In this document: piece after piece, positions 1 to 64,000 of the stretch
How positions within the stretch are numbered: the stretch's first letter is position 1
Layout: each line of letters begins with the position of its first letter
Source: an uncultured bacterium
Lineage (GTDB): Bacteria; Babelota; Babeliae; Babelales; Babelaceae
DNA length: 64,000 nucleotides
Direction of reading: 5' to 3'
Assembly (NCBI GenBank): GCA_963848965.1
Contig: CAWKFG010000004.1
Location: 768,001 to 832,000, forward strand
The notes under the pieces: generated by a model
Told to the model about the DNA's origin: nothing
Databases searched by the model: none
What the model saw: the letters and a program-made list of their open reading frames with translations, nothing else
Program-made: the position numbers and the translations under genes

Positions 1-1
1 T

Positions 2-1564
2 TCAAAGCGTATTGTAGGAATCGATATAGGACTTACAGAAATTTATGCTACTGTATCTCTTGCTAAAGGTTCTACCCGTACTATCGAACGACTTATTGAA
101 GAGCGTATTGAAGCGGAAGGGACTCATCAAGAGCGACTCACGAAAGCATTACGTACGCTTCATAGCAAATTAGGCTCTTATGATGCTCTTTATGCTGCAC
201 TGCCAAGTTCACTCGTGGTTTTTAAAGAGCTTACACTTCCTTTTGTAGGACTTAAGAAGATTAAGCTTGTCGTCCCTTTTGAAGCAGAATCGTTATTACC
301 GTTTACACTCGATCAAGCTGTTATTGATGCTATTGCTACAAAAGAAGATCGAAAAAACAAAACGACAGATGTGCTTGTTGCCGCTGTAAAAAGAGACTAT
401 CTTACAGAGTATTTGCAACCGTTTGAAGCTGCAGGAATACGTGTAGATAAAGTTACTATCGATATGTTTGAACTTTATGGATTTTACCAATCGATTCCTA
501 CTTATAAAACGGATACACATACTGTTGCACTTGTTGATCTTGGATTCTATACAACTCGTATTGCTCTTATAACAGATGGACAGTTAAAATATATTCGCTC
601 AATAGCTAAAGGGTTGGTCACCGTTGCCAAAAAGATAAGCCTTAAACAAAAAACAGATCCAGCAGAAAGTCTTGAAACTCTCATGAGATTTGGTGGCCTT
701 GAAGATTCTGAACATGCATCATATACAAAAGAAGTATTAGATGAACTTTTACAAGATGTTAAGCTCACTATCCTTTCTTACACTAAGCGACTTAAGCCAG
801 CAGAAGATCTCCATCAGGTAATTATTACAGGAGCTGGTGCGGATGTTCCTGGTATTATAGGGCTTGTTTCTACTACCATAGGTGTTGGAAGTAAAATACT
901 ACAAGCAAAAAAGATGGTTCATAATGGTAAAATACAAAGTAAGATAAAAACTATTCCTAACAGCTTTTTAGTAAGTATTGCTACAGCCCTTTCATCACCT
1001 ATAACAGAAGAGTTCAACTTACAACAAGCTCAAGCGCAAGAACGAGAAGATACTGCTTTATATTACCAGCTTATAGCACTTTCTTCACTTGTACTCTTTT
1101 TACTTGGATCATTCTCATTTTATAGCTATTTAAGAACACGTAATTTACGTAATGCCCAGAAAGTAGGCGAAACAGAAGCTATTGAAGAACTTAAGCGAGT
1201 CTTTAAACTTAAACCAAATCAAACAACTACATTAGAAGCTGCTAATAAAGCAGCAACGAATGATTTAAGAAAACAAGAAACTGCTTGGCAACGTCTTTCT
1301 AGTGAAAATAGATATTCGCTCTTGCGGTATCTCACTGAGCTTAGTAAATGTATAGATATTAAAGAGAGTCAACTCTCGCTTACAAGTGTTAATATAAAAG
1401 AAGATACTGTAAGAATTTATGGCTCTGTACCTGGTTATGAACAACTTACTAAACTGCAAAATCAGCTTGAGTGCCCTTTATTTAGAAAAATTCCTAAATT
1501 ACAAGATTTAAACTTCAAATCTGAGCCTATTACCCTCACTATTAACAGAGAGCAGGAGACATAA
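2..1564 (+). CDS. PilM/GspL-like inner-membrane platform protein (actin-like domain + TM + PilN-like domain); 5' truncated by window edge
   Basis: Frame stays open upstream of the track start to position 2 (SKRIVGIDIG...). Second ALVDLGFYTT motif and IITGAGA motif, one TM helix, periplasmic C-terminus; upstream of secretins. Confidence 0.75.
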   Translation, partial: SKRIVGIDIGLTEIYATVSLAKGSTRTIERLIEERIEAEGTHQERLTKALRTLHSKLGSYDALYAALPSSLVVFKELTLPFVGLKKIKLVVPFEAESLLPFTLDQAVIDAIATKEDRKNKTTDVLVAAVKRDYLTEYLQPFEAAGIRVDKVTIDMFELYGFYQSIPTYKTDTHTVALVDLGFYTTRIALITDGQLKYIRSIAKGLVTVAKKISLKQKTDPAESLETLMRFGGLEDSEHASYTKEVLDELLQDVKLTILSYTKRLKPAEDLHQVIITGAGADVPGIIGLVSTTIGVGSKILQAKKMVHNGKIQSKIKTIPNSFLVSIATALSSPITEEFNLQQAQAQEREDTALYYQLIALSSLVLFLLGSFSFYSYLRTRNLRNAQKVGETEAIEELKRVFKLKPNQTTTLEAANKAATNDLRKQETAWQRLSSENRYSLLRYLTELSKCIDIKESQLSLTSVNIKEDTVRIYGSVPGYEQLTKLQNQLECPLFRKIPKLQDLNFKSEPITLTINREQET

Positions 1565-2118
1565 TGGCACTACTTACTCGTATAAGAGAGTTTATTAAAG
1601 GTTTAGATGAACGCGATCTCTATCTCTATATGGGAGGTTTTTTTGGAGCATTTCTATTGCTGTTTGGGCTTATTGTATATTTTCATTATAGTAGAATCAG
1701 TCGTTATACAGCAGACCTTAAAAGGCTTGATACGCAACGAACACAAACAAGAAAAATTCTTACAAACTATAAAACAGTAAATTTACAGCAAGCTCGTGTA
1801 GAGGAGATACTTGCAGAAAACAAAAATTTTCGTATTGGCGAAGCATATCAGAGTATTGTTAACAAAGTGAGGCTTGGTACTCATCAACAAGATCAGCCTA
1901 CGCCTACTACAGGTGAAACAGTAAGTGGCAAAACAGAGGTCTTACTTCACACTCATTTAGATCGTATAAGCATGAAGCAACTTACTGATCTTCTTTCAGA
2001 GATTGCAAATGTTACACAAATGTATCCAAAAGAGCTTGTAATTAAAAAAACGCCCAATGCACAAGCTGTGGACGTTGATTTAACTATTGCCACACTTGAG
2101 CCTGCAGCAGCTGAATAA
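1564..2118 (+). CDS. GspM/PilO-like membrane protein
   Basis: N-terminal TM, coiled segment, small C-terminal domain; 1-nt overlap with upstream gene; T2SS context. Confidence 0.6.
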   Translation: MALLTRIREFIKGLDERDLYLYMGGFFGAFLLLFGLIVYFHYSRISRYTADLKRLDTQRTQTRKILTNYKTVNLQQARVEEILAENKNFRIGEAYQSIVNKVRLGTHQQDQPTPTTGETVSGKTEVLLHTHLDRISMKQLTDLLSEIANVTQMYPKELVIKKTPNAQAVDVDLTIATLEPAAAE

Positions 2119-2127
2119 GGGGATTCT

Positions 2128-4575
2128 ATGCTACACATTTTTTCTTACCTATGCATGCTTGTCTGGGCATTTTCAACAGGCATCATAGTTTCTAAAAGCC
2201 CTGTTTCTCCGGTTACTCCTCAAGATGTAACTGCAGTTTCAGCAGGATTAAAGAGCCCTGCAGAGCAAGAGAATTTTAAAAAAGGACAAGAGCTTATCCC
2301 ATTTTCATTTGAAAAAAGGAATCTTGTTGATATTATCGATTTTCTGGCAAGTAAAAAGAACATAAACGTTATTTTGCCTCAACCTGCAGCAGATGCTGAA
2401 GCTATTAGAAAGCAAACAATAACGTTCCAGCCAGAAGGAAGGACTACGCTTCCTCTCGATGAAGCATGGAGCCTTCTTACTATGTTTCTTGAACTTTCTG
2501 GCTTTAGCCTTGTACCCAAGCGTTCTAACCTCTATGCTATTGTACGCACAGGAAGACCAGAAGAAGCTGGCATAAGCAGAGAAACACTGCCTTTGTATGT
2601 AGGAACTGCTCCAGAGCAGCTTCCAAAATCTGAGCAACGTATTCGCTATATTTACTATCTTCGCAATTTAAAAACACCTGGCACTGATGATAGAGATACT
2701 AACCCATTAGCACGAATTTTTAGGGATATGCTTTCTCCAGGAGCACCTGTTATACCAGAACCAAAATCTAATGGTTTTATTATCGTAGATAGAGCAGACA
2801 TTATTACCTCTGTCATGAAAATTATCTCTGAGCTGGATGCAACCGGTTTTCGAGAAACAATTGCTGTTATTCCTATTCACAATTTACCTGCACGCGATAT
2901 CGTAAGAGTTTTTGAATCATTACGAAAAGCTGCAGGCCAAGATGGAACTCAACCACCACCTTTCATTCGTAGTGACAGCAAAGGAGATGTTTCTTATTTT
3001 GCAGCAGATACTAAAATAATTTCAGATGATAGAACAAATGCTCTTATTCTCATGGGTCGCGAAACAGCAGTTGAGCGTATTAGCGATTTTGTACATGAAT
3101 TTATGGATGTACCACAAGAATCAGGACAATCAATCTTACATACCTACGACTTACAGTACCTCGATGCACAAACATTTGCTGGTGTATTACAAAATATAGT
3201 AAGTCCAGCTGCTGCAGGAACACAAGCAACTCAAGGTCCTATAACAGGACCAGAACGATCATTTCAAGGTGTCGTTGTAGCTGCAGAAGAGGTAAAAACA
3301 GTTGATATAAAAACAACAACAGAAGAAGTTACCGTAGAACAACGGGGTGATTTTGCACCGACAGGTATTGAAGGAAAAATATTTACTGGAGGAAACAGAC
3401 TTATTGTAGCTGCAATACAAGATGATTGGATTCATATTAAAGATCTTATTGAAACGCTTGATAAGCCACAGCCTCAAGTAATACTTGAAGTGATGATTGT
3501 AGACTTTAGAACTCGTAGAGATAAACTTATTGCAAGTACGATACGAAATAGAACTGATTCAACAATTTTACCAAATGCAGGAGTACAGTTTTTAGCATCA
3601 CACATTTCTGATCCTGTAAACGTCTTGGCAAATCCACCAACACGGCTTGCAGAAGATCTTCTTACGCTTACTGGAGGACCTGATGCAGTTCCTCGGCCTG
3701 TGACAACACTACTTGCAGAAGGGTCACTCATTATTTCATTTAATGATCCTCGCACTCCTGGTATTTCTGCGTTACTGCAGGTTTTTGATGAGCAAGTAGA
3801 CTCTAAGATTCTTTCTCATCCTTATCTAGTAACTACGAATAACCAGAAAGCTACTATCACTTCCCAAATACTTAAAAGGGACCGCGGTGATGCAGTTCCT
3901 GGAGCAGCAGGTGTTACTACTGTTGAAATCGTTGACGTACCTGCAACGATTCAGGTGCAGATGATTCCACGACTCAGCTCACTTGAACGGTTAGGATTAC
4001 AAATAGCTGTTGATATTAACGAGTTTGTTGCTGTAGGAAGTTTTGACCGCATTACCAGACGTGTGAATGTCAATACCAATTTAGGAACTGGACAAGTTCT
4101 TATTATTGGGGGGCTTACACGAATTGATACAAGCGATCTTGTAACAGAAACTCCGTTTTTCTCAAAGATTCCTCTTATTGGTAATCTCTTTAAGAGAACA
4201 AGCAAGATAACAGTAAAATCTAATATTGCAATTTTCATTGCTCCTACTATTGTACAGCCACGGTTGCGTGCAGGTCTTACTCTCTATACTACTGATAAGA
4301 TACGTAAAGGAAGACGCGATGTTGCTGATGAGAATATTTTCACTAATATGCGCGATCCGATTACCTACCTTTACTTTAGACCAGGACCAAAATCGGATCA
4401 TATTATAGAACAATATCTTTCACATGTTGCAAATCCTCCTGATGCAGAACTTATTAAAACAACGCGTGAGAAAAGACGAGAAAGACGGCGACCTATAAGA
4501 CCACGGCCGTCTACAAAAACACAGCCAGTAGCACTACCACCAGCAGAACCAACAGTTGCTGAAGTGCCTGCATAG
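2128..4575 (+). CDS. gspD: Type II secretion secretin (GspD-like), paralog 1
   Basis: Signal peptide; N domains (SDDRTNALIL, LQYLDAQ); secretin motifs PQVILEVMIVDF, GQVLIIGGL, PFFSKIPLIGNLFK. Confidence 0.85.
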   Translation: MLHIFSYLCMLVWAFSTGIIVSKSPVSPVTPQDVTAVSAGLKSPAEQENFKKGQELIPFSFEKRNLVDIIDFLASKKNINVILPQPAADAEAIRKQTITFQPEGRTTLPLDEAWSLLTMFLELSGFSLVPKRSNLYAIVRTGRPEEAGISRETLPLYVGTAPEQLPKSEQRIRYIYYLRNLKTPGTDDRDTNPLARIFRDMLSPGAPVIPEPKSNGFIIVDRADIITSVMKIISELDATGFRETIAVIPIHNLPARDIVRVFESLRKAAGQDGTQPPPFIRSDSKGDVSYFAADTKIISDDRTNALILMGRETAVERISDFVHEFMDVPQESGQSILHTYDLQYLDAQTFAGVLQNIVSPAAAGTQATQGPITGPERSFQGVVVAAEEVKTVDIKTTTEEVTVEQRGDFAPTGIEGKIFTGGNRLIVAAIQDDWIHIKDLIETLDKPQPQVILEVMIVDFRTRRDKLIASTIRNRTDSTILPNAGVQFLASHISDPVNVLANPPTRLAEDLLTLTGGPDAVPRPVTTLLAEGSLIISFNDPRTPGISALLQVFDEQVDSKILSHPYLVTTNNQKATITSQILKRDRGDAVPGAAGVTTVEIVDVPATIQVQMIPRLSSLERLGLQIAVDINEFVAVGSFDRITRRVNVNTNLGTGQVLIIGGLTRIDTSDLVTETPFFSKIPLIGNLFKRTSKITVKSNIAIFIAPTIVQPRLRAGLTLYTTDKIRKGRRDVADENIFTNMRDPITYLYFRPGPKSDHIIEQYLSHVANPPDAELIKTTREKRRERRRPIRPRPSTKTQPVALPPAEPTVAEVPA

Positions 4576-4629
4576 CGTATACTAAAGATACTTGTGGTGA
4601 AGGAGTAGACACCTTCACCACCAACTTTC

Positions 4630-6999
4630 ATGCAAGACCGGGTGACTATTATGCGTATTCTTCTTTTATCTCTGTGCTTTGTGGGTACTCTTTACCCAGT
4701 TGTACAAAATGAAGAGCGCGTTCCGTTTTCATTTCAAAAAAGAAATCTTGTTGATATTATCGACTTTTTGGCAAGCAAAAAGAGCGTAAATATTATTTTG
4801 CCTCAACCTGCCTCTGATGCTGAAGCTCTTAGAAAACAAGTAGTAACGTTCCAACCGCAAGGAATGACTACGCTCCCTATACATGAAGCATGGAGCTTAC
4901 TTACGATGTTCTTAGAGCTCTCTGGTTTTGGCTTGGTACCTAAGCGTTCCAATCTTTTTGCTATCGTACGTACTGGCAAACCGGATGAGGCTGGCATAAG
5001 TAGAGAAACATTACCTTTGTATGTAAATACACCTTCTCATGAGCTCCCTCGCTCTGAGCAACGTATTCGTTATATCTACTACTTACGAAATATTAAAATA
5101 CCTATCGGAGAAACACGAGAAAATCATCCGCTTACTAAGATTTTTAAAGATATGCTATCACCTGGCGCTCCTGTTATTTTTGAACCAAAATCTAACGGTT
5201 TTATTATTGTTGATAGAGCAGATAAAGTTGCTTCTTTGGCGCATCTTATAAAGCATCTTGATGAAACAGGATTTCGCGAAGCAATTGAAATATTACCTCT
5301 TGCAGCAGTACCTGTGCAAGATGTAGTACGAGTATTTGATGCATTAAAGAAAGCCTCCGGAGAGCCCGAACAAGCTCCTTTTCCTTTTATTCGACGAGAA
5401 TCACGTCAAGATATTTCGCGTTTTGCAGCCGATACTGTCATAGCAGGTGACGAGAGAACCAACTCTCTTATTCTTATAGGAAGAAGAAATAATATCGAAC
5501 GTATTAGTGAGTTTGTACGTGAATACATGGACGTTTCTCAAGAATCTGGAAAATCAATTTTGCATGTGTATGATTTACAATATCTTGATGCACAAGCATT
5601 TGCACCAGTTTTACAAAATCTTGTCAGCTATCAAGCAAGTGATACACAAGCAACACAAGTTCCAACTACCGGCCCTGAACGGTTCTTGAGGGGTGTACAA
5701 GTAATAGCTGAAGCAGTTATAGAAGTAAAACCAGAGTTTAGAACTGAAGAAGTTACCATAGAAACAAAAACAGCAGATGAAACTCTAGGAATTGAAGGAA
5801 CTATTAGAACCGGCGGCAACCGCCTTATTGTCGCAGCCTTACATGATGACTGGCTCATTATTAAAGATATGATAGAAAAACTTGATAAGCCGCAACCTCA
5901 GGTTATTCTTGAAGTGCTTATTGCAGATTTTAGTTATACTCGTACAGATCGCATTCGCTCTACCGTACGAATTAAAACTGACTCTCTGCTTACACAAGAA
6001 GGTATCCAATTTTTAGCGTCACACATTACTCCAGTAAACGCAGTCTTAGGCACTACACCTACACAGCTTGCTCAAGATCTTTTAGCAATAGTAGGGCCTA
6101 CCAGCCTGCCTGCACGAACAGACAGGGGATCAGTCCTTTTTTCATTTAACGATCCTCAAACGCCTGGTATCTTTGGATTAATAGAGCTTTTTAAACGACT
6201 TTTAAAAACTAAAATTACTTCTCATCCTTATCTGCTTACTTCTAACAATCAAAAAGGTATCGTTGAAGCTCAAGAGATTCGACGTTTTAGAGGAGACCTT
6301 ATTACTTCAACAGAAGGAACATTTACTATTCCTATAGAAGACGTTACTGCAACACTGACGGTAGAAGTAACTCCTCATATTGCATATACAGATCGAACAC
6401 GCCTTGATATTAAATTTACTGATATCCAGTTTGTTAATAGAGCTCAACTTACAAGACTTACACGAGAACTGCAGACGACTGCAACGCTTTCCTCTGGACA
6501 AATATTGGCAATGGGCGGCATTATACGCGACGACATTATTGACACTGTTACTGCAACACCATTGCTTTCACGTATTCCATTAATCGGTCAGCTTTTCAGA
6601 GGAAATTCGGCAGAGCATACACAGGTTGCTATTGTACTTTTTGTATCTCCTACTATTATTCAACCTGCTTTCAACAAAGCAGCAACTAGTTTTACTCAAG
6701 GAAAAATTGCCCAAGTAAATCGAGATCTGAGTGACCGTATGATAGATTGTAATAAAGATCCTATAACACATATCTTTTTCAAGCGCCAAACACCAGATAG
6801 TTTAGTGCATGACTATCTTGATAAAAGCGCTAATCTTTCCTCTGATCTATCAAAACAGATTCTTCAGTCAAAGCCGCTACCCCGTTTACCAGAGCCAGAA
6901 CCACTTCAGTTTGAGAAACTAAAAGAGCTTCTTGCATGTGAAGATAGTACCTTCTTACGAGTCAAGGAGACTCAAAGTAAGAGAATCTTCAATAGCTAG
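4630..6999 (+). CDS. gspD: Type II secretion secretin (GspD-like), paralog 2 (likely start ATG 4651)
   Basis: Same architecture (PQVILEVLIADF, GQILAMGG, PLLSRIPLIGQLF); N-terminal region closely similar to paralog 1. Confidence 0.85.
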   Translation: MQDRVTIMRILLLSLCFVGTLYPVVQNEERVPFSFQKRNLVDIIDFLASKKSVNIILPQPASDAEALRKQVVTFQPQGMTTLPIHEAWSLLTMFLELSGFGLVPKRSNLFAIVRTGKPDEAGISRETLPLYVNTPSHELPRSEQRIRYIYYLRNIKIPIGETRENHPLTKIFKDMLSPGAPVIFEPKSNGFIIVDRADKVASLAHLIKHLDETGFREAIEILPLAAVPVQDVVRVFDALKKASGEPEQAPFPFIRRESRQDISRFAADTVIAGDERTNSLILIGRRNNIERISEFVREYMDVSQESGKSILHVYDLQYLDAQAFAPVLQNLVSYQASDTQATQVPTTGPERFLRGVQVIAEAVIEVKPEFRTEEVTIETKTADETLGIEGTIRTGGNRLIVAALHDDWLIIKDMIEKLDKPQPQVILEVLIADFSYTRTDRIRSTVRIKTDSLLTQEGIQFLASHITPVNAVLGTTPTQLAQDLLAIVGPTSLPARTDRGSVLFSFNDPQTPGIFGLIELFKRLLKTKITSHPYLLTSNNQKGIVEAQEIRRFRGDLITSTEGTFTIPIEDVTATLTVEVTPHIAYTDRTRLDIKFTDIQFVNRAQLTRLTRELQTTATLSSGQILAMGGIIRDDIIDTVTATPLLSRIPLIGQLFRGNSAEHTQVAIVLFVSPTIIQPAFNKAATSFTQGKIAQVNRDLSDRMIDCNKDPITHIFFKRQTPDSLVHDYLDKSANLSSDLSKQILQSKPLPRLPEPEPLQFEKLKELLACEDSTFLRVKETQSKRIFNS

Positions 7000-8211
7000 C
7001 AATCTATTATATTTAGCAAGTCGTTCACCACGAGCACAACTACCTGCTTTTATCTGACCAACACTTGCTCCTACTGCTAAATCAGCTATAAAATTCTCAT
7101 CTGTTTCACCAGAGCGATGTGAGACTATAGTGTTAAGTCCCTGGCTTTTGCAAAAATGAACAGCTTGAAGGCTTTCAGTAATAGTTCCTATTTGGTTAGG
7201 TTTAATAACCACCGATGTTGCTGCTTGTTCCTGAAGCCCTACAGCTATTCTATAAAGATTTGTTGCAAAGAGATCGTCTCCTACTATTTGAGCTTTAGAG
7301 CCCAGTTGCTGCGTCATTTTAGACCAGCCTTGCCAATCATCTTGGCTTAATCCGTCTTCAATAGAATAAATAGGATAGCGTTCAATAAGATCTGCATAGA
7401 GTTCAATCATCTCATCGCTTGTAAGGTGCTTACCGTGCCACACATATAATCCACTTTCGCTTTCATAGAATTGAGAAGCTGCTACATCAAGAGCTATAAC
7501 ACAGCTGAGCGTATTATGTTCACCTGCTCTATTAATCGCTTCAAGTAAATAGTCTAATGCTTCATAATCATTTTCAAATGCAGATGCAAATCCTCCTTCA
7601 TCGCCAACAGCTACTGATTTGCCATTCTGTTTTAAAATACTCTTGAGTTCATGATATACCATCACACCTGCCTCAAAAGCTGCACGGAAATTAGGGGCTC
7701 CTACAGGAACAACAAGAAATTCTTGTATACGTAAAGTATTATTTCCATGGATACCACCATTAATAACATTAAGCAGAGGATAAGGAATACTTACGGTATC
7801 TGCATCCATTAAAACAGCAACAAGTTCGTAAAGTTCCATGTTTTCAACAAGAGCTTCTGCTTTATACACTGCCATACTTACTGCAAGTAGAGCATTTGCT
7901 CCTAATTTGGACTTATCAGGAGTTCCATCAAGCTCAATAATTTTAAGATCCATTTCTATACCGTTAGGCTCATGACCAATAAGAATAGGCGCAATAATAT
8001 GTTCAATATTCTCGACAGCTTTGCGTACCCCTTGACCATAGAGTCTGCTACCACCATCTCTCAATTCTACTGCTTCATAGGCACTAGTAGAGATTCCTGC
8101 AGGAACAGATGCAAGCACAGAACGGCCATTATCGAGCACAATCTCGCATTGTACTGTTGGCCATCCCCGAGAATCAAAAATTTCACGAGCTACTATATGC
8201 GCAATTTTCAT
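6955..8211 (-). CDS. eno: Enolase
   Basis: AREIFDSRG.PTV, GDEGGF, DVAASQF, SIEDG, GDDLF, SHRSGET, ERLAKYNRLL; GGAG upstream of ATG 8211. Confidence 0.97.
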   Translation of the reverse strand: MKIAHIVAREIFDSRGWPTVQCEIVLDNGRSVLASVPAGISTSAYEAVELRDGGSRLYGQGVRKAVENIEHIIAPILIGHEPNGIEMDLKIIELDGTPDKSKLGANALLAVSMAVYKAEALVENMELYELVAVLMDADTVSIPYPLLNVINGGIHGNNTLRIQEFLVVPVGAPNFRAAFEAGVMVYHELKSILKQNGKSVAVGDEGGFASAFENDYEALDYLLEAINRAGEHNTLSCVIALDVAASQFYESESGLYVWHGKHLTSDEMIELYADLIERYPIYSIEDGLSQDDWQGWSKMTQQLGSKAQIVGDDLFATNLYRIAVGLQEQAATSVVIKPNQIGTITESLQAVHFCKSQGLNTIVSHRSGETDENFIADLAVGASVGQIKAGSCARGERLAKYNRLLAIEDSLTLSLLDS

Positions 8212-8309
8212 TTTTATCTCCATATTCAAAACAAAATTCTTGACCCTCTTTATACCTTCCCTCCATACTAACATAAAACGGGTATCACTATTTTTTAAAG
8301 GGTTTAGCT

Positions 8310-8513
8310 ATGATGCTTGATAACACAACGTATGATAAAATTAAACTGATTTATAAGATGAGCGATCTAGCTTGGTTTATTGAAAAGCATGCTCTTATAG
8401 ATGCACGCAATTCAGGTGATCAAGAGTGCATTGACGCGCTTGCGGCAATACAAAGAGATTTACATAAACATATAGAAAAGTTACAAAAGGGTATGTGTAT
8501 CATTTCGCAATAA
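8310..8513 (+). CDS. Small helical hypothetical protein (possibly ferritin-like half unit)
   Basis: 67-aa ORF divergent from eno, amphipathic helices. Confidence 0.6.
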   Translation: MMLDNTTYDKIKLIYKMSDLAWFIEKHALIDARNSGDQECIDALAAIQRDLHKHIEKLQKGMCIISQ

Positions 8514-8572
8514 AGAAAGCATAGTGAGGGTAGGCAGTAACGAACAGATGGCAATAATTTCCATAGTTTCAG

Positions 8573-10039
8573 TTATGCAGAAGGAGAGTCTTCTTTGTGC
8601 AGACTTTCATTAGTAAGAAGCTGTATAAAAGGTGAAGTGCTTGCAGTAAGAGTGCTTGCAAATATCTCAAAGTACAGATCTTCAGAACTTTCTATTGCTA
8701 AAGGTCCAAGAGATGTACCTGCTAATGTATCAAAGAGTGTTGTCTTTAAATTAATGAGCTTACACCACTCTTTATGATCCTCTTGCCAATCAGCTTTTTG
8801 ATGCTCTAAAGAACAGTAGTAAGTCTTATTGCAGCCTCCACAACGCTTAATTGAAACGTTTGGCGAAGCTTGAATCATACAGTAATGACAAAATTTTAGA
8901 CTGTAATGTTCATCAAGAGCAAGTAAAATAGTATAAGGATTAGTAGTATGGAGTACATATTTTACAAAAGCTCTATGTAAAGCTGATATTACTATATATT
9001 CTGAAGGTTTTTTAAATGTCTCTTCAAAGATTCTTTGGCCTATTTCATAAATACGGCCAAGTGCGTTTTTCCTCCGTAAGTCCATTTCACTATCACGAGC
9101 TTCCTTTATGATACTAAGCGCATTATTTAACTCTATTTCAAGAGTTACCGCAAGTGTTCTTGATCCATCAAGAGGAAGAAATGGAAAAGCATCACAGATA
9201 AGCTTTGCATTTTGCTTATCCTTCTCTTGTGCCATTATGGTGCGTGCTTTTACGCTACTTGGTTTCATATCTTTTAATTTTCCTAGCGCAGAGATGCAAG
9301 TCTCTATCTGTTGTCCTGTAAGACGTTTAACCGACAGAAAATAAAATGCTTGTCTAAGTGCACAAAGAGTTTGATCAGGAGCTGTAATTTGCGCCTTTTG
9401 TAATGACATTACGTACTGTTCGTACCGTTGCGCTAAGTGTACAAGCAAAGCTTGTACATCATGGAGTTTTTTTCTTTTTTGTTCTAAATAATCGCAGAAA
9501 TGCTTGAACAGATTCTTTTTGTGTAGTAGTGATTCTGCTTCTTCTTTACTTATAAATGCATCAGTACACAAAGAAATAAGCTCTGTTATATCCAAATTAT
9601 CTTTGTTTACTAGTATTTGATTAAGCTTGTCTACATTCACAAAAGGGCTTATATCTTTCTTAAGGCTTTGAATAAGAGCAATGATTGTACACCAGGTAAT
9701 AATTTTTTGTGCTCTTGGAGATTCTTTCTCTTCTTGAAGTACTTTTTGAATATCTTTTTGTATCTCTTGCTTCAGCAAATCATGTGGCTGAAGAGAAGAC
9801 TGAACAAGGAGCTCGCACTCTTGAAGTACATCGGCTTGTACTTTTTTAAGTGTGGTATAGAGGAGCTTTGTAGCTTTTACTTGTGCAGGAGTAGGCTTCG
9901 TGCTGTTTGGTACCTGAAAATTAAGCTCATCTAGTCTTGATAGGGTTATATGCTGATTGTTGGTATCATACAGTTGCATAGATAGAAGTGTATCTATATA
10001 GAGTAAGCTTATGCAAAAAGCAAAAAATACTTTTCCCAT
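8573..10039 (-). CDS. Secreted protein with MYND-type zinc finger
   Basis: Signal peptide; CHYC...RCGGCNKTYYCSLEHQKADWQEDHKEWC. Confidence 0.85.
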   Translation of the reverse strand: MGKVFFAFCISLLYIDTLLSMQLYDTNNQHITLSRLDELNFQVPNSTKPTPAQVKATKLLYTTLKKVQADVLQECELLVQSSLQPHDLLKQEIQKDIQKVLQEEKESPRAQKIITWCTIIALIQSLKKDISPFVNVDKLNQILVNKDNLDITELISLCTDAFISKEEAESLLHKKNLFKHFCDYLEQKRKKLHDVQALLVHLAQRYEQYVMSLQKAQITAPDQTLCALRQAFYFLSVKRLTGQQIETCISALGKLKDMKPSSVKARTIMAQEKDKQNAKLICDAFPFLPLDGSRTLAVTLEIELNNALSIIKEARDSEMDLRRKNALGRIYEIGQRIFEETFKKPSEYIVISALHRAFVKYVLHTTNPYTILLALDEHYSLKFCHYCMIQASPNVSIKRCGGCNKTYYCSLEHQKADWQEDHKEWCKLINLKTTLFDTLAGTSLGPLAIESSEDLYFEIFASTLTASTSPFIQLLTNESLHKEDSPSA

Positions 10040-10425
10040 TCATCACACTTTCGCAAAAAATTAACAGTGGCTTATTTTACATTTTACAAATTAGCATTAA
10101 TTTTTCATTTTGACAAGAACACTTTAAACCATATCTATACGCAATGCATAAAACTCTAGAGATGGAGCTAGTGTTCCCTTAAGAAGAACAAAAAACGTAA
10201 AGGCTCATTGGCCCGATGCAATAGGTATTGGAGCTGCACTCCTTTAATAGTTTTGTTAAAGCAATTTCTTACAAGTCAAAGCTTCTGGTCATGAACAGAG
10301 TCAGTTGTATAAACCAGATAAGTAGGGTTTTCTTTGTGCAAGAGCCAAAAAACAAAAAAATGTTATGATTATAGAATAGAAGATAGGTGCAAGCACCGGT
10401 AACTTAAGGTAAAAAGAGAAGTCTT

Positions 10426-10908
10426 ATGAAAACATATACAACTATTCAAACAGCTCTAGGAAATATGATAGTGTTATCAAATCCTCATTCACTAGAAGGG
10501 CTTTATTTTGAAGGTCAAAAGCATGGACCAAAAATTGATGCAACATGGCATAATGATCCTACGAGTAAGCTATCCTTACTAGTAAGCACTCAACTACAAG
10601 AATACAGTAATGAAACAAGACAAGAATTTGATATCCCTTATAGCTTCCAAAAAGGGACCGATTTTCAGCAAAAAGTATGGAAAGCTCTTTTACAAATACC
10701 CTATGGCACAACAATGAGCTATCTAGAGCTAGCAGAACTTGTAGGATACCCTAAAAGTGTTCGTGCAGTTGCTGCAGCAGTAGGAAAAAACCCACTCGCA
10801 CTTATTGTTCCTTGCCACAGAATAATTGGTAGTAATGGCTCTTTAACTGGCTACGCTGCAGGTTTAGATCTAAAGAAAAAGCTTTTAACGTTAGAGAAAG
10901 TTCTTTGA
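10426..10908 (+). CDS. ogt: Methylated-DNA--protein-cysteine methyltransferase
   Basis: GTDFQQKVW, IPYG, RAVAAA, active-site PCHRI. Confidence 0.95.
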   Translation: MKTYTTIQTALGNMIVLSNPHSLEGLYFEGQKHGPKIDATWHNDPTSKLSLLVSTQLQEYSNETRQEFDIPYSFQKGTDFQQKVWKALLQIPYGTTMSYLELAELVGYPKSVRAVAAAVGKNPLALIVPCHRIIGSNGSLTGYAAGLDLKKKLLTLEKVL

Positions 10909-10939
10909 TAAATTAAGAAACTTTCTTTGACTTACATTG

Positions 10940-11803
10940 TTAACTTGGCTTAATAACAAACTTAGCCAGCTCATTTATTACATCTTGTGGAAGCTTCTTT
11001 ATAAGATTAAAAAGTTCTCCTTGCGCTAGTAATAACTTAATGATTTCCTCGAGAGTAGCTAGCTTTCTTTCTTCTACAAATGTAGATTCACGTTGCATGT
11101 ATGCTTCTAACTCTTTTTTCCTTTCTGCTGCAATCTTAAGAGCCTGTGGCTCAACGTGTGCTCCAGAATAAATAAGGTGTTCTACCAAAGGCTTATTGAG
11201 TGTGTTTATAGCTACCAGAAGAGGTGTTTCTCTTCGCTCATTTTGAATTTCAGTACTAATACCTGCTTTTAAAAGTGAATCTACAATATTTTTAGCACGC
11301 GATCTTGGATCAGATTCCTCAGCAGCAGACCGCGGATCTTGTACTTTTAATACAAAGCTCTCTGGACTTTCTACCGCCTGCCATAAAAGAGTCTCTGCTT
11401 TTGCTCGAACTTCTGGATTACTAAAAATAGCACTTCTTAATTCTTCATGAGCTGCATGCGTTCCTAATAATGCAAGCATAAGTAGTTTAGCTTGTTGACG
11501 ATCAGTTAAAGAAGGAAATTGAGAACGGGAAAGAATCTTATTGATAATACTCTCTACCACCTCTGAAAGTTGTAGCCCTTTAAACTCCAATAAAAAAGGC
11601 TTTAAACGATGAGCAATAAGATTAATTGTGTTGTGTGTCGAAAGATAACCGTGCCTTTTTAATGTGTCTTCTATAAGGTTCTCTATGGTAGGTATAACTG
11701 GCTCTTTTTGTAGCTCTAGTGCAAATCTTGTTCTTGTAGCAGGCTCCATACCATATAAACTACAGTAACAGATAGAAATACTTATAATTAACTTTTTATT
11801 CAT
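10940..11803 (-). CDS. Secreted ankyrin protein with C-terminal F-box-like motif
   Basis: Signal peptide; ETPLLVAI...LVEHLIYSGA ankyrin; terminal IKKLPQDVINELAKFV. Confidence 0.7.
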   Translation of the reverse strand: MNKKLIISISICYCSLYGMEPATRTRFALELQKEPVIPTIENLIEDTLKRHGYLSTHNTINLIAHRLKPFLLEFKGLQLSEVVESIINKILSRSQFPSLTDRQQAKLLMLALLGTHAAHEELRSAIFSNPEVRAKAETLLWQAVESPESFVLKVQDPRSAAEESDPRSRAKNIVDSLLKAGISTEIQNERRETPLLVAINTLNKPLVEHLIYSGAHVEPQALKIAAERKKELEAYMQRESTFVEERKLATLEEIIKLLLAQGELFNLIKKLPQDVINELAKFVIKPS

Positions 11804-12024
11804 TTCTAACCTCTTTAATAAAATAATATATCTATTATAATTAATATAAGGCGATAGAACCTATAAGTCAATAATTACTGGACGGCATTGGACTCAAATT
11901 ATACTACGGAGCTAGCCACAAAGTTTGTATTTACTTTATCTTTGAGTGCATTTGATTGATGGTAAGAAATTTGATACTTTTATCCTATAATTGAGCCTTG
12001 GTATAAATTTTATAAGACCTTACT

Positions 12025-12618
12025 ATGAACCCTATTTTATTAGACTTACCAGTTCCTATTCAAACTCCCCGTCTTCATATTCGGCCTCCACAGCCAGGCG
12101 ACGGCTTACTAGTAAATCAAGCTATTTTAGAGTCGTTTGAAACTTTGCATCAATGGATGCCATGGGCCGATCATAAACCGAGTATCGCAGAATCAGAAAC
12201 ATTTGTCCGTACTGCGCAAGCACAATGGATTTTACGACAAGAGTTAACATTGTTTATCTTTGACTCTTCACAGACAACGTTCTTAGGAGCTACGGGCTTT
12301 CATACCATAAACTGGAAATTGCCGAGTTTTGAAATTGGTTATTGGATTCGTTCATCTTCTAAAGGACAAGGTATTATAACAGAAGCAACAAATGCTCTTA
12401 TAAGATACGCTTTTAGGCAACTAAAAGCAGTACGTGTAGAAATTAAATGTGATGAAGACAATACAGCAAGTAGAAGAGTTGCCGAAAAGCTCTCATTTAC
12501 CTGCGAAGGGATACTCAAAAACAGCGGGGTTAAAACAGATAATAAAACTATCCGCAATACAGTACTCTATGCTCGTTATGCTGCTGATAATCTATCATCT
12601 TTAGAAGTATCTTGGTAA
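12025..12618 (+). CDS. GNAT acetyltransferase, RimJ/RimL family
   Basis: TPRLHIR, EIGYW, GQGIITEA, NTASRRVAEKL. Confidence 0.92.
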   Translation: MNPILLDLPVPIQTPRLHIRPPQPGDGLLVNQAILESFETLHQWMPWADHKPSIAESETFVRTAQAQWILRQELTLFIFDSSQTTFLGATGFHTINWKLPSFEIGYWIRSSSKGQGIITEATNALIRYAFRQLKAVRVEIKCDEDNTASRRVAEKLSFTCEGILKNSGVKTDNKTIRNTVLYARYAADNLSSLEVSW

Positions 12619-12693
12619 AGTAGTATCTTTGCGCTGTTTATAGCACATCATTTATTATGGATAAAGTGTAAAAATACACAGAAGGATCTTTTT

Positions 12694-13491
12694 ATGGAAC
12701 AAAATGATAAAAAGCTAGAAGCTACTATCGAAGAAACAAAAAAGATATGGCAAGAGCTTGGTATATGGTGGTCAGAAAGCACACGTGAAGGCGATGCCTT
12801 TCACAAGGAATTTATTTTCCCTTATATACAAAAATTAGCTCATGTAAAAAGCGGTGATGTTGTTTTAGATGCAGGGTGTGGTAGTGGTGCATTAGCACGC
12901 ATACTTGCAAAAGAAGGTGCCAAAGTAGTGGCCGTAGATTTCAGCTCAAGCTTACTTAAACAAGCTCAAGAGTATAGCAAAGGGTTAAATATTGATTATC
13001 GAGAAGTTGATCTTACTAATACAGCACAGCTAAAAGCTCTCAGTAATGGGTCTCAATTTGATACAATCATATGTTCAATGGTGCTACAAAATATGCCTAC
13101 AATAGAGCCATTCATTGCATCATTACAACACTTATTAAAGCCCACTGGAAGCTTTATATTTTCTATTCCTCATCCGTGCTTTAATACAGAGATGGTAAAG
13201 TATAATATTTCGCAAACTAATCTTCCTGCTGGCACGTTTGTAACAACAAGTAATTATAGTACAACACAAGTATTCAGGTTAAAATCAAAACCGCATCAAC
13301 CTATAGAACAGCTTTCTTTTGATAGACCATTAACTGAGATATTTAACACTTTGCTTAAAAACAAACTTGTTATGAATGGCTTTGAAGAGCCTGTAACAAA
13401 CCCAACAAGCACGTCAGAGCATAAAGGATTCTGGCATACTTATCCTTATATTCCTCCTGTTCTTATAGCTCGTTGGATATTATTACCATAA
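12694..13491 (+). CDS. Class I SAM-dependent methyltransferase
   Basis: VLDAGCGSG, VDFS, FD.I, LKPTG, SIPHPCF. Confidence 0.92.
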   Translation: MEQNDKKLEATIEETKKIWQELGIWWSESTREGDAFHKEFIFPYIQKLAHVKSGDVVLDAGCGSGALARILAKEGAKVVAVDFSSSLLKQAQEYSKGLNIDYREVDLTNTAQLKALSNGSQFDTIICSMVLQNMPTIEPFIASLQHLLKPTGSFIFSIPHPCFNTEMVKYNISQTNLPAGTFVTTSNYSTTQVFRLKSKPHQPIEQLSFDRPLTEIFNTLLKNKLVMNGFEEPVTNPTSTSEHKGFWHTYPYIPPVLIARWILLP

Positions 13492-13576
13492 GGTTCAACT
13501 ATGCTTGGCAGTACCCACAAGGTTTTTGCTAAAAATTTCTCAACTGCAGCATAGACTATAAATGATTTATACAGTA

Positions 13577-14257
13577 TTACACCTGAATACGATATTTCTT
13601 ATCTTCTTCAAGAACAAATCTTCCTTGTAGATATTGAGCAAAATTCTGCTTTCTCAAAATAAGAGAATCATACCCAGTCTTAAGAGGCCTTAAAGCAAGT
13701 CCTTGAAGAGATTGTTCCATAGCTTTTTTAACCATTTCTAAAGAACTCGTATCCTCTGCCATAAGTTCTATTTCAAGAAATGTTCCAAGATTAACAACTT
13801 CATCTACTGTTATTTTAAATTCATCAGCTTTATAGGATTTTCTCATTTTATCAACAATACGATGTTCAATAAGCTGATTAGCTTGCTTAAGTAACTCAAA
13901 ATTAGCATTACTTAAAGTATTAAGCTCAATAATATGAAGTATTTCGTTTAATCTTCCTAAATCACTTTCACGAAATGGTAACGCAAAAGAATACTCTTCA
14001 CAATAAGGCTGTAATTCAAGCGTTGGATCTTTAATACATTCTCGATTAAACTTTATATCTACCTTTTTATTATCCCGTATTCGTATGTAAATCCCTTTCC
14101 TGATAAGATCTGCATCCTGCGTATCTAAATAAACATCAACCACCCGCTTAGTGCTTACATGCTGCAACTTTGCAGTAAAATCTGATAATTGAGAGCTATC
14201 TACTATCCCGTATCGCAGTTCTATTTCTATAGTTTTCATAGCGCTCTCCTTTTGCAT
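13577..14257 (-). CDS. CYTH-domain protein (class IV adenylate cyclase / triphosphatase superfamily)
   Basis: EIELR, DVYLD, IRIR, DEV..LGTFLEIE, GY. Confidence 0.88.
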   Translation of the reverse strand: MQKESAMKTIEIELRYGIVDSSQLSDFTAKLQHVSTKRVVDVYLDTQDADLIRKGIYIRIRDNKKVDIKFNRECIKDPTLELQPYCEEYSFALPFRESDLGRLNEILHIIELNTLSNANFELLKQANQLIEHRIVDKMRKSYKADEFKITVDEVVNLGTFLEIELMAEDTSSLEMVKKAMEQSLQGLALRPLKTGYDSLILRKQNFAQYLQGRFVLEEDKKYRIQV

Positions 14258-14434
14258 TTAGGATACACCTATACCACCAAAACCTGCTCACATTATAGCA
14301 CATTTTAAAGAGTACAAAAACAAAGCCAGTATAAAACTATGAGTAACCAACTGCTCCTTTAGTACGTTTGCAAAAATCAAAAAATACAGTAATCTTAAAG
14401 AAAAATTATTTTATTAATTCTATGAGAAAATCAC

Positions 14435-15658
14435 ATGAACAAACTAATAAAACCAGTTCTTTTACTTTTTACAACTATTTTCGTTCAGACATTGTATCCT
14501 TTTTCTTCATACCGATTACTCAAAAATGGGCAAAGTAACTATGTTCTTCTTTTAGGAGAGATTCATAACTCTGTTGCAAATCCTACAAGAACTGATGTAG
14601 AGACATTTATTCAAACTTTCCTCAAGTATGAATTGAGCAAGCCTATACCATGTGTTGTAGAGCTTGGTAAAGAAGCTCAATCTCTTTTTATGACAGGTAA
14701 GCAACCTGAGGATATAACAGTTGGTAAAACATTTGTTCAATTAGCAGAATATGCACAAACCTATAAAGATGCTCTTAGTTCTCGTCTTAGCTTTGTCCTT
14801 TACGATCCACGAGAACTTGAAAGTGACATAATCAATTCAACTAGCAGTATGCTTTCTCGAGAAATAAAAACACTTAAGTATAATTTTCTTCCTTTTCCAA
14901 ACTCTTTAGAATGGCAAGCGGATAAAAACAAGATTATTTTAACAAGTCATGAGCCGCTATCTCTTTATACTTACTTTTCAAATCTTGGAGACTATCATAG
15001 AAAAATATGTTTTATGAGAGACAGGTTTGCTCTTGACTCTCCTTTTTTACCTATTTTTAATGCTCATATTACTTCTTTAGAAAAAGCAATTTTTCAGGTG
15101 CTCAATTTATTCACTAATATAGATCCAAACATGCGACTAGAAACTGCTCTATTAACACTTTTTGACAGATGTGTCTCATTGCCTGCACAAGAAGCATGGA
15201 ATCGCTACACAGAAGTTATTAAGCTTTTGTTGGATACGGTTGATTATCCGTACGCTCAAATTATGTTTTTAGGCAAACTTCTTGAGTTACTTCAGAATTC
15301 ACGAAAAGTTATTATGATTTTAAGTGAAGATCATGCAGTAAAGCTTTCAGAATTTCTTCAAAAAGGTGGTTATACGCTTTTAAGAGAAGAAGTTATTTTT
15401 AAAGAAGCTGAAGAAAGTTTAAGGAATGCTCTTTCCGTTGGAATCGATGGTTGGCACACAGACTTAGTAAAGCTTGCTACTTTTTCTAAGCACTTAGCAG
15501 AAGAGCTTGAAATCTTCTTAGAAAAACAGTTCCCTTGTACTGTATGTCAAAAAAAGAGTGAAAAAAAAGTCTGCTCTCAATGCAGGACAACTTATTACTG
15601 TAGTAGCCAATGCCAACGATCACATTGGCCACAACATAAGTTAACATGCAAGAAGTGA
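14435..15658 (+). CDS. Secreted protein, EreA/ChaN/TIKI-like N-terminal region + C-terminal MYND finger
   Basis: Signal peptide; LLGEIH, VVE, SEDH motifs; CTVC...CSQCRTTYYCSSQCQRSHWPQHKLTC. Confidence 0.75.
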   Translation: MNKLIKPVLLLFTTIFVQTLYPFSSYRLLKNGQSNYVLLLGEIHNSVANPTRTDVETFIQTFLKYELSKPIPCVVELGKEAQSLFMTGKQPEDITVGKTFVQLAEYAQTYKDALSSRLSFVLYDPRELESDIINSTSSMLSREIKTLKYNFLPFPNSLEWQADKNKIILTSHEPLSLYTYFSNLGDYHRKICFMRDRFALDSPFLPIFNAHITSLEKAIFQVLNLFTNIDPNMRLETALLTLFDRCVSLPAQEAWNRYTEVIKLLLDTVDYPYAQIMFLGKLLELLQNSRKVIMILSEDHAVKLSEFLQKGGYTLLREEVIFKEAEESLRNALSVGIDGWHTDLVKLATFSKHLAEELEIFLEKQFPCTVCQKKSEKKVCSQCRTTYYCSSQCQRSHWPQHKLTCKK

Positions 15659-15668
15659 CATACTTTAA

Positions 15669-15691
15669 GCTGCCACCTCAATAGTGGCAGC
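15669..15691. terminator. Hairpin between convergent genes
   Basis: gctgccac-N7-gtggcagc. Confidence 0.55.
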
Positions 15692-15697
15692 ACTGTG

Positions 15698-18600
15698 TCA
15701 TTTTTTATCTGTTTTCTTTTTTATCTCATCTTTTAGAAGCTTGATAACGTGTTTATCCTTCCAAAACTCTGCAAGCTGCATAACATCTTGTCCTGTTGAG
15801 CATCTCAGTGATACATCAAGATGAGGAACTTTTAAAAGCATTTTTATTATCTCTAATTTATTTGCTCTATACTCGCTCATTATACCCTTATTTTTTTGTA
15901 TAAAAGTTTTCTTTGCTTCACTCAATATTTTATGAGGCTCAACTTGGCAAGCACTCATAAGCGGAGTTGCTTTTTGTGCATAGGTCTGAATATTAACATC
16001 TGCCTTATGAGCAAGAAGAAGTGCTGCTATTTCTTTGAGGCCCAGAGAACATGCATAATGTAAAGCAGTACAACCTGTATCATCTTGGCTATCAACAGAG
16101 GCTCCAGAATCAAGCAGAAGCTTAACCACCTCTGGTAAGTCATGTTGTACTGCCCATCCAAGTGCAGTACGTCTTAGATTATCAACTTTATTTACATCAG
16201 CTTTATGTTCAACTAAAAGCCGAACAACTGCTTCTCTTTGTGCCTTTGTAAGCACATCATGAGGAGCTGAACACATACATATGAGTGCTGTTCTTCCATC
16301 TCTTGCACTTATATTAGTATCTGCATTATGTGTAAGAAGAAGTTTCATAATAGAGGAGTGTCCATAACTACTTGCTACCATTAAAGCAGTTAATCCTTCA
16401 TTATTTTGCCTATTAACATCAGCATGATAGTCAAGCAAGAGTTTAACACGTACTTCATTATTATTCTGGCAGCATAGTATAAGAGGTGTGTTACCTTGCT
16501 CATTTGCGCAATTAACATTAGCCTTTTGCTCGAGTAACAACTGAGCTACTTCTTTGTGATTATGCTGACAAGCAAGTAACAAAGGAGTTGTTACTGGAGC
16601 TTCATTTGCAGTAAAGCGTAAAAGCGAAGAAAATAATCCTTGTCGTGGCAACGATCCATTAACACATGCTCCATTTTTAATGAGCATACGCGCAATCTCA
16701 GCGTTACCTGACCTTGCAGCCCCGTTAAGAGCAGTCTGCCCACTAGCAGTTACTGCATTACTATCTGCACCATAGTTTATAAGAAGACGCACCACTTCTG
16801 GATTAGGCTCTGGTAAATGACATGCAATTATAAGAGCAGTAATACCCTCTTTAGCTCTCTGATTTACGTCAGCACCATATTTAAGAAGCGTCTCAATAAT
16901 AGCGCTATCTACTTCTTGTAAAACAGCTTGCAGCAGTAGGGGATTACCAGTTGCTGGATCTACAATCATAGTATTTAAGTTTGGCTTTACTATCCCAAGA
17001 ATTTTCTTTAGATCATCAGCAGTACCGCCATAGAGACAAACAAGAGGTACTAATGCTGGAAGATTACTTTTATCAATACGGAGGAATTTATCATCTTTCA
17101 TAGTTCCATTACGCACAGCCTCTTGCATATGGGGGTCTTGCAATGAATCCTTAATCCTAGACACAAAAGTGAAAAAATGTTGTGCTAAAACGAATAAGAG
17201 GCTATCAGGAAATTCTTCAAAGCCTATGCAAACCTTATAGTTCCCTTCAAATACTGCATAAGTAAATAGTACCGACAAAGTATCCTTATGGTAATGATCT
17301 ACTATATAGTTCAAAGAATCAAATTCGGTATGTTTCATAAGATCTTGTAAAGGAACAGATATCCTCTTTAAAAGGTGTTCAAGAAGTTGTGGAGCACGAT
17401 TCTTTACCAAGGTAGCAAGAACATGCGCTTTAACTTTAAGAGAAAGCGATACAAAATCTATCTCTTTATCAAGAGCATCAAAAAGCGCTTGACTATTAGT
17501 GTGCGGTGCTTGACATACCTTCCCTAATAAAGCAGTTAACTGCTGCATTCCATAAACTTCAAGCAGCTTTTGGATACCGCTCGATATATGCTTTGTTATA
17601 GTAAATGCATTTTTGCTTTCGTGACTGCGCAGAAATACAGAAGCTCCTTTAACAAGAAGCTTTTCTACTAAAGATGCTTTACCACCTTGTATAGCTATTA
17701 TAAGAGCTGTTATACCTTTCTTATCTTGTTGATCTATAATAAGATCCTGCTTTGAAAGGAGTATAGCAACTGCTTCTTCATTATTACGCTCTACAGCAAC
17801 CATAAGCGCGGTTCTACCAAGAGGGTCACTATAGTTACTAGTAGTAGATCTATCTTTTTGAAGAGTCTCAACATCATTGCAATAAGCTGCAATCATTAAA
17901 GGTGAATAGCCCAGTCTTTGTAAGCGCTCTACTTCGCTTTTTTGTTCTTGCAAAAGCGTAGTACGCTGTTTTTCCTGTTTTGCATATTCTTCTTGGGTTA
18001 TATGCGATTGTAATTCTTTTAAAGCATTGCTATCAGCAGGTGCATAATTTATAGCAGTTTTACCAGAATTATCTTGCTCATGAAGTTGTAGACCTTTTTT
18101 ATAAAGGTAAGTAATAAGTGATGCATGATCTGATAGAGCTGCTATCATAAGAGCATTTTGACCTTTACCATTTTTGTATGGTAAAACAGAAGGATAGAAA
18201 GTAAGAAGCTGCTCAATGACAGGAAGTACATTATATCGTATTGCCTCTAAGAAGAGCTCTCCAGCCTGAGTCTGAGAAAAATTGATAACACGCTTTTCTA
18301 TAAAAGATAAAAAATATCCAAGAGAGCCTGCGTTTTGCAAAGCTTTTGTCAACGCATAGGGGTAATTAATACCGATGAATGCAAGAAGATTAGTATAATT
18401 TCCTCGTTGTTCTTTATACTGAACTTCGAGGAGTTTTAAGAACCATTCTTCAATAAGCTCTCTTTTTAGAGAGTGATGTTGTATGAGAGTTGAAAATATG
18501 CCTATATTTCTAGTAAATGCTAACGTAAGTGCTTCATGATATACTTCAGGAGCTCTCTGTAATGGTGCTTTTAACAACTGTTCTACAACAGTAGCTTTAC

Positions 18601-20155
18601 TCTCTTTTACCGCAAATAAGAATATTTTATTGAGTATTTTTTCTTCTAAAGAGTTCAATGCTTGTAACGATGAACGAGAGATAGTTCCTTTAAGAATTTC
18701 TTCTTTAAGAGTTTGAAGAAATACTTCTTGCTTTTTTTGTTGCTCTTTATGCTCTGCTAATGCTTTCTTTTCTTTCTCCTTCTCATGTAAAAGAGAAACT
18801 ATTTCTTGAATATTAAGCTGAGTAGCAAGCATATATGCTGTTTCTTCACGTTGGTTTCTTATTGTACAATAATCTGCTTGATGGTCTAATAAGCATTTTG
18901 CAAGCGAAACATTATGATGTGCAAGAGCATGCATAAGTGCAGTATATCCATCACTGTCTTGCGCATTTAACAAACTGCCCTTTTTTAACGTAGCTTCAAT
19001 AAAGGCTTTGCAAGCTTCTAGTTCTTCTTTTGCTAAAGTATGATGCTTAATTGCGTATATAAGAGGGGTACAACCATAATTATCAGAAGTGTTTACATCA
19101 GCACCAAGATAAAGCAACAGCTCTGCGATATCGTACAGCTTTCTTTGTAATGCTCTCATTAAAGGAGTTTCGCCCTTCTTATTCGCTTTATTAATGACAG
19201 CTTGATGTGCAAGCCCAAGAACGGCTTCATACACTTCAGAATCGATAGCATAATGTAACGCCGTATTTCCGACATTGTCTTGTTCCTCTAACAAAATCCC
19301 TCGCTCTAAAAATACATTAATAAGATCACATCTACCTGCTTGAGCTGCAAGCATTAAAGCAGTTTGACCTTTCTCATTTTTTACCTCTATAGCAGACTCT
19401 TCAAGAAGATCTATAACCGAGTAGAGTGAACAATCCTGTTGTGAAAGTATTTTAAATAGTTCTGTAGGCGTTTCTTGCTTATTCTCTCTTACGGTAAGAT
19501 TCTCAGCTCTTTGCTGTACGGCTATCGTTTCTAATGATCCCAAAAGTACTTTTTTTGTTTCTTTTACAATAGGATGAATGGTAAGAATATGAGTACGCAA
19601 GGACTTGTGAAGAACAAGTTTAAGAGGAACTCGTGCAAGATCGTACAGAGCTTTCATAGTAATAGAATAAGTATGTTCTGCTTGCGGTAACGGCATACTT
19701 TCATAAACGCTTTGTTCAGCTAATTCTTGTATATAGGTAGCAACAGCTTTTAAGCTCCAGGTAGAAGGGAAAAAGCTTTTTGGTTGAGCATATACCTTCC
19801 CTTGGTAGATTATATATCCAGTATGAAACGTAGAGATATCGTTGTACGTAAAAATCCAGAGATGTTTATTTACCTTAATAAGAGTTCCATTCAGTACCTC
19901 TTCTATCTTTGGGTTAGTATGTCCATAATAGTGAAATCCTGATATTTTATCATCTTTTTCAAAAGATACTCTTTGATATGTCGTAATATGTTTAAGCACA
20001 TCTTTTAGGGGTAAAATATAGTGATGGCCTCCTAAAGAAAGAGAAATGAGAGAGCTAAAGACATCTGAGCTCTTTTCAGGAGCTTGCATAGTATAGGTGC
20101 TAACACCTATACCTAAAGTGAGTAGAATAAGACAAAAAAAGCGTTGTATATGCAT
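15698..20155 (-). CDS. 1485-aa secreted ankyrin-repeat protein with N-terminal EndoU-like nuclease domain
   Basis: Signal peptide; LKHI...ISGFH...KSFFPSTWS...ILTIHPI; several blocks of GxTAL/TPL ankyrin repeats. Confidence 0.85.
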   Translation of the reverse strand: MHIQRFFCLILLTLGIGVSTYTMQAPEKSSDVFSSLISLSLGGHHYILPLKDVLKHITTYQRVSFEKDDKISGFHYYGHTNPKIEEVLNGTLIKVNKHLWIFTYNDISTFHTGYIIYQGKVYAQPKSFFPSTWSLKAVATYIQELAEQSVYESMPLPQAEHTYSITMKALYDLARVPLKLVLHKSLRTHILTIHPIVKETKKVLLGSLETIAVQQRAENLTVRENKQETPTELFKILSQQDCSLYSVIDLLEESAIEVKNEKGQTALMLAAQAGRCDLINVFLERGILLEEQDNVGNTALHYAIDSEVYEAVLGLAHQAVINKANKKGETPLMRALQRKLYDIAELLLYLGADVNTSDNYGCTPLIYAIKHHTLAKEELEACKAFIEATLKKGSLLNAQDSDGYTALMHALAHHNVSLAKCLLDHQADYCTIRNQREETAYMLATQLNIQEIVSLLHEKEKEKKALAEHKEQQKKQEVFLQTLKEEILKGTISRSSLQALNSLEEKILNKIFLFAVKESKATVVEQLLKAPLQRAPEVYHEALTLAFTRNIGIFSTLIQHHSLKRELIEEWFLKLLEVQYKEQRGNYTNLLAFIGINYPYALTKALQNAGSLGYFLSFIEKRVINFSQTQAGELFLEAIRYNVLPVIEQLLTFYPSVLPYKNGKGQNALMIAALSDHASLITYLYKKGLQLHEQDNSGKTAINYAPADSNALKELQSHITQEEYAKQEKQRTTLLQEQKSEVERLQRLGYSPLMIAAYCNDVETLQKDRSTTSNYSDPLGRTALMVAVERNNEEAVAILLSKQDLIIDQQDKKGITALIIAIQGGKASLVEKLLVKGASVFLRSHESKNAFTITKHISSGIQKLLEVYGMQQLTALLGKVCQAPHTNSQALFDALDKEIDFVSLSLKVKAHVLATLVKNRAPQLLEHLLKRISVPLQDLMKHTEFDSLNYIVDHYHKDTLSVLFTYAVFEGNYKVCIGFEEFPDSLLFVLAQHFFTFVSRIKDSLQDPHMQEAVRNGTMKDDKFLRIDKSNLPALVPLVCLYGGTADDLKKILGIVKPNLNTMIVDPATGNPLLLQAVLQEVDSAIIETLLKYGADVNQRAKEGITALIIACHLPEPNPEVVRLLINYGADSNAVTASGQTALNGAARSGNAEIARMLIKNGACVNGSLPRQGLFSSLLRFTANEAPVTTPLLLACQHNHKEVAQLLLEQKANVNCANEQGNTPLILCCQNNNEVRVKLLLDYHADVNRQNNEGLTALMVASSYGHSSIMKLLLTHNADTNISARDGRTALICMCSAPHDVLTKAQREAVVRLLVEHKADVNKVDNLRRTALGWAVQHDLPEVVKLLLDSGASVDSQDDTGCTALHYACSLGLKEIAALLLAHKADVNIQTYAQKATPLMSACQVEPHKILSEAKKTFIQKNKGIMSEYRANKLEIIKMLLKVPHLDVSLRCSTGQDVMQLAEFWKDKHVIKLLKDEIKKKTDKK

Positions 20156-20360
20156 AGTATTAATCCTTATAGCTATTATAAAAAGGGATTTTTAAGTATA
20201 AAGAATATATAAATAATGTCAATATTTTATATTATTATATTTTTACAATTATAATACATTTTATATTAAATTTTCTTTTTGGAAATAAAATAACTGAGAC
20301 ATTTTATACAAAAAAGTAAGATCGCTTTATATCCCTTTTCTTTTTGTTACCGGCAAGCAA

Positions 20361-20385
20361 AAGAGCCCTCTTTATGAGGGCTCTT
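20361..20385 (-). terminator. Probable intrinsic terminator
   Basis: aagagccctc-tttat-gagggctctt, downstream of the glycosyltransferase gene. Confidence 0.6.
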
Positions 20386-20409
20386 ATTATATACATGTCT
20401 TTTATTATA

Positions 20410-22086
20410 TTATCCTTGGCTACCAAATTTAGGGTCCATCCAAGCTGTATTCCAATAGTGTGCTCCAATAGCTTGAGCTGGTATTTTACCATCTGGAGTT
20501 ACCACTTGTTTTTTTGGATATTCATCTGCCCGTGCAGGATAAATAGTTTGAGGAGGTAAAACTATATCTTGCGTATCCTTACCTGCTGCTAATGCAAATG
20601 CTATAGTAAACATAAAAGGACCTGTTTCAACAATAGTTTTAAACCCATTATTAGGTGCAGATTTTATGTAATCTGGAGCATTCTCGCTCAAGTTACGTTT
20701 GATCATTTCTAATGCCTTATTAACAACAGGATGATCAGGACAAGCTCCAATAAAGGCATTACATAAGTAGACCGACATAGGCTCTAGACCTACAATCATG
20801 TCATACGCCTTGCTATAGGGTAATAATGATTGGAATAGTTCATAATCGGTATCCAAATAATAGCCACCAAAAAGACGAAGCAACTCAAGACGAATAATAT
20901 CAGTAGCTTTACCGAATTTCTTCTCTTTAATTGCAGATTTATACAAGTCACCTGTTACAAATTTTGTTGTATCAAGGTCTTTCAATTCACGTAAGATAAT
21001 AGTTGGATGATTTTCAAGCAATTGTGCAAGCTTAGGTAACTTTTCTTTGCTTTCTATCCAGAAATAGTGAGTCCATCCCTCTGAAGGCATATTATGCTCA
21101 ATACTATTTTCAAGCCATTGAATATACTGAGGTGAAGGATCTTTTGGATTATCATCTGATGTTACCCAGATTTTATGAGTAACAAGAGGCGTTCTATATA
21201 CGGTAGAATCAAGCAAGTCTGGATCTTGCTTTAAAAGTGACGCAATGTTATTACGCGCATATAAAGTTTGTCTTTGTCGATCTATTTCAGCAAGACTGAG
21301 TCCCTCTTTGTGTCCCACAGAATCTGTGTAGTCATAGCTTCCATTAAATTCACGCCTAAATGCTTTTTCTTCATCTGAAATAGTAGGATCATTCAATTGT
21401 TCATCATTAAACTTCTTAGAAGTAAAATCAAAGTGATGATATTGATGAAGGAAATGACGATCTTGTACCATTTCAATATTTACTTGAAGATAGCTATCTT
21501 CAGTAAATTTAGGATTTAAAAAGAAGAGAGGATTATCGTCTACTGGCTTGATAGAACGAACAATAATACCATTCTGCTTTTCAAACACATACAACTCATA
21601 AGGCTTTATAGTAACTTCATCGCTCTTAAAGAAATCAGGTTTATCTTTAGCCTCATACTTTACTTTTAATGTAATTGATTCACTTGTTTTATTTTCAATA
21701 ACAAAACCATCTTCAATACGCAATTTCTTGATAAACGAATTAAAGTCTCTTCGAGCATCATAAAGAGCCTTTTGTGAGAGAATCATTTTCTTAAAGAGAT
21801 TTTTTTCAGATTCCTTCACATGCTTTAATTGAGGTTTTTTAGCTCGTATAAGCTCAAGAAAACTCTTAAGCTTTCCTTGCTTCTTTCTTTTAGATAGTTT
21901 CTTTTTAAAGTTTTTCTCGTGCTTTAACCGAAACCTTTCAGCTTTTGCACGCCTAAAAAAGCTCTTATGCTTTCCTTTCTTCTTTAGACCATGAGCCGGA
22001 GGTGTTTTATGTTTAATAGCTGCATGAGCTTCACACCCTCCAAATGTTAATAAAAGCAAATAGAATATTAAAAAAGATTTATTCAT
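20410..22086 (-). CDS. Secreted DxD glycosyltransferase (GT32/GT44-like) with Lys/Arg-rich N-terminus
   Basis: HKIWV, ATDIIRLELL..FGGYYLDTD, NAFIG, TGP, HYWNTAW. Confidence 0.85.
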   Translation of the reverse strand: MNKSFLIFYLLLLTFGGCEAHAAIKHKTPPAHGLKKKGKHKSFFRRAKAERFRLKHEKNFKKKLSKRKKQGKLKSFLELIRAKKPQLKHVKESEKNLFKKMILSQKALYDARRDFNSFIKKLRIEDGFVIENKTSESITLKVKYEAKDKPDFFKSDEVTIKPYELYVFEKQNGIIVRSIKPVDDNPLFFLNPKFTEDSYLQVNIEMVQDRHFLHQYHHFDFTSKKFNDEQLNDPTISDEEKAFRREFNGSYDYTDSVGHKEGLSLAEIDRQRQTLYARNNIASLLKQDPDLLDSTVYRTPLVTHKIWVTSDDNPKDPSPQYIQWLENSIEHNMPSEGWTHYFWIESKEKLPKLAQLLENHPTIILRELKDLDTTKFVTGDLYKSAIKEKKFGKATDIIRLELLRLFGGYYLDTDYELFQSLLPYSKAYDMIVGLEPMSVYLCNAFIGACPDHPVVNKALEMIKRNLSENAPDYIKSAPNNGFKTIVETGPFMFTIAFALAAGKDTQDIVLPPQTIYPARADEYPKKQVVTPDGKIPAQAIGAHYWNTAWMDPKFGSQG

Positions 22087-22447
22087 AATTATCCCTACTT
22101 TATATAATTGTATGTTTGTGAATGAAAATTGATCTGAAACGTTCTCTTTTCAGCCAAACATGCTCAAAATAAATATTTTTGAATTAATAGACATGTAATA
22201 ATATTTTATTAGTTTTTTGCTATTTGTCAAATTTAAATTCAAGAATACTGATTTAATGCCCTAAGAGGTCATAGAGCTAGGCCCATTTAAGGTCTAGAAG
22301 GACTTTTGGGAGGTCATGCTTTTAAGTTCCCCTCAAAGTAAACATCGTTTGCAAAAAAGAGTCTAAAAACTATACTTAACTGCATAAGCTTGGGTTTTTG
22401 CCCATTTTACTTGTAACAAGATTTTCACCTTAAACCAAAAGAATAAT

Positions 22448-22999
22448 ATGATTATAGCTATTGGATCAACAAATCCTGTTAAACTACAAGCAGTAGAAGA
22501 AGTTGTTAAAGATTATACGCAGCTTGCTCAAGCCCAGATACAGTCTTTTAACGTACCTTCACAAGTTTCAGATCAACCACTTTCACTTGAAGAAACCATT
22601 CAAGGGGCTAAAAATCGTGCCAAAAATGCTTTCATTGAATGTGGCACATGTACCTATAGCTTTGGCATCGAAAGTGGGCTTATGAAAGCACCGGGGGCCC
22701 AAACAAGTTATATAGAAACAAGTATTTGCTCCATTTTTGATGGAAGCCTTTATGCTATAGGACTATCCTGCGGCTTTGAAGTACCGCCCAAGGTTCTTGA
22801 TCTTGTGCTTAATAAGCATATGAACCTCAGTGACGCTTGCTATCATGCAGGAATTACCACTAATACCAAAATTGGATCTGCTGAAGGGCTTATTGGCATT
22901 CTTACAGAGGGAAGAATTAATCGCAAAGAGTATACTAAGCCGTCAATTATTACTGCTTTAGCTCAGATTCAGCACGCTCAATGGTACAAAAAAGCATAA
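22448..22999 (+). CDS. yjjX: Inosine/xanthosine triphosphatase
   Basis: GSTNPVK, VSDQP, GAKNRA, GIESG, GLIGILT. Confidence 0.9.
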   Translation: MIIAIGSTNPVKLQAVEEVVKDYTQLAQAQIQSFNVPSQVSDQPLSLEETIQGAKNRAKNAFIECGTCTYSFGIESGLMKAPGAQTSYIETSICSIFDGSLYAIGLSCGFEVPPKVLDLVLNKHMNLSDACYHAGITTNTKIGSAEGLIGILTEGRINRKEYTKPSIITALAQIQHAQWYKKA

Positions 23000-23004
23000 A
23001 ACCC

Positions 23005-23034
23005 TTGCATTAAATGCTTTATTTCTGCTATACT
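23005..23034 (+). promoter_or_regulatory. Sigma70-like promoter for the ABC transporter leader
   Basis: TTGCAT-N18-TATACT with TG extended -10. Confidence 0.55.
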
Positions 23035-23065
23035 AAAAATATACTGTTTAAAATTTCAAAAATTT

Positions 23066-23125
23066 ATGCGTGTTATGATAATTATTAACGAACAAATCAC
23101 AGTCTTTATTCCCACGAGTGTTTAA
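23066..23125 (+). other. Putative 19-aa leader peptide MRVMIIINEQITVFIPTSV followed by a stem-loop
   Basis: Hand translation; cccagaccat...atggtactggg hairpin follows the stop. Confidence 0.35.
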
Positions 23126-23275
23126 CTCCCAGACCATTTTTACATGGTACTGGGAAGCAGATCTCTTACTCTTCAATTTTTATTCTAGGTAGAATTCTGT
23201 CTTCCTTTATATTCCCTTTTATTGCTTTTATATACGTCTCTTTAGACGGTCTATGTTTATTTAAAGGAAACAGCT

Positions 23276-24019
23276 ATGAAACAGATACTACTTGCAATTC
23301 AGAATATTTCTAAAGCATATAATCATACTCTTGCAGTCAAAGATGTATCGCTTACTATTTACGAAGGTGAGATACTTGGTCTACTAGGCTCTAATGGAGC
23401 AGGAAAGACAACGCTTTCTTCACTTATTGCAACATTACATCCACCTACAAGCGGCACTATTTTGTATAAGGGCACTTCTATTTATAAAAATGTTCCTGCG
23501 TATCGAATGAATATTGGTTTCTGTCCACAAAAACCAAACTTTGATTCTACAATGACAGTAAAAGAAAATCTTCTTTTTGCAGGAAGATACTTTGGCCTCT
23601 CTTACGAGCAAACAGAGCAAAGAGTAGCATTTCTTATACAAGAGTTTGGTCTTAGTGCACATGCAGATAAGCAACCGGATGTGCTTTCAGGAGGATATAA
23701 ACAGCGGCTTCTTATTGCTAGAGCGCTGGTTCATAATCCTACTATTCTCATTCTTGATGAGCCTACTGTTGCTTTAGATCCACATGTACGCAGACAAGTA
23801 TGGAATTCTATTAAGCATCTTAAAATGCTTGGTATCACTGTTATTTTAACTACTCATTATTTAGATGAAGCAGAGTACCTTGCAGATAGGGTATGTATTA
23901 TGGATAAAGGGGTAATTAAAGTGATTGATACTCCTGAAAACTTGCTTTCTACTTATGGTAAAAAAACGTTAGAAGAAGTATTTATTGATTATATGGAAAA
24001 ACAAGAGGAACTCTCATGA
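23276..24019 (+). CDS. ABC exporter ATP-binding subunit (DrrA/NodI-like)
   Basis: GSNGAGKTT, LSGG, LILDEPT, TTHY. Confidence 0.95.
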   Translation: MKQILLAIQNISKAYNHTLAVKDVSLTIYEGEILGLLGSNGAGKTTLSSLIATLHPPTSGTILYKGTSIYKNVPAYRMNIGFCPQKPNFDSTMTVKENLLFAGRYFGLSYEQTEQRVAFLIQEFGLSAHADKQPDVLSGGYKQRLLIARALVHNPTILILDEPTVALDPHVRRQVWNSIKHLKMLGITVILTTHYLDEAEYLADRVCIMDKGVIKVIDTPENLLSTYGKKTLEEVFIDYMEKQEELS

Positions 24020-24801
24020 ATACAGTACAACCATTGAAAACCTTTAGATTTTTATTATGGCGCGATTTACGCCTATTAAGATCTGGTTTTATACACTATC
24101 TCATTGACACGCTTATATGGACAGGCTCTAATGTCATCATCAGTGGTTATTTATTACCTTTGCTTGGCATGGGCCGTTCATATGGTAATTTTATGCTTGT
24201 AGGATCAACTATTAGCATGTGCTTTTTTTATGCAATAAATAAAAGCCATGATCTTGTAGCTGATTTTGAAGGAAGTAAGAATATTACCTATGATCTTGTA
24301 CTTCCTATTGCTTCATGGGCAGTGTTCTTTAAAATAGCCCTGAGCTTTGCACTACAAGCAGCTCTTGTTAATATCTTAGCAATTCCTTTAGGCAAAATAC
24401 TTCTAGGAGAATCTCTGCATATGAGCTTATTTGCATGCAGTAAAGTGATAATGGTATTCAGCCTCATTGCCATTTTCCTTGGCTTCTTTGGTCTCTGGGT
24501 TGCAAGTTGGGTAAAGCATCCATCATTGTATCCTCATGTATGGATGCGCTTTATATTGCCTTTATGGGCTTTTGGCGGCTATCAGTTCTCTTGGTATACA
24601 CTCAAAGGTGCTTATCCTTTGATAGCGTATGCTAGCTTACTAAATCCAATGGTTTACACATTTGAAAGCCTCCGAGCAGTACTATTAGGACAAGAGGAAT
24701 ATATTCCATTAGCAGTATGTATTTTTATGCTTACTATGTTTACTCTCCTGCTTTGGGTTCATACATTGTATCTTTTAAAGAAACGGCTTGACTATATCTA
24801 A
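24016..24801 (+). CDS. ABC-2 type permease
   Basis: About six TM helices, LLNPMVY..ESLR; ATGA coupling to the ATPase. Confidence 0.88.
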   Translation: MNTVQPLKTFRFLLWRDLRLLRSGFIHYLIDTLIWTGSNVIISGYLLPLLGMGRSYGNFMLVGSTISMCFFYAINKSHDLVADFEGSKNITYDLVLPIASWAVFFKIALSFALQAALVNILAIPLGKILLGESLHMSLFACSKVIMVFSLIAIFLGFFGLWVASWVKHPSLYPHVWMRFILPLWAFGGYQFSWYTLKGAYPLIAYASLLNPMVYTFESLRAVLLGQEEYIPLAVCIFMLTMFTLLLWVHTLYLLKKRLDYI

Positions 24802-24803
24802 CT

Positions 24804-24833
24804 ACAGGGTAGGATCTTCCTACCCTGTTTTTT
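24804..24833 (+). terminator. Rho-independent terminator
   Basis: acagggtagga-tct-tcctaccctgt followed by a T run. Confidence 0.85.
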
Positions 24834-24926
24834 GTATCTTTTAAACATGTATTACCTTGTCTTTTTTCACTCTTAAAGTATTATTGAAAAGATAGCGGTA
24901 TGATATAAGAAACCTTAGGTCTTTCT

Positions 24927-25682
24927 ATGTTTTTTTCTTTAAAACAAGGTATATACGCAGCTCAAAGTGATCTTAATGTTATACTTCTTGATGCAAACAG
25001 AGATAAGTACTTTAGTATAAGTTCTGAAGTAGGAACCATTTTATTAAGAATTCTTAATACTGAATTTGATTATAGCAATGGAATGTATCGTGCCCTTTCT
25101 GTTCCTGAGGAAGAAAACAGTTTTGATTACTGGATACAGTATTTTATTGAATCAGAGTTTATTGAGCCTCGAGAAACAAAAAGAGATACCATACACTTTA
25201 CTCGTTCTTTAGTATCTGGAGGTCTTACAGGATATCAATGGGATAGAAAGGATCGATTAGTATCTGTTTTTAAAATTTCTCCTGTACTTATTGTACAACT
25301 TCTTTGGATACTTATGAAAGTAAACTTTGCTTTAAAAAGAAAGGGTATACAAGGTGTTCTCAATATGCTAAGAAAGCTTAGCATAAAGCATAAATCTCAA
25401 GAAGTTCATCCTTCACAGATAGAATACTTATCAAACGCTCTTGATGCAGCATGCGCTTTATATCCAAAAAAAATATATTGTCTAGGCTGGGCTACAACGT
25501 TTACTTTAGTGGCACTTAAAAAAGGTTGGAGATGTAACTTGGTAATTGGAGTACAATCACCACCTTTTTATGCTCATGCATGGGCTGAAATAAACAACCA
25601 CGTAGTTAATGATGATAAAATTATCCAAGAACGGCTTGTTGTACTTCTTAAAGAGCCTTTTACAGATAATGTACCTTACTAG
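24927..25682 (+). CDS. Lasso peptide B protein (fused RRE B1 + transglutaminase-like leader peptidase B2)
   Basis: N-terminal VILLD..RDKYF (RRE-like); C-terminal CLGWA, IGVQSPPFYAHAWAE, VND; next to cyclase and precursors. Confidence 0.92.
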   Translation: MFFSLKQGIYAAQSDLNVILLDANRDKYFSISSEVGTILLRILNTEFDYSNGMYRALSVPEEENSFDYWIQYFIESEFIEPRETKRDTIHFTRSLVSGGLTGYQWDRKDRLVSVFKISPVLIVQLLWILMKVNFALKRKGIQGVLNMLRKLSIKHKSQEVHPSQIEYLSNALDAACALYPKKIYCLGWATTFTLVALKKGWRCNLVIGVQSPPFYAHAWAEINNHVVNDDKIIQERLVVLLKEPFTDNVPY

Positions 25683-25705
25683 TATCTCTAGCGAAAGAAA
25701 AAGCT

Positions 25706-27493
25706 ATGCCTCTTATTGCAGGAGCATTTTTAAATCATCATAGTAACAGCTCTTCTCTTGTTCATACATTACTTACTTGTGCAGAATCTAAAATTACTCT
25801 TGATAAGCTTGTATTCACTTATACAAACCAAAGAATAGTTTTAGTAGCAGGTAAAAAAATGCATGAATCATCTGCTGAAAAAGTAATAAATATAGGCCAG
25901 GGATCTGGTATACTGCTTGGACGACTTTTTCAAAAAGGTACTAGTACATTAGTACAACACTTAGAAGAAGAGGAACTAGAGAAGATAAGAGAATCGCAAG
26001 GTAGATGGTTAAGTGAGCGGTACTGGGGCAGGTATCTTGTTATACTGCTAGATGAAGAGAGTATAACAATTTATAGAGACCCACTAGGAGGTATACCGCT
26101 CTTTATTACACAGACAGCTCAAGGAGTAGTGTTCTCTACAGAGCTCTCAATGCTCTATGATGCATTAGAAGAAAAGCCAGTACTTGATTGGACTTACTTT
26201 ACTTCCTATGTAGCAGCGTCATTTACGCTTACTACTGCAACGCCATTTAAAGGAATAGAAGAGGTATTTCCAGGCTCTTATGTAAGCATATCAGCAGAAG
26301 GGTATAAAACAGGTCTTTTTTGGGATCCAACACAGATAGATGTAAAAGAGGAGAAAGAGCTAGAGGAGCAAATACTTGAGACATTTTCAAGCTGTATAAA
26401 GGCATGGACACAAGAAACGGAAGGCATAGCACTAGAGCTATCAGGAGGTCTTGATTCTTCTGCTCTTCTTATACTATTAAAACAGGTAGCTCCTCGTATG
26501 AATATCACTTGTTTTAACTATTTTCATCCTCGTGTAGCTTCTTCTGATGAAAGAAACTATGCAGCGCATGTTGCTCAAGAGTGCAATGTAGAGCTTTATT
26601 GTATAGATCAAAGCCAAGTTTTACCTTTAAGCAGCAATTCAATTCATAAAACAAATAAACCAAGTTCATTTTTACTGCAGGAAGCTCTTAATAGAGAAAT
26701 TACTTCTTTGGTATCTAAAAAAGGTACTTATGAATTTATGAGCGGACAAGGGGGTGATCATCTTTTTCTTGCTCCTCCACTCGTTGAATCTCTGGCAGAT
26801 TATTTTCTTGATAACGGTATAAGAGGAATAAGCTCTAAACTTCATGAGATGTGTGCCTATTATCGAACACCATTCTTAAGCACAGTTGGCCAATCATTAA
26901 ACGCTTTAATTTCTTATTACAGAAGTAAAATAGATCGTATAATTGCAAACTCAGAGATAGAAGACTGGATGACTCCCTCTTTTTTAAGGAGTATAGATCA
27001 AACTATTTATCAACCGCCCTTTTGGAGACAATTAAAGCAAGTGTACCCAGCTAAAGCACAGCATATATACGATATGTACAGCGCACTCCTTTATACAGAT
27101 CAAGGGCATAGAATGGAAAGCAGACCTGTAATTAATCCGTTTTTATCGCAGCCATTTGTAGAACTTGCACTTTCTATTCCTACCTATCAGCTGTATAAAC
27201 AAGAGCATGACCGGTTTCCTTTTAGAAATGCAATAAGTAGAATAAGCACAGCACCAAGTATATGGCGTAAAGATAAAGGAGAAACTACAGGCATTAGCGT
27301 CTTTGCTCTCAATACAAACTATAAGTATATTTGTAAATTGTTGCTCGACGGTAAATTTGTGCAGCATAATCTTATTGATAAAGATAAACTCTATGACCAT
27401 ATCAACCATTGTAAAAATGGTAAATCGTTTAACTTATGGCCTCTTATGAATCTTATATCTGTCGAGCTCTGGTTTGATTCATGGAACCTATAA
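25706..27493 (+). CDS. Lasso cyclase C1 (asparagine synthetase-like)
   Basis: LELSGGLDSS, SGQGGDHLF, NPFL..PFVELALSIP, RFPFR, WRKDKG; lacks the N-terminal Cys of AsnB. Confidence 0.92.
   Translation: MPLIAGAFLNHHSNSSSLVHTLLTCAESKITLDKLVFTYTNQRIVLVAGKKMHESSAEKVINIGQGSGILLGRLFQKGTSTLVQHLEEEELEKIRESQGRWLSERYWGRYLVILLDEESITIYRDPLGGIPLFITQTAQGVVFSTELSMLYDALEEKPVLDWTYFTSYVAASFTLTTATPFKGIEEVFPGSYVSISAEGYKTGLFWDPTQIDVKEEKELEEQILETFSSCIKAWTQETEGIALELSGGLDSSALLILLKQVAPRMNITCFNYFHPRVASSDERNYAAHVAQECNVELYCIDQSQVLPLSSNSIHKTNKPSSFLLQEALNREITSLVSKKGTYEFMSGQGGDHLFLAPPLVESLADYFLDNGIRGISSKLHEMCAYYRTPFLSTVGQSLNALISYYRSKIDRIIANSEIEDWMTPSFLRSIDQTIYQPPFWRQLKQVYPAKAQHIYDMYSALLYTDQGHRMESRPVINPFLSQPFVELALSIPTYQLYKQEHDRFPFRNAISRISTAPSIWRKDKGETTGISVFALNTNYKYICKLLLDGKFVQHNLIDKDKLYDHINHCKNGKSFNLWPLMNLISVELWFDSWNL
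25976..26494 (+). repeat. About 0.5-kb block in C1 repeated near-identically, inverted, in C2 (29345-29860)
   Basis: Direct nucleotide comparison; few substitutions and one codon indel. Confidence 0.9.
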
Positions 27494-27494
27494 A

Positions 27495-27650
27495 CTACAT
27501 GCCCTTTGGTTTAAAATAACCATAATTTTCTGCACATGGTGTTGCTTTACCTAAGGTATATTCTGAAACTTTTGCAAGCTCTGTGATAAGGGCAGCTTTC
27601 TGATCTTCCATAATCTTTACAATTGGCTTTTGCTTTGTATTTTCTTCCAT
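27495..27650 (-). CDS. Lasso precursor A4 (51 aa; core GKATPCAENYGYFKPKGM)
   Basis: Hand translation MEENTKQKPIVKIMEDQKAALITELAKVSEYTL|GKATPCAENYGYFKPKGM; AGGAGG RBS; Thr-2, Gly1, Glu8. Confidence 0.85.
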   Translation of the reverse strand: MEENTKQKPIVKIMEDQKAALITELAKVSEYTLGKATPCAENYGYFKPKGM

Positions 27651-27680
27651 AGTTTTTCCTCCTCTTATAGAATTACTTGT

Positions 27681-27711
27681 AGCAGAAGTAGATTTTATAT
27701 CTACTTCTGCT
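27681..27711. terminator. 13-bp perfect hairpin between precursors A3 and A4
   Basis: agcagaagtagat-tttat-atctacttctgct. Confidence 0.6.
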
Positions 27712-27716
27712 TACAT

Positions 27717-27863
27717 TTACCGTATTTGTCTTCCTATATTTTCTGCAAGTCTACCACTTTTTCCTAAGGTAGTTTTTGAAACAGTGCCTATCTCTGTAAT
27801 AAGAGTAACTTTAGAAGATACCTTTTGCTTTTTACGAAAGCACCAATTACTAAGTATTTTCAT
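27717..27863 (-). CDS. Lasso precursor A3 (48 aa; core GKSGRLAENIGRQIR)
   Basis: MKILSNWCFRKKQKVSSKVTLITEIGTVSKTTL|GKSGRLAENIGRQIR; AGAGGAG RBS before ATG 27863; Gly-8, Thr-2, Gly1, Glu8. Confidence 0.88.
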   Translation of the reverse strand: MKILSNWCFRKKQKVSSKVTLITEIGTVSKTTLGKSGRLAENIGRQIR

Positions 27864-27961
27864 AAGACCTTCTCCTCTATTTATAAAGTGAAACAATGTA
27901 TAGCACATGCAAAAACCATATATACTAATCTTGTACATCAAACTTTTGTAGCTTTTGCTTA

Positions 27962-28132
27962 CTAATTATCTTTTAATGGAGGCCAATAAGTGCGTTTAAA
28001 AGTTTTTTGAAGGCTCTCTAAGTATTTTCCGCCTCTGCCCAGAGTAATTTTTGAAACAGCTCCTAACATTTCAATAGGAGACACCTTATAGGAGGCATCT
28101 TTTTTATTAATGAATATAATAGATCTTTTCAT
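27962..28132 (-). CDS. Lasso precursor A2 (56 aa; core GRGGKYLESLQKTFKRTYWPPLKDN)
   Basis: Hand translation MKRSIIFINKKDASYKVSPIEMLGAVSKITL|core; AAGGAG RBS; Tyr-17, Gly-8, Thr-2, Gly1, Glu8. Confidence 0.9.
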   Translation of the reverse strand: MKRSIIFINKKDASYKVSPIEMLGAVSKITLGRGGKYLESLQKTFKRTYWPPLKDN

Positions 28133-28160
28133 AGGTGTTTCTCCTTACTCTAAACAATAT

Positions 28161-28337
28161 TTATACAGGGTTCCAAGGATGTTTCTTAAAGGTCCTTCGA
28201 AGACTTTCTAAATATTTTCCTCCTCTACCTAAAGTAAGCCTTGAAACGTTTCCTAACATTTCAACAGCAGATACTTTGTAAGAAGCACTTTTCTGTTGAA
28301 CGCAACCTGTTGTGTGTAAATGTTTTTTCTTTTGCAT
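28161..28337 (-). CDS. Lasso precursor A1 (58 aa; core GRGGKYLESLRRTFKKHPWNPV)
   Basis: Hand translation MQKKKHLHTTGCVQQKSASYKVSAVEMLGNVSRLTL|core; AAGGAGGT RBS; starts 17 nt after cyclase C2. Confidence 0.9.
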   Translation of the reverse strand: MQKKKHLHTTGCVQQKSASYKVSAVEMLGNVSRLTLGRGGKYLESLRRTFKKHPWNPV

Positions 28338-28354
28338 GACACCTCCTTACGTTA

Positions 28355-30112
28355 TTAAGAGATATTCCATGTTTTAAACCATAGTTCTGTAGAAAGTAAA
28401 TTTATTAATGGCCCTATATTTACTGGGCTACTATGACACCATTGATTAATATACGTATAAAGTTTATCTTTATCAATGAGATTATGTTGCACAAATTTAC
28501 CTTCAAACAAGAGCTCACATATCTGCTTATACTGAACATTAAAAGCATAGATAGTAACTGCAGTTGTATCCCCTTTATCTTTACGCCATATATTTGGTGC
28601 CTTACTTATCCTACTTATCGCATTTCTAAAAGGGAATCGGTCATGTTCCTGCTTATACAGCTGATAGGTAGGAATAGAAAGCGCAAGCTCAACAAGCGGT
28701 TGAAATAAAAATGGGTTAATTACCGATTTACCTGGTATTCTTTGTACCTTATCCACAGTAACAAGTGCATCATAGAGCGAAACTATATGAGAAAGCTTAC
28801 CTGGATATATTTTAGTATTATCGTGCAAAAAAAGCGTATCATTCTTTACTTGCTCCATAAAAGCGCTATTCATCCAATGTTCACGCTCTAAAGATGCAAG
28901 AAGATGCCTTTTATGTGAAGTATAGTAACGCATTATCTCCATACCTGTATCTTTTATAACTTGTATAAGCGACATTCGATAATAAGCTGCTATCTCAGAT
29001 ATTTTAGAGCTTATTCCTCGTGTACCGCGAATAAAAAAATAATCTGCAAGAGATTCAACAAGTGGAGGTGCAAGAAAAAGGTGGTCCCCTCCATGCCCAC
29101 TCATAAATTCACAGTTCTTCTGAGCAACTAAAGCAGCAGTATGCTTACACATTGCTTCTTCTAATAACAAAGGATGAGGCTTACTAGCTCTTAATTGAGG
29201 AAGCATACTCAATGATATATGCTCACTCAAATCTATACAATGCAGTTCTGCATCACATTCCTGAGCAACTTGAGTTGCATAGTTTCTTTCATCAGAAGAA
29301 GCTACTCGAGAGTGAAAGTAATTAAAGCACGTGATAGGTAGAGTAGGAGCTACCTGTTTGAGCAGTATAAGAAGAGCAGAAGAATCAAGACCTCCTGATA
29401 GCTCTAGTGCTATGCCTTCTGTTTCCTGTGTCCATGCCTTTATACAGCTTGAAAACGTCTCAAGTATTTGCTCCTCTAGTTCTTTCTCCTCTTTTACACC
29501 TATCTGTGTTGGATCCCAAAAAAGACCTGTTTTATACCCTTCTGCTGTTATGCTTACATAAGAGCCTGGAAATACCTCTTCTATTCCTTTAAACGGAGTT
29601 ACTGTAGTAAGAAAATCTGCTGCTACATAGGAGGTAAAGTAAGTCCAGTCAAGTACTGGCTTTTCTTCTAATGCATCATAGAGCATTGAGAGCTCTGTAG
29701 AGAACACTACTCCTTGAGCTGTCTGTGTAATAAAGAGTGGTATACCTCCTAGTGGGTCTCTATAAATTGTTATACTCTCTTCATCTAGCAGTATAACAAG
29801 ATACCTGCCCCAGTACCGCTCACTTAACCATCTACCTTGCGATTCTCTTATCTTTTCTAGCTCCCATTCTTCAAGATTTTCTTTAAGAACTGAGCTTCCC
29901 TTTTCAAAAAGTCGGCCTATAAGCATTCCAGTAGTATGGGTAAAGACCTTGAGCTTTTCGGCAGAAGATTCTTCATTTCTCACCCCACTTTGTATGATAA
30001 AGTTATAGTTTTCTACCGTTGCCCACTGCTTACAAAGCTCTTTAGTAACCGGGTTAATTGACAATGTACGAGCAGTTTTTTCCTTTAAAAAAGCCCCTAG
30101 TAATAAAGGCAT
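28355..30112 (-). CDS. Lasso cyclase C2 (asparagine synthetase-like), paralog of C1
   Basis: LELSGGLDSS, SGHGGDHLF, NPFL, WRKDKG; no N-terminal Cys. Confidence 0.92.
   Translation of the reverse strand: MPLLLGAFLKEKTARTLSINPVTKELCKQWATVENYNFIIQSGVRNEESSAEKLKVFTHTTGMLIGRLFEKGSSVLKENLEEWELEKIRESQGRWLSERYWGRYLVILLDEESITIYRDPLGGIPLFITQTAQGVVFSTELSMLYDALEEKPVLDWTYFTSYVAADFLTTVTPFKGIEEVFPGSYVSITAEGYKTGLFWDPTQIGVKEEKELEEQILETFSSCIKAWTQETEGIALELSGGLDSSALLILLKQVAPTLPITCFNYFHSRVASSDERNYATQVAQECDAELHCIDLSEHISLSMLPQLRASKPHPLLLEEAMCKHTAALVAQKNCEFMSGHGGDHLFLAPPLVESLADYFFIRGTRGISSKISEIAAYYRMSLIQVIKDTGMEIMRYYTSHKRHLLASLEREHWMNSAFMEQVKNDTLFLHDNTKIYPGKLSHIVSLYDALVTVDKVQRIPGKSVINPFLFQPLVELALSIPTYQLYKQEHDRFPFRNAISRISKAPNIWRKDKGDTTAVTIYAFNVQYKQICELLFEGKFVQHNLIDKDKLYTYINQWCHSSPVNIGPLINLLSTELWFKTWNIS
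29345..29860 (-). repeat. Inverted copy of 25976-26494
   Basis: Reverse complement matches the C1 block. Confidence 0.9.
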
Positions 30113-30155
30113 ACTCTCGATCTTTCCTATACAAATGTATGGCGCTCATTCTTCA

Positions 30156-31586
30156 CTACAGTAAGTTATATCTTACAAGAGCAAGATCAAACCACTTACC
30201 ATTAAAAGAGTCACCCGCAACTATCACTTTTCCATTCTCTTGCAGTGCTATAGCAAAACTTCTATCATCACCCCCTCTTAAGGAGGTAACCAGTATGCCA
30301 TCGTTGGAAGTACCAAAAGTAGTATCCAGCATCCCTTCAGATGTATAGCGCACAAGGGTAAACTTTTTATGCTTATCCCACTGCACTACCCCGGTAATGA
30401 GTATTTTACCATCTTTTTGTAATACTACACTTTTAGCAAAAGCATTATCAGTACCTAATGGAGTTAAAACTATACCAGTACGACTTTTTCCAAATGTAGT
30501 ATCGGGTGACCCATCTACATTGTACCTCACAAGAAGAAATTCCGCTTTCTGGCTAGTTGTGTTTTTTGCAGAACCTATGGCAAGAATTTTGCCATCTGGC
30601 TGTATTATAACGTCTACAAAAAAATTACATTCTCTACTTGCGGATGTTATGACCATTCCACTTTTATCAGGAGCAAAAGAAGTATCAAGATTTCCATGAG
30701 AATCATATTGTACAATCGCACAATCTGAACTTGCTGACGCAGCCAGAGCAAGATCCCCAAATGAGGTACAATCATCGCTTAACCCTACAACTACGATCTT
30801 CCCACCTTGTTGTAAAGCTGCTGCTAGAGCCTCATCATCTTCCTTACCTATAACTCTGGGCTTAGGTCTCTTGTTTACCTGCAAGATAGTCTTTACATGC
30901 CCCTTTGTTCCAAAAGATATATCAGGAGTTCCATCACTATTATAGCGACTTACAAAGAAGCTACAGTTTATAGCATCCAATGACTCTGGACCTTTATTAA
31001 GGCCTTGGTTTCCTACAGCAATAATTTTTCCATCGTCTTGTAGCACAACTTTAAAATAGTTAGACCAGCTCTTTCCTAGTTTTTCTTTTATTACTCCACC
31101 GCAGCCAAAGGAGCTATCTAAGTTTCCATTTGGATGTAATCTCAAAAGGCCTGCATTACCAAAACCATCATCTCGGTCAAATATTCTTATTACTGCAATA
31201 ATTTTACCATCTTTTTGTACAAGACAATCAATACCAAAAAGCTGAGTATTACTTTGACCAAGAGTTATCAACATTTTACCTCCTAAACCAAAAGAGGTAT
31301 CTAGAGTCCCATTACTATTATAGCGCGCTAAAGCACAAGCAACCCCAGTTGGTTTATTAGTAAAATCCTTATAGGCATCCCCTATTACAAGTATTTTGCC
31401 ATCTTGCTGCACTCTTACATGAATTGAAGGTACTATTTTGTTCACAGTTCCTGAATTCATACCAAAACTGGTCGTAACGATTCCATTATCACCAAAGGTT
31501 TTATCTAAAAGACTCTTAGTTTCCTCCATAGCCTTTATGTATAATGAAATAAAGAGAGAAAGTACAAAAAGCTGTCGTATATTCAT
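30156..31586 (-). CDS. Secreted delta-60 repeat (beta-propeller) protein
   Basis: Repeated Q.DGKI.V.G and RY..DG.LDTSFG..G units; signal peptide. Confidence 0.88.
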   Translation of the reverse strand: MNIRQLFVLSLFISLYIKAMEETKSLLDKTFGDNGIVTTSFGMNSGTVNKIVPSIHVRVQQDGKILVIGDAYKDFTNKPTGVACALARYNSNGTLDTSFGLGGKMLITLGQSNTQLFGIDCLVQKDGKIIAVIRIFDRDDGFGNAGLLRLHPNGNLDSSFGCGGVIKEKLGKSWSNYFKVVLQDDGKIIAVGNQGLNKGPESLDAINCSFFVSRYNSDGTPDISFGTKGHVKTILQVNKRPKPRVIGKEDDEALAAALQQGGKIVVVGLSDDCTSFGDLALAASASSDCAIVQYDSHGNLDTSFAPDKSGMVITSASRECNFFVDVIIQPDGKILAIGSAKNTTSQKAEFLLVRYNVDGSPDTTFGKSRTGIVLTPLGTDNAFAKSVVLQKDGKILITGVVQWDKHKKFTLVRYTSEGMLDTTFGTSNDGILVTSLRGGDDRSFAIALQENGKVIVAGDSFNGKWFDLALVRYNLL

Positions 31587-31708
31587 AAAAGCTCCTGAGG
31601 AATAGATACGAGTTTTATAAGCAGCTTACTTGAGTTAACTTAACTTTTCAAGGCTGCTAATATGAATAAATACTTTCTCTAAAACTATCTCCAAGACTTT
31701 AGAATTAT

Positions 31709-31858
31709 TCAAAGGTCAGGGTTATAATATTGCTTAAATTGAGGAAAAGTAGCTTTTACCAAAGTAGTTTTTCCCCATTGTCGTGGCCCTAAAATAACAA
31801 CAACCGGAAATTACAAACTATCTTAAATAAGTGCTTTTGAAAGTTCTCTTTTAATCAT
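31709..31858 (-). pseudogene. Remnant of an AAA_14-like P-loop ATPase
   Basis: Hand translation MIKRELSKALI*DSL*FPVVVILGPRQWGKTTLVKATF... with two in-frame stops and early truncation. Confidence 0.75.
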
Positions 31859-31979
31859 AGTGCACCCTAAAATACTTGACAGATTCAGCCATCGAGTACC
31901 TAATTTGTCAAGCTTTTTACCTCCTTTTTAACATTAAAGCAACCCAGATACCAAAAATAATAACCTAGCAGACCTTTAC

Positions 31980-32008
31980 TTGACTTAGCTAAGAAAGTGA
32001 ATTATAAT
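31980..32008 (+). promoter_or_regulatory. Sigma70 promoter of the arg operon
   Basis: TTGACT-N17-TATAAT. Confidence 0.8.
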
Positions 32009-32035
32009 TAATTTTAAATTGAATAATTATTCAAT
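31996..32035. promoter_or_regulatory. Tandem ARG boxes (ArgR operator)
   Basis: Perfect 18-bp palindrome ATTGAATAATTATTCAAT (32018-32035) plus AGTGAATTATAATTAATT (31996-32013) over the -10; a weaker box at about 32107-32124. Confidence 0.8.
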
Positions 32036-32136
32036 AGCGATTGGCTAGAAACCAGAGAAAATTATAGCGCTGAAAACAAAATTACAAAAATCGGCCTGCT
32101 AGCAAAAATGAATAAAAATACTTAAGGAGTATATAC

Positions 32137-32613
32137 ATGAATAAGTTAAGCAAAGTTAATGAACGGCAAAAAGCGATCCAAGAACTTATTAAAGCTTACC
32201 CCATTGAAAATCAGGTACAGCTAGTACAATTACTCAAAGAAAATTATGGTATTGAAACAAATCAATCAATTGTATCAAGAGATCTGAGAGACCTTGAAGT
32301 AACAAAGCAAAAGTTCAAAGATACAATGATCTATGAGCTTAAAGAAGTAAATATAGACAAGGAAATTTTACGGTTGGGCATCATAGATATTACGCATAAT
32401 GAAACACTCATTGCTGTCCATACGTTGGCTGGACTTGCTCCCTTTGTAGGAGACTTTCTTGATAAGCATAAAGATATAGGAATCCTTGCAACTCTTGCAG
32501 GAGAAAACGTTGTCTTTGTTGCTCCTCAATCAATTAAAACTATCAAAGAGACATTCACCCAACTATGCCAGCTCGCTTACTTTAAACACCCAGAACAGAA
32601 AGATAAATCATGA
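32137..32613 (+). CDS. argR: Arginine repressor
   Basis: RQKAIQELI, Q..LV..L, QSIVSRDLRDL, T.AG.A, TLAGEN. Confidence 0.92.
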   Translation: MNKLSKVNERQKAIQELIKAYPIENQVQLVQLLKENYGIETNQSIVSRDLRDLEVTKQKFKDTMIYELKEVNIDKEILRLGIIDITHNETLIAVHTLAGLAPFVGDFLDKHKDIGILATLAGENVVFVAPQSIKTIKETFTQLCQLAYFKHPEQKDKS

Positions 32614-33365
32614 AAAAAAATCTCTTATTATTTGGAACTATCACTTTAGGAGCCCTTATCCTAACGTATTTCTATACAGGTAACACAAAAAGTATCACTA
32701 CAGATGAACTTATTGTAGGGACTAATCCTCATTTTCCTCCCTTTGAATATATAAAAAATGGTGAGATTGTGGGCTTTGACATTGAACTTATTAAAGAGAT
32801 AGCAAAACGCATGGGCAAAAAGCTTATTTTGAAAGATATTGCCTTTGATTCTTTACTTTTAGAAGCACAATCAGGAAGAATTCATATGATTGCCGCTGCA
32901 ATGACGCCAACACCAGAACGAGCAAAACAGGTTATTTTTACAAAACTCTATCTTGCTCAAGACCCACTTGAAGTTATTACACTTGCTGGACAACCACAAC
33001 CAAAAACGCTTGTCGATCTCAAAGGAAAAGAGGTAGTTGTCAATGACGGCTTTACAGCAGAAAGCTTTATGGCAAAGCAACCAGGCGTTATACTCAAGCG
33101 ATTACAATTTCCTGCTGAAGCTTTTCTTGCACTCCTCAACGGCCGAGCTTATGCATATGTTTCAGCACGAAATGCTGTACAGCCCTTTTTTGATCAGCAT
33201 GGTTCTGAAAAGTTTAATCGGTTAACTCTTCCTGTCTTTGATAGCTGTGCTTTTGCTATTTCAAAGAAGCATCCAGAACTTCTTGAGCCTATTCAAAAAG
33301 CTCTTAATGAACTTGAAAACAATGGCTTTTTAGAAAGTCTCAAAAAGAAATGGCATTTACTATAA
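32610..33365 (+). CDS. Polar amino acid ABC transporter substrate-binding protein
   Basis: FPPFEY, GFDIEL, T.ERAKQVIFT, LKKKW. Confidence 0.92.
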   Translation: MKKNLLLFGTITLGALILTYFYTGNTKSITTDELIVGTNPHFPPFEYIKNGEIVGFDIELIKEIAKRMGKKLILKDIAFDSLLLEAQSGRIHMIAAAMTPTPERAKQVIFTKLYLAQDPLEVITLAGQPQPKTLVDLKGKEVVVNDGFTAESFMAKQPGVILKRLQFPAEAFLALLNGRAYAYVSARNAVQPFFDQHGSEKFNRLTLPVFDSCAFAISKKHPELLEPIQKALNELENNGFLESLKKKWHLL

Positions 33366-33374
33366 GGACCTCCT

Positions 33375-34592
33375 ATGAAAGAAAAAGTAATCTTAGCTTA
33401 TAGTGGTGGCTTAGACACCTCAGTTATTTTAGCATGGCTCTGTAATAAGAAGTACGACGTTATCTGCTTTATAGCACATGTAGGCCAACAAGAAGACTTT
33501 GAAGAGATAAAGCAGAAAGCTCTCTCAATTGGTGCTCAAAAAGTTTATATAGAAGACCTGCAACAAGAATTTGTAGAAAGTTATATTTTTCAAGCGCTTA
33601 AAGCACAAGCTGTATATGAAGGAACATATCTATTGGGCACAGCGTTAGCACGCCCTTTAATCGCTCAAAAGCAAGTAGAAATTGCTCTTAAAGAGCAGTG
33701 TTCTTTCCTTGCACATGGCGCTACAGGCAAAGGAAACGATCAAATCCGGTTTGAGCTTACCTATCTCTCTCTTATGCCTCATGCACAGATCATCAGTCCA
33801 TGGAAGGATCCTGAATTTTTAGCGCAGTTTCAAGGACGATCAGATCTTATTGCTTATGCACAAAAGCATGGTATCCCAATTACATCAACATTAGAAAAGC
33901 CCTATAGCATTGATGCAAATCTTATGCATATAAGCTATGAAGGTGGTATGCTTGAAGATCCATCATATTCTCCTGCTAACTCTATTTTTCAATGGACTAC
34001 ATCGCTTTGTGATACTCCTGATAACAAAACAAGCATTGCTATCGAATTTACAGGAGGTATTCCGACAGCAGTAACTCATGGCGACAAATATATTACAGGA
34101 TCTCTTGAGTTATTTAAGTACCTTAATCATATAGGAGCACTCCATGGCATTGGTCGAATTGATATAGTAGAAAATCGTACTGTAGGCATGAAATCACGAG
34201 GTATCTATGAAGCTCCTGCAGGAACAATACTGTTTAAAGCTCATCGAGATTTAGAAACACTTGTACTTGACCGAGAAGTACTCCATTTGAAAGATATGCT
34301 TATGCCAAAAATTGCTCAACTTATCTACAATGGTTTTTGGTTTAGCCCTGAGATGGAATTTCTTATGGCTGCTATTAATAAAAGCCAAGAGCACCTTTGT
34401 GGTACTGTCTATATAGAGCTGTATAAAGGAAATGTTATCATCGCTGGGCGAGAATCAGCATATTCACTTTATAATAAAGATATTGCAAGTATGGATACCT
34501 GTGGAGCCTATAATCCTCTTGATGCTCAAGGGTTTATTACTATACAAAGTCTTCGTCTAAAAATAGCACAAGCTTTAAAGAAAGGTACATGA
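33375..34592 (+). CDS. argG: Argininosuccinate synthase
   Basis: LAYSGGLDTS, LLGTALARP, HGATGKGNDQ.RFE, KSRGIYEAP. Confidence 0.97.
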   Translation: MKEKVILAYSGGLDTSVILAWLCNKKYDVICFIAHVGQQEDFEEIKQKALSIGAQKVYIEDLQQEFVESYIFQALKAQAVYEGTYLLGTALARPLIAQKQVEIALKEQCSFLAHGATGKGNDQIRFELTYLSLMPHAQIISPWKDPEFLAQFQGRSDLIAYAQKHGIPITSTLEKPYSIDANLMHISYEGGMLEDPSYSPANSIFQWTTSLCDTPDNKTSIAIEFTGGIPTAVTHGDKYITGSLELFKYLNHIGALHGIGRIDIVENRTVGMKSRGIYEAPAGTILFKAHRDLETLVLDREVLHLKDMLMPKIAQLIYNGFWFSPEMEFLMAAINKSQEHLCGTVYIELYKGNVIIAGRESAYSLYNKDIASMDTCGAYNPLDAQGFITIQSLRLKIAQALKKGT

Positions 34593-35947
34593 TGGCAAAA
34601 TTATGGGACAAAGGCTACGAGCTTGATAAACTTATTGAACGATTTACAGTAGGCAATGATTTTCTACTTGACGCAGAGCTCATATATTATGATTCTGTAG
34701 GAAGTATTGCTCATGCACATATGCTTGCACATATAGGAATACTAACACAAAATGAGTTTACTAAGCTTAAAGAAGCACTCAATGAGATTATTTCTCTTGC
34801 AAGCCAGGGTACATTTTTTATCAGTGCAGAGGATGAAGATGTACATACTGCAATCGAAAACAAGCTGATAGCATCTTTAGGAGATCTAGGAAAAAAGATC
34901 CATACAGCTCGATCACGTAACGATCAAGTTATGCTCGATCTTAGACTCTATATGCGAGACAGCTTATTTACTGTAGTAAATGATGCGCTCACTCTGTGTA
35001 ATAAGCTTACGAAAGCTGCAGAGCTTTATAAAGATGTTCCGATACCAGGCAGAACTCATTTTCAACATGCTATGCCTTCTTCACTGGGACTCTTCTTTGG
35101 AGCTTATGCAGAATCATTGCTTGATGATATAGCTTTGTTACAAAGCTCTTATACCATTATAAATCAATCTCCCTTAGGCTCTGCTGCTAGCTACGGAGTT
35201 ATACTGCCTATTGACCGGCAGCATGTAGCAACTCTTTTGGGATTTGATCGAGTGCAAAACAATGTACTTTATGCTAACAATAGCCGAGGAAAAATTGAAA
35301 GTATTGTCCTCAGCGCTCTAGTACAAATAATGGTTGATCTGAGCAAATTGTGTACCGATCTTATCATATTTAGTGCACCAGAATTTGGCTACTTACAAAT
35401 ACCACAAGAGCTCTGCTCGGGAAGTAGTTTAATGCCACAAAAGCGTAATCCTTGTGGATTAGAGCTAGTACGAGCAAAATCTGCAACTGTAATGAGCTAT
35501 CTCATGCAAACATTAACTATCATACGAGGATTACCATCAGGATATAATCGTGATTTTCAGGAGACTAAGCAGTCATTGATTGACAGCTTTTCTATAACGA
35601 GTGATTCGTTGCATATTTGTAGTCATACAATAGCACATCTTGAGATTAATAGCCAAGCGTGTAAAACTGCATTTTCGACCGAGCTTTTTGCAACTGATTA
35701 TGCATTACAGCTTGTTCAAGCAGGCTCTCCATTTCGAGATGCATATAAACAGATAGCACATAATCCAGATACAATCCCTTGGCAAGATCCAGTAGAAAAT
35801 ATTAAGGCAAAAGTGCATCAAGGAGCTTCTGGTAATCTAGGCCTTGAACTTATTAAAGAGCAATGTGCTCAGTATGTTTCATGGGCTCAAAATACACAGC
35901 ATGTATATAAAACTTGTATCAACGCTTTACTTACAGAGGATAAATAA
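34589..35947 (+). CDS. argH: Argininosuccinate lyase
   Basis: EDVH, HTARSRNDQV, GRTHFQ.A, GSSLMPQKRNP, YNRDFQE, PFR.AY. Confidence 0.96.
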   Translation: MMAKLWDKGYELDKLIERFTVGNDFLLDAELIYYDSVGSIAHAHMLAHIGILTQNEFTKLKEALNEIISLASQGTFFISAEDEDVHTAIENKLIASLGDLGKKIHTARSRNDQVMLDLRLYMRDSLFTVVNDALTLCNKLTKAAELYKDVPIPGRTHFQHAMPSSLGLFFGAYAESLLDDIALLQSSYTIINQSPLGSAASYGVILPIDRQHVATLLGFDRVQNNVLYANNSRGKIESIVLSALVQIMVDLSKLCTDLIIFSAPEFGYLQIPQELCSGSSLMPQKRNPCGLELVRAKSATVMSYLMQTLTIIRGLPSGYNRDFQETKQSLIDSFSITSDSLHICSHTIAHLEINSQACKTAFSTELFATDYALQLVQAGSPFRDAYKQIAHNPDTIPWQDPVENIKAKVHQGASGNLGLELIKEQCAQYVSWAQNTQHVYKTCINALLTEDK

Positions 35948-36609
35948 TGATTAATCTAGATTTAATGCTCCAGTCGCTTCCTCAACTTATGAAAGGAGCA
36001 TGGATAACAATTGAAATAGCAGGTATCTCTTGGTTCTTTGGATTTGCTCTAGGAACTATCTTAGGATTCTTACAAGCAAGAAAAATGCCCTTTCTGCAAA
36101 AAGCAATTTCTGCATACGTTACTCTTATACGAGGAACTCCTTTACTTATCCAGATAACTTTTTTCTACTATGTATTGCCCGTATTTGGTAGTACTCTTTC
36201 CAGCTTTTGGACGGCAGTTATCGCACTCGGTATTAATAGCAGTGCTTATATTAGTCAAATTATTAAATCTGGTATTACTGCCGTAGGCAATGAGCAGGTA
36301 GAAGCAGCATATGTACTCGGCTTTACGCCATTTCAGATAGCACGATATATAGTTATACCTCAAGCAGTACGTATTACTCTTCCAGCTTTAGCAGGAGAGT
36401 GCATAACTTTAATGAAAGATTCAAGTCTTGCATCTACGCTCGGAGTTATGGAGCTTTATAAAGAGGTGCGAATTATCATGAATCAGACATACGATGTTAT
36501 AACGCTCTTTTTCCTCGCTGCCCTCTTTTATCTAGCTATGACTTCATTTATATCCTTTTTATTTTACCTTTTAGAACGAAAGATGAACTGGTATGTTAAA
36601 TATTCATAA
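35947..36609 (+). CDS. Polar amino acid ABC transporter permease
   Basis: IRGTPLLIQ, SSAY, EAA..LG, PQA, KDSSL. Confidence 0.93.
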   Translation: MINLDLMLQSLPQLMKGAWITIEIAGISWFFGFALGTILGFLQARKMPFLQKAISAYVTLIRGTPLLIQITFFYYVLPVFGSTLSSFWTAVIALGINSSAYISQIIKSGITAVGNEQVEAAYVLGFTPFQIARYIVIPQAVRITLPALAGECITLMKDSSLASTLGVMELYKEVRIIMNQTYDVITLFFLAALFYLAMTSFISFLFYLLERKMNWYVKYS

Positions 36610-37306
36610 TATAAGTAAAACATTTAATGGTAAAAAGATCTTCACTGATCTTTCTCTTACAGTAGGCCCTGGACAAATTGCTCTTCTGTTAGGAAGTTCT
36701 GGTGTTGGTAAATCTACTTTACTACGAATACTGAGCAACTTAGAGACTCCAGATACTGGAACTATACTTCTTGATGGCAAACCACTTAAAGATTACCCGC
36801 CCTATACTGTAGGTATGGTTTTTCAACATTTTAATCTTTTTAAGCATCTATCAGTTGAGCACAATATAACTCTTGCTCTTGAAAAAATCTTTGGTTGGGA
36901 TTCTGCCAAAGCTCATGAGCATGCTTATAAACTCCTCGAACAATACAACATAGAAGATAAAGCGTCTCAACCTATTACAAGTCTTTCTGGTGGGCAAAAA
37001 CAACGTCTTGCTATAGCTCGGGCATTAGCTTTAAACCCACGAATTGTATGTATGGACGAACCTACTTCTGCACTTGATCCTCGGCTTACACACTCTATAG
37101 CACAAGAGATTCAGAATCTTGCCCAAAAAGGCCATATAGTTATAGTTTCAACACACGATATGAACCTTGTTTCTCATTTAGATTGCACTATTTATCTTAT
37201 CGATCAAGGGCACATTATTGAAACTGCTTCCTCAAAAGAACTTCAAACTGAAGCTCACGGATTTAAACATATTAGTACTTTTATAAAGGGAACATCATCT
37301 TTATAA
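36593..37306 (+). CDS. Polar amino acid ABC transporter ATPase
   Basis: GSSGVGKST, MVFQHFNLF, LSGGQKQR, DEPTSALDP. Confidence 0.93.
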   Translation: MLNIHNISKTFNGKKIFTDLSLTVGPGQIALLLGSSGVGKSTLLRILSNLETPDTGTILLDGKPLKDYPPYTVGMVFQHFNLFKHLSVEHNITLALEKIFGWDSAKAHEHAYKLLEQYNIEDKASQPITSLSGGQKQRLAIARALALNPRIVCMDEPTSALDPRLTHSIAQEIQNLAQKGHIVIVSTHDMNLVSHLDCTIYLIDQGHIIETASSKELQTEAHGFKHISTFIKGTSSL

Positions 37307-37444
37307 GACAATGAACAACACGATGCTCTCGTTATACTGTAGCATAGCAAAGTACACCTAAATTTATTGACTACTTTTGAATATTTAATTTATTATGGTA
37401 TAATAACAGGTATAAAATAAGATTAATTAATTATTCTTTTAGAA

Positions 37445-39505
37445 ATGGATCAAAAAATGAAATGGTACTTTTATTACCTTCTAAGTATAGCTGCTTTTAC
37501 GGGCAGTCTCTTGTCTATGGAACCTGCAGAGAAAGAAGAAGCTGCACCACCTAAAGAATTAGTTCCTATTGCTCGTCCTGGATATCTTCAGTGTATAGGA
37601 AGTTATTTACAGGGAACTTTAACATCAGCCTATAGTGGAAGTCAGTATCTTGTAGGGAGCACCTGGTCAGGGCTTGGGTATCTAACAAATTTAAGTATGG
37701 CTGGTGGCCGGTATGTACTTAACTTAGGATACTGTGCTCTTGAGCACTATTTAGCCTCTATACAATTGAGAAAACTTATCGCACGTCCTGATAAGTACTC
37801 TTCTGTTTTATCACATGTAAGGACCTGTACAAGTCTTAATAATGAAGAACAAGAGTTTCTTAACAATCGTATGGCAAAAGTAAAAAACGCTCTTGAAAGA
37901 ATGCTTGATAAGCAAGTTGATTCAAAATATATACCAAAAATAGCTCTCTGTTTCAGTGGAGGGGGTTATCGAGCTATGCTTGAAACGCTTGGTTGGTTAA
38001 CAGGAGCTGAAAGAATGGGTCTCCTCGATAGTTCTGTCTACATGACGGGACTTTCTGGATCAACATGGGCTCTCAATCCTTGGGTAGCCTCTCGGCTCTC
38101 ATTAGCTGCCTATAAAGAGCAACTGTTACCTAAGCTTACTAAAACACTTATGGAGCATGTAAAAAGTATGAGTACTCAAGATGCTCTTGAAATTCTTGTA
38201 GCACTTAGCAAAAAATATGTAGATCTTCAATCTATTGGACCTGCAGACTTTTTTGGTGCATTACTTGCTCATATGCTTCTTTCAAACATAGTACGACATA
38301 AACAGACATTTTCTCTTGCTGATCTTGCACCTTTAGTAAAATTAGGAAATTATCCTCTCGTAATTTCTACAGCTTCTTTAGGCGGAACATTTAACTTAAA
38401 ATACAGACCTACTTTTGAATTTTCTCCTTTTGAGATAGGAAGTGCTGAATGTGCTAAAGGTATATTTATTCCTTCATGGTCTTTAGGAAGAGTTTTCAAT
38501 AAGGGCACTTCGCAAAATATTGTTCCTATCGATATATTTAAATATGAAAAAGAAGCACTTTCAACCGCAGCAGGGCTCCTTACAACAAAAGTGCTTGGTG
38601 AGCAAGAAGCAAAAGAAGAAGTAGAAGAAAAAGCACAAATAGTTCACTACTTTGGAAGGCAGCAGTCTCTTGGGTACCTTATGGGCATCTGGGGCTCTGC
38701 TTTTGCTCTTAACATCGCAGATGTTCTTTTTGAATTAGCTAAAAAATTCTTTCCTGAAGATGTATGCCCTGTAGAAGGAGAATCAGCAGGCGGTCAATTC
38801 AAGCTTTTAAAAAGTATCTTTGCTTCACTGCTTGCCAAAACCATAGAATCATTAAGAGTTGGCTCATTTGAGCTCAAGAATATAGCGCCGGTAGCAGGAG
38901 ACATAAAGCGTTATATTGAAAACGAAAATTACGGTGCTGCACTTATTCCTAATATTACTCATAATATGGCTAACCAACCATTACGAGAAAGTCCTTATCT
39001 TTCACTCGTTGATGGAGGATTTGATGAAATAGAGGGCGATAGGCTCAACATAGCTATAACACCATTGTTAAGAAAAGATCGTGATCTTGATGTTATCATT
39101 ATTGGCGATAGTTCTGCAGAACTTATAGGAGCTCCTTCATTACGAGCTGCAGAAAGGCGTGCAAAAGCGCTTGGAGTCAAATTTCCAAAAATTACGTACG
39201 AAAACATTGATAAAAAGCCTATAAGTATCTTTATGGATGAAGGTGATCCTTCTGTGCCTATTATTGTATATATGCCAGGTATAGCAAACCCTGCTTATGG
39301 AGATTTCAATCCAATTACTGCTCTTTACACATATACGTTGAATTTCACTTATACTCAAGAGCAGGCTCAAACACTTATGGGATTAACCGAATTTAATATT
39401 ACGCAAGCTGCTCCTCTTATTCGAGAAGTTGTCTTAAAGGCAATAGAGAGAAAACAAGCAAAAGAGAAAAAAGGCGGTTGGTTTAGTTGGCTCAGAGGAA
39501 AATAA
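37445..39505 (+). CDS. Secreted cPLA2/lysophospholipase-family protein
   Basis: SGGGYRAM, GLSGS nucleophile, FEFSPFE.G, MGIWGSAF, LVDGG. Confidence 0.88.
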   Translation: MDQKMKWYFYYLLSIAAFTGSLLSMEPAEKEEAAPPKELVPIARPGYLQCIGSYLQGTLTSAYSGSQYLVGSTWSGLGYLTNLSMAGGRYVLNLGYCALEHYLASIQLRKLIARPDKYSSVLSHVRTCTSLNNEEQEFLNNRMAKVKNALERMLDKQVDSKYIPKIALCFSGGGYRAMLETLGWLTGAERMGLLDSSVYMTGLSGSTWALNPWVASRLSLAAYKEQLLPKLTKTLMEHVKSMSTQDALEILVALSKKYVDLQSIGPADFFGALLAHMLLSNIVRHKQTFSLADLAPLVKLGNYPLVISTASLGGTFNLKYRPTFEFSPFEIGSAECAKGIFIPSWSLGRVFNKGTSQNIVPIDIFKYEKEALSTAAGLLTTKVLGEQEAKEEVEEKAQIVHYFGRQQSLGYLMGIWGSAFALNIADVLFELAKKFFPEDVCPVEGESAGGQFKLLKSIFASLLAKTIESLRVGSFELKNIAPVAGDIKRYIENENYGAALIPNITHNMANQPLRESPYLSLVDGGFDEIEGDRLNIAITPLLRKDRDLDVIIIGDSSAELIGAPSLRAAERRAKALGVKFPKITYENIDKKPISIFMDEGDPSVPIIVYMPGIANPAYGDFNPITALYTYTLNFTYTQEQAQTLMGLTEFNITQAAPLIREVVLKAIERKQAKEKKGGWFSWLRGK

Positions 39506-39540
39506 CTCCAAGCTCTAGTAAACTTTTTTGTAAAATATAG

Positions 39541-39573
39541 GTTAAAGGTGCTCATATCGTGAGCACCTTTAAC
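39541..39573. terminator. Hairpin between convergent genes (likely bidirectional terminator)
   Basis: gttaaaggtgctca-tatcg-tgagcacctttaac, 14-bp perfect stem. Confidence 0.75.
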
Positions 39574-40233
39574 TTACTGTAGATACTTTACAATTCCCTG
39601 AGCAATAATAGCTGCTGCTTTTTGCTTATTAGCAGTTTCATGCAATTCTTTTTCAACATCTGGATTTGAAATAAAATCTACTTCTACAAGCACAGCGGGA
39701 CAGGTAGCTTTGCTTAGTACTCTAAACTTTGCAGCACGAATACCTCTATCACGCCGATTTCTTCCATTATTTGCAATATCAGACTCTCGTTGCTGTGAAA
39801 ACTGATGGTGAATACATGCTGCCAGCTTATATGATTCTGCAGGGCATTGTTCTACCATAGGGACATAGACTTCATACCCTCTTTTTTTAGCTGATTCAGC
39901 CGCATTAAGGTGTATCGAAACAAAAACAGCATTCTTTTCTTTGGCTCCAATTGCAACTCTTTTTTCTAGATCTTCAGAAAGATTTGGATCAAAGTGTTTA
40001 TCTTCATTACGAGTAAGCACTACTTTGATACCTTGCTTTTTAAGGATATTTCCTACTCTTCGTGCAATATCAAGAGCAAGCGTTTTTTCAACCAACAGTT
40101 TTTGTGGACTTACACATCCAGGAAATTTACCACCATGTCCTGGATCAAGAATTACTGTAGCCTTAGGTGCTGCAAGTACATAAACATTGAATAGCGCTAC
40201 TAACCATAAGCTTTTATACATACTACTCCTCAT
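39574..40233 (-). CDS. N-acetylmuramoyl-L-alanine amidase (Amidase_3)
   Basis: ILDPGHGG, EK, LTR, FVSIHLNA, PAVLVEVDFISN. Confidence 0.95.
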   Translation of the reverse strand: MRSSMYKSLWLVALFNVYVLAAPKATVILDPGHGGKFPGCVSPQKLLVEKTLALDIARRVGNILKKQGIKVVLTRNEDKHFDPNLSEDLEKRVAIGAKEKNAVFVSIHLNAAESAKKRGYEVYVPMVEQCPAESYKLAACIHHQFSQQRESDIANNGRNRRDRGIRAAKFRVLSKATCPAVLVEVDFISNPDVEKELHETANKQKAAAIIAQGIVKYLQ

Positions 40234-40315
40234 AAATACTCTTTAATGAAAGTAATTTATACTCTTTTACTTCTTTAGCAAGTGATCCATTTCTATTTAA
40301 AAGTCTTAAGGGTTT

Positions 40316-41464
40316 TTATTCTCTATATGAATGCACAAGTTGCTCAAATGTTGTAATTCCTTCAAATACTTCGCCAATAGGTAGTGTTTGTACATATCCA
40401 TAGCCAGGATCATAGCCTCGTGAATCAACACACTCACCAATTAGTGCATCACTTACTACAAGCACATGGCCAGGAATCCAAATAATATCGCCATTTTGTA
40501 GCATCTCTGTAGGCATTAACGGACGAAGATTCTTAGCCGCAGTTGTTGTGTTTTTAAAGAAATAAGGCATTCCACAGCTCTGAGCCACACGTAAAATAAG
40601 TCCTGAGCAATCACAACCTGTGTGTGGCGCACCTTCTGGTCTACTCCAATACGTAAGCTCTTGTGTTCCCTGTACCACTGTCTCTTTTTTAGCATTATAA
40701 GGATCACACAAAGAGATATAGGTACTACCACCCCACACATACGGTATCTTATTGGGGTTATTCTGGGCCCATTGTTTAAGTACCTTAACAAAGGTATCTC
40801 TACTAACAGTGTACTGCTTACTATAAAATATAAGCGCATACTCATGAGGTATTGCTACTATTCTTTTCTTTTGTGTAGGATAGTGTAACACTTCTACCAC
40901 ATATGAGCTTGCAGATGTTTGTACAGGCATAGGAACAAAGCGTGTTCCTGCAGAATACCATGTACTTGTTTCTTCATCGAGCCACGGTCTTATAAGTGTT
41001 AAAATACCATCTACAAGAACATTTTTAGAGAGATTTTTTGGTACAAAATTCTCAGCATACGGCTGTGGAATAGCAGACAGGTTTCCTGCTTCTTTTAGAT
41101 CTTTCAAATAACAAAGATTCTTTTCAAGTGTCCAAAACTCGTTGTATCGATTGCCAGCAACATCTTCCCAAAATGCATTAGGCACTTGGCATTTTACTTG
41201 ACCGTCTTTTTTTTCTACTACTCGTACAACTTCGTTAAATATAAGTTGATGAATTCTTTTGCATGTCTCAAGTTTATTACCCCAAGACACAGGAATTGCT
41301 GCATACTGCTCTTCAAGAGATTTTTCTAAAGAAAGAGCCTCTCCGGTCATATCTGCCACCGGTATTATAACAACTGCTTCTTGAGAAAGTTCTTTGCTAT
41401 CCCAATAGCCAGCATGAAGTATAAAAGGAATAAAAAGAGATAAAAGAAAACTATATCGTTTCAT
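40316..41464 (-). CDS. Secreted NlpC/P60 family peptidase
   Basis: PYVWGG, GCDCSGL, GD.I.IPGHV. Confidence 0.85.
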   Translation of the reverse strand: MKRYSFLLSLFIPFILHAGYWDSKELSQEAVVIIPVADMTGEALSLEKSLEEQYAAIPVSWGNKLETCKRIHQLIFNEVVRVVEKKDGQVKCQVPNAFWEDVAGNRYNEFWTLEKNLCYLKDLKEAGNLSAIPQPYAENFVPKNLSKNVLVDGILTLIRPWLDEETSTWYSAGTRFVPMPVQTSASSYVVEVLHYPTQKKRIVAIPHEYALIFYSKQYTVSRDTFVKVLKQWAQNNPNKIPYVWGGSTYISLCDPYNAKKETVVQGTQELTYWSRPEGAPHTGCDCSGLILRVAQSCGMPYFFKNTTTAAKNLRPLMPTEMLQNGDIIWIPGHVLVVSDALIGECVDSRGYDPGYGYVQTLPIGEVFEGITTFEQLVHSYRE

Positions 41465-41653
41465 AGACTGTCCCTTATTAAAAGTATTTCTAACTAAGCA
41501 TAGGATAAATCATTACTTCGTCAAGGGAGTATTAGAAATGTGTTTCATGAACTTTTATAGAATTTTCAATTCATAAAGTTATAGCATTAAACAATTATGA
41601 AAAGTTAGATCATACAAACCTTCTTTTTCGACTATTTTCTATCTGATATTTAA

Positions 41654-41682
41654 TTGACAGTCATTAATATTAGGGTTACTAT
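41654..41682 (+). promoter_or_regulatory. Conserved promoter of ankyrin paralog 1
   Basis: TTGACA-N17-TACTAT, also at 44750 and 50988. Confidence 0.75.
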
Positions 41683-41812
41683 TTACAAAAGACGTGCCAA
41701 ATGTTTAAAGCACAGAAAGCATAATAAATTAGCTATTTATTTCATTCTGTTTTCATATTTTATTGAAAGCAACTACTAAATATAGTAATTGAGTAACTAT
41801 TAAAGGATAGTT

Positions 41813-43360
41813 ATGACAAAAATCTTAATATATATAGGTTTAATAAATACTTCATTTTCCTTTTCTTTAGCTATGGAAAAAGAACAAAAATCTCTCTATT
41901 CAAAGTTTACTCTATTTTCAACAAAAAAGACGGATAATGCTCAAGATGATAGTGCTCGTACACCCTTAATGAATGCCGCAAAAGAGGGCAATAAGGAAAA
42001 AGTAGAAACATTATTAACCTACGAAGCACATGTTAACTCTCAAGATACTAAAGGTCGTACCGCCTTAATGCTTGCTGCAATTGATGGACATAAAGAAATA
42101 GTAGAAACACTGATAGCTCATAGGGCAGACGTTAACATACAAGATAACAAAGGTGGCACTGCCTTATATTGGGCTGCAGTTGATGGTCAAAAAGAAGTAG
42201 TAAAACTACTCTTAAATAGTGGCGCTGATAGTAATATCCCAGATAGCAATGGAGCAACTGCTTTAATGTATACTGCAGGGCAACATTATAAAGAAATAAT
42301 AGAAATGCTTATTATCCATGGCACTTCTGTTAGTGCTCAAAATAGCTATAACAATACTGCCCTGCATTGGGCTGCAACCCATAATCAACCAGAGGTAGCA
42401 GAGTTGCTTATAACTTACGGTGCCCATGTTAATGCTCAAAATGAGGGGGGCGGAACACCATTAATGGCTGCTGCCGTAAATGGAAATGTGGAAGTACTTG
42501 CTGTACTTTTAGATAATGGTGCTAATCCGAATGATGGAGCGACTGATGATTATCACATATTGGCTTTGGCTGCAAAAGAAGGTCATTTCAACGTAGTAAC
42601 TGCACTTTTAGAAAGAGGTGCTTCTATTAATACCCAAAGTATTTATAGGAAAACTGCCTTAATATACGCTGCAGAATATGGACACAAGGAAATAGTAGCT
42701 CTTCTTATACAAAAAGGCGCTAATATTACTACTAAAGACGTTCGTGGATTCGATGCCTTGACAGCCGCAAAAGAAGGCGATACTCGTCAATTATTAGAAC
42801 TTTGCACATTACAAGAAGTAAAAACTTACCTTATTAATCCACTAGAGTATATTAAAAGAGATAGCAATAGATTTACCACAATTGGTAAAGGACAAACATG
42901 GCTCATGGTTGCATGTATCTATGGTCACGCTGATGTTATAGCTTTTTACAAGGACTACTCTCCTGACTATATTAATATAAAAGATCAGTATGGGCTCACT
43001 GCTCTTGACTATGCTTGTAAGTATAATATTGATAGCGCCGCTATTTTGATTAATACTTTGGGTAAAAAAATTAACCAATTAAATCTACAGCAAACGTTCT
43101 TCACCACTCTTACCTCTTATATCCCCTATTTTAATACCAATAAAAAGAATGAGCTTCTTAATCTTGCTGTAGAAAGGGGATATTTGCCACTCGTTAACGC
43201 TCTTTTAAGTATAGGAGCACAACCTACTATAGAGCTTGCTCAAAAAGCTCAAGAAAAAGGTTATTTAAAAATAATGCTTAGACTTCTCTTTTTAACCCTT
43301 GCTTCTACCCCTAAATATAAAAGAGAACCCTATAATTCGCTCAGTGGTCTTTTTAAGTAA
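41813..43360 (+). CDS. Secreted ankyrin-repeat protein, family paralog 1
   Basis: Signal peptide, ankyrin repeats, shared C-terminal module ending REPYNSLSGLFK. Confidence 0.92.
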   Translation: MTKILIYIGLINTSFSFSLAMEKEQKSLYSKFTLFSTKKTDNAQDDSARTPLMNAAKEGNKEKVETLLTYEAHVNSQDTKGRTALMLAAIDGHKEIVETLIAHRADVNIQDNKGGTALYWAAVDGQKEVVKLLLNSGADSNIPDSNGATALMYTAGQHYKEIIEMLIIHGTSVSAQNSYNNTALHWAATHNQPEVAELLITYGAHVNAQNEGGGTPLMAAAVNGNVEVLAVLLDNGANPNDGATDDYHILALAAKEGHFNVVTALLERGASINTQSIYRKTALIYAAEYGHKEIVALLIQKGANITTKDVRGFDALTAAKEGDTRQLLELCTLQEVKTYLINPLEYIKRDSNRFTTIGKGQTWLMVACIYGHADVIAFYKDYSPDYINIKDQYGLTALDYACKYNIDSAAILINTLGKKINQLNLQQTFFTTLTSYIPYFNTNKKNELLNLAVERGYLPLVNALLSIGAQPTIELAQKAQEKGYLKIMLRLLFLTLASTPKYKREPYNSLSGLFK

Positions 43361-43371
43361 TTTACTAGACA

Positions 43372-43623
43372 CTAGTCCTCAACGTCAACATCGTTAATTT
43401 CGTGCTTAAGGAGCGTCTGAAAGTAACGTTGAGATAGGTCATCTTGCGATAGTACTTTAAGAAACCAATCAGGAAATTGTTTGATACCTGCTTCTACTAA
43501 CTCTTTAAAGTTTGTAGTTGCACATTCAAAATCAAAGTCAGGAATAGGTACATCAGAATGAGAAAAATGTATTAATTCGCCAAGAGAATAGTCTTTCCAT
43601 GCAACTTGGTATAGAAGTTTAAT
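43372..43623 (-). pseudogene. Open frame without a standard start (IKLLYQVAWKDYSLGE...DVDVED), possible gene remnant
   Basis: 84 codons including the stop in AT-rich DNA; the nearest ATG is out of frame. Confidence 0.35.
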
Positions 43624-43649
43624 TCATAAGACTAGAGCATTGAAAAATT

Positions 43650-43672
43650 AAGGCCTAGCAAGTCTAGGCCTT
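43650..43672 (-). terminator. Conserved aaggcctag/ctaggcctt hairpin after family-X gene
   Basis: Recurs at 48938-48961 and 49933-49954. Confidence 0.7.
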
Positions 43673-43688
43673 CATATACTTACTACTT

Positions 43689-44549
43689 TTATTTGATTAT
43701 CGGACACCTAACTTCAGAATATTTCCGTCGTGATTTTTCAAACAATCTACGAGCATACTCGTCAAATTTATCATAATCCGTACCGTCTCTTAAAGCTCTT
43801 GTTGCAGTATTAATAAGGTTAAGCATCTCGTTTTGCTCAAGTAATCCAGTCTCTTTAGTGATATATTCTGCAGCACTCCAACCAGCTATTAAATCAGCCT
43901 GAGCCTTATCTACAGATAAATTAAAATCTCTACCACTTTTTGTTGGTTTAGCAGGAACTCCCAAAATATATTCCGGCTTTATAGGTTCTTTCTTTGGTTC
44001 CTTTGATAAAAAGGCTTCTCTTGCACGTACAAATATATCTCCAAGTAACTTGCAGCTATCAAGAGGTATAACAGCACCAATATTACTACTACCGATATTA
44101 CTGATGTCAATCGCCTTAAAATCAACACTGTAAGGTATAAAGCTAGATCCAGATAATGTCATTTCTACACCAAAAGCGTTCCGCCCCTTCTCTTTCATAG
44201 TATTTTTTATCCTTTCAGCATAGTCTTCTGTCTTTAAGAATCCTAAACTCCATACTTCAGGATCTGTATATTGCCATCCTACACCATGAGGACTTAATTT
44301 AAGTGAAGTAATTGCTTCTAGACCGTTAATCCAAATAACTTCTTCTGGATATATAACTCGACGGAGATTCGCGCCTCTAAATTGTTCCTTAAGATATTGA
44401 TACGTTACAACCACTGCGTCTGGCCTTTTATTTCTTATGAAAAGTCTTGCTTCATCACGAGGTTCTGGTTGCATACCATATACAGTAAAAGCTATACCTA
44501 CGCAGAACATATTTATTATAAATAGAAACTTTTTCATATTTTCTCCCAA
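43689..44549 (-). CDS. Secreted hypothetical protein family X (degenerate J-domain-like C-terminus), paralog 1
   Basis: Signal peptide; RLFIRN, YPEEVIWI, LGDIF.RA, PEYILGVP shared with paralogs. Confidence 0.8.
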   Translation of the reverse strand: MGENMKKFLFIINMFCVGIAFTVYGMQPEPRDEARLFIRNKRPDAVVVTYQYLKEQFRGANLRRVIYPEEVIWINGLEAITSLKLSPHGVGWQYTDPEVWSLGFLKTEDYAERIKNTMKEKGRNAFGVEMTLSGSSFIPYSVDFKAIDISNIGSSNIGAVIPLDSCKLLGDIFVRAREAFLSKEPKKEPIKPEYILGVPAKPTKSGRDFNLSVDKAQADLIAGWSAAEYITKETGLLEQNEMLNLINTATRALRDGTDYDKFDEYARRLFEKSRRKYSEVRCPIIK

Positions 44550-44749
44550 TTTTACAGTTATATTTATATTAATTATAATTGTATATAAGAAGTATAATCA
44601 AGAGTTCTATCTTCTACTAAAGAACAGTTGCTTTAAAAAGACTTGATTAAAGGCTTTTATTGAGCTTGGCAAAGAAGATTGATAAGAGGATAAAGATACG
44701 TTTAAGATAAAAAGCTTTTTCTTGCGTTTGGTTTCTATCTGAAATTTAA

Positions 44750-44778
44750 TTGACAGTCATTAATTTTAGGGCTACTAT
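44750..44778 (+). promoter_or_regulatory. Conserved promoter of ankyrin paralog 2
   Basis: TTGACA-N17-TACTAT within about 80 bp similar to 41636-41715. Confidence 0.75.
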
Positions 44779-44920
44779 TTACAAAAGATATACCAAATTT
44801 TTAAAATACAGAGGAAATAACAGTAGATTATGCTTGCTTTCTGGTTCGGCTTTACTATTACTTATCTCCGTTCAATTAATTATTAAATGAAAGACATACT
44901 AACGGAGTAAACACTAAAGG

Positions 44921-46579
44921 ATGATCATGATAAAAAATTTAATATACATAAGCTTAATAAGCACATTATTTTCTTTTTCTCAAGCAATGGAAAAAGCCAG
45001 AACAAACCTAAAGTTCCAAACAGATCAAGCTCCACACTTAAAAAAAGAGATCACCAGTAACACCAAAAATAATGATAATCGCACACCCCTCATGAAGGCT
45101 GCAAAGAACGGCCTTAAAGAAACTGTTAACGCATTGCTAGTACAATGCAATAACGTTAATGCTAAAGACCTTAAAGATCGTACTGCCCTCATGTTTGCTG
45201 CAAAGTTAGGTCACACAGAGATAGTAAAATTGCTACTTGATAATAGTGCGGATATTAATACTCAAGACCGATATGGCCAGACCGCTCTACATCGAGCCGC
45301 ATCTCATAATAAAAAAGAAGTTGTAGAATTACTTTTAAGTAAAGGTGCTGATTACAATATTCAAGATCTCTTTGATGGTATGACTGCTTTAATATGCGCT
45401 ACAAGATATGGGCACAAAGAAATTGTAGAATTTTTTTTAGATAATGGTGCTAATATCAATGCTCAAAATAGGAATGGTAACACTCCTTTGCATTGGGCTG
45501 CAGGATATGGTTGTAAAGAAGTAGTAGAACTGCTTTTAACTAAAGGTGCTGATTACGGTATTCAAAACAATGACAATATGACTGCGTTGATGGATGCTGC
45601 AGCGCAAGGCTATAAAGAAATAGTAGAAATACTTATAACTCATGGTGCTGATATCAATGTTCAAGATAAGCACGGTAACACTGCTTTACATTGGGCTGCA
45701 GCCAAAAACCGAGTAGAAGCAATAAAACTGCTTTTAAGTAAAGGAGCAGATATCAATACTCGAACTCATGATAATAGAACTCCTTTAATACGTGCTGCGT
45801 TCTCAGGTAAAGAGAAAGCAGTTGCTACGCTCTTAGATGCAGGTGCAGATATTCATGCTCAAAATAATCGCGCCTTAACGAACGCAGCAAACCGCGGATA
45901 TAAGAAGATAGTAGTTCTTCTTATAAAAAAAGGAGCTGACCTTACTAGTATAAAGCATGACCTAACATTCGCTGAGAAAGGAGAAACTCAACAACTCTTA
46001 GAGCTTTGCATTTTACCAGAAGTAAAAGCCTATCTGAGTAACCCAATGGAATATGTTAAAAAAGATACTAATAGATTCTCTACCATTGGCAAAGGACAAA
46101 CGTGGCTTATGGTTGCATGTATCTTTGGTCATACTGATGTTATATCCTTCTACAAAGATTATACCCCACAGTATGCTAATATAAAAGATAATTATGGTCG
46201 TACAGCTTTTGATTATGCTTATACCTATAATCTCAATAGTGTTGCTACTCTTATTAACATTTTTGGTACAAAAATTAGCCAATTAGATCCTCAACAGACT
46301 TCACGCTTTACTACTCTTATCGCTTATATTCCCTATCTTGGAGCTAAAATTAAGACTTATAAAAAAGAAGAACTCCTTAAGTTAGCAGTAGATAGAGGAA
46401 ACTTGTTTCTTGTTAATGCTCTTTTAAGTATAGGAGCACAACCTACTATAGAACTTGCTCAAGCGGCAAAAGACAGCGGTTACTTAAAAGTAATGCATAG
46501 ACTGCTTTTTTTAACCCTTGCTTCCATTCCTGAATATAAAAGAGAGCCATATAATTCGCTCAGTGGTCTCTTCAAGTAA
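44921..46579 (+). CDS. Secreted ankyrin-repeat protein, family paralog 2
   Basis: As paralog 1; identical terminal REPYNSLSGLFK. Confidence 0.92.
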   Translation: MIMIKNLIYISLISTLFSFSQAMEKARTNLKFQTDQAPHLKKEITSNTKNNDNRTPLMKAAKNGLKETVNALLVQCNNVNAKDLKDRTALMFAAKLGHTEIVKLLLDNSADINTQDRYGQTALHRAASHNKKEVVELLLSKGADYNIQDLFDGMTALICATRYGHKEIVEFFLDNGANINAQNRNGNTPLHWAAGYGCKEVVELLLTKGADYGIQNNDNMTALMDAAAQGYKEIVEILITHGADINVQDKHGNTALHWAAAKNRVEAIKLLLSKGADINTRTHDNRTPLIRAAFSGKEKAVATLLDAGADIHAQNNRALTNAANRGYKKIVVLLIKKGADLTSIKHDLTFAEKGETQQLLELCILPEVKAYLSNPMEYVKKDTNRFSTIGKGQTWLMVACIFGHTDVISFYKDYTPQYANIKDNYGRTAFDYAYTYNLNSVATLINIFGTKISQLDPQQTSRFTTLIAYIPYLGAKIKTYKKEELLKLAVDRGNLFLVNALLSIGAQPTIELAQAAKDSGYLKVMHRLLFLTLASIPEYKREPYNSLSGLFK

Positions 46580-46904
46580 TTTTATACATGACTGACACTG
46601 AAGAATAACTATGATAAAGATTTTACTTTGTATAGGCCTACTGAGTACACTATTTTCTTTGTAAGCTTTAATCTATTCTGCTATTAATAAAAGGTATAAA
46701 GCTCTAGATAGCATTTTACAAACGTTTCTATCCTCGCCACCCTTACTATATTTAGACAAATTGAATCAAAAATAACAAAAAGCCCGGCAATACTGGTTTT
46801 AAATTTTTTATAAATCTTTTCTATTTAAATTGCAAAAAGACGCTTTTTTTATTATGCTTACTTAGGTACAATATATTATTTAGCTAATTAACACAAGGAT
46901 AACA

Positions 46905-47849
46905 ATGATTTGGCTTTCTAAAAAGTTTTTGTTTATTTATTTTATAGCTTATCCATACTCCAGTATGCTTACTGCTAATCCCTGTAGAATAACTACAATC
47001 ACTAAAGAGAACGGTCAAATCATTTATCTGCTATCTGATTGGAAAGAAGAATCTACTGAAACTCATCAAATGAGATTTCCCGAGCTCATAGAGCGTCTAA
47101 AAGCACTTGAAGATTCTGCCCAACAAGGTCTTCATATTTTTATAGCAAGTCCATCCACATGCTTTTTGAGTAGGCAATTAGCTGTTTTAGCAAAGCTAAT
47201 TGAATCTGCCCAAAAGCTTAATTTGAAAAAATCTACTATTGAAAACATCAATGCAAAAAGCTGCATACCTACTTTTAACTTAATTGCTTCTTGCTATCCA
47301 CATATAGAATCTCTTAATTTAGCATCTGCTGAAGTTAACACTTGTGCACAAGAACTATTTGGATATAGCTTTGATAAGCTAAGCTTTCAAACTATAATAG
47401 AAGAATTGGAGCATAATATAGATACTTTTGAAAGCTATAAAAAAAACTGTGATAATCCTTTTATTAAAGAAATACTAAAAACTAACTTACCTATATGTAG
47501 AGAGTTTATCAGTTCATCAAAATGGATCCTTGAAGAAGAAATAATGATTAATTTAAAAAAAAAACTTATAGAAGCACTTCCAGCCTTTAATGATGAATCT
47601 CATCAGTGTCGATTTAGGCTCACATTTACATTACTATCAGAAATAAGCTCTACTCTTTCTAGTCTTTACATAATCTCTCGAATTAATACTTTTTCAAATT
47701 ATGCAAAAGTTATTATTACTGCTGAAAATGATCGCATTGATAAAATTACTGCATTACTTGTCACTACTTTCTCTACTCTTAAAACACAAAGTATAGTAAT
47801 ACCAAGAGAGCTATTTAATGACACATTTTTACGCTTATTATCTTCCTAG
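46905..47849 (+). CDS. Secreted hypothetical protein family Y, degenerate paralog
   Basis: Aligns by eye with 47907-48890 but SDHHE becomes SDWKE and AGGTH becomes AENDR. Confidence 0.7.
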   Translation: MIWLSKKFLFIYFIAYPYSSMLTANPCRITTITKENGQIIYLLSDWKEESTETHQMRFPELIERLKALEDSAQQGLHIFIASPSTCFLSRQLAVLAKLIESAQKLNLKKSTIENINAKSCIPTFNLIASCYPHIESLNLASAEVNTCAQELFGYSFDKLSFQTIIEELEHNIDTFESYKKNCDNPFIKEILKTNLPICREFISSSKWILEEEIMINLKKKLIEALPAFNDESHQCRFRLTFTLLSEISSTLSSLYIISRINTFSNYAKVIITAENDRIDKITALLVTTFSTLKTQSIVIPRELFNDTFLRLLSS

Positions 47850-47906
47850 TCCTCTTAAAATTATAACTAAATAGCAAACTTCTTTAAGAAATAGAAAGGA
47901 CGAAAA

Positions 47907-48890
47907 ATGCTTTTATTTTCTAAAAATCTTTTTTTTGCTTATCTACTAGCAATCATTTTCTCACCTTTACTTACCGCTACATTATATAGAATAACTAAAG
48001 TTATTAAACAAAATGGCCAAGTCATTTACTTTTTCTCTGATCACCATGAACTTGATAATACAAAGCGTAACGAAATCAATCAAAAACAGTTAGATAAATT
48101 CGTTGATATCATAGCAAAAGCAGAAGTATCTTCTGAAAAAGGTCTTTATATACTTATAGAATCTGGCTCTTGTCTTTATGTGCATCAACCTGGCGTTATA
48201 ATAACACTCATGAAGAAATGTAAAGAATTAAACTTGAAAAAGACAGTTATTGAAAACATTGACATAAGACAAAGGTCAAGAGCAGCTCATTTTCTAATGG
48301 CTAACTCCTTTAATATTGGATCGTTGGATTTTGAATCTTCTGAATTAATCACTAGTGCACATGAATCATATGGATGCCGTCTTGATAAATTCACTTCTAA
48401 AGAGATATTTGATGAATTTAATTCTCATATCATCACTCTTACCAATTATGCAAACACTTGTAATAATCCACTGCTTAAGGCTGAATTTGATGAAAAGATA
48501 GAAACTTGCCAAAAAAAAATATCCCAACTTAAACATATTTTAGAGAAAGAATTTGAATTTGATTTAAGAAAATACTTTTTAGAATCGTTATTACAGTGCA
48601 CTTCTCCTAAGGTTAATCTTAGAACTATAGAATATATATCTAAACTAATTTTAGAGATTGGTGTCCCCCTTATGGATCTTTATACAATTTTACGTATTCA
48701 TACCCTCGAAAATGTTCCTGAACTTATAGTCATCGCTGGAGGTACCCATATTGCAAATGTGATCTCAATGCTTGTTAAAAGCTCTATTACACTTGACGTA
48801 AAAAACATAAGCATACCGAAAAAATATTTTGTTGAAGCTCCTTTTGACTTGCTTACAGGCTCTTCAGTGAGTAAAGTACACCAAAAATAG
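47907..48890 (+). CDS. Secreted protein family Y, EreA/ChaN/TIKI-like motifs
   Basis: FSDHHE, ILIES, ENIDIR, MDLY, IVIAGGTHI. Confidence 0.65.
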   Translation: MLLFSKNLFFAYLLAIIFSPLLTATLYRITKVIKQNGQVIYFFSDHHELDNTKRNEINQKQLDKFVDIIAKAEVSSEKGLYILIESGSCLYVHQPGVIITLMKKCKELNLKKTVIENIDIRQRSRAAHFLMANSFNIGSLDFESSELITSAHESYGCRLDKFTSKEIFDEFNSHIITLTNYANTCNNPLLKAEFDEKIETCQKKISQLKHILEKEFEFDLRKYFLESLLQCTSPKVNLRTIEYISKLILEIGVPLMDLYTILRIHTLENVPELIVIAGGTHIANVISMLVKSSITLDVKNISIPKKYFVEAPFDLLTGSSVSKVHQK

Positions 48891-48937
48891 TTAATAATCT
48901 TTGCCCTCGTTCACAGCAAGCTTGAAACAGATTGAAA

Positions 48938-48961
48938 AAGGCCTAGTAAAAAATAGGCCTT
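48938..48961. terminator. aaggccta hairpin after family-X paralog 2
   Basis: aaggccta-gtaaaaaa-taggcctt. Confidence 0.6.
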
Positions 48962-48979
48962 AAAGCGTTCATAATGCTA

Positions 48980-49873
48980 TTAAATACGACAAGATTTATC
49001 CAAAGCTTCTTTTGATTCAGCAAATAAGTTACGCGCAATTGTCACGAATTTTGCCAATTCTTCTTGTACTGTGGCACCTGTAGATCTTAAAGTCCTATAA
49101 GCAGCACGAATAAGTTCTCCTAATTTCTTTTTACTAATTAATCCTGCCCCTTCACCATATTTTGCCGCTTCCCAACCAGAGCTTAAATCTTCAACAGCCA
49201 GGTCTACTGATATCTTATAATCTGGATTCATTGTACTTGGCTTAGGTGGAACTCCCAAAATATATTCTGGTCTGATGTCTTTTTTATCGTCAAAAACTTC
49301 CCCTGCACGAGTAAATATATCTCCAAGCCACTTACACCTTATAAGGGAGATAACGCGCGCAATATCAATAGTGTCCTTTTCATGAGTATCAACTTTATAA
49401 CTCAGATAAGCATATCCAGATATTGTAATCTCTACTCCTCCTACGCGAGAAATCTTGCTTTGTATTTCTGTAGCATAATCTTTTCCTGGTATCATACCTA
49501 AAGTTAATAATTTAGGATCTGCCAATTGCTTTACATCACCATGAGGACTCAGTTTAAGTGAAGTAATCATAGAAGGGCCACCAATCCAAATAACTTCTTG
49601 TGGGTAAACAACCCGTTGTAAAACAAGATCTTTAAGTTCTGGGACATTACCATACTGATAGGCTACACGTATAGCATCCGTCCTATTATTCTTTATAAAG
49701 AGTCTACCAGGTCGCTCTATGCGTCTAGGGGGTTCGTCTCCCCTTCTCGGTTCAACTACTCTTTCTTCAGCTATTGGCTCAGCTGCCCTTTTTTCTTCAG
49801 CAGGTGCCATACAATACAAGTTTTGACCTATACCCACAAGAAATAAACTTATAATAAATAGAAATTTCTTCAC
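48980..49873 (-). CDS. Secreted family X paralog 2
   Basis: Shared motifs; GTG start with GGAG RBS. Confidence 0.8.
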   Translation of the reverse strand: MKKFLFIISLFLVGIGQNLYCMAPAEEKRAAEPIAEERVVEPRRGDEPPRRIERPGRLFIKNNRTDAIRVAYQYGNVPELKDLVLQRVVYPQEVIWIGGPSMITSLKLSPHGDVKQLADPKLLTLGMIPGKDYATEIQSKISRVGGVEITISGYAYLSYKVDTHEKDTIDIARVISLIRCKWLGDIFTRAGEVFDDKKDIRPEYILGVPPKPSTMNPDYKISVDLAVEDLSSGWEAAKYGEGAGLISKKKLGELIRAAYRTLRSTGATVQEELAKFVTIARNLFAESKEALDKSCRI

Positions 49874-49932
49874 ATTCTCTCCTTATTTTAAGGAAGCGTT
49901 AATGTATACACAGTCAAATAAAAGACTGTAGA

Positions 49933-49954
49933 AAGGCCTAGTAACCTAGGCCTT
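49933..49954 (-). terminator. aaggcctag hairpin after family-X paralog 3
   Basis: aaggcctag-taac-ctaggcctt. Confidence 0.65.
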
Positions 49955-49961
49955 CAATATC

Positions 49962-50810
49962 TTATATACGTTTAGGAGGAGCAGCAGGAGCTTTAACTGG
50001 AATCTCACAAGCGGCTTTTGTAAATGATTCTTGTGATTCTTCGAATAATGTACGAGCACGTTTTTTAAAGTCAGCTATTCGTTGACCACCAAGTCTTAAA
50101 GCTGAATAAGCAAGCCCAATAAGTTCACCTAACTTCTTTTTATCAAGCAAGCCTGCGCCAGATTTGTAATTAGCATCAGCCCAAGCAGCTTGCAAATTGC
50201 TATGTGCTTCATCTACAGATGTTTCGTAGTCTTTTATTGCCTTTGTGCCACTCGTTGGTTTTGATGGAACTCCAAGGATATATTCTGGCTTTATATCTTG
50301 AGCCTTTTCAAACGCTATCTTTGCGCGTGTAAATATATCTCCAAGCCACTTACATCTTATAAGAGGAATCATAGATACGATATTATTAGAAGATGGATTT
50401 ACAGTAACATTATAGCGCATAGCTATAAACCCAGATATAGTCATTTCCACTCCCCCTTGACCAGAAATACTTCCTTTTACCTCTAGAGCATAATCTTTTC
50501 CTGGTATCATACCAAAAGTTAGTGTTTCTGGACTTGTATATTGCATTACTTCGCCATGAGCGCTTAATTTAAGTGTAGCAATTTGTTCAGGATTACCAAT
50601 CCAAATAACTTCTTCTGGATATACAACACGTTGCAGAGCAACTCCTCTAAAACCTTCACGATCATATCCATATGTCACGAGCACAGCATCTGATCTGTTA
50701 TTTCTGATAAAAAGCCTACTGCCTTCTCTAGGCTCAGCTGGTTCCATACTATACATAGTAAAGGCCGCACCAACAAAGAATAAACTTACGATAAATATGA
50801 ATTTATTCAT
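49962..50810 (-). CDS. Secreted family X paralog 3
   Basis: Shared motifs. Confidence 0.8.
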   Translation of the reverse strand: MNKFIFIVSLFFVGAAFTMYSMEPAEPREGSRLFIRNNRSDAVLVTYGYDREGFRGVALQRVVYPEEVIWIGNPEQIATLKLSAHGEVMQYTSPETLTFGMIPGKDYALEVKGSISGQGGVEMTISGFIAMRYNVTVNPSSNNIVSMIPLIRCKWLGDIFTRAKIAFEKAQDIKPEYILGVPSKPTSGTKAIKDYETSVDEAHSNLQAAWADANYKSGAGLLDKKKLGELIGLAYSALRLGGQRIADFKKRARTLFEESQESFTKAACEIPVKAPAAPPKRI

Positions 50811-50987
50811 ACTTTCTCCTTATTTAATGATATTTTATATTAATTATAATTATAAATATTTGAGTAAAAAAGAATCAATAATTTTCTTATAAATTACCCT
50901 CTTCTTTTACCTTTAAAGTTAATTTGGAGTCATATTTTAAGCATGTAGTTCTTATAAAATGTCAAATCTTTATAATTCAAATGTGCA

Positions 50988-51016
50988 TTGACATTTTTTT
51001 ATTTTCTTATTACTAT
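50988..51016 (+). promoter_or_regulatory. Conserved promoter of ankyrin paralog 3
   Basis: TTGACA-N17-TACTAT followed by ttacaaa as in the other two. Confidence 0.7.
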
Positions 51017-51093
51017 TTACAAAGTATAATTTTACTTTGATTAATATGTTTTCCTAAAACTTAAATACTATTCAAAACAACATTAAGGATGAT

Positions 51094-52491
51094 ATGATAA
51101 AAATTGCACTCTTTATAGGCCTCATAAATATCATAAGTTGTCCTTTCTTCCACGCAATGCAAAAAGAGGTTATCACCTCTAAGTCTACAACAAACAACAC
51201 TAGCAATCTCACAAAAAAAGAAATCGCCCTTCTAAAAGAAACCTCTAACATTACAATTAAAAACAATCTTCTCCTAAAAACTGCAGGCAAGGGAGACACA
51301 GAAGCTGTAGAATTAATTCTGAACTGTGGGGCAGATATTAATGCTCAAGGAAGCAATCATGAAACAGCTTTAATAATTGCTTCACACTTTGGATACATAA
51401 CACTTGTAGAGTTACTCCTAAACAAAGGAGCAGATGTTACTAAACAAGATGCTCTATTAGGTAATACAGCTTTATTAGATGCAGCAGAACGTGGCTACAA
51501 TAAAATAGTAAACTTATTGTTAAATGCAGGTGCTGATATAGATGCTAAAAACACTGCTCTTGAAAATACAGCGTTAATAAACGCAGCATGGAAAGGGCAT
51601 ACACAAGTAGTAAAGACACTTTTAGACAAGAAAGCCACTATCGATGCTAAAAATAAAAACGGCGATACCGCCTTTATGTGGGCAGCGTTAAATAACTATA
51701 CAGATATAATGTCTCTACTTTTAGAAAGAGGAGCAAACATTAATGCCAAAAACGAGTTTGGTCAAACTGCTCTCATGTGGGCAGCAGATCATAACAATTC
51801 AGAATTAATAACATTCCTTTTAAAAAACGGAGCAGATATTGATGCCAAAAATAACGAAGGTAAAACTGCCTTAGACCATGCTATTAATAGTAAAGAAGCT
51901 CGACGATTATTAGAAATTTGTGCATTACCTGAAATAAGAGAATATCTTAAAGATACAATCGCTTATAGTAAAAAGAGCAGAGGCCCCATTATCGGCAGAG
52001 GTAAACAATGGATTACGCCAACATGGCTTATGATCGCTTGCATTTTCGGTCATATTGAATTTATATGTTCATTTAAGCATGACTCTCTCGAGTATATTAA
52101 TGCAAAAGATTCTTATGGATGTACAGCCTTTGATTATGCTCTGCAATGCAACCCAAATAGTGTCGCTACCTTGATCAATATGTTTGGTACAAAAATTAAT
52201 CAATTAAGTTCACAACCAACTTCATTCGTTACCACTCTTATCTCTTACATTCCCTATCTTCGAACAAATAAAAAAGAAGAATTTCTTAATCTCGCTATAG
52301 AAAGAGGACATTTACCACTTGTTAATGCTCTTTTAAGCATAGGAGCACAACCTACTATAGAGCTTGCTCAAAAAGCTCGTGAAAATGGTTATCTAAAAAT
52401 AATGAATAGGCTTGTTTTTTCAGCTCTTGCTTCTTTACCCCAAAATAAAAAATGCCCTTACATTACTTCTTTGAGCCACTTGTTTAAATAG
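51094..52491 (+). CDS. Secreted ankyrin-repeat protein, family paralog 3
   Basis: Ankyrins plus shared C-terminal module (TWLMIACIFGH, GAQPTIELAQ, SLSHLFK). Confidence 0.92.
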   Translation: MIKIALFIGLINIISCPFFHAMQKEVITSKSTTNNTSNLTKKEIALLKETSNITIKNNLLLKTAGKGDTEAVELILNCGADINAQGSNHETALIIASHFGYITLVELLLNKGADVTKQDALLGNTALLDAAERGYNKIVNLLLNAGADIDAKNTALENTALINAAWKGHTQVVKTLLDKKATIDAKNKNGDTAFMWAALNNYTDIMSLLLERGANINAKNEFGQTALMWAADHNNSELITFLLKNGADIDAKNNEGKTALDHAINSKEARRLLEICALPEIREYLKDTIAYSKKSRGPIIGRGKQWITPTWLMIACIFGHIEFICSFKHDSLEYINAKDSYGCTAFDYALQCNPNSVATLINMFGTKINQLSSQPTSFVTTLISYIPYLRTNKKEEFLNLAIERGHLPLVNALLSIGAQPTIELAQKARENGYLKIMNRLVFSALASLPQNKKCPYITSLSHLFK

Positions 52492-52513
52492 CCCGAGCTT
52501 GAAAAATAATACG

Positions 52514-54064
52514 TTATAAAGTCCAGATATGGATCTCTTTTGAACCGAATGATACTACTTCATTAGAGATCTTTTCATCCCACGATTTAGCAGGATCTCT
52601 ATCAAAAAGAAGAAGATGCGCTTCATGAGCATTACACAAATCAACATATTCAGTAGTCTGCTCTAAGCCTTTTCGTAATGTATCTTCTCCTCGCTTAATC
52701 TTAAGTTCAAGTACGTATCTATACTTGCCTTTCCATATAACAAACAAGTCTACTCGTTTGGTACCAACAGCATACTCTCTATGTAGCTGACCTCCACCAT
52801 TGATGATACGTTGCAGAAATGCCATAAGAAGTAAGTGAGGAAATGATTCTTTATAATCAAGTTTTGTACTATATGCTTCTGCATTCTCTCTAAAAAATTG
52901 CGTAAATGCCTCAAGAAGTTTAACCATATTCAATTTACCATTAGCCTCTACATACCAAGAAGTTTGGTGAGGAATAATTTCTTGCAAAACATACGTAAGC
53001 GCTCGTGGAATAACTTGTTGATAAATAGGATTGGCTATATCCCAACTATTTTCCTTAACAAGTCCTAAGTCCCTTACATATTGAATGTCCTCAGGATTAA
53101 AAGAAAGAGGATCTGATCCACTTATAATAGCATCTATAATACCTCTCACTCGTGGTTCATTAAGCCTATCTACTAAAGCACTTATATGCGTATCTCGCCG
53201 TAATATAAGCGTTTCTTTAGACCGCTCAATAACCTCTTTGGTAATAGGTATACTTCTATCAGTAACATCTCTAAAACACGCTTGATAGGCAAGAGCATTT
53301 ACTAACCATGGTTGACCTTGTGTTAGATAGTAAGCATAGCAAAGTGCTTCTTCTGTAAATTCTTGACCAGTTTCTGCCGTATGCTGCAAATATAAGTCTC
53401 TTACTTGTTGCTCTGTAAAGTTTTTAAGCAATAACGAGTCTGCTACTATGTTAAAAGGACTTAAAAGGATTCCTTTTTCCTGCTCTGCAAGAGACTGTAG
53501 TTTATAATCTTCAAGATTACGTACTCCTATAAGACAAACAGATTGAGGAAAATGTTTTGGTCTAGTAGTGTAACCAGTACGAAGTTGCTTTAAAAGAAAT
53601 ATCAATGAAGTTTCAACTAATCCATCTACTTCATCAAAGAAAAGTATTAATGGTTTAGAACTAGTTTCTGCCCAAAACTCTAAAAATTGAGAGAAAGAAT
53701 CTTCTGGTATGGGAGTCTTTTCAAGAAGCTCTTGCGCAAAGATATGCGCCGCTTGCTCATAGGGTAGTTGTATCCGTATTTGCCTAGCAAATTGTGTTAA
53801 AAGCCAATAGACTGTTCTTTCAATATTATTCTTAGCTACATGCGCAGGTTCGGTAGTAAGATAAAGAGCTGTATACTTATTACCGCTATTAAGATGCCTT
53901 GCATATTCTAAAACAGCAGTAGTTTTACCACTCTGTCGTGGAGCATGGAGCAAAAAATAATATTTATTATCAAGAAACTGATCTAACTTATTCCAATTTA
54001 ACCGATGAGGTATAAAATAATGATCAGTAGGAATAATAGGACCTGCTATGCAAAATGTTTTCAT
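52514..54064 (-). CDS. AAA-like ATPase with C-terminal PD-(D/E)XK nuclease-like domain
   Basis: APRQSGKTT, LFFDEVD, REY..G..RVDL...VLELK. Confidence 0.88.
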   Translation of the reverse strand: MKTFCIAGPIIPTDHYFIPHRLNWNKLDQFLDNKYYFLLHAPRQSGKTTAVLEYARHLNSGNKYTALYLTTEPAHVAKNNIERTVYWLLTQFARQIRIQLPYEQAAHIFAQELLEKTPIPEDSFSQFLEFWAETSSKPLILFFDEVDGLVETSLIFLLKQLRTGYTTRPKHFPQSVCLIGVRNLEDYKLQSLAEQEKGILLSPFNIVADSLLLKNFTEQQVRDLYLQHTAETGQEFTEEALCYAYYLTQGQPWLVNALAYQACFRDVTDRSIPITKEVIERSKETLILRRDTHISALVDRLNEPRVRGIIDAIISGSDPLSFNPEDIQYVRDLGLVKENSWDIANPIYQQVIPRALTYVLQEIIPHQTSWYVEANGKLNMVKLLEAFTQFFRENAEAYSTKLDYKESFPHLLLMAFLQRIINGGGQLHREYAVGTKRVDLFVIWKGKYRYVLELKIKRGEDTLRKGLEQTTEYVDLCNAHEAHLLLFDRDPAKSWDEKISNEVVSFGSKEIHIWTL

Positions 54065-54287
54065 CGATTCTCATATATTAGAAAAATTTCGGGTTCATTA
54101 ATAAACATAGCATAAGATATTATATGTGTCTAAAAACCGCTTTTTAAGTATTATCCAGATTATAAGTTCACTAACAAATGTAACTATTTGGTATCAAAAA
54201 TATCAGAATAAGCCTTTGCACTATTCATATTCTTTTACTATATTGGCTATTAGATGTATAGGCAAAACTTATTCTGGAGAAATATTC

Positions 54288-54830
54288 ATGAAGTATATTA
54301 GAACTTTTTATCTTTTTATATGTTTACTATCTTTTACTTCGCACATATTTAGCATGGGACTCCTAAAGTTCTTCTTTACGTCAGATAGCATAATTGCAGG
54401 ATATGGAAGGAATTATGCAAGAGCTCAAATGATGGACAGGGTTGAAGAGAAGGTTGGATTTAGACCAGCCTTTAGTGAAAACGAATTACTACGAAATACA
54501 GCAACGTCTTTTTCTAAAGCATTTAGAGAAGAAGAGAAAAAAAGAGAACTTGAAGAATATACTCTTCTAAGAGAACGACAAAAAAACGAGTTATGTGCAA
54601 TAATTAGAGCACGTAAGGAAGATTGTACTATAATAGCTAGAAATATTGGATGGGAAAACAATACTAAAGCAGTTGAACGTATCAAGCAACACGTATTTCA
54701 TTCTCCTATAGAGCCAACATTATTAACTGTTGAAATATGGGAACGATTATATCACAATAACTTTCTTAATGCAGATCGTGAATGGATTGAGGAAAAATTT
54801 CTTGAATTAAGACTCGATGAAGAAACCTAA
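54288..54830 (+). CDS. Secreted protein carrying a degenerate copy of the neighbouring toxin-tip domain
   Basis: GGAGA RBS before ATG 54288; signal peptide; IARNIG...ERIKQHVF...WERL. Confidence 0.7.
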   Translation: MKYIRTFYLFICLLSFTSHIFSMGLLKFFFTSDSIIAGYGRNYARAQMMDRVEEKVGFRPAFSENELLRNTATSFSKAFREEEKKRELEEYTLLRERQKNELCAIIRARKEDCTIIARNIGWENNTKAVERIKQHVFHSPIEPTLLTVEIWERLYHNNFLNADREWIEEKFLELRLDEET

Positions 54831-55156
54831 CTTCCAAGATAGTAACTTCCATGTAGGTAATTTCGTAGCCCATCACGTAAGTATGCAAAAAATTTATTAA
54901 GAAGCTGATTCACAGATTCTTGCATTACTTCTTTTCCTAATGGTGCTAGAAAGCATATCACCTGGACAATTTTTATTTTATATTTAGACTTCAGCTCAGC
55001 CTTTATTTGCTCTATTATTAATTTTCTTTGGTTAAGAATGTGTGCGGGGACCTCTTCCTCTTCTATTAACCTATACGCTTGCATTTTACAAGACAACAAA
55101 CACGAAAAAACAAAAGCTATAAACGTAATAATCTTATAATCAATTCTCATATGCAA
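54827..55156 (-). CDS. Hypothetical protein with signal peptide (possibly truncated)
   Basis: 109-aa ORF with AGAGG RBS. Confidence 0.5.
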   Translation of the reverse strand: MHMRIDYKIITFIAFVFSCLLSCKMQAYRLIEEEEVPAHILNQRKLIIEQIKAELKSKYKIKIVQVICFLAPLGKEVMQESVNQLLNKFFAYLRDGLRNYLHGSYYLGS

Positions 55157-55204
55157 GTCCTCTTAAAGCAAGTTTTAATTGTTAAAAATTTATAAGTAAA
55201 ATGA

Positions 55205-55510
55205 TTAAGAAGCAATACCTGTTTTCTCAGGAAATGGTTGGTTGCTTTTTAGAATTTGAAGCAGTCGACCCCCTACCAGGTACATATAATAGGGATTTTC
55301 TAGAAAATATTTATCAGTTCGCTCTTCATCTACAATAAACTCTTGGTTCTTTTTATTTAATGAAGCATAACCATAAACTTTTTTTAACCTATACCTTATT
55401 TGGCCCTCTCGATGCATATATGGCTCTACTTCTATATTCATGAAAAACATATAGCTTACTGTTTCTAAGTCTTCTTCCATTTTTTGCATTCCTATATTTA
55501 TAGCCATCAT
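55205..55510 (-). CDS. Putative immunity protein 2
   Basis: Paralog of 55611-55913 (K.EED.ETV.Y.F..NI, G..S.NK...EF, TD.YFL, FPE...IAS). Confidence 0.65.
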   Translation of the reverse strand: MMAINIGMQKMEEDLETVSYMFFMNIEVEPYMHREGQIRYRLKKVYGYASLNKKNQEFIVDEERTDKYFLENPYYMYLVGGRLLQILKSNQPFPEKTGIAS

Positions 55511-55610
55511 ACTCCTAAATACTTAGAGCCTTTCAAGGATAAATTTTTCTTATAGCATCATGAGAAATACTACATAAAGTACCTTACTTAAAGAAGCTTA
55601 ATTTATAAGC

Positions 55611-55913
55611 CTAGCCAGAAGCTATTTCATAAAGCTCTGGATATTTATTTTGCTCTTTAAATCGAAGAAGTAAAGCATGAATTTCTTCAGCTTCTCTGTT
55701 ACGTTTGCTTAAAAAATAGAGATCTGTTTTTTTAGTATCAAGCACAAATTCTCCCGTGATCTTGTTAAAGCTACTTATTCCCCATACAGTCTTAAGAATT
55801 TGTTTAGGATGACCTCTTTGATCAATTTCTTGTAAAGATTCCCATATATTTGTTTCAAATTTATACAAAACAGTTTCTGCATCTTCATTTAACTTATGTA
55901 ATAATACGAACAT
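55611..55913 (-). CDS. Putative immunity protein 1
   Basis: 100-aa cytoplasmic ORF starting 3 nt after the toxin-like gene. Confidence 0.7.
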   Translation of the reverse strand: MFVLLHKLNEDAETVLYKFETNIWESLQEIDQRGHPKQILKTVWGISSFNKITGEFVLDTKKTDLYFLSKRNREAEEIHALLLRFKEQNKYPELYEIASG

Positions 55914-55916
55914 TTT

Positions 55917-58900
55917 TTAGCTCTCTCCTAAATAAGTAGGATAACTCCAAGGAGCCCCCCTAGCTTTTTGCGCTATATCATGAGCATTTCCTGCTTTAAT
56001 CTTGTATAGCTTTTCAAGCCTTGCTTCTATATACTCATGTTCTAAGAGTTTAATATCGTTTACAGTAAAATCTCCCTGAAATAACCTTGTCCATGAAGAT
56101 GCCATCTCTTTATCCGGGTCAAATTTGCTTACAGTGCCATCTCTTTTTGAATGTTCATTAAAGAAAACATGCTGCTTAATCCTTTTTATCCAATGTTCAG
56201 GTAAGCCAGTATTTCGTGCTATTTTTGCAACATCGTCTTGAGCTCTAATAAGATCGTACATTCTTGCCGCCCATTTATTTGCTAACTCTATGTTCTGTAC
56301 CTGAGATAGACTAGAATTATGCGGTATTATATATCTGCACCATTCTCCAGTATCTATTTTTTTATAAAGCTCAACAACACTATTATCGTTGTTTATTATT
56401 TCTATTTTTATAGGAGTTTGCTTTATTCTTAATCCTTCTAAATGCGGTGCTCTATAAATTGAATGTATTTTAGCCTTCTGCTCTGCTTCTGTAAATATTG
56501 GCACAACTTTATTAACTTTTGTTGTGCATCTTAATGCAAACTCCTTAGAATACTCTGGAAACACAACTTGTGGTTCCCATATAGTATTGATTTGTGGCAA
56601 TCCTTGTTCACTCTTTATTGTTTCTTCTACTGCTATAGCATTACATAAAATTTCCTCTTCCAAGATCCTAATATCTCTTTGAAATCCGTGTATAATAGCA
56701 TCTTTAACTTTTTTGTTTGCATCCGTAATAGGCCCAAGAAGTTTTACATGCTCTGCACATTGATCTTTCAGCTTTTGTATTTGCTGTATCCCCTTGTCTA
56801 AAATTAAGCTAATCTCATTCTCTGCTTCATGAAAATATGTCCTATAAGAAGGATTATTGAGGGTAAAATGCTCTGGACTAGGAGAGACTTTAACTCCTGA
56901 AGGATTAGAAGCACCATTTTTTAAAACCGATATCAGTTGTGTTGGAGGACTTGCTTCTCCTGATAAAATACGAGGTTTAGGTAAAATCTCTGGTATTGGT
57001 CTTTCAATATCATACCTTGCAGATGTAGGAATCCCTGATACAACTTCTGCTCTTAAAGGACCACCCTCTCTTTTAAACGCTGCCTTTAAATTTTTTCTAA
57101 CTGCAGGAACTATATTATGAACCTTAGCAACTTTAAGCAAATTTGCTGTAGATCGCAGACCATGCTTAATATCTATGGCATGCGAAGCACTTGCTCCAAG
57201 CATCTCTCCTAAATCATACGCACTAGCCTTTTTGGCTTTATCAAGATATGTATAGAATGACTGAACAAAGTGCTCTTTTATTACTTGTCTTTTTTCAGAA
57301 TCCCAACAAGCAGCTACAAGCTGTCCAATTCCTTGAGCTGCAGAAACAAGTCCTTCAGCAACGCCCATAGGATCCGTAACACACTTACCAAGGAATCTAA
57401 CACCTTCAAGAGCAGACCTAAACCGTTCAACAACAAAGGACTTACCAAACCCTGCTATAAGATCTGTGCAGGTTTGAGTCGCTCTATAGCTCATTAAAAT
57501 ATTACTTGAACAGTTAAAGTCAGTTGCCATACCTGCAACACTTCCTATAGTTTCTGCAAGTGGTCTATCAGCTATATCTCCTCTATAATAAATCTCAGCT
57601 GTTTGGTTAAAAATGCCATTTATTGTATTTTGTAAAGTCTGCTGTACAGGATTATCAAAAACAGTATGGAATTTAGCAGAATCAACGCTTATATGCGCTC
57701 CAAAATCCAATGCATAGGAGCTAAGTTGGGTTCTTTGAGGCAAAAAGTGCATAGAGTCTAGATGTAATGGTTCATTTTTATCAACAGACAGAGATGGTGA
57801 TTCTGCAGGTACTGGAGAAGGCACAATTTCTGATTGAACCTTGCTATCAGGTAAAGATTTTTGTTCTGTAGAAGGAGAATAAACAGAACTTTTAAGTGAG
57901 CTTTGATCTTGTGGTACTTTAGACTGGGGAGCAGAATCTTTTTCTGCACTTGGTAAAGATATTTTAGAAGTTTCTCCAGTGTTACTTGAAGAAAGAGCGC
58001 CAGTTGAGTGGGGGCTAGCAGAACTTGTAGGTGTTGCAGAAGGCACTGATTTACTTGGTGTTGGTTGTGAAGTATTTGAGGGAGCACCTATTCTATTAAT
58101 TGCAGCGTTAACAAGACATGTACGTAATACTCCTATATCGTTTTGCGAATGATTACCTTCATACAATCGTTGCCAAGAACGTACGAGTTCTTCAGGAGCT
58201 GTTACTTGAGGGTTATTAAAATAGGCATTTTTAACTCTTTGAACTCGCTCTTGAGTAAACCCACTATTTCTTGAAACTCGTTGAAGATCATCGTTATAGC
58301 CTCTTATTTGACTAAGTAACTCTGAAGCTGTTGATTGAGATGCAGGAGACGGAGTTGAAGGCATAGGAAAAGGAGCTGTTTGAGGCTTTGAAGAAAGTGT
58401 TTCCCGAAGCCAATTACGTAACCCATTAAGAGCACTGTCTATTAACTCATTTGCCATTTCTTGAGCAACTTCTTTTCCAAATTCTTTTGCAAGGCCCTTT
58501 GTATGTCCAAATGTTCGTTGTGTAGCACTAGGAGGTTGCTGTGCTGCTTTTAGCATATCATTTATTTTGCTTAACTTTTCTTCATCTATTTTAATATCAT
58601 TCAAAGAAGGTTTATTTTTAGAAGGTTTAGGAGGTCTTTCGGAATTTATAAAGGGTATCTCATGATCTTGCGGTTTCGGTGCTATTTTTTCAGACAAGGA
58701 TGTACTGCTTGGAAGACTTGCTTTCTGAATGGTATCTCTGATATTTTTAATAGAAGCATCACTACTTATGTTGGGCTGTGATGGCAATGAGGTACTTACA
58801 TTAGAGGATTTACCTAATTCAGGCTTAGGGCTTTCTTTATGCGAAAAATCTTCTTTTAGATTTTCTTGAGAGACAAGATTTTTACTTAGATTTGACTTTA

Positions 58901-60257
58901 ATAGCTCTGCTGGTGCCATTTCTGCTGAAGAGGAATTAGCTTGAACGCTGCTTCCCTGATTTTTCTTTCCCTTTTCTTGGCCACTCTTATCTTCGGCCTT
59001 TGAACTGGCTATGTTTTGAGAAGATAAAGGAACACTTGCTTTTGCTAGAGGTGGTTTACTTGTAGTAACGCTTGGAGCAACTTGTTCTGGACCCTTCAAT
59101 GGAGAGCTATGTTCTTTTGCTTTTGGCAAGTCACTATTAGGTAGCTTAGGAATAGGAGAAGATGGCAAACCTGTTTCTAACAGCTTACTTGGTAGAATAT
59201 TCTGTTCCGAAGGAAGCTGTGCACAATTACTGTACTTATTCTTGATAGCTTTAACAAATTTTTTTCCTGCCTTTATATTAAGTTCTCTTTCTTTTTCACG
59301 TCCTTCTCTACTTTCTCTGATATCACGAGGAATTTGAAGAAATGAGCGCATATCTTTACATTCAATCATTTCTTCTTTATAAAGGTCCTTTAGTTTGCTT
59401 TGTCCTACTGTAGACCTTTTAATTGAAGCTGGAAATTGTTGGAATTCTTCTACGCTTGTACAGCTCTGCATTTGAGTATGGAGCTGTTGTAGTTTTTCAG
59501 GCGTAAATATTTGTTTTGCTAGGTGAGGAACTCCTGTACGTATGCTCTCTGGTAAACCTCCATGTTGTAGCGGAGTACCCTGCTGCGGAAATATACCACA
59601 TTTCTTATCATATTCATTGTTAGCATATTGCTCATTGTAAGGTATTGACTCAAATTGGTCAGGAAGAGGTAAAGGTGGGTTTCCAGAAGTTGTTTTAGTT
59701 GGTGGTACTTGCCGAGAAGGGGCTGTTGACAAGCTAGGTCCATTTTTTGTTGATGGGGGTTTAGGTAACGGATCAGACAGAGGTGGAGATACAGGAGGCT
59801 TAGCATTTTTTGCTAACGTTCTAGAACTTGGGGGTAGAAGTTCTTTAAAACTACCTGGAGAAGAAGTAGTAGTGGCAACACCATCATGCATAGTGTTTGT
59901 TGTAACGCAGTATACATTAGGAATAGAATCAAGCTTTTTACTGTGTACATCACTTACAAGGTTTGATAAAGCGCTGTTCGTAGGTTTGAGAGAAGAAAAT
60001 TTTTCAGAAAGAATCTGACAATCGGATGATTTAGAAGGGCAAATAATAGCAGTTAAGGTAGTTTCTTGCGCTTTCAGCTCTTTGTAAAGATGGAGCTCAT
60101 TTCCTTCTCTGTCCTTGACGACTCCTATTTTAAACTGGGCAGAAGGTATTAGATCCTTATCTTTTATACGGTCCTGTGGAGGTAATGAACTTTTTAAAGT
60201 CAAAAATAGTGAGCTAAGTAAAATAAAAACTATACAGTAATTATATCCCTTATACAT
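55917..60257 (-). CDS. 1446-aa secreted polymorphic toxin-like protein; Pro/Ser-rich stalk; C-terminal HExxE...H domain
   Basis: Signal peptide; low-complexity linkers; DVAKIARNTG...IKQHVF..EH...FDPD..MA.SW.RL..G....D..LLEHEYIE...AH. Confidence 0.75.
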   Translation of the reverse strand: MYKGYNYCIVFILLSSLFLTLKSSLPPQDRIKDKDLIPSAQFKIGVVKDREGNELHLYKELKAQETTLTAIICPSKSSDCQILSEKFSSLKPTNSALSNLVSDVHSKKLDSIPNVYCVTTNTMHDGVATTTSSPGSFKELLPPSSRTLAKNAKPPVSPPLSDPLPKPPSTKNGPSLSTAPSRQVPPTKTTSGNPPLPLPDQFESIPYNEQYANNEYDKKCGIFPQQGTPLQHGGLPESIRTGVPHLAKQIFTPEKLQQLHTQMQSCTSVEEFQQFPASIKRSTVGQSKLKDLYKEEMIECKDMRSFLQIPRDIRESREGREKERELNIKAGKKFVKAIKNKYSNCAQLPSEQNILPSKLLETGLPSSPIPKLPNSDLPKAKEHSSPLKGPEQVAPSVTTSKPPLAKASVPLSSQNIASSKAEDKSGQEKGKKNQGSSVQANSSSAEMAPAELLKSNLSKNLVSQENLKEDFSHKESPKPELGKSSNVSTSLPSQPNISSDASIKNIRDTIQKASLPSSTSLSEKIAPKPQDHEIPFINSERPPKPSKNKPSLNDIKIDEEKLSKINDMLKAAQQPPSATQRTFGHTKGLAKEFGKEVAQEMANELIDSALNGLRNWLRETLSSKPQTAPFPMPSTPSPASQSTASELLSQIRGYNDDLQRVSRNSGFTQERVQRVKNAYFNNPQVTAPEELVRSWQRLYEGNHSQNDIGVLRTCLVNAAINRIGAPSNTSQPTPSKSVPSATPTSSASPHSTGALSSSNTGETSKISLPSAEKDSAPQSKVPQDQSSLKSSVYSPSTEQKSLPDSKVQSEIVPSPVPAESPSLSVDKNEPLHLDSMHFLPQRTQLSSYALDFGAHISVDSAKFHTVFDNPVQQTLQNTINGIFNQTAEIYYRGDIADRPLAETIGSVAGMATDFNCSSNILMSYRATQTCTDLIAGFGKSFVVERFRSALEGVRFLGKCVTDPMGVAEGLVSAAQGIGQLVAACWDSEKRQVIKEHFVQSFYTYLDKAKKASAYDLGEMLGASASHAIDIKHGLRSTANLLKVAKVHNIVPAVRKNLKAAFKREGGPLRAEVVSGIPTSARYDIERPIPEILPKPRILSGEASPPTQLISVLKNGASNPSGVKVSPSPEHFTLNNPSYRTYFHEAENEISLILDKGIQQIQKLKDQCAEHVKLLGPITDANKKVKDAIIHGFQRDIRILEEEILCNAIAVEETIKSEQGLPQINTIWEPQVVFPEYSKEFALRCTTKVNKVVPIFTEAEQKAKIHSIYRAPHLEGLRIKQTPIKIEIINNDNSVVELYKKIDTGEWCRYIIPHNSSLSQVQNIELANKWAARMYDLIRAQDDVAKIARNTGLPEHWIKRIKQHVFFNEHSKRDGTVSKFDPDKEMASSWTRLFQGDFTVNDIKLLEHEYIEARLEKLYKIKAGNAHDIAQKARGAPWSYPTYLGES

Positions 60258-60520
60258 GCACTTTTCTTTCTATTGTTGGTACAGTATTACCATTTATTTT
60301 AATTCGCATAATATATTTGTCAATGTGGTCATTTATTTTTAATTAAACTTAAATTTATGTAATAAAAATCATCCAGTATTTTTCGCTAATTCCTATAAGA
60401 AGCCACACGTAAAAACTTTTATTAGGATATATTTATCAATATAAGCTGTCGTACATTTGAGCTTATTCTTGAATCAAACTTTGGCAATACTTAAAGAAAG
60501 TAGAAAATAATCAGTTTTTG

Positions 60521-61006
60521 TTAAGCTTCATTAATAAGCCATATTTCGTAGTTTAAATAGAGAGCAAAAATTACCCATAAAGCATAGGGTACTAAAAGTA
60601 GTGCTGCTAGACGCGAACAGCGCCATATAAATGCGATAAGAAATACTATACTTAAAAAAACAAACTGAGCATCTAAAAAAGCTAGAGAGATGTTTTTCCT
60701 ATAAAAAAAGAAGTAGCTCCACAATACATTGAGCATTCCATTTACTCCAAATAAACTCATAATGGTCCACATATAAGGATCTCGTGTACATATATTCCAT
60801 ACAATGAGAAGTGAAAATACTGTTAAAGTACCAATAAGAGTCCATATAACAGAAAAAACCCAATCGGGTGGAGTAAGCGCAGGAAGCAAAATGTCTTCGT
60901 GATACCATTGTATACCTTGCATAGTAAACCATCTTCCCAATCCTAGAATGAGTATCACCAATCCTGGGATTATAAGATAATTAATTTTAAGGTACAGGGT
61001 CTTCAT
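60521..61006 (-). CDS. tspO: TspO/MBR family protein
   Basis: WY..I..P.LTPPDWVFSVIWT, LNVLWSYFFF, LLVPYALWVIFALYLN. Confidence 0.92.
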   Translation of the reverse strand: MKTLYLKINYLIIPGLVILILGLGRWFTMQGIQWYHEDILLPALTPPDWVFSVIWTLIGTLTVFSLLIVWNICTRDPYMWTIMSLFGVNGMLNVLWSYFFFYRKNISLAFLDAQFVFLSIVFLIAFIWRCSRLAALLLVPYALWVIFALYLNYEIWLINEA

Positions 61007-61398
61007 TGCAACTTTCGCTTTTGATCAGGAGATAAACTTGCAAGCTCTTTACTTAAAAAATAACTAAGAAATGTTCGAATTAATACAAGTAATGCGAGCA
61101 ACCCTACATCATAATAGGTCGGACGTGTAATCGATTTGATAATATCAGCACCAACCATAAACTCTAATCCAAGAATAATGTCATGGCCAAGCCTTAATCT
61201 GATACCATTTACGTCTATGGAAGACCTTCGTAGGACCGATGCTATAAAAGTATATAATGATCTGAATGCACCAAAAGCAATTACCGCTACTCCAATAGTA
61301 GAAATAAGCGAACTAACTAGTAATGAAACATCAATTAAAGAAATCATCATTACTCCTTTGTTTACTAGCATTTTACTAATAGAACAGTATAAAAGCAA
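61003..61398 (-). CDS. DUF1622-family membrane protein (true start probably downstream, at the MMISL ATGs)
   Basis: RLRLG..I.LGLEFMVGADII.SI..P, LIRTFLSYFL.KE. Confidence 0.85.
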   Translation of the reverse strand: MLLYCSISKMLVNKGVMMISLIDVSLLVSSLISTIGVAVIAFGAFRSLYTFIASVLRRSSIDVNGIRLRLGHDIILGLEFMVGADIIKSITRPTYYDVGLLALLVLIRTFLSYFLSKELASLSPDQKRKLQ

Positions 61399-61456
61399 GA
61401 GAATCCCAAGCTTGAGATTCTCTTACCTTATTTACATTTTAAAAATGCTGTACAAT

Positions 61457-62602
61457 TTATTGAACAAAGAGCGGAATATTTTGTACTTGCTCTACAAAGT
61501 CATTTAAGAGAAGAGCAATAGATTTATCATGTATGGAAAGATCAAAGTACCCACTTGCTATGGCACCCTCTTTGCATATATCTTCTAATTCATCTGTAAT
61601 TTCAGGTAACAAAGCAATTACATCCATGATTTCTGAGTGACCAGGCTTCTTGCCGTTTATAGACACATTAATCCCTAAGTTCTGCTTACATTCATCTAAG
61701 ACAAATTGGTTAGTTCCTTCAGCAAGTTGTACAATAGAAACAGTCATTACAAGTATTGCAAGAATTAAGATAACTGTACGAGCTTTTTCTGTAAAAACAA
61801 CAGTTTCTTGTGAGTCTGTATTCGCTTTTATAAGTTGCTCTACTAACACAGTAAGAGCCACTGCACCTACACTCATAAGCGCTTTTTCTAGTAAAGCATC
61901 CTCATTCATTCTCCCAAGTATAGTAACAAAGTCTCCTTGAAAAGAAGCTAAGTCAAAGTCTGAATAAAAATAAATAAGCTTTTTGTAATACAGAGGCTGA
62001 TAACAATCTTCTTTTCTTACAGGACAAGCAAAATGAACAAGCAGCTCAAGAGGTTTTTGTGCCGGAACAATACGCGAAAGATAATTTGCGACATTACATC
62101 CATGACTATGACCAAGAAGTGTTACATTGCCTTTGAGCACTTGCAACATATCCTTTAGATATTTAGCAGCATTCTTTCTTATAGTATCTGCATTAAACCA
62201 GTCAGCTGGCCACTGAAAGGAAAATAACATCAAAGGCCTATTGCGTCGATTTGATGAGATTGCCGCTGCTCTCTGTATATGTCTATAATGTGGATTATGA
62301 AGATCTGTATCATCAAAAAACTTTGGTGTATGCTGACCCCCTGTGCCATGAATAACTATCCATATCTCCAAACTATGATTATCTTCTACTTCAAGCGGCA
62401 CATATAACTGATACTTTCTAATACCTATACCATCTTTAAAGCTAAAAGGAAGCAATCTTTTTGGAAAAGAAGGTTTATCAACCCAGCATGTAGGCTCATG
62501 AACATCGTTTGGTACTAAACTCAGTTCTCCAACAGTAAGCGTAAATTGCCAACTAAGAACCGCGGATAGCAACGAAACAAGAACATATAGTCGAGTATTC
62601 AT
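61457..62602 (-). CDS. Secreted alpha/beta hydrolase
   Basis: VIHGT, LLGHSHGCNV nucleophile elbow, FACP, PGHS. Confidence 0.75.
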   Translation of the reverse strand: MNTRLYVLVSLLSAVLSWQFTLTVGELSLVPNDVHEPTCWVDKPSFPKRLLPFSFKDGIGIRKYQLYVPLEVEDNHSLEIWIVIHGTGGQHTPKFFDDTDLHNPHYRHIQRAAAISSNRRNRPLMLFSFQWPADWFNADTIRKNAAKYLKDMLQVLKGNVTLLGHSHGCNVANYLSRIVPAQKPLELLVHFACPVRKEDCYQPLYYKKLIYFYSDFDLASFQGDFVTILGRMNEDALLEKALMSVGAVALTVLVEQLIKANTDSQETVVFTEKARTVILILAILVMTVSIVQLAEGTNQFVLDECKQNLGINVSINGKKPGHSEIMDVIALLPEITDELEDICKEGAIASGYFDLSIHDKSIALLLNDFVEQVQNIPLFVQ

Positions 62603-62831
62603 AAAAGCCTCCTTGTAAAAGTATGATTTTAAAAGAAGTTAGTCTACTCGAAATGTAAAATATTTTAAAGTGTTTTTTTTAATTTATAAAAATAAAATCT
62701 CAAAATTAGCGATAGATAGCTCATAAAAGATATAAATAGGTAAGAAATTACAACTAGGTCCTTCAATAATAAGAGATGCACATCTCTTCATTATAATTAA
62801 GGCGAGTTTGACATACTAGTTTAGCAAATTA

Positions 62832-63998
62832 TTATTTATCTTGGAGCAATTGCACAATTTCTTGATGCCCTGCTTCTTGAGCAAGCATTAAAGCAGTCTT
62901 ACCTTGTTTATTAGTTAGAGACGTATTAGCTTTCACTTCTAATAGTTTCTGTACAAGACCTGTATGCCCTTTTTGAGCAGCATCCATAAGTACTGTATGT
63001 CCTTGACTATCTTGGTAATCAGTATCTTCTTGCTGTAGTGATATCTCTTGATTCTGCCGTTGTACAAGTTTATCAAGTAAATATTTTTTAAAACAGAATG
63101 GCTTATGTATTTTCCATTCTCTCATTTGACATTCCTTTGAGCAATAACGAACAGCTCTACAGCAATTGCACAGTTGTATGTGCTTACTTTGACAGACATG
63201 ACATTCTTTTTTATCTATATTAAGAGGATAAGAAAGTATAGTATAACCATAAGTATCTTGAGCTCCTGCTTGCAGAAGCAGATCCATTAATGCTACAGCT
63301 CCTTTTTGAGCAACTATAAGAAATGCATCTTTTTTACTGCTTTTTGTTTTTGCTCCTGCACTTAATAATATTTTTGCTATATCAGCATGCCCTCGATATA
63401 AAGCCCTTATTAAAGGGGTATTTCCATTATTGCTTTCTTCATTGACATCTGCACTATGAGCTATAAGCATTTCTACTATATTTTTGTTACCTTCTCTTGC
63501 AGCAACCATTAATGGAGTAATTCCATCTTGATCTTTTATATTTCCTCTAAATCCAGCTTTTATGAGGGCAGTAAGCATTCCTGTATAGTTCTGCTTTACT
63601 AATTCATGTACAAGCTGAGCTGGCAAAATTCCTTTTTGAAAGAGAGTTATAACTGCTTGTGTAAAGATGCAAGCTTGCTGCGGAGTAATAGTTATTTGAG
63701 CTCCTCGTTCTAAAAGCAACGCAATGAGATCACTCTCTAGTTTTGAAACAGCTGCAATGAGAGCTGTATGACCATCTTCAAATTGAGCATTAACATCAGC
63801 ACCTGCATCAAGAAGTAGTAGTATTATCTCTTTAGATCCCTGTAATACAGCATCTCTTACAAGAGTTGTTTTATTCTCGGGATCATTTACTTCTATACCC
63901 GCATCTATAAGCATACGTACTATTTCTTTATGGCCTTTAACTACGGCAAAATAGAGTGCAGTACATTTAGCAGTAGTTTTAGTATTAACATCGGCTCC
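62832..63998 (-). CDS. Ankyrin-repeat protein with internal MYND finger; 5' truncated by window edge
   Basis: Frame open to the window end (GADVNTKTT...); CHVC...CNCCRAVRYCSKECQMREWKIHKPFC. Confidence 0.88.
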   Translation of the reverse strand, partial: GADVNTKTTAKCTALYFAVVKGHKEIVRMLIDAGIEVNDPENKTTLVRDAVLQGSKEIILLLLDAGADVNAQFEDGHTALIAAVSKLESDLIALLLERGAQITITPQQACIFTQAVITLFQKGILPAQLVHELVKQNYTGMLTALIKAGFRGNIKDQDGITPLMVAAREGNKNIVEMLIAHSADVNEESNNGNTPLIRALYRGHADIAKILLSAGAKTKSSKKDAFLIVAQKGAVALMDLLLQAGAQDTYGYTILSYPLNIDKKECHVCQSKHIQLCNCCRAVRYCSKECQMREWKIHKPFCFKKYLLDKLVQRQNQEISLQQEDTDYQDSQGHTVLMDAAQKGHTGLVQKLLEVKANTSLTNKQGKTALMLAQEAGHQEIVQLLQDK

Positions 63999-64000
63999 TT

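Follow-up and report, generated by a model that had tools for sequence, protein, structure and literature searches.

A probable lasso peptide cluster with a single B protein, two convergent cyclases and four tandem precursors in a member of the Babeliales

Organization of the locus and its host

The locus analyzed here raises the question of whether a single lasso peptide B protein can serve two cyclases and an array of precursors in a bacterium that depends on protists. Within the window (the whole 64,000-nt stretch of DNA that was analyzed), the ORF coordinates agree exactly with the cluster order given in a preliminary description, i.e. B and the cyclase C1 on the plus strand, followed by the precursors A4 to A1 and the cyclase C2 on the minus strand (Table 1). 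We conclude that this is probably a genuine and apparently intact lasso cluster of the class II type in a Babeliales bacterium, with both cyclases using the single B.

Table 1. Features of the cluster and its upstream flank, with nucleotide positions in the window.
Feature	Position	Strand	Description
DrrA-like ABC ATPase	23276-24019	+	PF00005; TIGR01188 236 bits
ABC-2 permease	24016-24801	+	PF01061 20.9 bits, under its cut-off
B	24927-25682	+	Fused RRE and Cys protease; only B in the cluster
C1	25706-27493	+	Lasso cyclase, Asn-synthetase-like, putative ATP-dependent macrolactam synthetase, 595 aa
Putative gene-conversion tract in C1	25964-26608; inverted partner in C2 29231-29872		Inverted repeats
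A4 precursor	27495-27650	-	51 aa; core GKATPCAENYGYFKPKGM (Gly1, Glu8)
RNA hairpin between A3 and A4	27678-27715	-	Strong, without U-tract
A3 precursor	27717-27863	-	48 aa from ATG with RBS; core GKSGRLAENIGRQIR
A2 precursor	27962-28132	-	56 aa; core GRGGKYLESLQKTFKRTYWPPLKDN
A1 precursor	28161-28337	-	58 aa; core GRGGKYLESLRRTFKKHPWNPV
C2	28355-30112	-	Second lasso cyclase, 585 aa; convergent with C1, co-directional with A1-A4

The bacterium is a member of the Dependentiae/Babeliales, obligate parasites or symbionts of protists. According to GTDB, its genome (G000) shares a family (f1) with an uncultured Candidatus Babeliaceae bacterium (G014), and its order also holds genomes named TM6, Candidatus Dependentiae and Candidatus Babeliales (G174, G141, G148). 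This placement, together with a genome size of 1.73 Mb and a window rich in ankyrin, zf-MYND and PLA2_B proteins, bears out the earlier proposal of a probable intracellular protist symbiont.

The two halves of the cluster are head-on, with the stop codons of C1 and A4 only 1 nt apart. RNA folding and inspection of this 1-nt gap found no terminator between the A genes and B-C1, and transcription of the two halves may therefore interfere. The hairpin between A3 and A4 stands out by its stability (-21.9 kcal/mol for the fold of 27651-27716 on the minus strand, z -6.3, with 0 of 200 shuffles equally stable), and may be a processing, stabilizing or partial-termination element.

The B protein and the two cyclases

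The earlier reading of B as an RRE joined to a peptidase was upheld by profile and fold comparisons. B scores 67.7 bits on the NCBIfam model NF033537 (lasso_biosyn_B2; cut-off 33) and about 61 bits on PF13471 (cut-off 26). The catalytic triad of a B2 leader peptidase lies within residues ~118-251, as Cys185, His217 and Asp229, which are invariant among 22 homologues. In the AF2 model of B (pLDDT 90.5), residues 118-251 resemble papain/transglutaminase-like proteases (Z 5-6), while the solved structures nearest to residues 1-84 are TfuB1 (6jx3, fusilassin/fuscanodin) and TbiB1 (5v1v, 5v1u). Residues 1-81 of the model align with TfuB1 (6jx3_B) at Z 8.2 (rmsd 2.7, 75/85 aligned) and the N-terminus aligns with TbiB1 at Z 7.6 and 7.5, compared to 5.5-6.6 for other RiPP RREs. 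Foldseek placed the N-terminus with both TbiB1 and TfuB1 at a probability of 1.00 (E 0.008-0.02), TfuB1 was the sole match in a profile search against the PDB (E 0.0047), and Pfam PqqD gave no match on B at E <= 0.01. The predicted RRE at residues ~1-84 is thus supported by its fold and by one weak profile match. The RRE of lasso clusters is here a domain fused to the protease, whereas in TfuB1 and TbiB1, with which it is 13-20% identical, it is a separate B1 protein.

C1 and C2 had been described as AsnB-like cyclases, and both indeed belong to the Asn_synthase family (PF00733, 76 and 72.7 bits, respectively) and carry the SGGLDS loop. Trees group both with B-linked cyclases instead of with the ~650-aa AsnB-like genes of the phylum; a grouping with true AsnB enzymes had been named by the preliminary description as fatal to its own proposal. 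Among their tree neighbors, B lies directly upstream of the cyclase in 16 of the 18 other Dependentiae loci. The best NCBIfam match of C1 is the macrolactam cyclase model NF033561 (119 bits; 108 for C2; cut-off 300), and for the lasso cyclase model NF033535, of the 'exception' type, the scores were 85 and 82 bits (cut-off 525); since both models are narrow, scores below their cut-offs do not exclude divergent cyclases. The motifs S246-G-G-x-D250-S251 and G349-G-D351 of C1 do not vary among 22 homologues. C1 and C2 both have the SGGxDS PP-loop of a cyclase, and both start with MPL and hence lack Cys2, the glutaminase nucleophile of AsnB.

Paralogy and gene conversion

The two cyclases are 65% identical overall and 50% identical outside the conversion tract, and their genes share inverted repeats of 254 nt (97%) and 381 nt (90%). 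Third-position identity between C1 codons 91-260 and C2 lies for the most part at 0.87-1.0 and falls to 0.76 near codon 170, as compared to 0.3-0.45 in the flanks. At the protein level, the tract is 91% identical between C1 and C2, 76% between C1 and its homolog P0002 and 74% between C2 and P0002, while the corresponding flank values are 50%, 72% and 50%. The lowest conservation between C1 and C2, about 20-45%, is found in the N-terminal ~75 residues and in residues ~300-480. In the tree, P0002 is the orthologue of C1 and split from it later than the C1/C2 duplication. Judging from these sequence comparisons, the paralogues C1 and C2 go back to an old duplication, and recent C1-to-C2 gene conversion has apparently homogenized their catalytic core. 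Their flanks are saturated at third positions and carry no stop or frameshift, which implies that purifying selection has long acted on each of them.

It could be argued that only one of the cyclases is functional, the other being a relic of a second, B-less cluster or of an inverted duplication, with its middle refreshed by conversion. Such a history would fit the presence of one B for two C genes, the overwriting of C2 by C1-type sequence, and the rarity of two-cyclase loci: among 150 related loci (140 with a cyclase match), two separate cyclase genes occur only in L126, where the layout differs. We nevertheless consider it unlikely, as both ORFs are full length and the selection implied by the flanks would have acted on both, and as P0002 diverged from C1 only after the duplication. 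Furthermore, both retain all 41 invariant columns of the 22-sequence alignment; for C2, those beyond the tract include P437, K439, H442, R492, W509 and K513.

Two observations bear on the preferred reading, in which B serves both cyclases. At L111 in another genome (G008), a cyclase lies after three precursors and B is missing from 14 kb of sequence, while a B is encoded at L112 of that genome, an arrangement indicating that one B can serve a cyclase without a B of its own. The predicted fold of C2 with B reached a score of 0.45 (runs 0.43, 0.45 and 0.52), against 0.00 for the best of three controls, with at least 92% of contacts in common between runs and a partner pLDDT of at least 79. Of 157 solved complexes, 116 attained the mark of 0.45, as did 2 of 215 mismatches, and the bracket up to 0.60 holds only 18 of the 157 together with both mismatches. 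Since B and C of lasso clusters are a known family pairing, this fold shows likeness only, and weakly suggests that one B may serve the B-less C2.

Precursor peptides

Each of the four small ORFs has an AGGAG/GAGG-type motif 5-10 nt upstream of its ATG, in line with the strong RBSs reported earlier. Translations checked by hand confirmed K(-16), an aliphatic residue at -12, V-S (-6,-5), T(-2), L(-1), G1 and E8 in 4/4 precursors, and gave the same four core sequences as before. All four thereby combine the Thr(-2), small Gly1 and Asp/Glu at core positions 7-9 of lasso precursors. The mechanically called A3 ORF, with a TTG start, extends to 27941, while the ATG start gives 27717-27863. The predicted cores of the four precursors are cationic and comprise 22, 25, 15 and 18 residues. 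Two ring classes were distinguished, GRGGKYLE in A1/A2 and GK...AE in A3/A4, and A1 and A2 are further linked by a 107-nt direct repeat (76% identical). A position matrix (PSSM) derived from other Dependentiae genomes (38 precursors, with the genome studied here left out) gave 39.4, 38.0, 31.4 and 32.2 bits for A1 to A4, respectively. When the whole genome was shuffled five times, the maximum was 21.7 bits, so the pattern is more than chance. None of the four cores, which had been noted as unfamiliar, was found in the literature or in two lasso data sets.

The 38 precursors, from 15 other loci, have the leader pattern in common. Counted by eye, position -6 is V or A in all 38, position -5 is S in 29 and T in 8, position -8 is G in 33, and Glu occupies core position 8 in 34 and position 9 in 4. 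The same B-C-precursor family was found in 16 of 261 Dependentiae species genomes, and one B protein of this family already carries the NCBI name 'lasso peptide biosynthesis B2 protein [Candidatus Dependentiae bacterium]'. The 1.7-Mb genome studied here, in which a second B-C locus is present, encodes 3 cyclases and has 2 B genes; its precursor-like genes number about 17, and many of them lie far from any enzyme. Sulfotransferase and glycosyltransferase genes adjoin other precursor genes of this genome.

Such modifying genes are one reason to ask whether the products are classical lassos, or instead unthreaded isopeptide (branched-cyclic) or further modified peptides. Topology cannot be read from sequence, A4 has a single Cys, and the 7-residue tail of A3 is short for stable threading. 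On the other hand, the enzyme set is canonical, no tailoring gene was found among the ORFs within 24927-30112, and all precursors except A3 have bulky tail residues (F, W, Y, R, K), which serve as plugs in known lassos, making products other than classical lassos very improbable. Finally, the notion that C1 and C2 are ordinary asparagine synthetases beside chance ORFs is effectively refuted, as their TIGR01536 (asn_synth_AEB) scores of 94-98 bits, although similar to those against the lasso-cyclase models, are far under the cut-off of 267, the N-terminal Cys nucleophile is missing, linkage to the B2 protein is tight both here and in the 16 of 18 other loci, the highest score in shuffles is 21.7 bits compared with 31-39 bits for the precursors, and the ~650-aa AsnB-like genes of the phylum show only partial matches to the cyclase profile (E 1e-21 to 1e-30).

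Proposed pathway

In the pathway that we propose, the RRE of B would bind the conserved part of the leader at about -12 to -5, in a leader that ends V-S-x-x-T-L, and the Cys-His-Asp protease of B would then cleave past Leu(-1), with Thr(-2) as the recognition residue, freeing Gly1. The PP-loop (SGGLDS) of the cyclase would adenylate the Glu8 side chain and link it to the Gly1 amine, closing a macrolactam ring of 8 residues around the threaded tail. With the single B serving both cyclases, the products would be four cationic lasso peptides of 22, 25, 15 and 18 residues.

Our preferred, though unproven, division of labor would have C2 act on A1/A2 and C1 on A3/A4, as suggested solely by adjacency and by the sequence classes of the rings. 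More tentatively, and with some doubt, we entertain the joint reading of a natural specificity split between C1 and C2 and a trans-processed lasso arsenal of a protist parasite. If so, gene conversion would hold the catalytic core identical while the N-terminal ~75 and ~300-480 regions specialize by core class, and the second B-C locus with about 13 dispersed precursors would represent a diversified arsenal rather than a single antibiotic, aimed at the protist host or at co-infecting microbes.

Comparison with known lasso systems

Microcin J25 of E. coli (McjA/B/C/D) has a fused B, an AsnB-like cyclase, Thr(-2) and an eight-residue Gly1-Glu8 ring, and as generally described it resembles the present system in all of these traits. 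A McjD-type exporter is likewise found in related Dependentiae loci and, in trans, in the genome studied here. In contrast to microcin J25, there are two cyclases per B, the four precursors are encoded on the opposite strand, an ABC-2 pair adjoins the cluster in which no McjD-type gene lies, and the producer is an intracellular protist parasite. The caulosegnins and astexins come from multi-precursor proteobacterial lasso clusters with one maturation enzyme set, a feature shared with the present cluster; to our knowledge, these clusters have one cyclase each. A full-text literature search, judged by title and abstract, found no two-cyclase lasso cluster.

Putative lasso clusters have been published before for amoeba symbionts. 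One of these, Aasi_0899-0902, is reported from Amoebophilus asiaticus (PMC8831229; also PMC6232779), with homologues in Paracaedibacter symbiosus and Odyssella thessalonicensis, with higher expression late in infection and in the extracellular stage, and for this cluster a role in host interaction was suggested (PMC8831229). The likeness lies in the possession of a lasso cluster by an obligate intracellular amoeba symbiont, whereas these organisms belong to other phyla (Bacteroidota and Alphaproteobacteria), and the passages of PMC8831229 on the Amoebophilus cluster do not describe two cyclases or precursor arrays. New here are the C1/C2 paralogy with gene conversion, the spread of the family over 16/261 genomes and the genome-wide precursor set.

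Export and the flanking pump

The fused ABC_membrane and ABC_tran domains of a McjD-type exporter do not occur in the cluster, whose neighbor is a split pair consisting of the ABC ATPase and the ABC-2 permease. Other Dependentiae lasso loci have a McjD-type exporter in place of this pair, and the genome encodes, outside the cluster (G000:C4:62172-63899), a homologue of the McjD type that shares 55% identity with the D gene of one such locus (L005). A D gene is not defining for lasso clusters. Export probably proceeds through this McjD-type exporter in trans or through the adjoining ABC-2 pump. The latter is possibly an exporter or immunity pump and an uncertain member of the cluster, as the ABC pair and B are separated by a hairpin resembling a terminator, with a T-run (24804-24828), and by a promoter-like site (24857-24884).

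Layout of the cluster and its precursors

The gene order and strands that the preliminary description gave for the B gene, the cyclase genes C1 and C2 and the precursor genes A1 to A4 agree with both the ORF list and the sequence (see the table). All four small ORFs were also found to have the ribosome binding sites attributed to them (AGGAG/GAGG-type, 5' of the ATG), together with the expected leader and core positions, i.e. K(-16), an aliphatic residue at -12, V-S at -6/-5, T(-2), L(-1), G1 and E8. The cores, GRGGKYLESLRRTFKKHPWNPV, GRGGKYLESLQKTFKRTYWPPLKDN, GKSGRLAENIGRQIR and GKATPCAENYGYFKPKGM, are all strongly cationic, and had earlier been called unrecognised; we likewise found no match to them in the full-text literature, the LassoPred and LassoESM supplements or the PDB. 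Two precursor classes can be distinguished: A1 and A2, with the ring GRGGKYLE, lie beside C2, and A3 and A4, with the rings GKSGRLAE and GKATPCAE, lie beside C1. A1 and A2 are a tandem duplicate, sharing a repeat of 107 nt at 76% identity. Only 1 nt separates the C1 stop codon from that of A4, so the halves of the cluster converge with no terminator in between. In the gap between A3 and A4, a strong hairpin is found that has no U-tract (-21.9 kcal/mol, z -6.3, RNA fold).

The precursors were scored with a position matrix built from 38 precursor-like ORFs adjoining B-C pairs in other Dependentiae genomes, to which the source genome (G000) contributed none. These training ORFs were selected solely by T-x-G, an acidic residue at core position 7-9, a ribosome binding site and a plausible length. 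The four ORFs of the window scored 39.4, 38.0, 31.4 and 32.2 bits, and the maximum in five shuffles of the entire 1.73-Mb genome was 21.7 bits.

Positions of cluster genes, precursor-like ORFs and MutS_V proteins (window numbering unless a contig of G000 or a compared locus, L, is named)
Feature	Position	Strand	Basis
B	24927-25682	+	ORF list and sequence
C1	25706-27493	+	ORF list and sequence
A4	27495-27650	-	ORF list and sequence
A3	27717-27863	-	ATG start with ribosome binding site
A2	27962-28132	-	ORF list and sequence
A1	28161-28337	-	ORF list and sequence
C2	28355-30112	-	ORF list and sequence
Second-locus precursor-like ORF	C4:92198-92335	-	
Second-locus precursor-like ORF	C4:91845-91994	-	
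Second-locus precursor-like ORF	C4:99120-99281	-	
Second-locus precursor-like ORF	C4:99650-99784	+	
Orphan precursor-like ORFs (four)	C4:82978-85293		matrix
Orphan precursor-like ORF	C4:417232-417366		matrix
Orphan precursor-like ORF	C4:421309-421461		matrix
Orphan precursor-like ORF	G000:C1:407470-407640		matrix
Orphan precursor-like ORF	G000:C1:432532-432687		matrix
Orphan precursor-like ORF	G000:C1:448461-448619		matrix
MutS_V protein	L117:8336-11917		Pfam
MutS_V protein	L118:9992-13498		Pfam
MutS_V protein	L119:6398-9199	-	Pfam
MutS_V protein	L120:2296-5331		Pfam
MutS_V protein	L122:2306-5359	-	Pfam

The B protein and the cyclases

B passed the curated NCBIfam lasso B2 model (NF033537; 67.7 bits, cut-off 33) as well as Pfam Transglut_core3, and its residues C185, H217 and D229 do not vary among 22 aligned homologues. 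When the profile of the B alignment was run against the PDB, the lasso RRE TfuB1 was the sole match at E <= 10 (E 0.0047, query 3-80). Residues 1-81 of the AlphaFold2 model of B (pLDDT 90.5) superimpose on TfuB1 with Z 8.2 and rmsd 2.7 over 75 aligned residues, and on TbiB1 with Z 7.6 and 7.5, followed by other RiPP RREs, and residues 118-251 resemble papain/transglutaminase-like proteases (Z 5-6). The curated-model match, the invariant triad, the TfuB1 profile match and the two modelled folds mark B as a fused RRE-peptidase, a fusion likewise found in proteobacterial lasso systems. Of the domains named in the preliminary description, Asn_synthase (C1 76 bits, C2 73 bits) and Transglut_core3/B2 were thus recovered, but Pfam PqqD gave no match to B at E <= 0.01.

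In the cyclases, the S-G-G-x-D-S PP-loop and the G-G-D motif are invariant among 22 homologues. Both C1 and C2 begin with M-P-L and consequently do not have the Cys nucleophile of glutamine-dependent asparagine synthetases. Their best NCBIfam match is the macrolactam cyclase model NF033561 (119 and 108 bits, below the cut-off of 300), with lower scores for the lasso cyclase model NF033535 (85 and 82 bits, cut-off 525) and the AsnB model TIGR01536 (94 and 98 bits, cut-off 267). As no curated cut-off is reached, the assignment rests on motifs, context and phylogeny. With the B2 match, the RRE fold, PP-loop cyclases devoid of the nucleophile and the precursor scores in hand, we judged the reading of the locus as a lasso cluster to be correct.

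Distribution in Dependentiae and beyond

By employing a profile built from 22 cyclases, we found full-length matches (E <= 1e-160) in 16 out of 261 Dependentiae species genomes, including G000, with 20 genes in total, three of which belong to G000. Another 21 genomes had partial matches only (E 1e-21 to 1e-30, in frames of about 500-670 aa), which we take to be ordinary AsnB-type genes, presumably. Of 18 other Dependentiae loci, 16 have a B homologue immediately 5' of the cyclase gene, and in locus L110 it lies 2 kb upstream. The other lasso loci of the phylum harbor 0-5 tandem precursors with a common leader pattern, so multi-precursor arrays are normal for this family. When the 38 training precursors were tallied by eye, V or A was found at -6 in all 38, S at -5 in 29, G at -8 in 33 and L at -1 in 23, with Glu8 in 34 and Glu9 in four. 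In the cyclase tree, the clade holding the three G000 cyclases includes a sub-clade from outside the phylum, i.e. from Ca. Megaera (a Rickettsiaceae endosymbiont), Gammaproteobacteria MAGs, a Methylococcaceae MAG and a Chlorobiaceae MAG. Such a mixture is suggestive of horizontal exchange, with the family passing between Dependentiae and further bacteria, some of them host-associated.

History of the two cyclases

G000 has two B genes versus three cyclase genes, and one B and two cyclases are found in the window. We examined 150 related loci drawn from species genomes and metagenomes; a cyclase match was present in 140, and L126 alone contained two separate cyclase genes. This 5478-bp metagenome contig carries a B gene, a cyclase gene, a McjD-type ABC exporter and a convergent second cyclase running off the contig. 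Since the exporter and no precursor lies between its cyclases, L126 is probably two clusters tail to tail. Another locus, L143, looks like a single cyclase gene in two pieces.

C1 and C2 are 65% identical overall, in a mosaic fashion. Along C1 codons 91-260 the proteins agree at 87-100% of positions, and identity at third codon positions is for the most part 0.87-1.0, falling to 0.76 near codon 170; codons 1-75, about 300-345 and about 376-480, by contrast, show protein identities of 20-47% and saturated third positions (0.3-0.57). A tree of the sequence outside the conversion tract gave (C2,(C1,P0002)), with SH-aLRT values of 100 and 99, where P0002 is a metagenomic protein sharing 72% identity with C1, compared to 50% between C1 and C2. 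Inside the tract, the identities are 91% (C1-C2), 76% (C1-P0002) and 74% (C2-P0002). The tree and these identities together indicate that the duplication predates the split from the organism of P0002, and that C1-type sequence recently overwrote the catalytic core of C2. Every family-invariant column is kept by both cyclases, including those outside the tract, which argues for selection acting on both. P0002 (73% identical to C1) is encoded together with a B-like protein, P0122 (69%), on a 5,442-bp contig; a search for a truncated C2-like protein, meant to show whether the nearest relative shares the two-cyclase layout, gave just two matches (42% and 33%), on other contigs.

At the DNA level, C1 and C2 form an inverted-repeat pair (254 nt at 97%, 381 nt at 90%). 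An inversion switch, where these repeats would in principle flip the precursor array and swap the cyclase C-termini, was considered and set aside. The locus was found in a single public run, X1 (share 0.10), and no RNA run was listed. X1 gave three contigs of 151-216 nt, 100% identical and none with a joint, one of them spanning the junction of the C1 and A4 stop codons in the window orientation; a minority orientation is not covered by these.

Precursors throughout the genome

G000 comprises 1.73 Mb in 5 contigs and is 88.7% complete; the window corresponds to its C4:768001-832000. Its second lasso locus is found at C4:92680-95220 (L117:5681-8242, also L003), with a B 52% identical to that of the window and a third cyclase, C3, 46-47% identical to C1. 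Beyond the window, the matrix identified 12 ORFs of at least 22 bits and one of 14.3 bits beside the second B, giving about 17 precursor-like genes for the genome, with an RBS-like site in 15 of 17. Four flank the second B-C locus, some with Glu9 instead of Glu8, four are located 8-10 kb off, and the other five, two of them at C4:417-421 kb and the rest on contig C1, are distant from all B and cyclase genes. This arrangement implies that the dispersed precursors would be processed in trans, and such dispersal is to our knowledge unusual among lasso systems. The nine ORFs remote from B and cyclase genes score 22-38 bits versus the shuffled maximum of 21.7.

Four of these orphans, along with an IS4/5 transposase, adjoin two Sulfotransfer_1 genes and a DXD glycosyltransferase gene (L118:3768-6323, G000:C4:~79.8-82.3 kb), which could be tailoring enzymes or unrelated effectors. 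Five MutS_V proteins of 933-1193 aa, four also with MutS_III and none with any further recognised domain, all have signal-peptide-like N-termini, and each is encoded at most about 1.5 kb from precursor-like ORFs, three adjacent and on the same strand. G000 has ten MutS_V genes, one being canonical MutS, and MutS-like homologues occur at 8 of 17 other Dependentiae lasso loci. These genes were rejected as obligate lasso partners: the family is found in 183 of 261 Dependentiae genomes, far above the number of cyclase carriers, and is hence not lasso-specific.

Proposed biosynthesis

The steps of the lasso pathway are known from McjB/McjC and split-B systems. By analogy with these, the RRE of B would bind the conserved leader segment and the protease domain, recognising chiefly T(-2), would cut behind L(-1), whereupon a cyclase would adenylate Glu8 and join it to Gly1 in an isopeptide ring that encloses the tail. 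It is plausible that a single B serves a cyclase lacking its own, given another Dependentiae genome, G008, in which a locus with three tandem precursors followed by a cyclase (L111, G008:C6:43500-57500) has no B homologue in the 14 kb fetched and a B-C locus is found elsewhere (L112). The L111 cyclase is plausibly a natural case obliged to borrow B. Co-folding of C2 with B scored 0.45 (best control 0.00), with contact agreement of at least 92% and partner pLDDT of at least 79. Of 157 solved complexes 116 attain this mark, as do 2 of 215 mismatches; marks of at most 0.60 comprise 18 of the 157 complexes and both mismatches. The co-fold lends weak support to a C2-B association, and the score may reflect family likeness only.

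As for the cyclases themselves, each precursor class lies beside one of them, and C1 and C2 differ exactly past the ends of the tract. On this ground we tentatively favor a division of labour, C2 acting on A1/A2 and C1 on A3/A4, over simple redundancy, while regarding it as somewhat doubtful.

Relation to known systems

The cluster is real and correctly interpreted, yet not categorically new. Its chemistry and enzyme set are what we take to be the standard fused-B, Gly1-Glu8 lasso type of microcin J25. One Dependentiae protein, P0129, already bears the NCBI name 'lasso peptide biosynthesis B2 protein'. In the literature examined, apart from the RODEO study (Tietz et al. 2017) with its tables, we found no paper describing lasso peptides of Dependentiae/TM6 and no description of a two-cyclase lasso cluster. 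A listed paper naming both lasso peptides and Dependentiae did so incidentally, none of the listed Dependentiae papers involving antiSMASH concerned lasso peptides by title or abstract, and 'TM6' in lasso peptide papers denotes a transmembrane helix, not the phylum. For the obligate amoeba symbiont Amoebophilus asiaticus, one study notes a lasso cluster with late-stage up-regulation and homologues in Paracaedibacter and Odyssella (PMC8831229).

What makes the cluster valuable is its natural chimeric cyclase pair, together with how large a precursor repertoire a reduced, host-dependent genome carries. As very stable scaffolds and as antibiotics, lasso peptides are in demand, and the determinants of cyclase substrate range are an active engineering question. 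C1 and C2 constitute a natural experiment, with near-identical catalytic middles, 50% identical flanks, two core classes and a common B, and swaps of precursors and enzyme halves could map the specificity determinants directly. Three cyclases, two B proteins and about 17 precursor-like genes are unexpected in a 1.7-Mb host-dependent genome; work on this RiPP class usually concerns free-living bacteria. That such a repertoire is kept, and that about 6% of the Dependentiae species sampled carry the family, speaks for an ecological role inside protists, in host manipulation or competition.

Export and neighboring genes

Export may proceed via a McjD-type homologue at G000:C4:62172-63899, which shares 55% identity with the TM6-locus D gene, or via the DrrAB-like ABC-2 pair adjacent to B (23276-24801). 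The case for the latter as a dedicated exporter is weakened by what separates it from B, a promoter-like site and a terminator-like hairpin that has a T-run, and by related Dependentiae lasso loci, where the nearby ABC genes were McjD-type fused exporters in 7 of 7 scanned. The ABC-2 pump nevertheless remains a candidate, as an orphan precursor-like ORF is found directly upstream of an ABC ATPase and ABC-2 permease of the same type in L121:5533-7736 (G000:C1:432532-434736; ATPases 34.5% identical). The DUF5122 beta-propeller gene directly upstream of C2 (30156-31586) was dismissed as a cluster member and taken as a mere neighbor, since it has no homologue in other lasso loci.

A host-dependent lifestyle is described for Dependentiae in two papers (PMC6561590, PMC4776705), and fits the content of the window, with its many ankyrin-repeat proteins and its zf-MYND, PLA2_B and secretin genes. 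The eukaryote-like genes around the cluster (8573-10039, minus strand; 14435-15658, plus; 15698-20155, minus; 37445-39505, plus; 41813-46579) encode two zf-MYND proteins, a PLA2_B-type lysophospholipase and three ankyrin-repeat proteins, the longest of 1485 aa; a tandem pair of secretin genes is found at 2128-6999. Lastly, the minus-strand gene at 20410-22086 is a candidate for a secreted host-directed glycosyltransferase, its 558-aa product combining a DXD glycosyltransferase domain (Gly_transf_sug, 26.7 bits) with a signal-like N-terminus, a lysine-rich stretch and a weak, below-cut-off match to the TcdA/TcdB catalytic glycosyltransferase domain.

Follow-up and report, generated by a model that had tools for sequence, protein, structure and literature searches.

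A lasso-peptide gene cluster with four precursor genes between two inverted cyclase genes in a Dependentiae genome

The region between 25 and 30 kb of the 64-kb stretch of DNA analysed here (the window) is a genuine lasso-peptide gene cluster of an intracellular Dependentiae bacterium, and it is unusual in containing a second cyclase gene. B and the cyclase gene C1 are encoded on the plus strand, followed on the minus strand by four precursor genes and the second cyclase gene, C2, the precursors being located between convergent cyclase genes (Table 1). A single fused B gene thus adjoins the set of two cyclases and four precursors. The overall explanation that we consider probable is that of a fused-B ('proteobacterial-type') cluster in a Dependentiae (TM6) genome, with an unnamed family of short-leader precursors, a shared B and duplicated cyclases; its demonstrated part comprises the genes present, the motif of the leaders, the pattern of evolution and a model of B in complex with a leader. 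The genome loci closest to this cluster belong to Dependentiae/Babeliales metagenome-assembled genomes (MAGs), and the 4 named entries among the 120 enolase hits listed all come from Dependentiae, Babeliaceae or Babela. A literature search returned no description of lasso peptides from Dependentiae or of any lasso cluster with two cyclases, and an Rfam scan of the whole window gave no matches.

Table 1. Features of the lasso-peptide locus and its surroundings (positions in the window)
Feature	Position	Strand	Remarks
ABC ATPase	23276-24019	+	Pfam ABC_tran; cluster membership uncertain
ABC-2 permease	24016-24801	+	Pfam ABC2_membrane 20.9 bits, under the cut-off of 26.9; cluster membership uncertain
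Terminator-like hairpin	24804-24828		Between the ABC gene pair and B
B, fused lasso leader peptidase	24927-25682	+	N-terminal RRE-like domain (~1-95), C-terminal transglutaminase-like Cys protease
C1, lasso cyclase	25706-27493	+	Asn-synthetase-like, PP-loop SGGLDS; directly downstream of B
Conversion tract in C1	25964-26608	+	Inverted repeat with 29231-29872
Precursor, class II	27495-27650	-	51 aa: 33-aa leader, 18-aa core, Gly1-Glu8 ring; Ala at -8
RNA hairpin	27678-27715	-	Between the class II genes, 2 nt past the stop codon of the upstream one; 13-bp perfect core stem
Precursor, class II	27717-27863	-	48 aa: 33-aa leader, 15-aa core, Gly1-Glu8 ring
Precursor, class I	27962-28132	-	56 aa: 31-aa leader, 25-aa core, Gly1-Glu8 ring
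Precursor, class I	28161-28337	-	58 aa: 36-aa leader, 22-aa core, Gly1-Glu8 ring; begins 17 nt past the C2 stop
C2, second lasso cyclase	28355-30112	-	Fast-evolving C1 paralog; same strand as the precursors, upstream of them
Conversion tract in C2	29231-29872	-	Partner arm of 25964-26608

Positions 27495-28337 contain four short minus-strand ORFs that encode lasso precursors: such peptides are expected to have Thr-2, a small residue at +1 and Asp or Glu at +7 to +9, and Thr-2, Gly1 and Glu8 are present in all four. Shine-Dalgarno matches are strong at all four ORFs, and entries of the protein collection have exactly the same lengths (58, 56, 48 and 51 aa). In the case of the 27717-27863 precursor, an alternative, longer ORF starting with TTG reaches 27941; the ATG with the best ribosome-binding site results in 48 aa. 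The two peptide classes are real: ring identity is 8/8 within class I, 4/8 within class II and only 2-3/8 between classes. The class I pair, which corresponds to the two 5'-proximal peptides, is identical in core residues 1-10 and variable in the tails, and at the DNA level the two genes form a 107-nt direct repeat of 76% identity. Class I has cores of 22-25 residues with the Gly-rich rings typical of the clade, class II cores of 15-18 residues with an atypical Ala7-Glu8-Asn9. The translations reproduce both patterns proposed in an earlier sequence-only reading, namely, ASYKVS..EMLG.VS..TL followed by GRGGKYLESL, with the same rings and differing tails, for class I, and LITE...VS..TL followed by GK....AEN.G for the two distal peptides of class II. 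No Pfam family matched any of the four precursors, and the only NCBIfam hit was a sub-threshold one of a single precursor to the albusnodin family (14 bits, cut-off 30). A search of 5.8 billion clusters with the four precursors as profile queries, which requires shared 5-residue words and may be escaped by distant relatives, returned only the window's own four and provided no orthologous cluster for an analysis of co-occurrence. The unnamed precursor family has 234 representatives at an E value of at most 0.001; of the 147 short ones in the profile-search list, even the closest agree with the window peptides at only 5-6 of the first 10 core positions.

The leaders share a motif that is characteristic of the clade and covers positions -12 to -1: a hydrophobic residue at -12, L/I-9, G-8, A/V-6, S/T-5, T-2 and usually L-1. 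Among 52 precursors from 16 related loci, L/I-9 was found in 48, G-8 in 46, A/V-6 in 51 and S/T-5 in 50; the acidic ring residue is Glu8 in 44 and Glu9 in 8 more, although these 52 were collected by requiring T-2, G1 and an acidic residue at 7-9. The fused-B family concerned occurs mainly in Dependentiae/Babeliales MAGs, and some of its leaders comprise only 13-15 residues. All four window precursors carry the motif, with L or I at -9, G or A at -8, V-6, S-5, T-2 and L-1, and have I, I, I and V at -12. When a motif derived from the relatives only was matched to the six-frame translation of the window, it returned 4 matches, which are exactly the precursor ORFs, compared with 0 in 100 shuffles, so the four precursors are not a product of chance.

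The YxxPxL motif (Tyr-17, Pro-14, Leu-12) is absent from the four window leaders, Pro-14 being present in 0/4 and Tyr-17 in 2/4, and Y..P at any leader position was seen in 1 of 56 leaders. The absence of Pro at -14 from every precursor, as claimed previously, was borne out: A, T, S and S occupy this position, and Pro occurs at -13 in one class I leader. It was also claimed that class II lacks the Tyr-17 of this RRE-binding motif, and Q and S are indeed found there; the Tyr-17 of class I is probably a coincidence. In the 52 related precursors, Tyr does not rank with the six most frequent residues at -17 and thus occurs there at most three times. According to PMC6784204 and PMC11420955, YxxPxL is absent from fused-B, proteobacterial-type lasso systems, and its absence is no peculiarity of the window locus.

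B matched Pfam Transglut_core3 (E 1.2e-16, 61.1 bits, cut-off 26) and NCBIfam lasso_biosyn_B2 (67.7 bits, cut-off 33), and Cys185, His217 and Asp229 are invariant across 21 homologs; it thus possesses the Cys-His-Asp triad of a putative leader peptidase. The Pfam PqqD/RRE model did not match B. However, in the predicted structure (pLDDT 90.2), the best local matches of the N-domain were TbiB1 (5v1v, probability 1.00) and TfuB1 (6jx3, 0.99), with TM scores by target of 0.64 and 0.65 but weak E values of 0.019-0.063, and B is accordingly predicted from its model to provide the RRE of the cluster. The modelling of RRE and leader that had been suggested was done with B and the 27495-27650 precursor, the most deviant one with its Ala-8. 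The complex scored 0.76, whereas the best of 3 controls scored 0.11; among solved complexes, 116 of 157 attain the mark set for this score, as do 2 of 215 mismatched pairs, counts that are only rough since own alignments were used. The model runs share at least 67% of contacts, and partner pLDDT is at least 51. On the precursor side, the modelled interface involves residues 21-29 and 31-36, corresponding to positions -13 to -5 and -3 to +3 and hence to the clade motif; on the side of B, it involves residues 19-35 in the RRE as well as 184-186 and 214-218 around Cys185 and His217. This pass may reflect likeness, since similar complexes of TbiB1 and TfuB1 with leaders have already been solved. 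Of the earlier proposal of one tolerant B for all four precursors, the shared B is supported by the common motif and the complex model, whereas a special tolerance is not needed. In the mechanism proposed, leader positions -12 to -1, common to the four precursors, would be bound by the one B, adding as a strand to its N-terminal RRE; the Cys185/His217/Asp229 triad would then cleave after Leu-1, and a cyclase would adenylate Glu8 and join it to Gly1, forming an 8-residue ring. The expected output would be four lasso peptides, all of them cationic, with core lengths of 15-25 residues.

Both cyclases matched Pfam Asn_synthase (C1, E 5.2e-21 and 76.1 bits; C2, E 5.6e-20 and 72.7 bits; cut-off 21), the PP-loop residues S246, G247, G248, D250 and S251 are invariant in 38 homologs, both copies included, and the nearest solved folds of the C1 model (pLDDT 92.1) are TsnB9, beta-lactam synthetase and AsnB. 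The cluster thus contains the ATP-dependent Asn-synthetase-like cyclase of lasso systems. Scores of C1 and C2 with NCBIfam NF033535 (84.9 and 81.9 bits) and NF033561 (118.9 and 108.4 bits) were under the curated cut-offs of 525 and 300, respectively. C1 and C2 are 65% identical (384/595), with 96% identity in residues 89-260 and 29-34% in residues 1-88, 301-345 and 381-470, in agreement with the earlier notion that they diverge chiefly at the N-terminus and in parts of the C-terminal half. C1 has a 73% identical ortholog, P0002. A tree of the divergent partition has the topology (C2,(C1,P0002)), with SH-aLRT values of 98 and 96, and the number of changes per column since the duplication node is 0.97 for C2 and 0.49 for C1. 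The clade of the window cyclases is a sister clade otherwise seen only in metagenome proteins. The acquisition of C2 from a distant cluster was rejected, since the divergent partition, too, places C2 as sister to (C1, P0002). Between C1 and C2, dN is 0.5-0.8 in residues 1-88, 301-345 and 381-470, dN/dS is about 0.09-0.2 in 261-300, 346-380 and 471-530, values that are rough because dS outside the conversion tract is near saturation, and pN is well under pS in each segment. These comparisons indicate that C1 and C2 are old lineage-specific paralogs that arose by inverted duplication and are both under purifying selection, and that the N-terminal 88 residues and helical C-terminal segments have changed about twice as fast in C2 as in C1.

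The central parts of both genes have a different history. The cyclase inverted repeats comprise 254 nt at 97% and 381 nt at 90% identity, the tracts have exact runs of 116 and 89 nt in common with one mismatch between them, and dS is 0.144 in codons 89-260 but at least 0.64 elsewhere. This pattern points to a recent homogenisation of codons 89-260 (the central 0.64 kb) by gene conversion between the inverted C1 and C2. The idea that all similarity between C1 and C2 is due to recent conversion was rejected, as dS amounts to 0.64-1.04 in 261-300, 346-380 and 471-530. Recombination over the near-perfect 206-nt inverted repeat could also flip the segment of about 3.4 kb between the arms and make this a switchable RiPP locus, which we regard as extremely improbable; such an inversion would swap the C-terminal halves of the cyclases and place the precursors on the strand of B and C1.

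Clear likenesses emerge with the related loci L001-L012, L014, L018, L020 and L021, which possess the same leader motif and ring chemistry and 1-8 precursors per locus. The window B is 34-42% identical to that of the 15 B-bearing relative loci, and its cyclases are 32-36% identical to those of the relatives in the best tblastn segment. However, these relatives have one cyclase each, and two full-length cyclases were found in 0 of 80 related genome loci. The single cyclase of L006 is accompanied by 8 precursors, whose rings have a median identity of 1.5/8 and include both 8- and 9-residue ones, and that of L021 by cores of 17-26 residues. Although these precursors are predicted and their handling by one cyclase is assumed, single-cyclase relatives have up to 8 precursors that are at least as diverse as those of the window, so two cyclases are not needed for such diversity. 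L012 consists of three precursors and a cyclase with no B within 10 kb on either side, and shares its MAG with L004, which has B, C and two precursors.

Another difference concerns transport. A fused ABC protein of 575-668 aa is present in 14 of 22 close loci and absent from the window, where tblastn with three relatives' fused ABC proteins against all 64 kb revealed similarity in the nucleotide-binding domain only and no fused TMD-NBD exporter. The window ABC pair is of the two-gene ABC-2 type, unlike the fused ABC beside the relatives' clusters; its orthologs in L010 and L002 are located 4-7 kb from the lasso genes there. The hairpin at 27678-27715 has a minimum free energy of -23.3 kcal/mol (z -5.18; none of 200 shuffles was equally stable) and is not followed by a U-tract. 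A promoter scan identified 22 sites, fewer than the shuffle mean of 32.2, and the putative convergent transcription units are therefore unproven.

Among the known systems, caulonodins and similar multi-precursor proteobacterial clusters combine several precursors with one B and one C; their single cyclase serves all precursors, whereas the window has a second, divergent one. Microcin J25 (McjA/B/C/D) resembles the window in its fused RRE-protease B, its eight-residue Gly1-Glu8 ring, Thr-2 and the lack of YxxPxL, but differs from the two cyclases, four precursors and Dependentiae genome found here. The dedicated fused ABC exporter (D) of the MccJ25 type is absent from the window, and the window leader consensus adds G-8 and S/T-5. 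In passages of PMC11420955, the last 8 residues of the MccJ25 leader are sufficient, and positions -12 to -10 pair with RRE beta3 in an AF2 model; a passage of PMC6784204 gives I/V/LxxxA in place of YxxPxL for proteobacterial leaders. The split B1/B2 systems of fusilassin (TfuB1) and therbactin (TbiB1) have an RRE fold matched by the N-domain of the window B as well as the same leader-strand and Thr-2 logic, but B is fused in the window, and in split systems YxxPxL is situated at -17 to -12, according to PMC10368454.

There are several ways to explain the presence of two cyclases, and catalysis by B and the cyclases, the activity of both cyclases and any substrate split belong to the part that we infer. 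A shared B might feed two cyclases, each of which cyclises one precursor class only, a reading that appears rather unlikely to us. It is in line with the intactness of both copies, the asymmetric divergence of C2 (dN 0.5-0.8 in three segments, with a conserved catalytic core) and the distinct rings of the two classes, but the precursor sets of single-cyclase relatives (L006, L021) are equally or more diverse, and the stretches in which C1 departs from C2 also show the lowest conservation between C1 and P0002 (59, 67 and 68%) and may just evolve fast. Heuristics for the pairing are in conflict, given that adjacency would assign C2 to class I, whereas typicality would assign it the conservative C1, and no orthologous two-class cluster was found for co-occurrence. 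L012 and L004 provide an analog in one MAG, the former having cyclase and precursors without a nearby B. The metagenome cyclase pairs P0014/P0032 and P0023/P0042 may share contigs, yet this is deduced from equal contig sizes only, and at least one such coincidence is impossible (3279 nt for two genes of ~1.8 kb). It is likewise doubtful that the inverted cyclases around a precursor cassette form a natural specificity module, in which one B and two cyclases partition four precursors, conversion keeping the half with the N-domain and PP-loop identical, and divergence of the first 88 residues and of the helical C-terminal segments adapting the enzymes to different cores.

Alternatively, the duplication may serve regulation or dosage, both cyclases taking all four precursors, C1 being expressed with B, C2 with the precursors or an upstream beta-propeller gene, and conversion reflecting selection for sameness. 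The location of the cyclase genes in separate convergent putative transcription units, the 96% protein identity of the 172 codons in the tract and the apparent tolerance of clade cyclases for varied precursors are consistent with this; however, 29-34% identity outside the tract is beyond what selected sameness would lead one to expect, and the promoter scan was below shuffles (22 vs 32.2); we consider the idea somewhat improbable. C2 might finally be degenerating or non-catalytic, for example chaperone-like or inactive, with C1 performing all cyclisation. C2 has the longest branch of its subclade (0.97), possibly due to relaxed constraint, and among the columns conserved to at least 90% in 39 relatives, it keeps 50 of 52 and C1 all 52, the losses being G572S and W578G (C1 numbering). 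In the divergent partition, C2 matches 30 of 45 moderately conserved columns compared with 36 of 45 for C1, and no C2 ortholog was found among 231 homologs. However, C2 is an uninterrupted 585-aa ORF without frameshift or stop, both copies keep all 40 conserved columns of the core partition, PP-loop included, pN is well below pS in all segments, and a class I precursor gene starts 17 nt after the C2 stop, which makes its decay quite improbable. From their sequences, both cyclases are intact, with a constrained catalytic core, and look functional. One cyclase per precursor class is plausible but unsupported, and an overlapping or partly specialised use of substrates is more likely than such a clean split.

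The determinants of substrate specificity in lasso cyclases are of interest for engineering. In this context, C1 and C2 are naturally occurring paralogs, identical over 172 codons and with identity down to about 30% in three defined segments, that adjoin two kinds of substrate; they represent ready chimera material for the mapping of these determinants. If both cyclases process everything, the locus would be an ordinary lasso cluster with several precursors in which one gene has been duplicated. Furthermore, the sizeable unnamed precursor family to which the four peptides belong has its main distribution in bacteria that live obligately inside protist cells.

The locus has the hallmarks of a lasso cluster as far as these can be tested, and its unusual part is the two-cyclase architecture together with a conversion tract within the cyclase pair. 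A strong Shine-Dalgarno match accompanies each of the four small ORFs, whose products all carry Thr at -2, Gly at +1, and Glu at +8. When the 64-kb window (35.7% G+C) was translated in six frames, a precursor motif derived only from relatives matched these four ORFs alone, and it had no match in 100 shuffles of the window. For the third ORF, an internal ATG at 27863 is the most likely start, and the protein collection holds entries of exactly 58, 56, 48, and 51 aa, matching the four precursors. The division into two classes made in the sequence-only reading was borne out: the class I precursors share the first ten core residues and a leader stretch, the class II precursors share a leader and core pattern, Pro at -14 is absent from every leader, and Tyr at -17 is confined to class I. 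The stop codons of C1 and of the last precursor are 1 nt apart, so that two units converge without a spacer.

Features of the lasso locus and its surroundings, with C1/C2 identity by segment
Feature	Position	Strand	Remark
Secretin/PilM and ankyrin-repeat regions	2128-6999 (+); 15698-20155; 41813-46579; 51094-52491; 62832-63914		
Putative glycosyltransferase, 558 aa	20410-22086	-	
Terminator-like hairpin	24804-24828	+	11-bp stem, 6 G-C, T-run
B, 251 aa	24927-25682	+	directly upstream of C1; transglutaminase-like protease domain; NCBIfam: lasso B2
C1, 595 aa	25706-27493	+	Asn-synthetase-like; convergent with C2
Four small precursor ORFs	27495-28337	-	bracketed by C1 and C2
Class II precursor, 51 aa	27495-27650	-	
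Class II precursor, 48 aa	27717-27863	-	
Class I precursor, 56 aa	27962-28132	-	
Class I precursor, 58 aa	28161-28337	-	
C2, 585 aa	28355-30112	-	Asn-synthetase-like; convergent with C1
DUF5122 protein, 476 aa	30156-31586	-	beta-propeller repeats (E 3.1e-42)
C1 segment	residues 1-88		34% identical to C2
C1 segment	residues 89-260		96%
C1 segment	residues 261-300		78%
C1 segment	residues 301-345		34%
C1 segment	residues 346-380		80%
C1 segment	residues 381-470		29%
C1 segment	residues 471-530		82%
C1 segment	residues 531-595		57%

C1 and C2 are 65% identical overall, and their similarity is a mosaic in which, as had been noticed from the sequence alone, divergence lies mainly at the N-terminus and in parts of the C-terminal half. 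In their central part, the DNA of the two genes is repeated in inverted orientation, over 254 nt at 97% and over 381 nt at 90%, and this repeat includes two exact runs, one of 116 nt and one of 89 nt, with one mismatch between them. Nei-Gojobori dS is 0.144 for codons 89-260, whereas it amounts to 0.64-1.04 in the remaining conserved segments and is at least 1.1 or saturated in the divergent ones; therefore, only the central tract is the product of recent gene conversion. The similarity outside this tract reflects constraint, with dN of 0.10-0.14 and dN/dS of about 0.09-0.2. In a quick IQ-TREE analysis restricted to the divergent partition (41 sequences, 287 columns), C2 was sister, with SH-aLRT 98 and 96, to the pair formed by C1 and P0002, a metagenome C1 ortholog that is uniformly 59-83% identical to C1; this indicates that the duplication is lineage-specific and predates the C1/P0002 split. 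C2 is the fast-evolving copy of the pair, with 0.97 changes per column since the duplication node as compared to 0.49 for C1. It retains all 40 core columns of at least 90% conservation and 10 of the 12 such columns in the divergent partition, having lost G572 and W578, and both cyclases look functional.

The absence of Pro at -14 from the leaders was correctly noted but is ordinary. Among 52 candidate precursors found beside B and C in 16 close loci, position -12 is I, V, or L in 45, -9 is L or I in 48, -8 is G in 46, -6 is A or V in 51, -5 is S or T in 50, -3 is L in 32, and -1 is L in 31; Glu occurs at +8 in 44 and at +9 in 8 more, but the search itself required T-2, G1, and an acidic side chain at +8 to +10, which are therefore not independent observations. 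The relatives' leaders comprise 13-56 residues, several having only 15, and a Y..P motif was present anywhere in the leader in only 1 of 56 precursors of the relatives and the window combined. The clade pattern fits all four window precursors, with Ala replacing Gly at -8 in one class II leader, and Tyr-17 of class I has no counterpart within the clade. An actinobacterial YxxPxL and a proteobacterial I/V/LxxxA leader type have been distinguished (PMC6784204), and for microcin J25 the last eight leader residues are described as sufficient, with residues -12 to -10 pairing with beta3 of the fused McjB (PMC11420955). Given these precedents, the absence of Pro-14 is expected for a fused-B cluster, and the locus is not of the YxxPxL type.

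This leader motif was matched by the modeled footprint on B. Cys185, His217, Asp229, and several N-domain residues are invariant in 21 B homologs. The structure model of B is confident (pLDDT 90.2), and the best local structure matches of the N-terminal domain included TbiB1 and TfuB1, whose structures were both solved in complex with their leaders (probability 1.00 and 0.99; TM 0.64-0.65 by target), although at E-values of only 0.019-0.063; the fold search gave no match at E 0.001. B (21-row alignment) was also modeled in complex with 27495-27650 (55-row alignment), the precursor that deviates most, and the model scored 0.76, the best of three controls scoring 0.11. Of 157 solved complexes, 116 reached this mark, as did 2 of 215 mismatched pairs; since own alignments were used, these counts are approximate. 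Contact agreement between runs was at least 67% and partner pLDDT at least 51. The confident interface comprises precursor residues 21-29 and 31-36, that is -13 to -5 and -3 to +3, and B residues 19-35, 136-141, 184-186, and 214-218, with Thr-2 adjoining residues 186 and 216. Since RRE-leader complexes have already been solved, this result may reflect likeness to them; the footprint nevertheless coincides with the independently derived motif. Of the proposal that one tolerant B serves all four precursors, the common B is thus favored by the shared motif and the model, whereas a special tolerance is not, and it is concluded that a single B could serve the four precursors without it.

The same reading put forward the hypothesis that each cyclase prefers one precursor class. 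The comparative evidence argues against a need for a second cyclase to handle two classes. A scan of one genome per species, in which the window's own genome was absent, gave 88 confirmed cyclase relatives and 80 retained loci, at none of which two full-length cyclases were found within 10 kb on either side; one locus (L024) has a weak second match of 311 aa at 8.8 kb. Single-cyclase loci nevertheless carry 1-8 precursors each: L006 encodes eight, whose rings have a median identity of 1.5/8 and comprise both 8 and 9 residues, and L020 and L021 have six each, with cores of 17-26 residues in L021, as compared to a between-class ring identity of 2-3 of 8 and cores of 15-25 residues in the window. 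Furthermore, conservation between C1 and P0002 is likewise lowest (59, 67, and 68%) in the segments that differ between C1 and C2. However, three observations favor some specialization: C2 has diverged asymmetrically, the class II rings are atypical, having Ala at +7 in place of the F, W, I, L, or Y found there in most of the clade, and the MAG MFD10064.bin.2.104 has one B for two cyclases, if it is complete. Its locus L012 contains three precursors and a cyclase, with no B, not even a fragment, within 10 kb on either side, and its locus L004 contains B, C, and a pair of precursors whose leaders are atypical (D or E at -8), so that B may act in trans.

Two pairs of metagenome cyclases, P0014/P0032 (32% identical) and P0023/P0042 (60% identical), give a weak hint of further two-cyclase contigs. 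The longest contigs are equally long and the sources overlap within each pair, and one member of each is truncated, as at a contig end, but equal length is weak evidence, as one more pair of this kind in the list is physically impossible. At L014:7990-11491, a 78-aa N-terminal cyclase fragment directly follows B and the remainder lies about 1.7 kb downstream, which suggests an insertion of about 1.7 kb within the gene.

At the upstream edge, the strong terminator-like hairpin directly follows the stop of an ABC-2 permease gene and separates it and the preceding ABC ATPase gene from B; in L010 and L002, the orthologs of these two transporter genes are located kilobases from the clusters of those loci. 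A fused ABC protein of 575-668 aa, recognized by nucleotide-binding-domain similarity and length only, is within the locus in 14 of 22 close loci, and none was found in the 64-kb window. The class II genes are separated by a hairpin of very high stability (-23.3 kcal/mol, z -5.18); since no U-tract follows, it resembles an element for RNA stability or processing and not a terminator. The DUF5122 protein gene shares the strand of C2 and ends 43 nt upstream of it, and no counterpart was found in the 80 related loci. Elsewhere, the window encodes at least five ankyrin-repeat proteins and a PilM-like protein followed by two tandem secretins (GspD/PilQ-like), consistent with a host-dependent lifestyle. 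In the 20410-22086 product, a DXD sugar-binding glycosyltransferase region (26.7 bits, cut-off 23) was recognized along with a sub-threshold TcdA/TcdB glycosyltransferase-domain match (17 bits, cut-off 23.6); the protein resembles a glycosyltransferase effector that an intracellular bacterium would secrete.

The window cyclases score below the curated NCBIfam cyclase cut-offs, and the precursors matched no named family. The precursor profile found 234 representatives at E <=0.001 among 1.84 billion proteins, indicating a real, unnamed family. Within the literature library searched, no description of Dependentiae lasso peptides or of a two-cyclase lasso cluster was found. Many family members have two or three complete leader-core units per ORF (P0245-P0392; L014:11665-11892; L003 around 3125-3612); of the short representatives listed (147), two units occur in 54 and three in one (P0245, 111 aa). 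Multi-cassette lasso precursors are not known to have been described so far, and in such an ORF an upstream core would retain the next leader as a tail unless trimmed.

The host is most likely a Dependentiae (TM6) bacterium: among the 120 enolase relatives listed, the four that carry a name are Candidatus Dependentiae, Babeliaceae, and Babela massiliensis, with 59-68% identity to the window's enolase. The closest cyclase loci (32-36% identity, best tblastn segment) belong to Dependentiae/Babeliales MAGs, one Rhabdochlamydiaceae, one Megaera (Rickettsiaceae), and some unclassified MAGs. Scan and tree also place L011, L019, L013, L015, and L017 among the related B-C clusters, with labels including Rhabdochlamydiaceae, Megaera, and taxa of a second subclade, the MAGs of which are labeled Methylococcaceae, Chlorobiaceae, and Phycisphaerales. 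The distribution suggests that B-C clusters have spread horizontally, partly among intracellular bacteria of protists.
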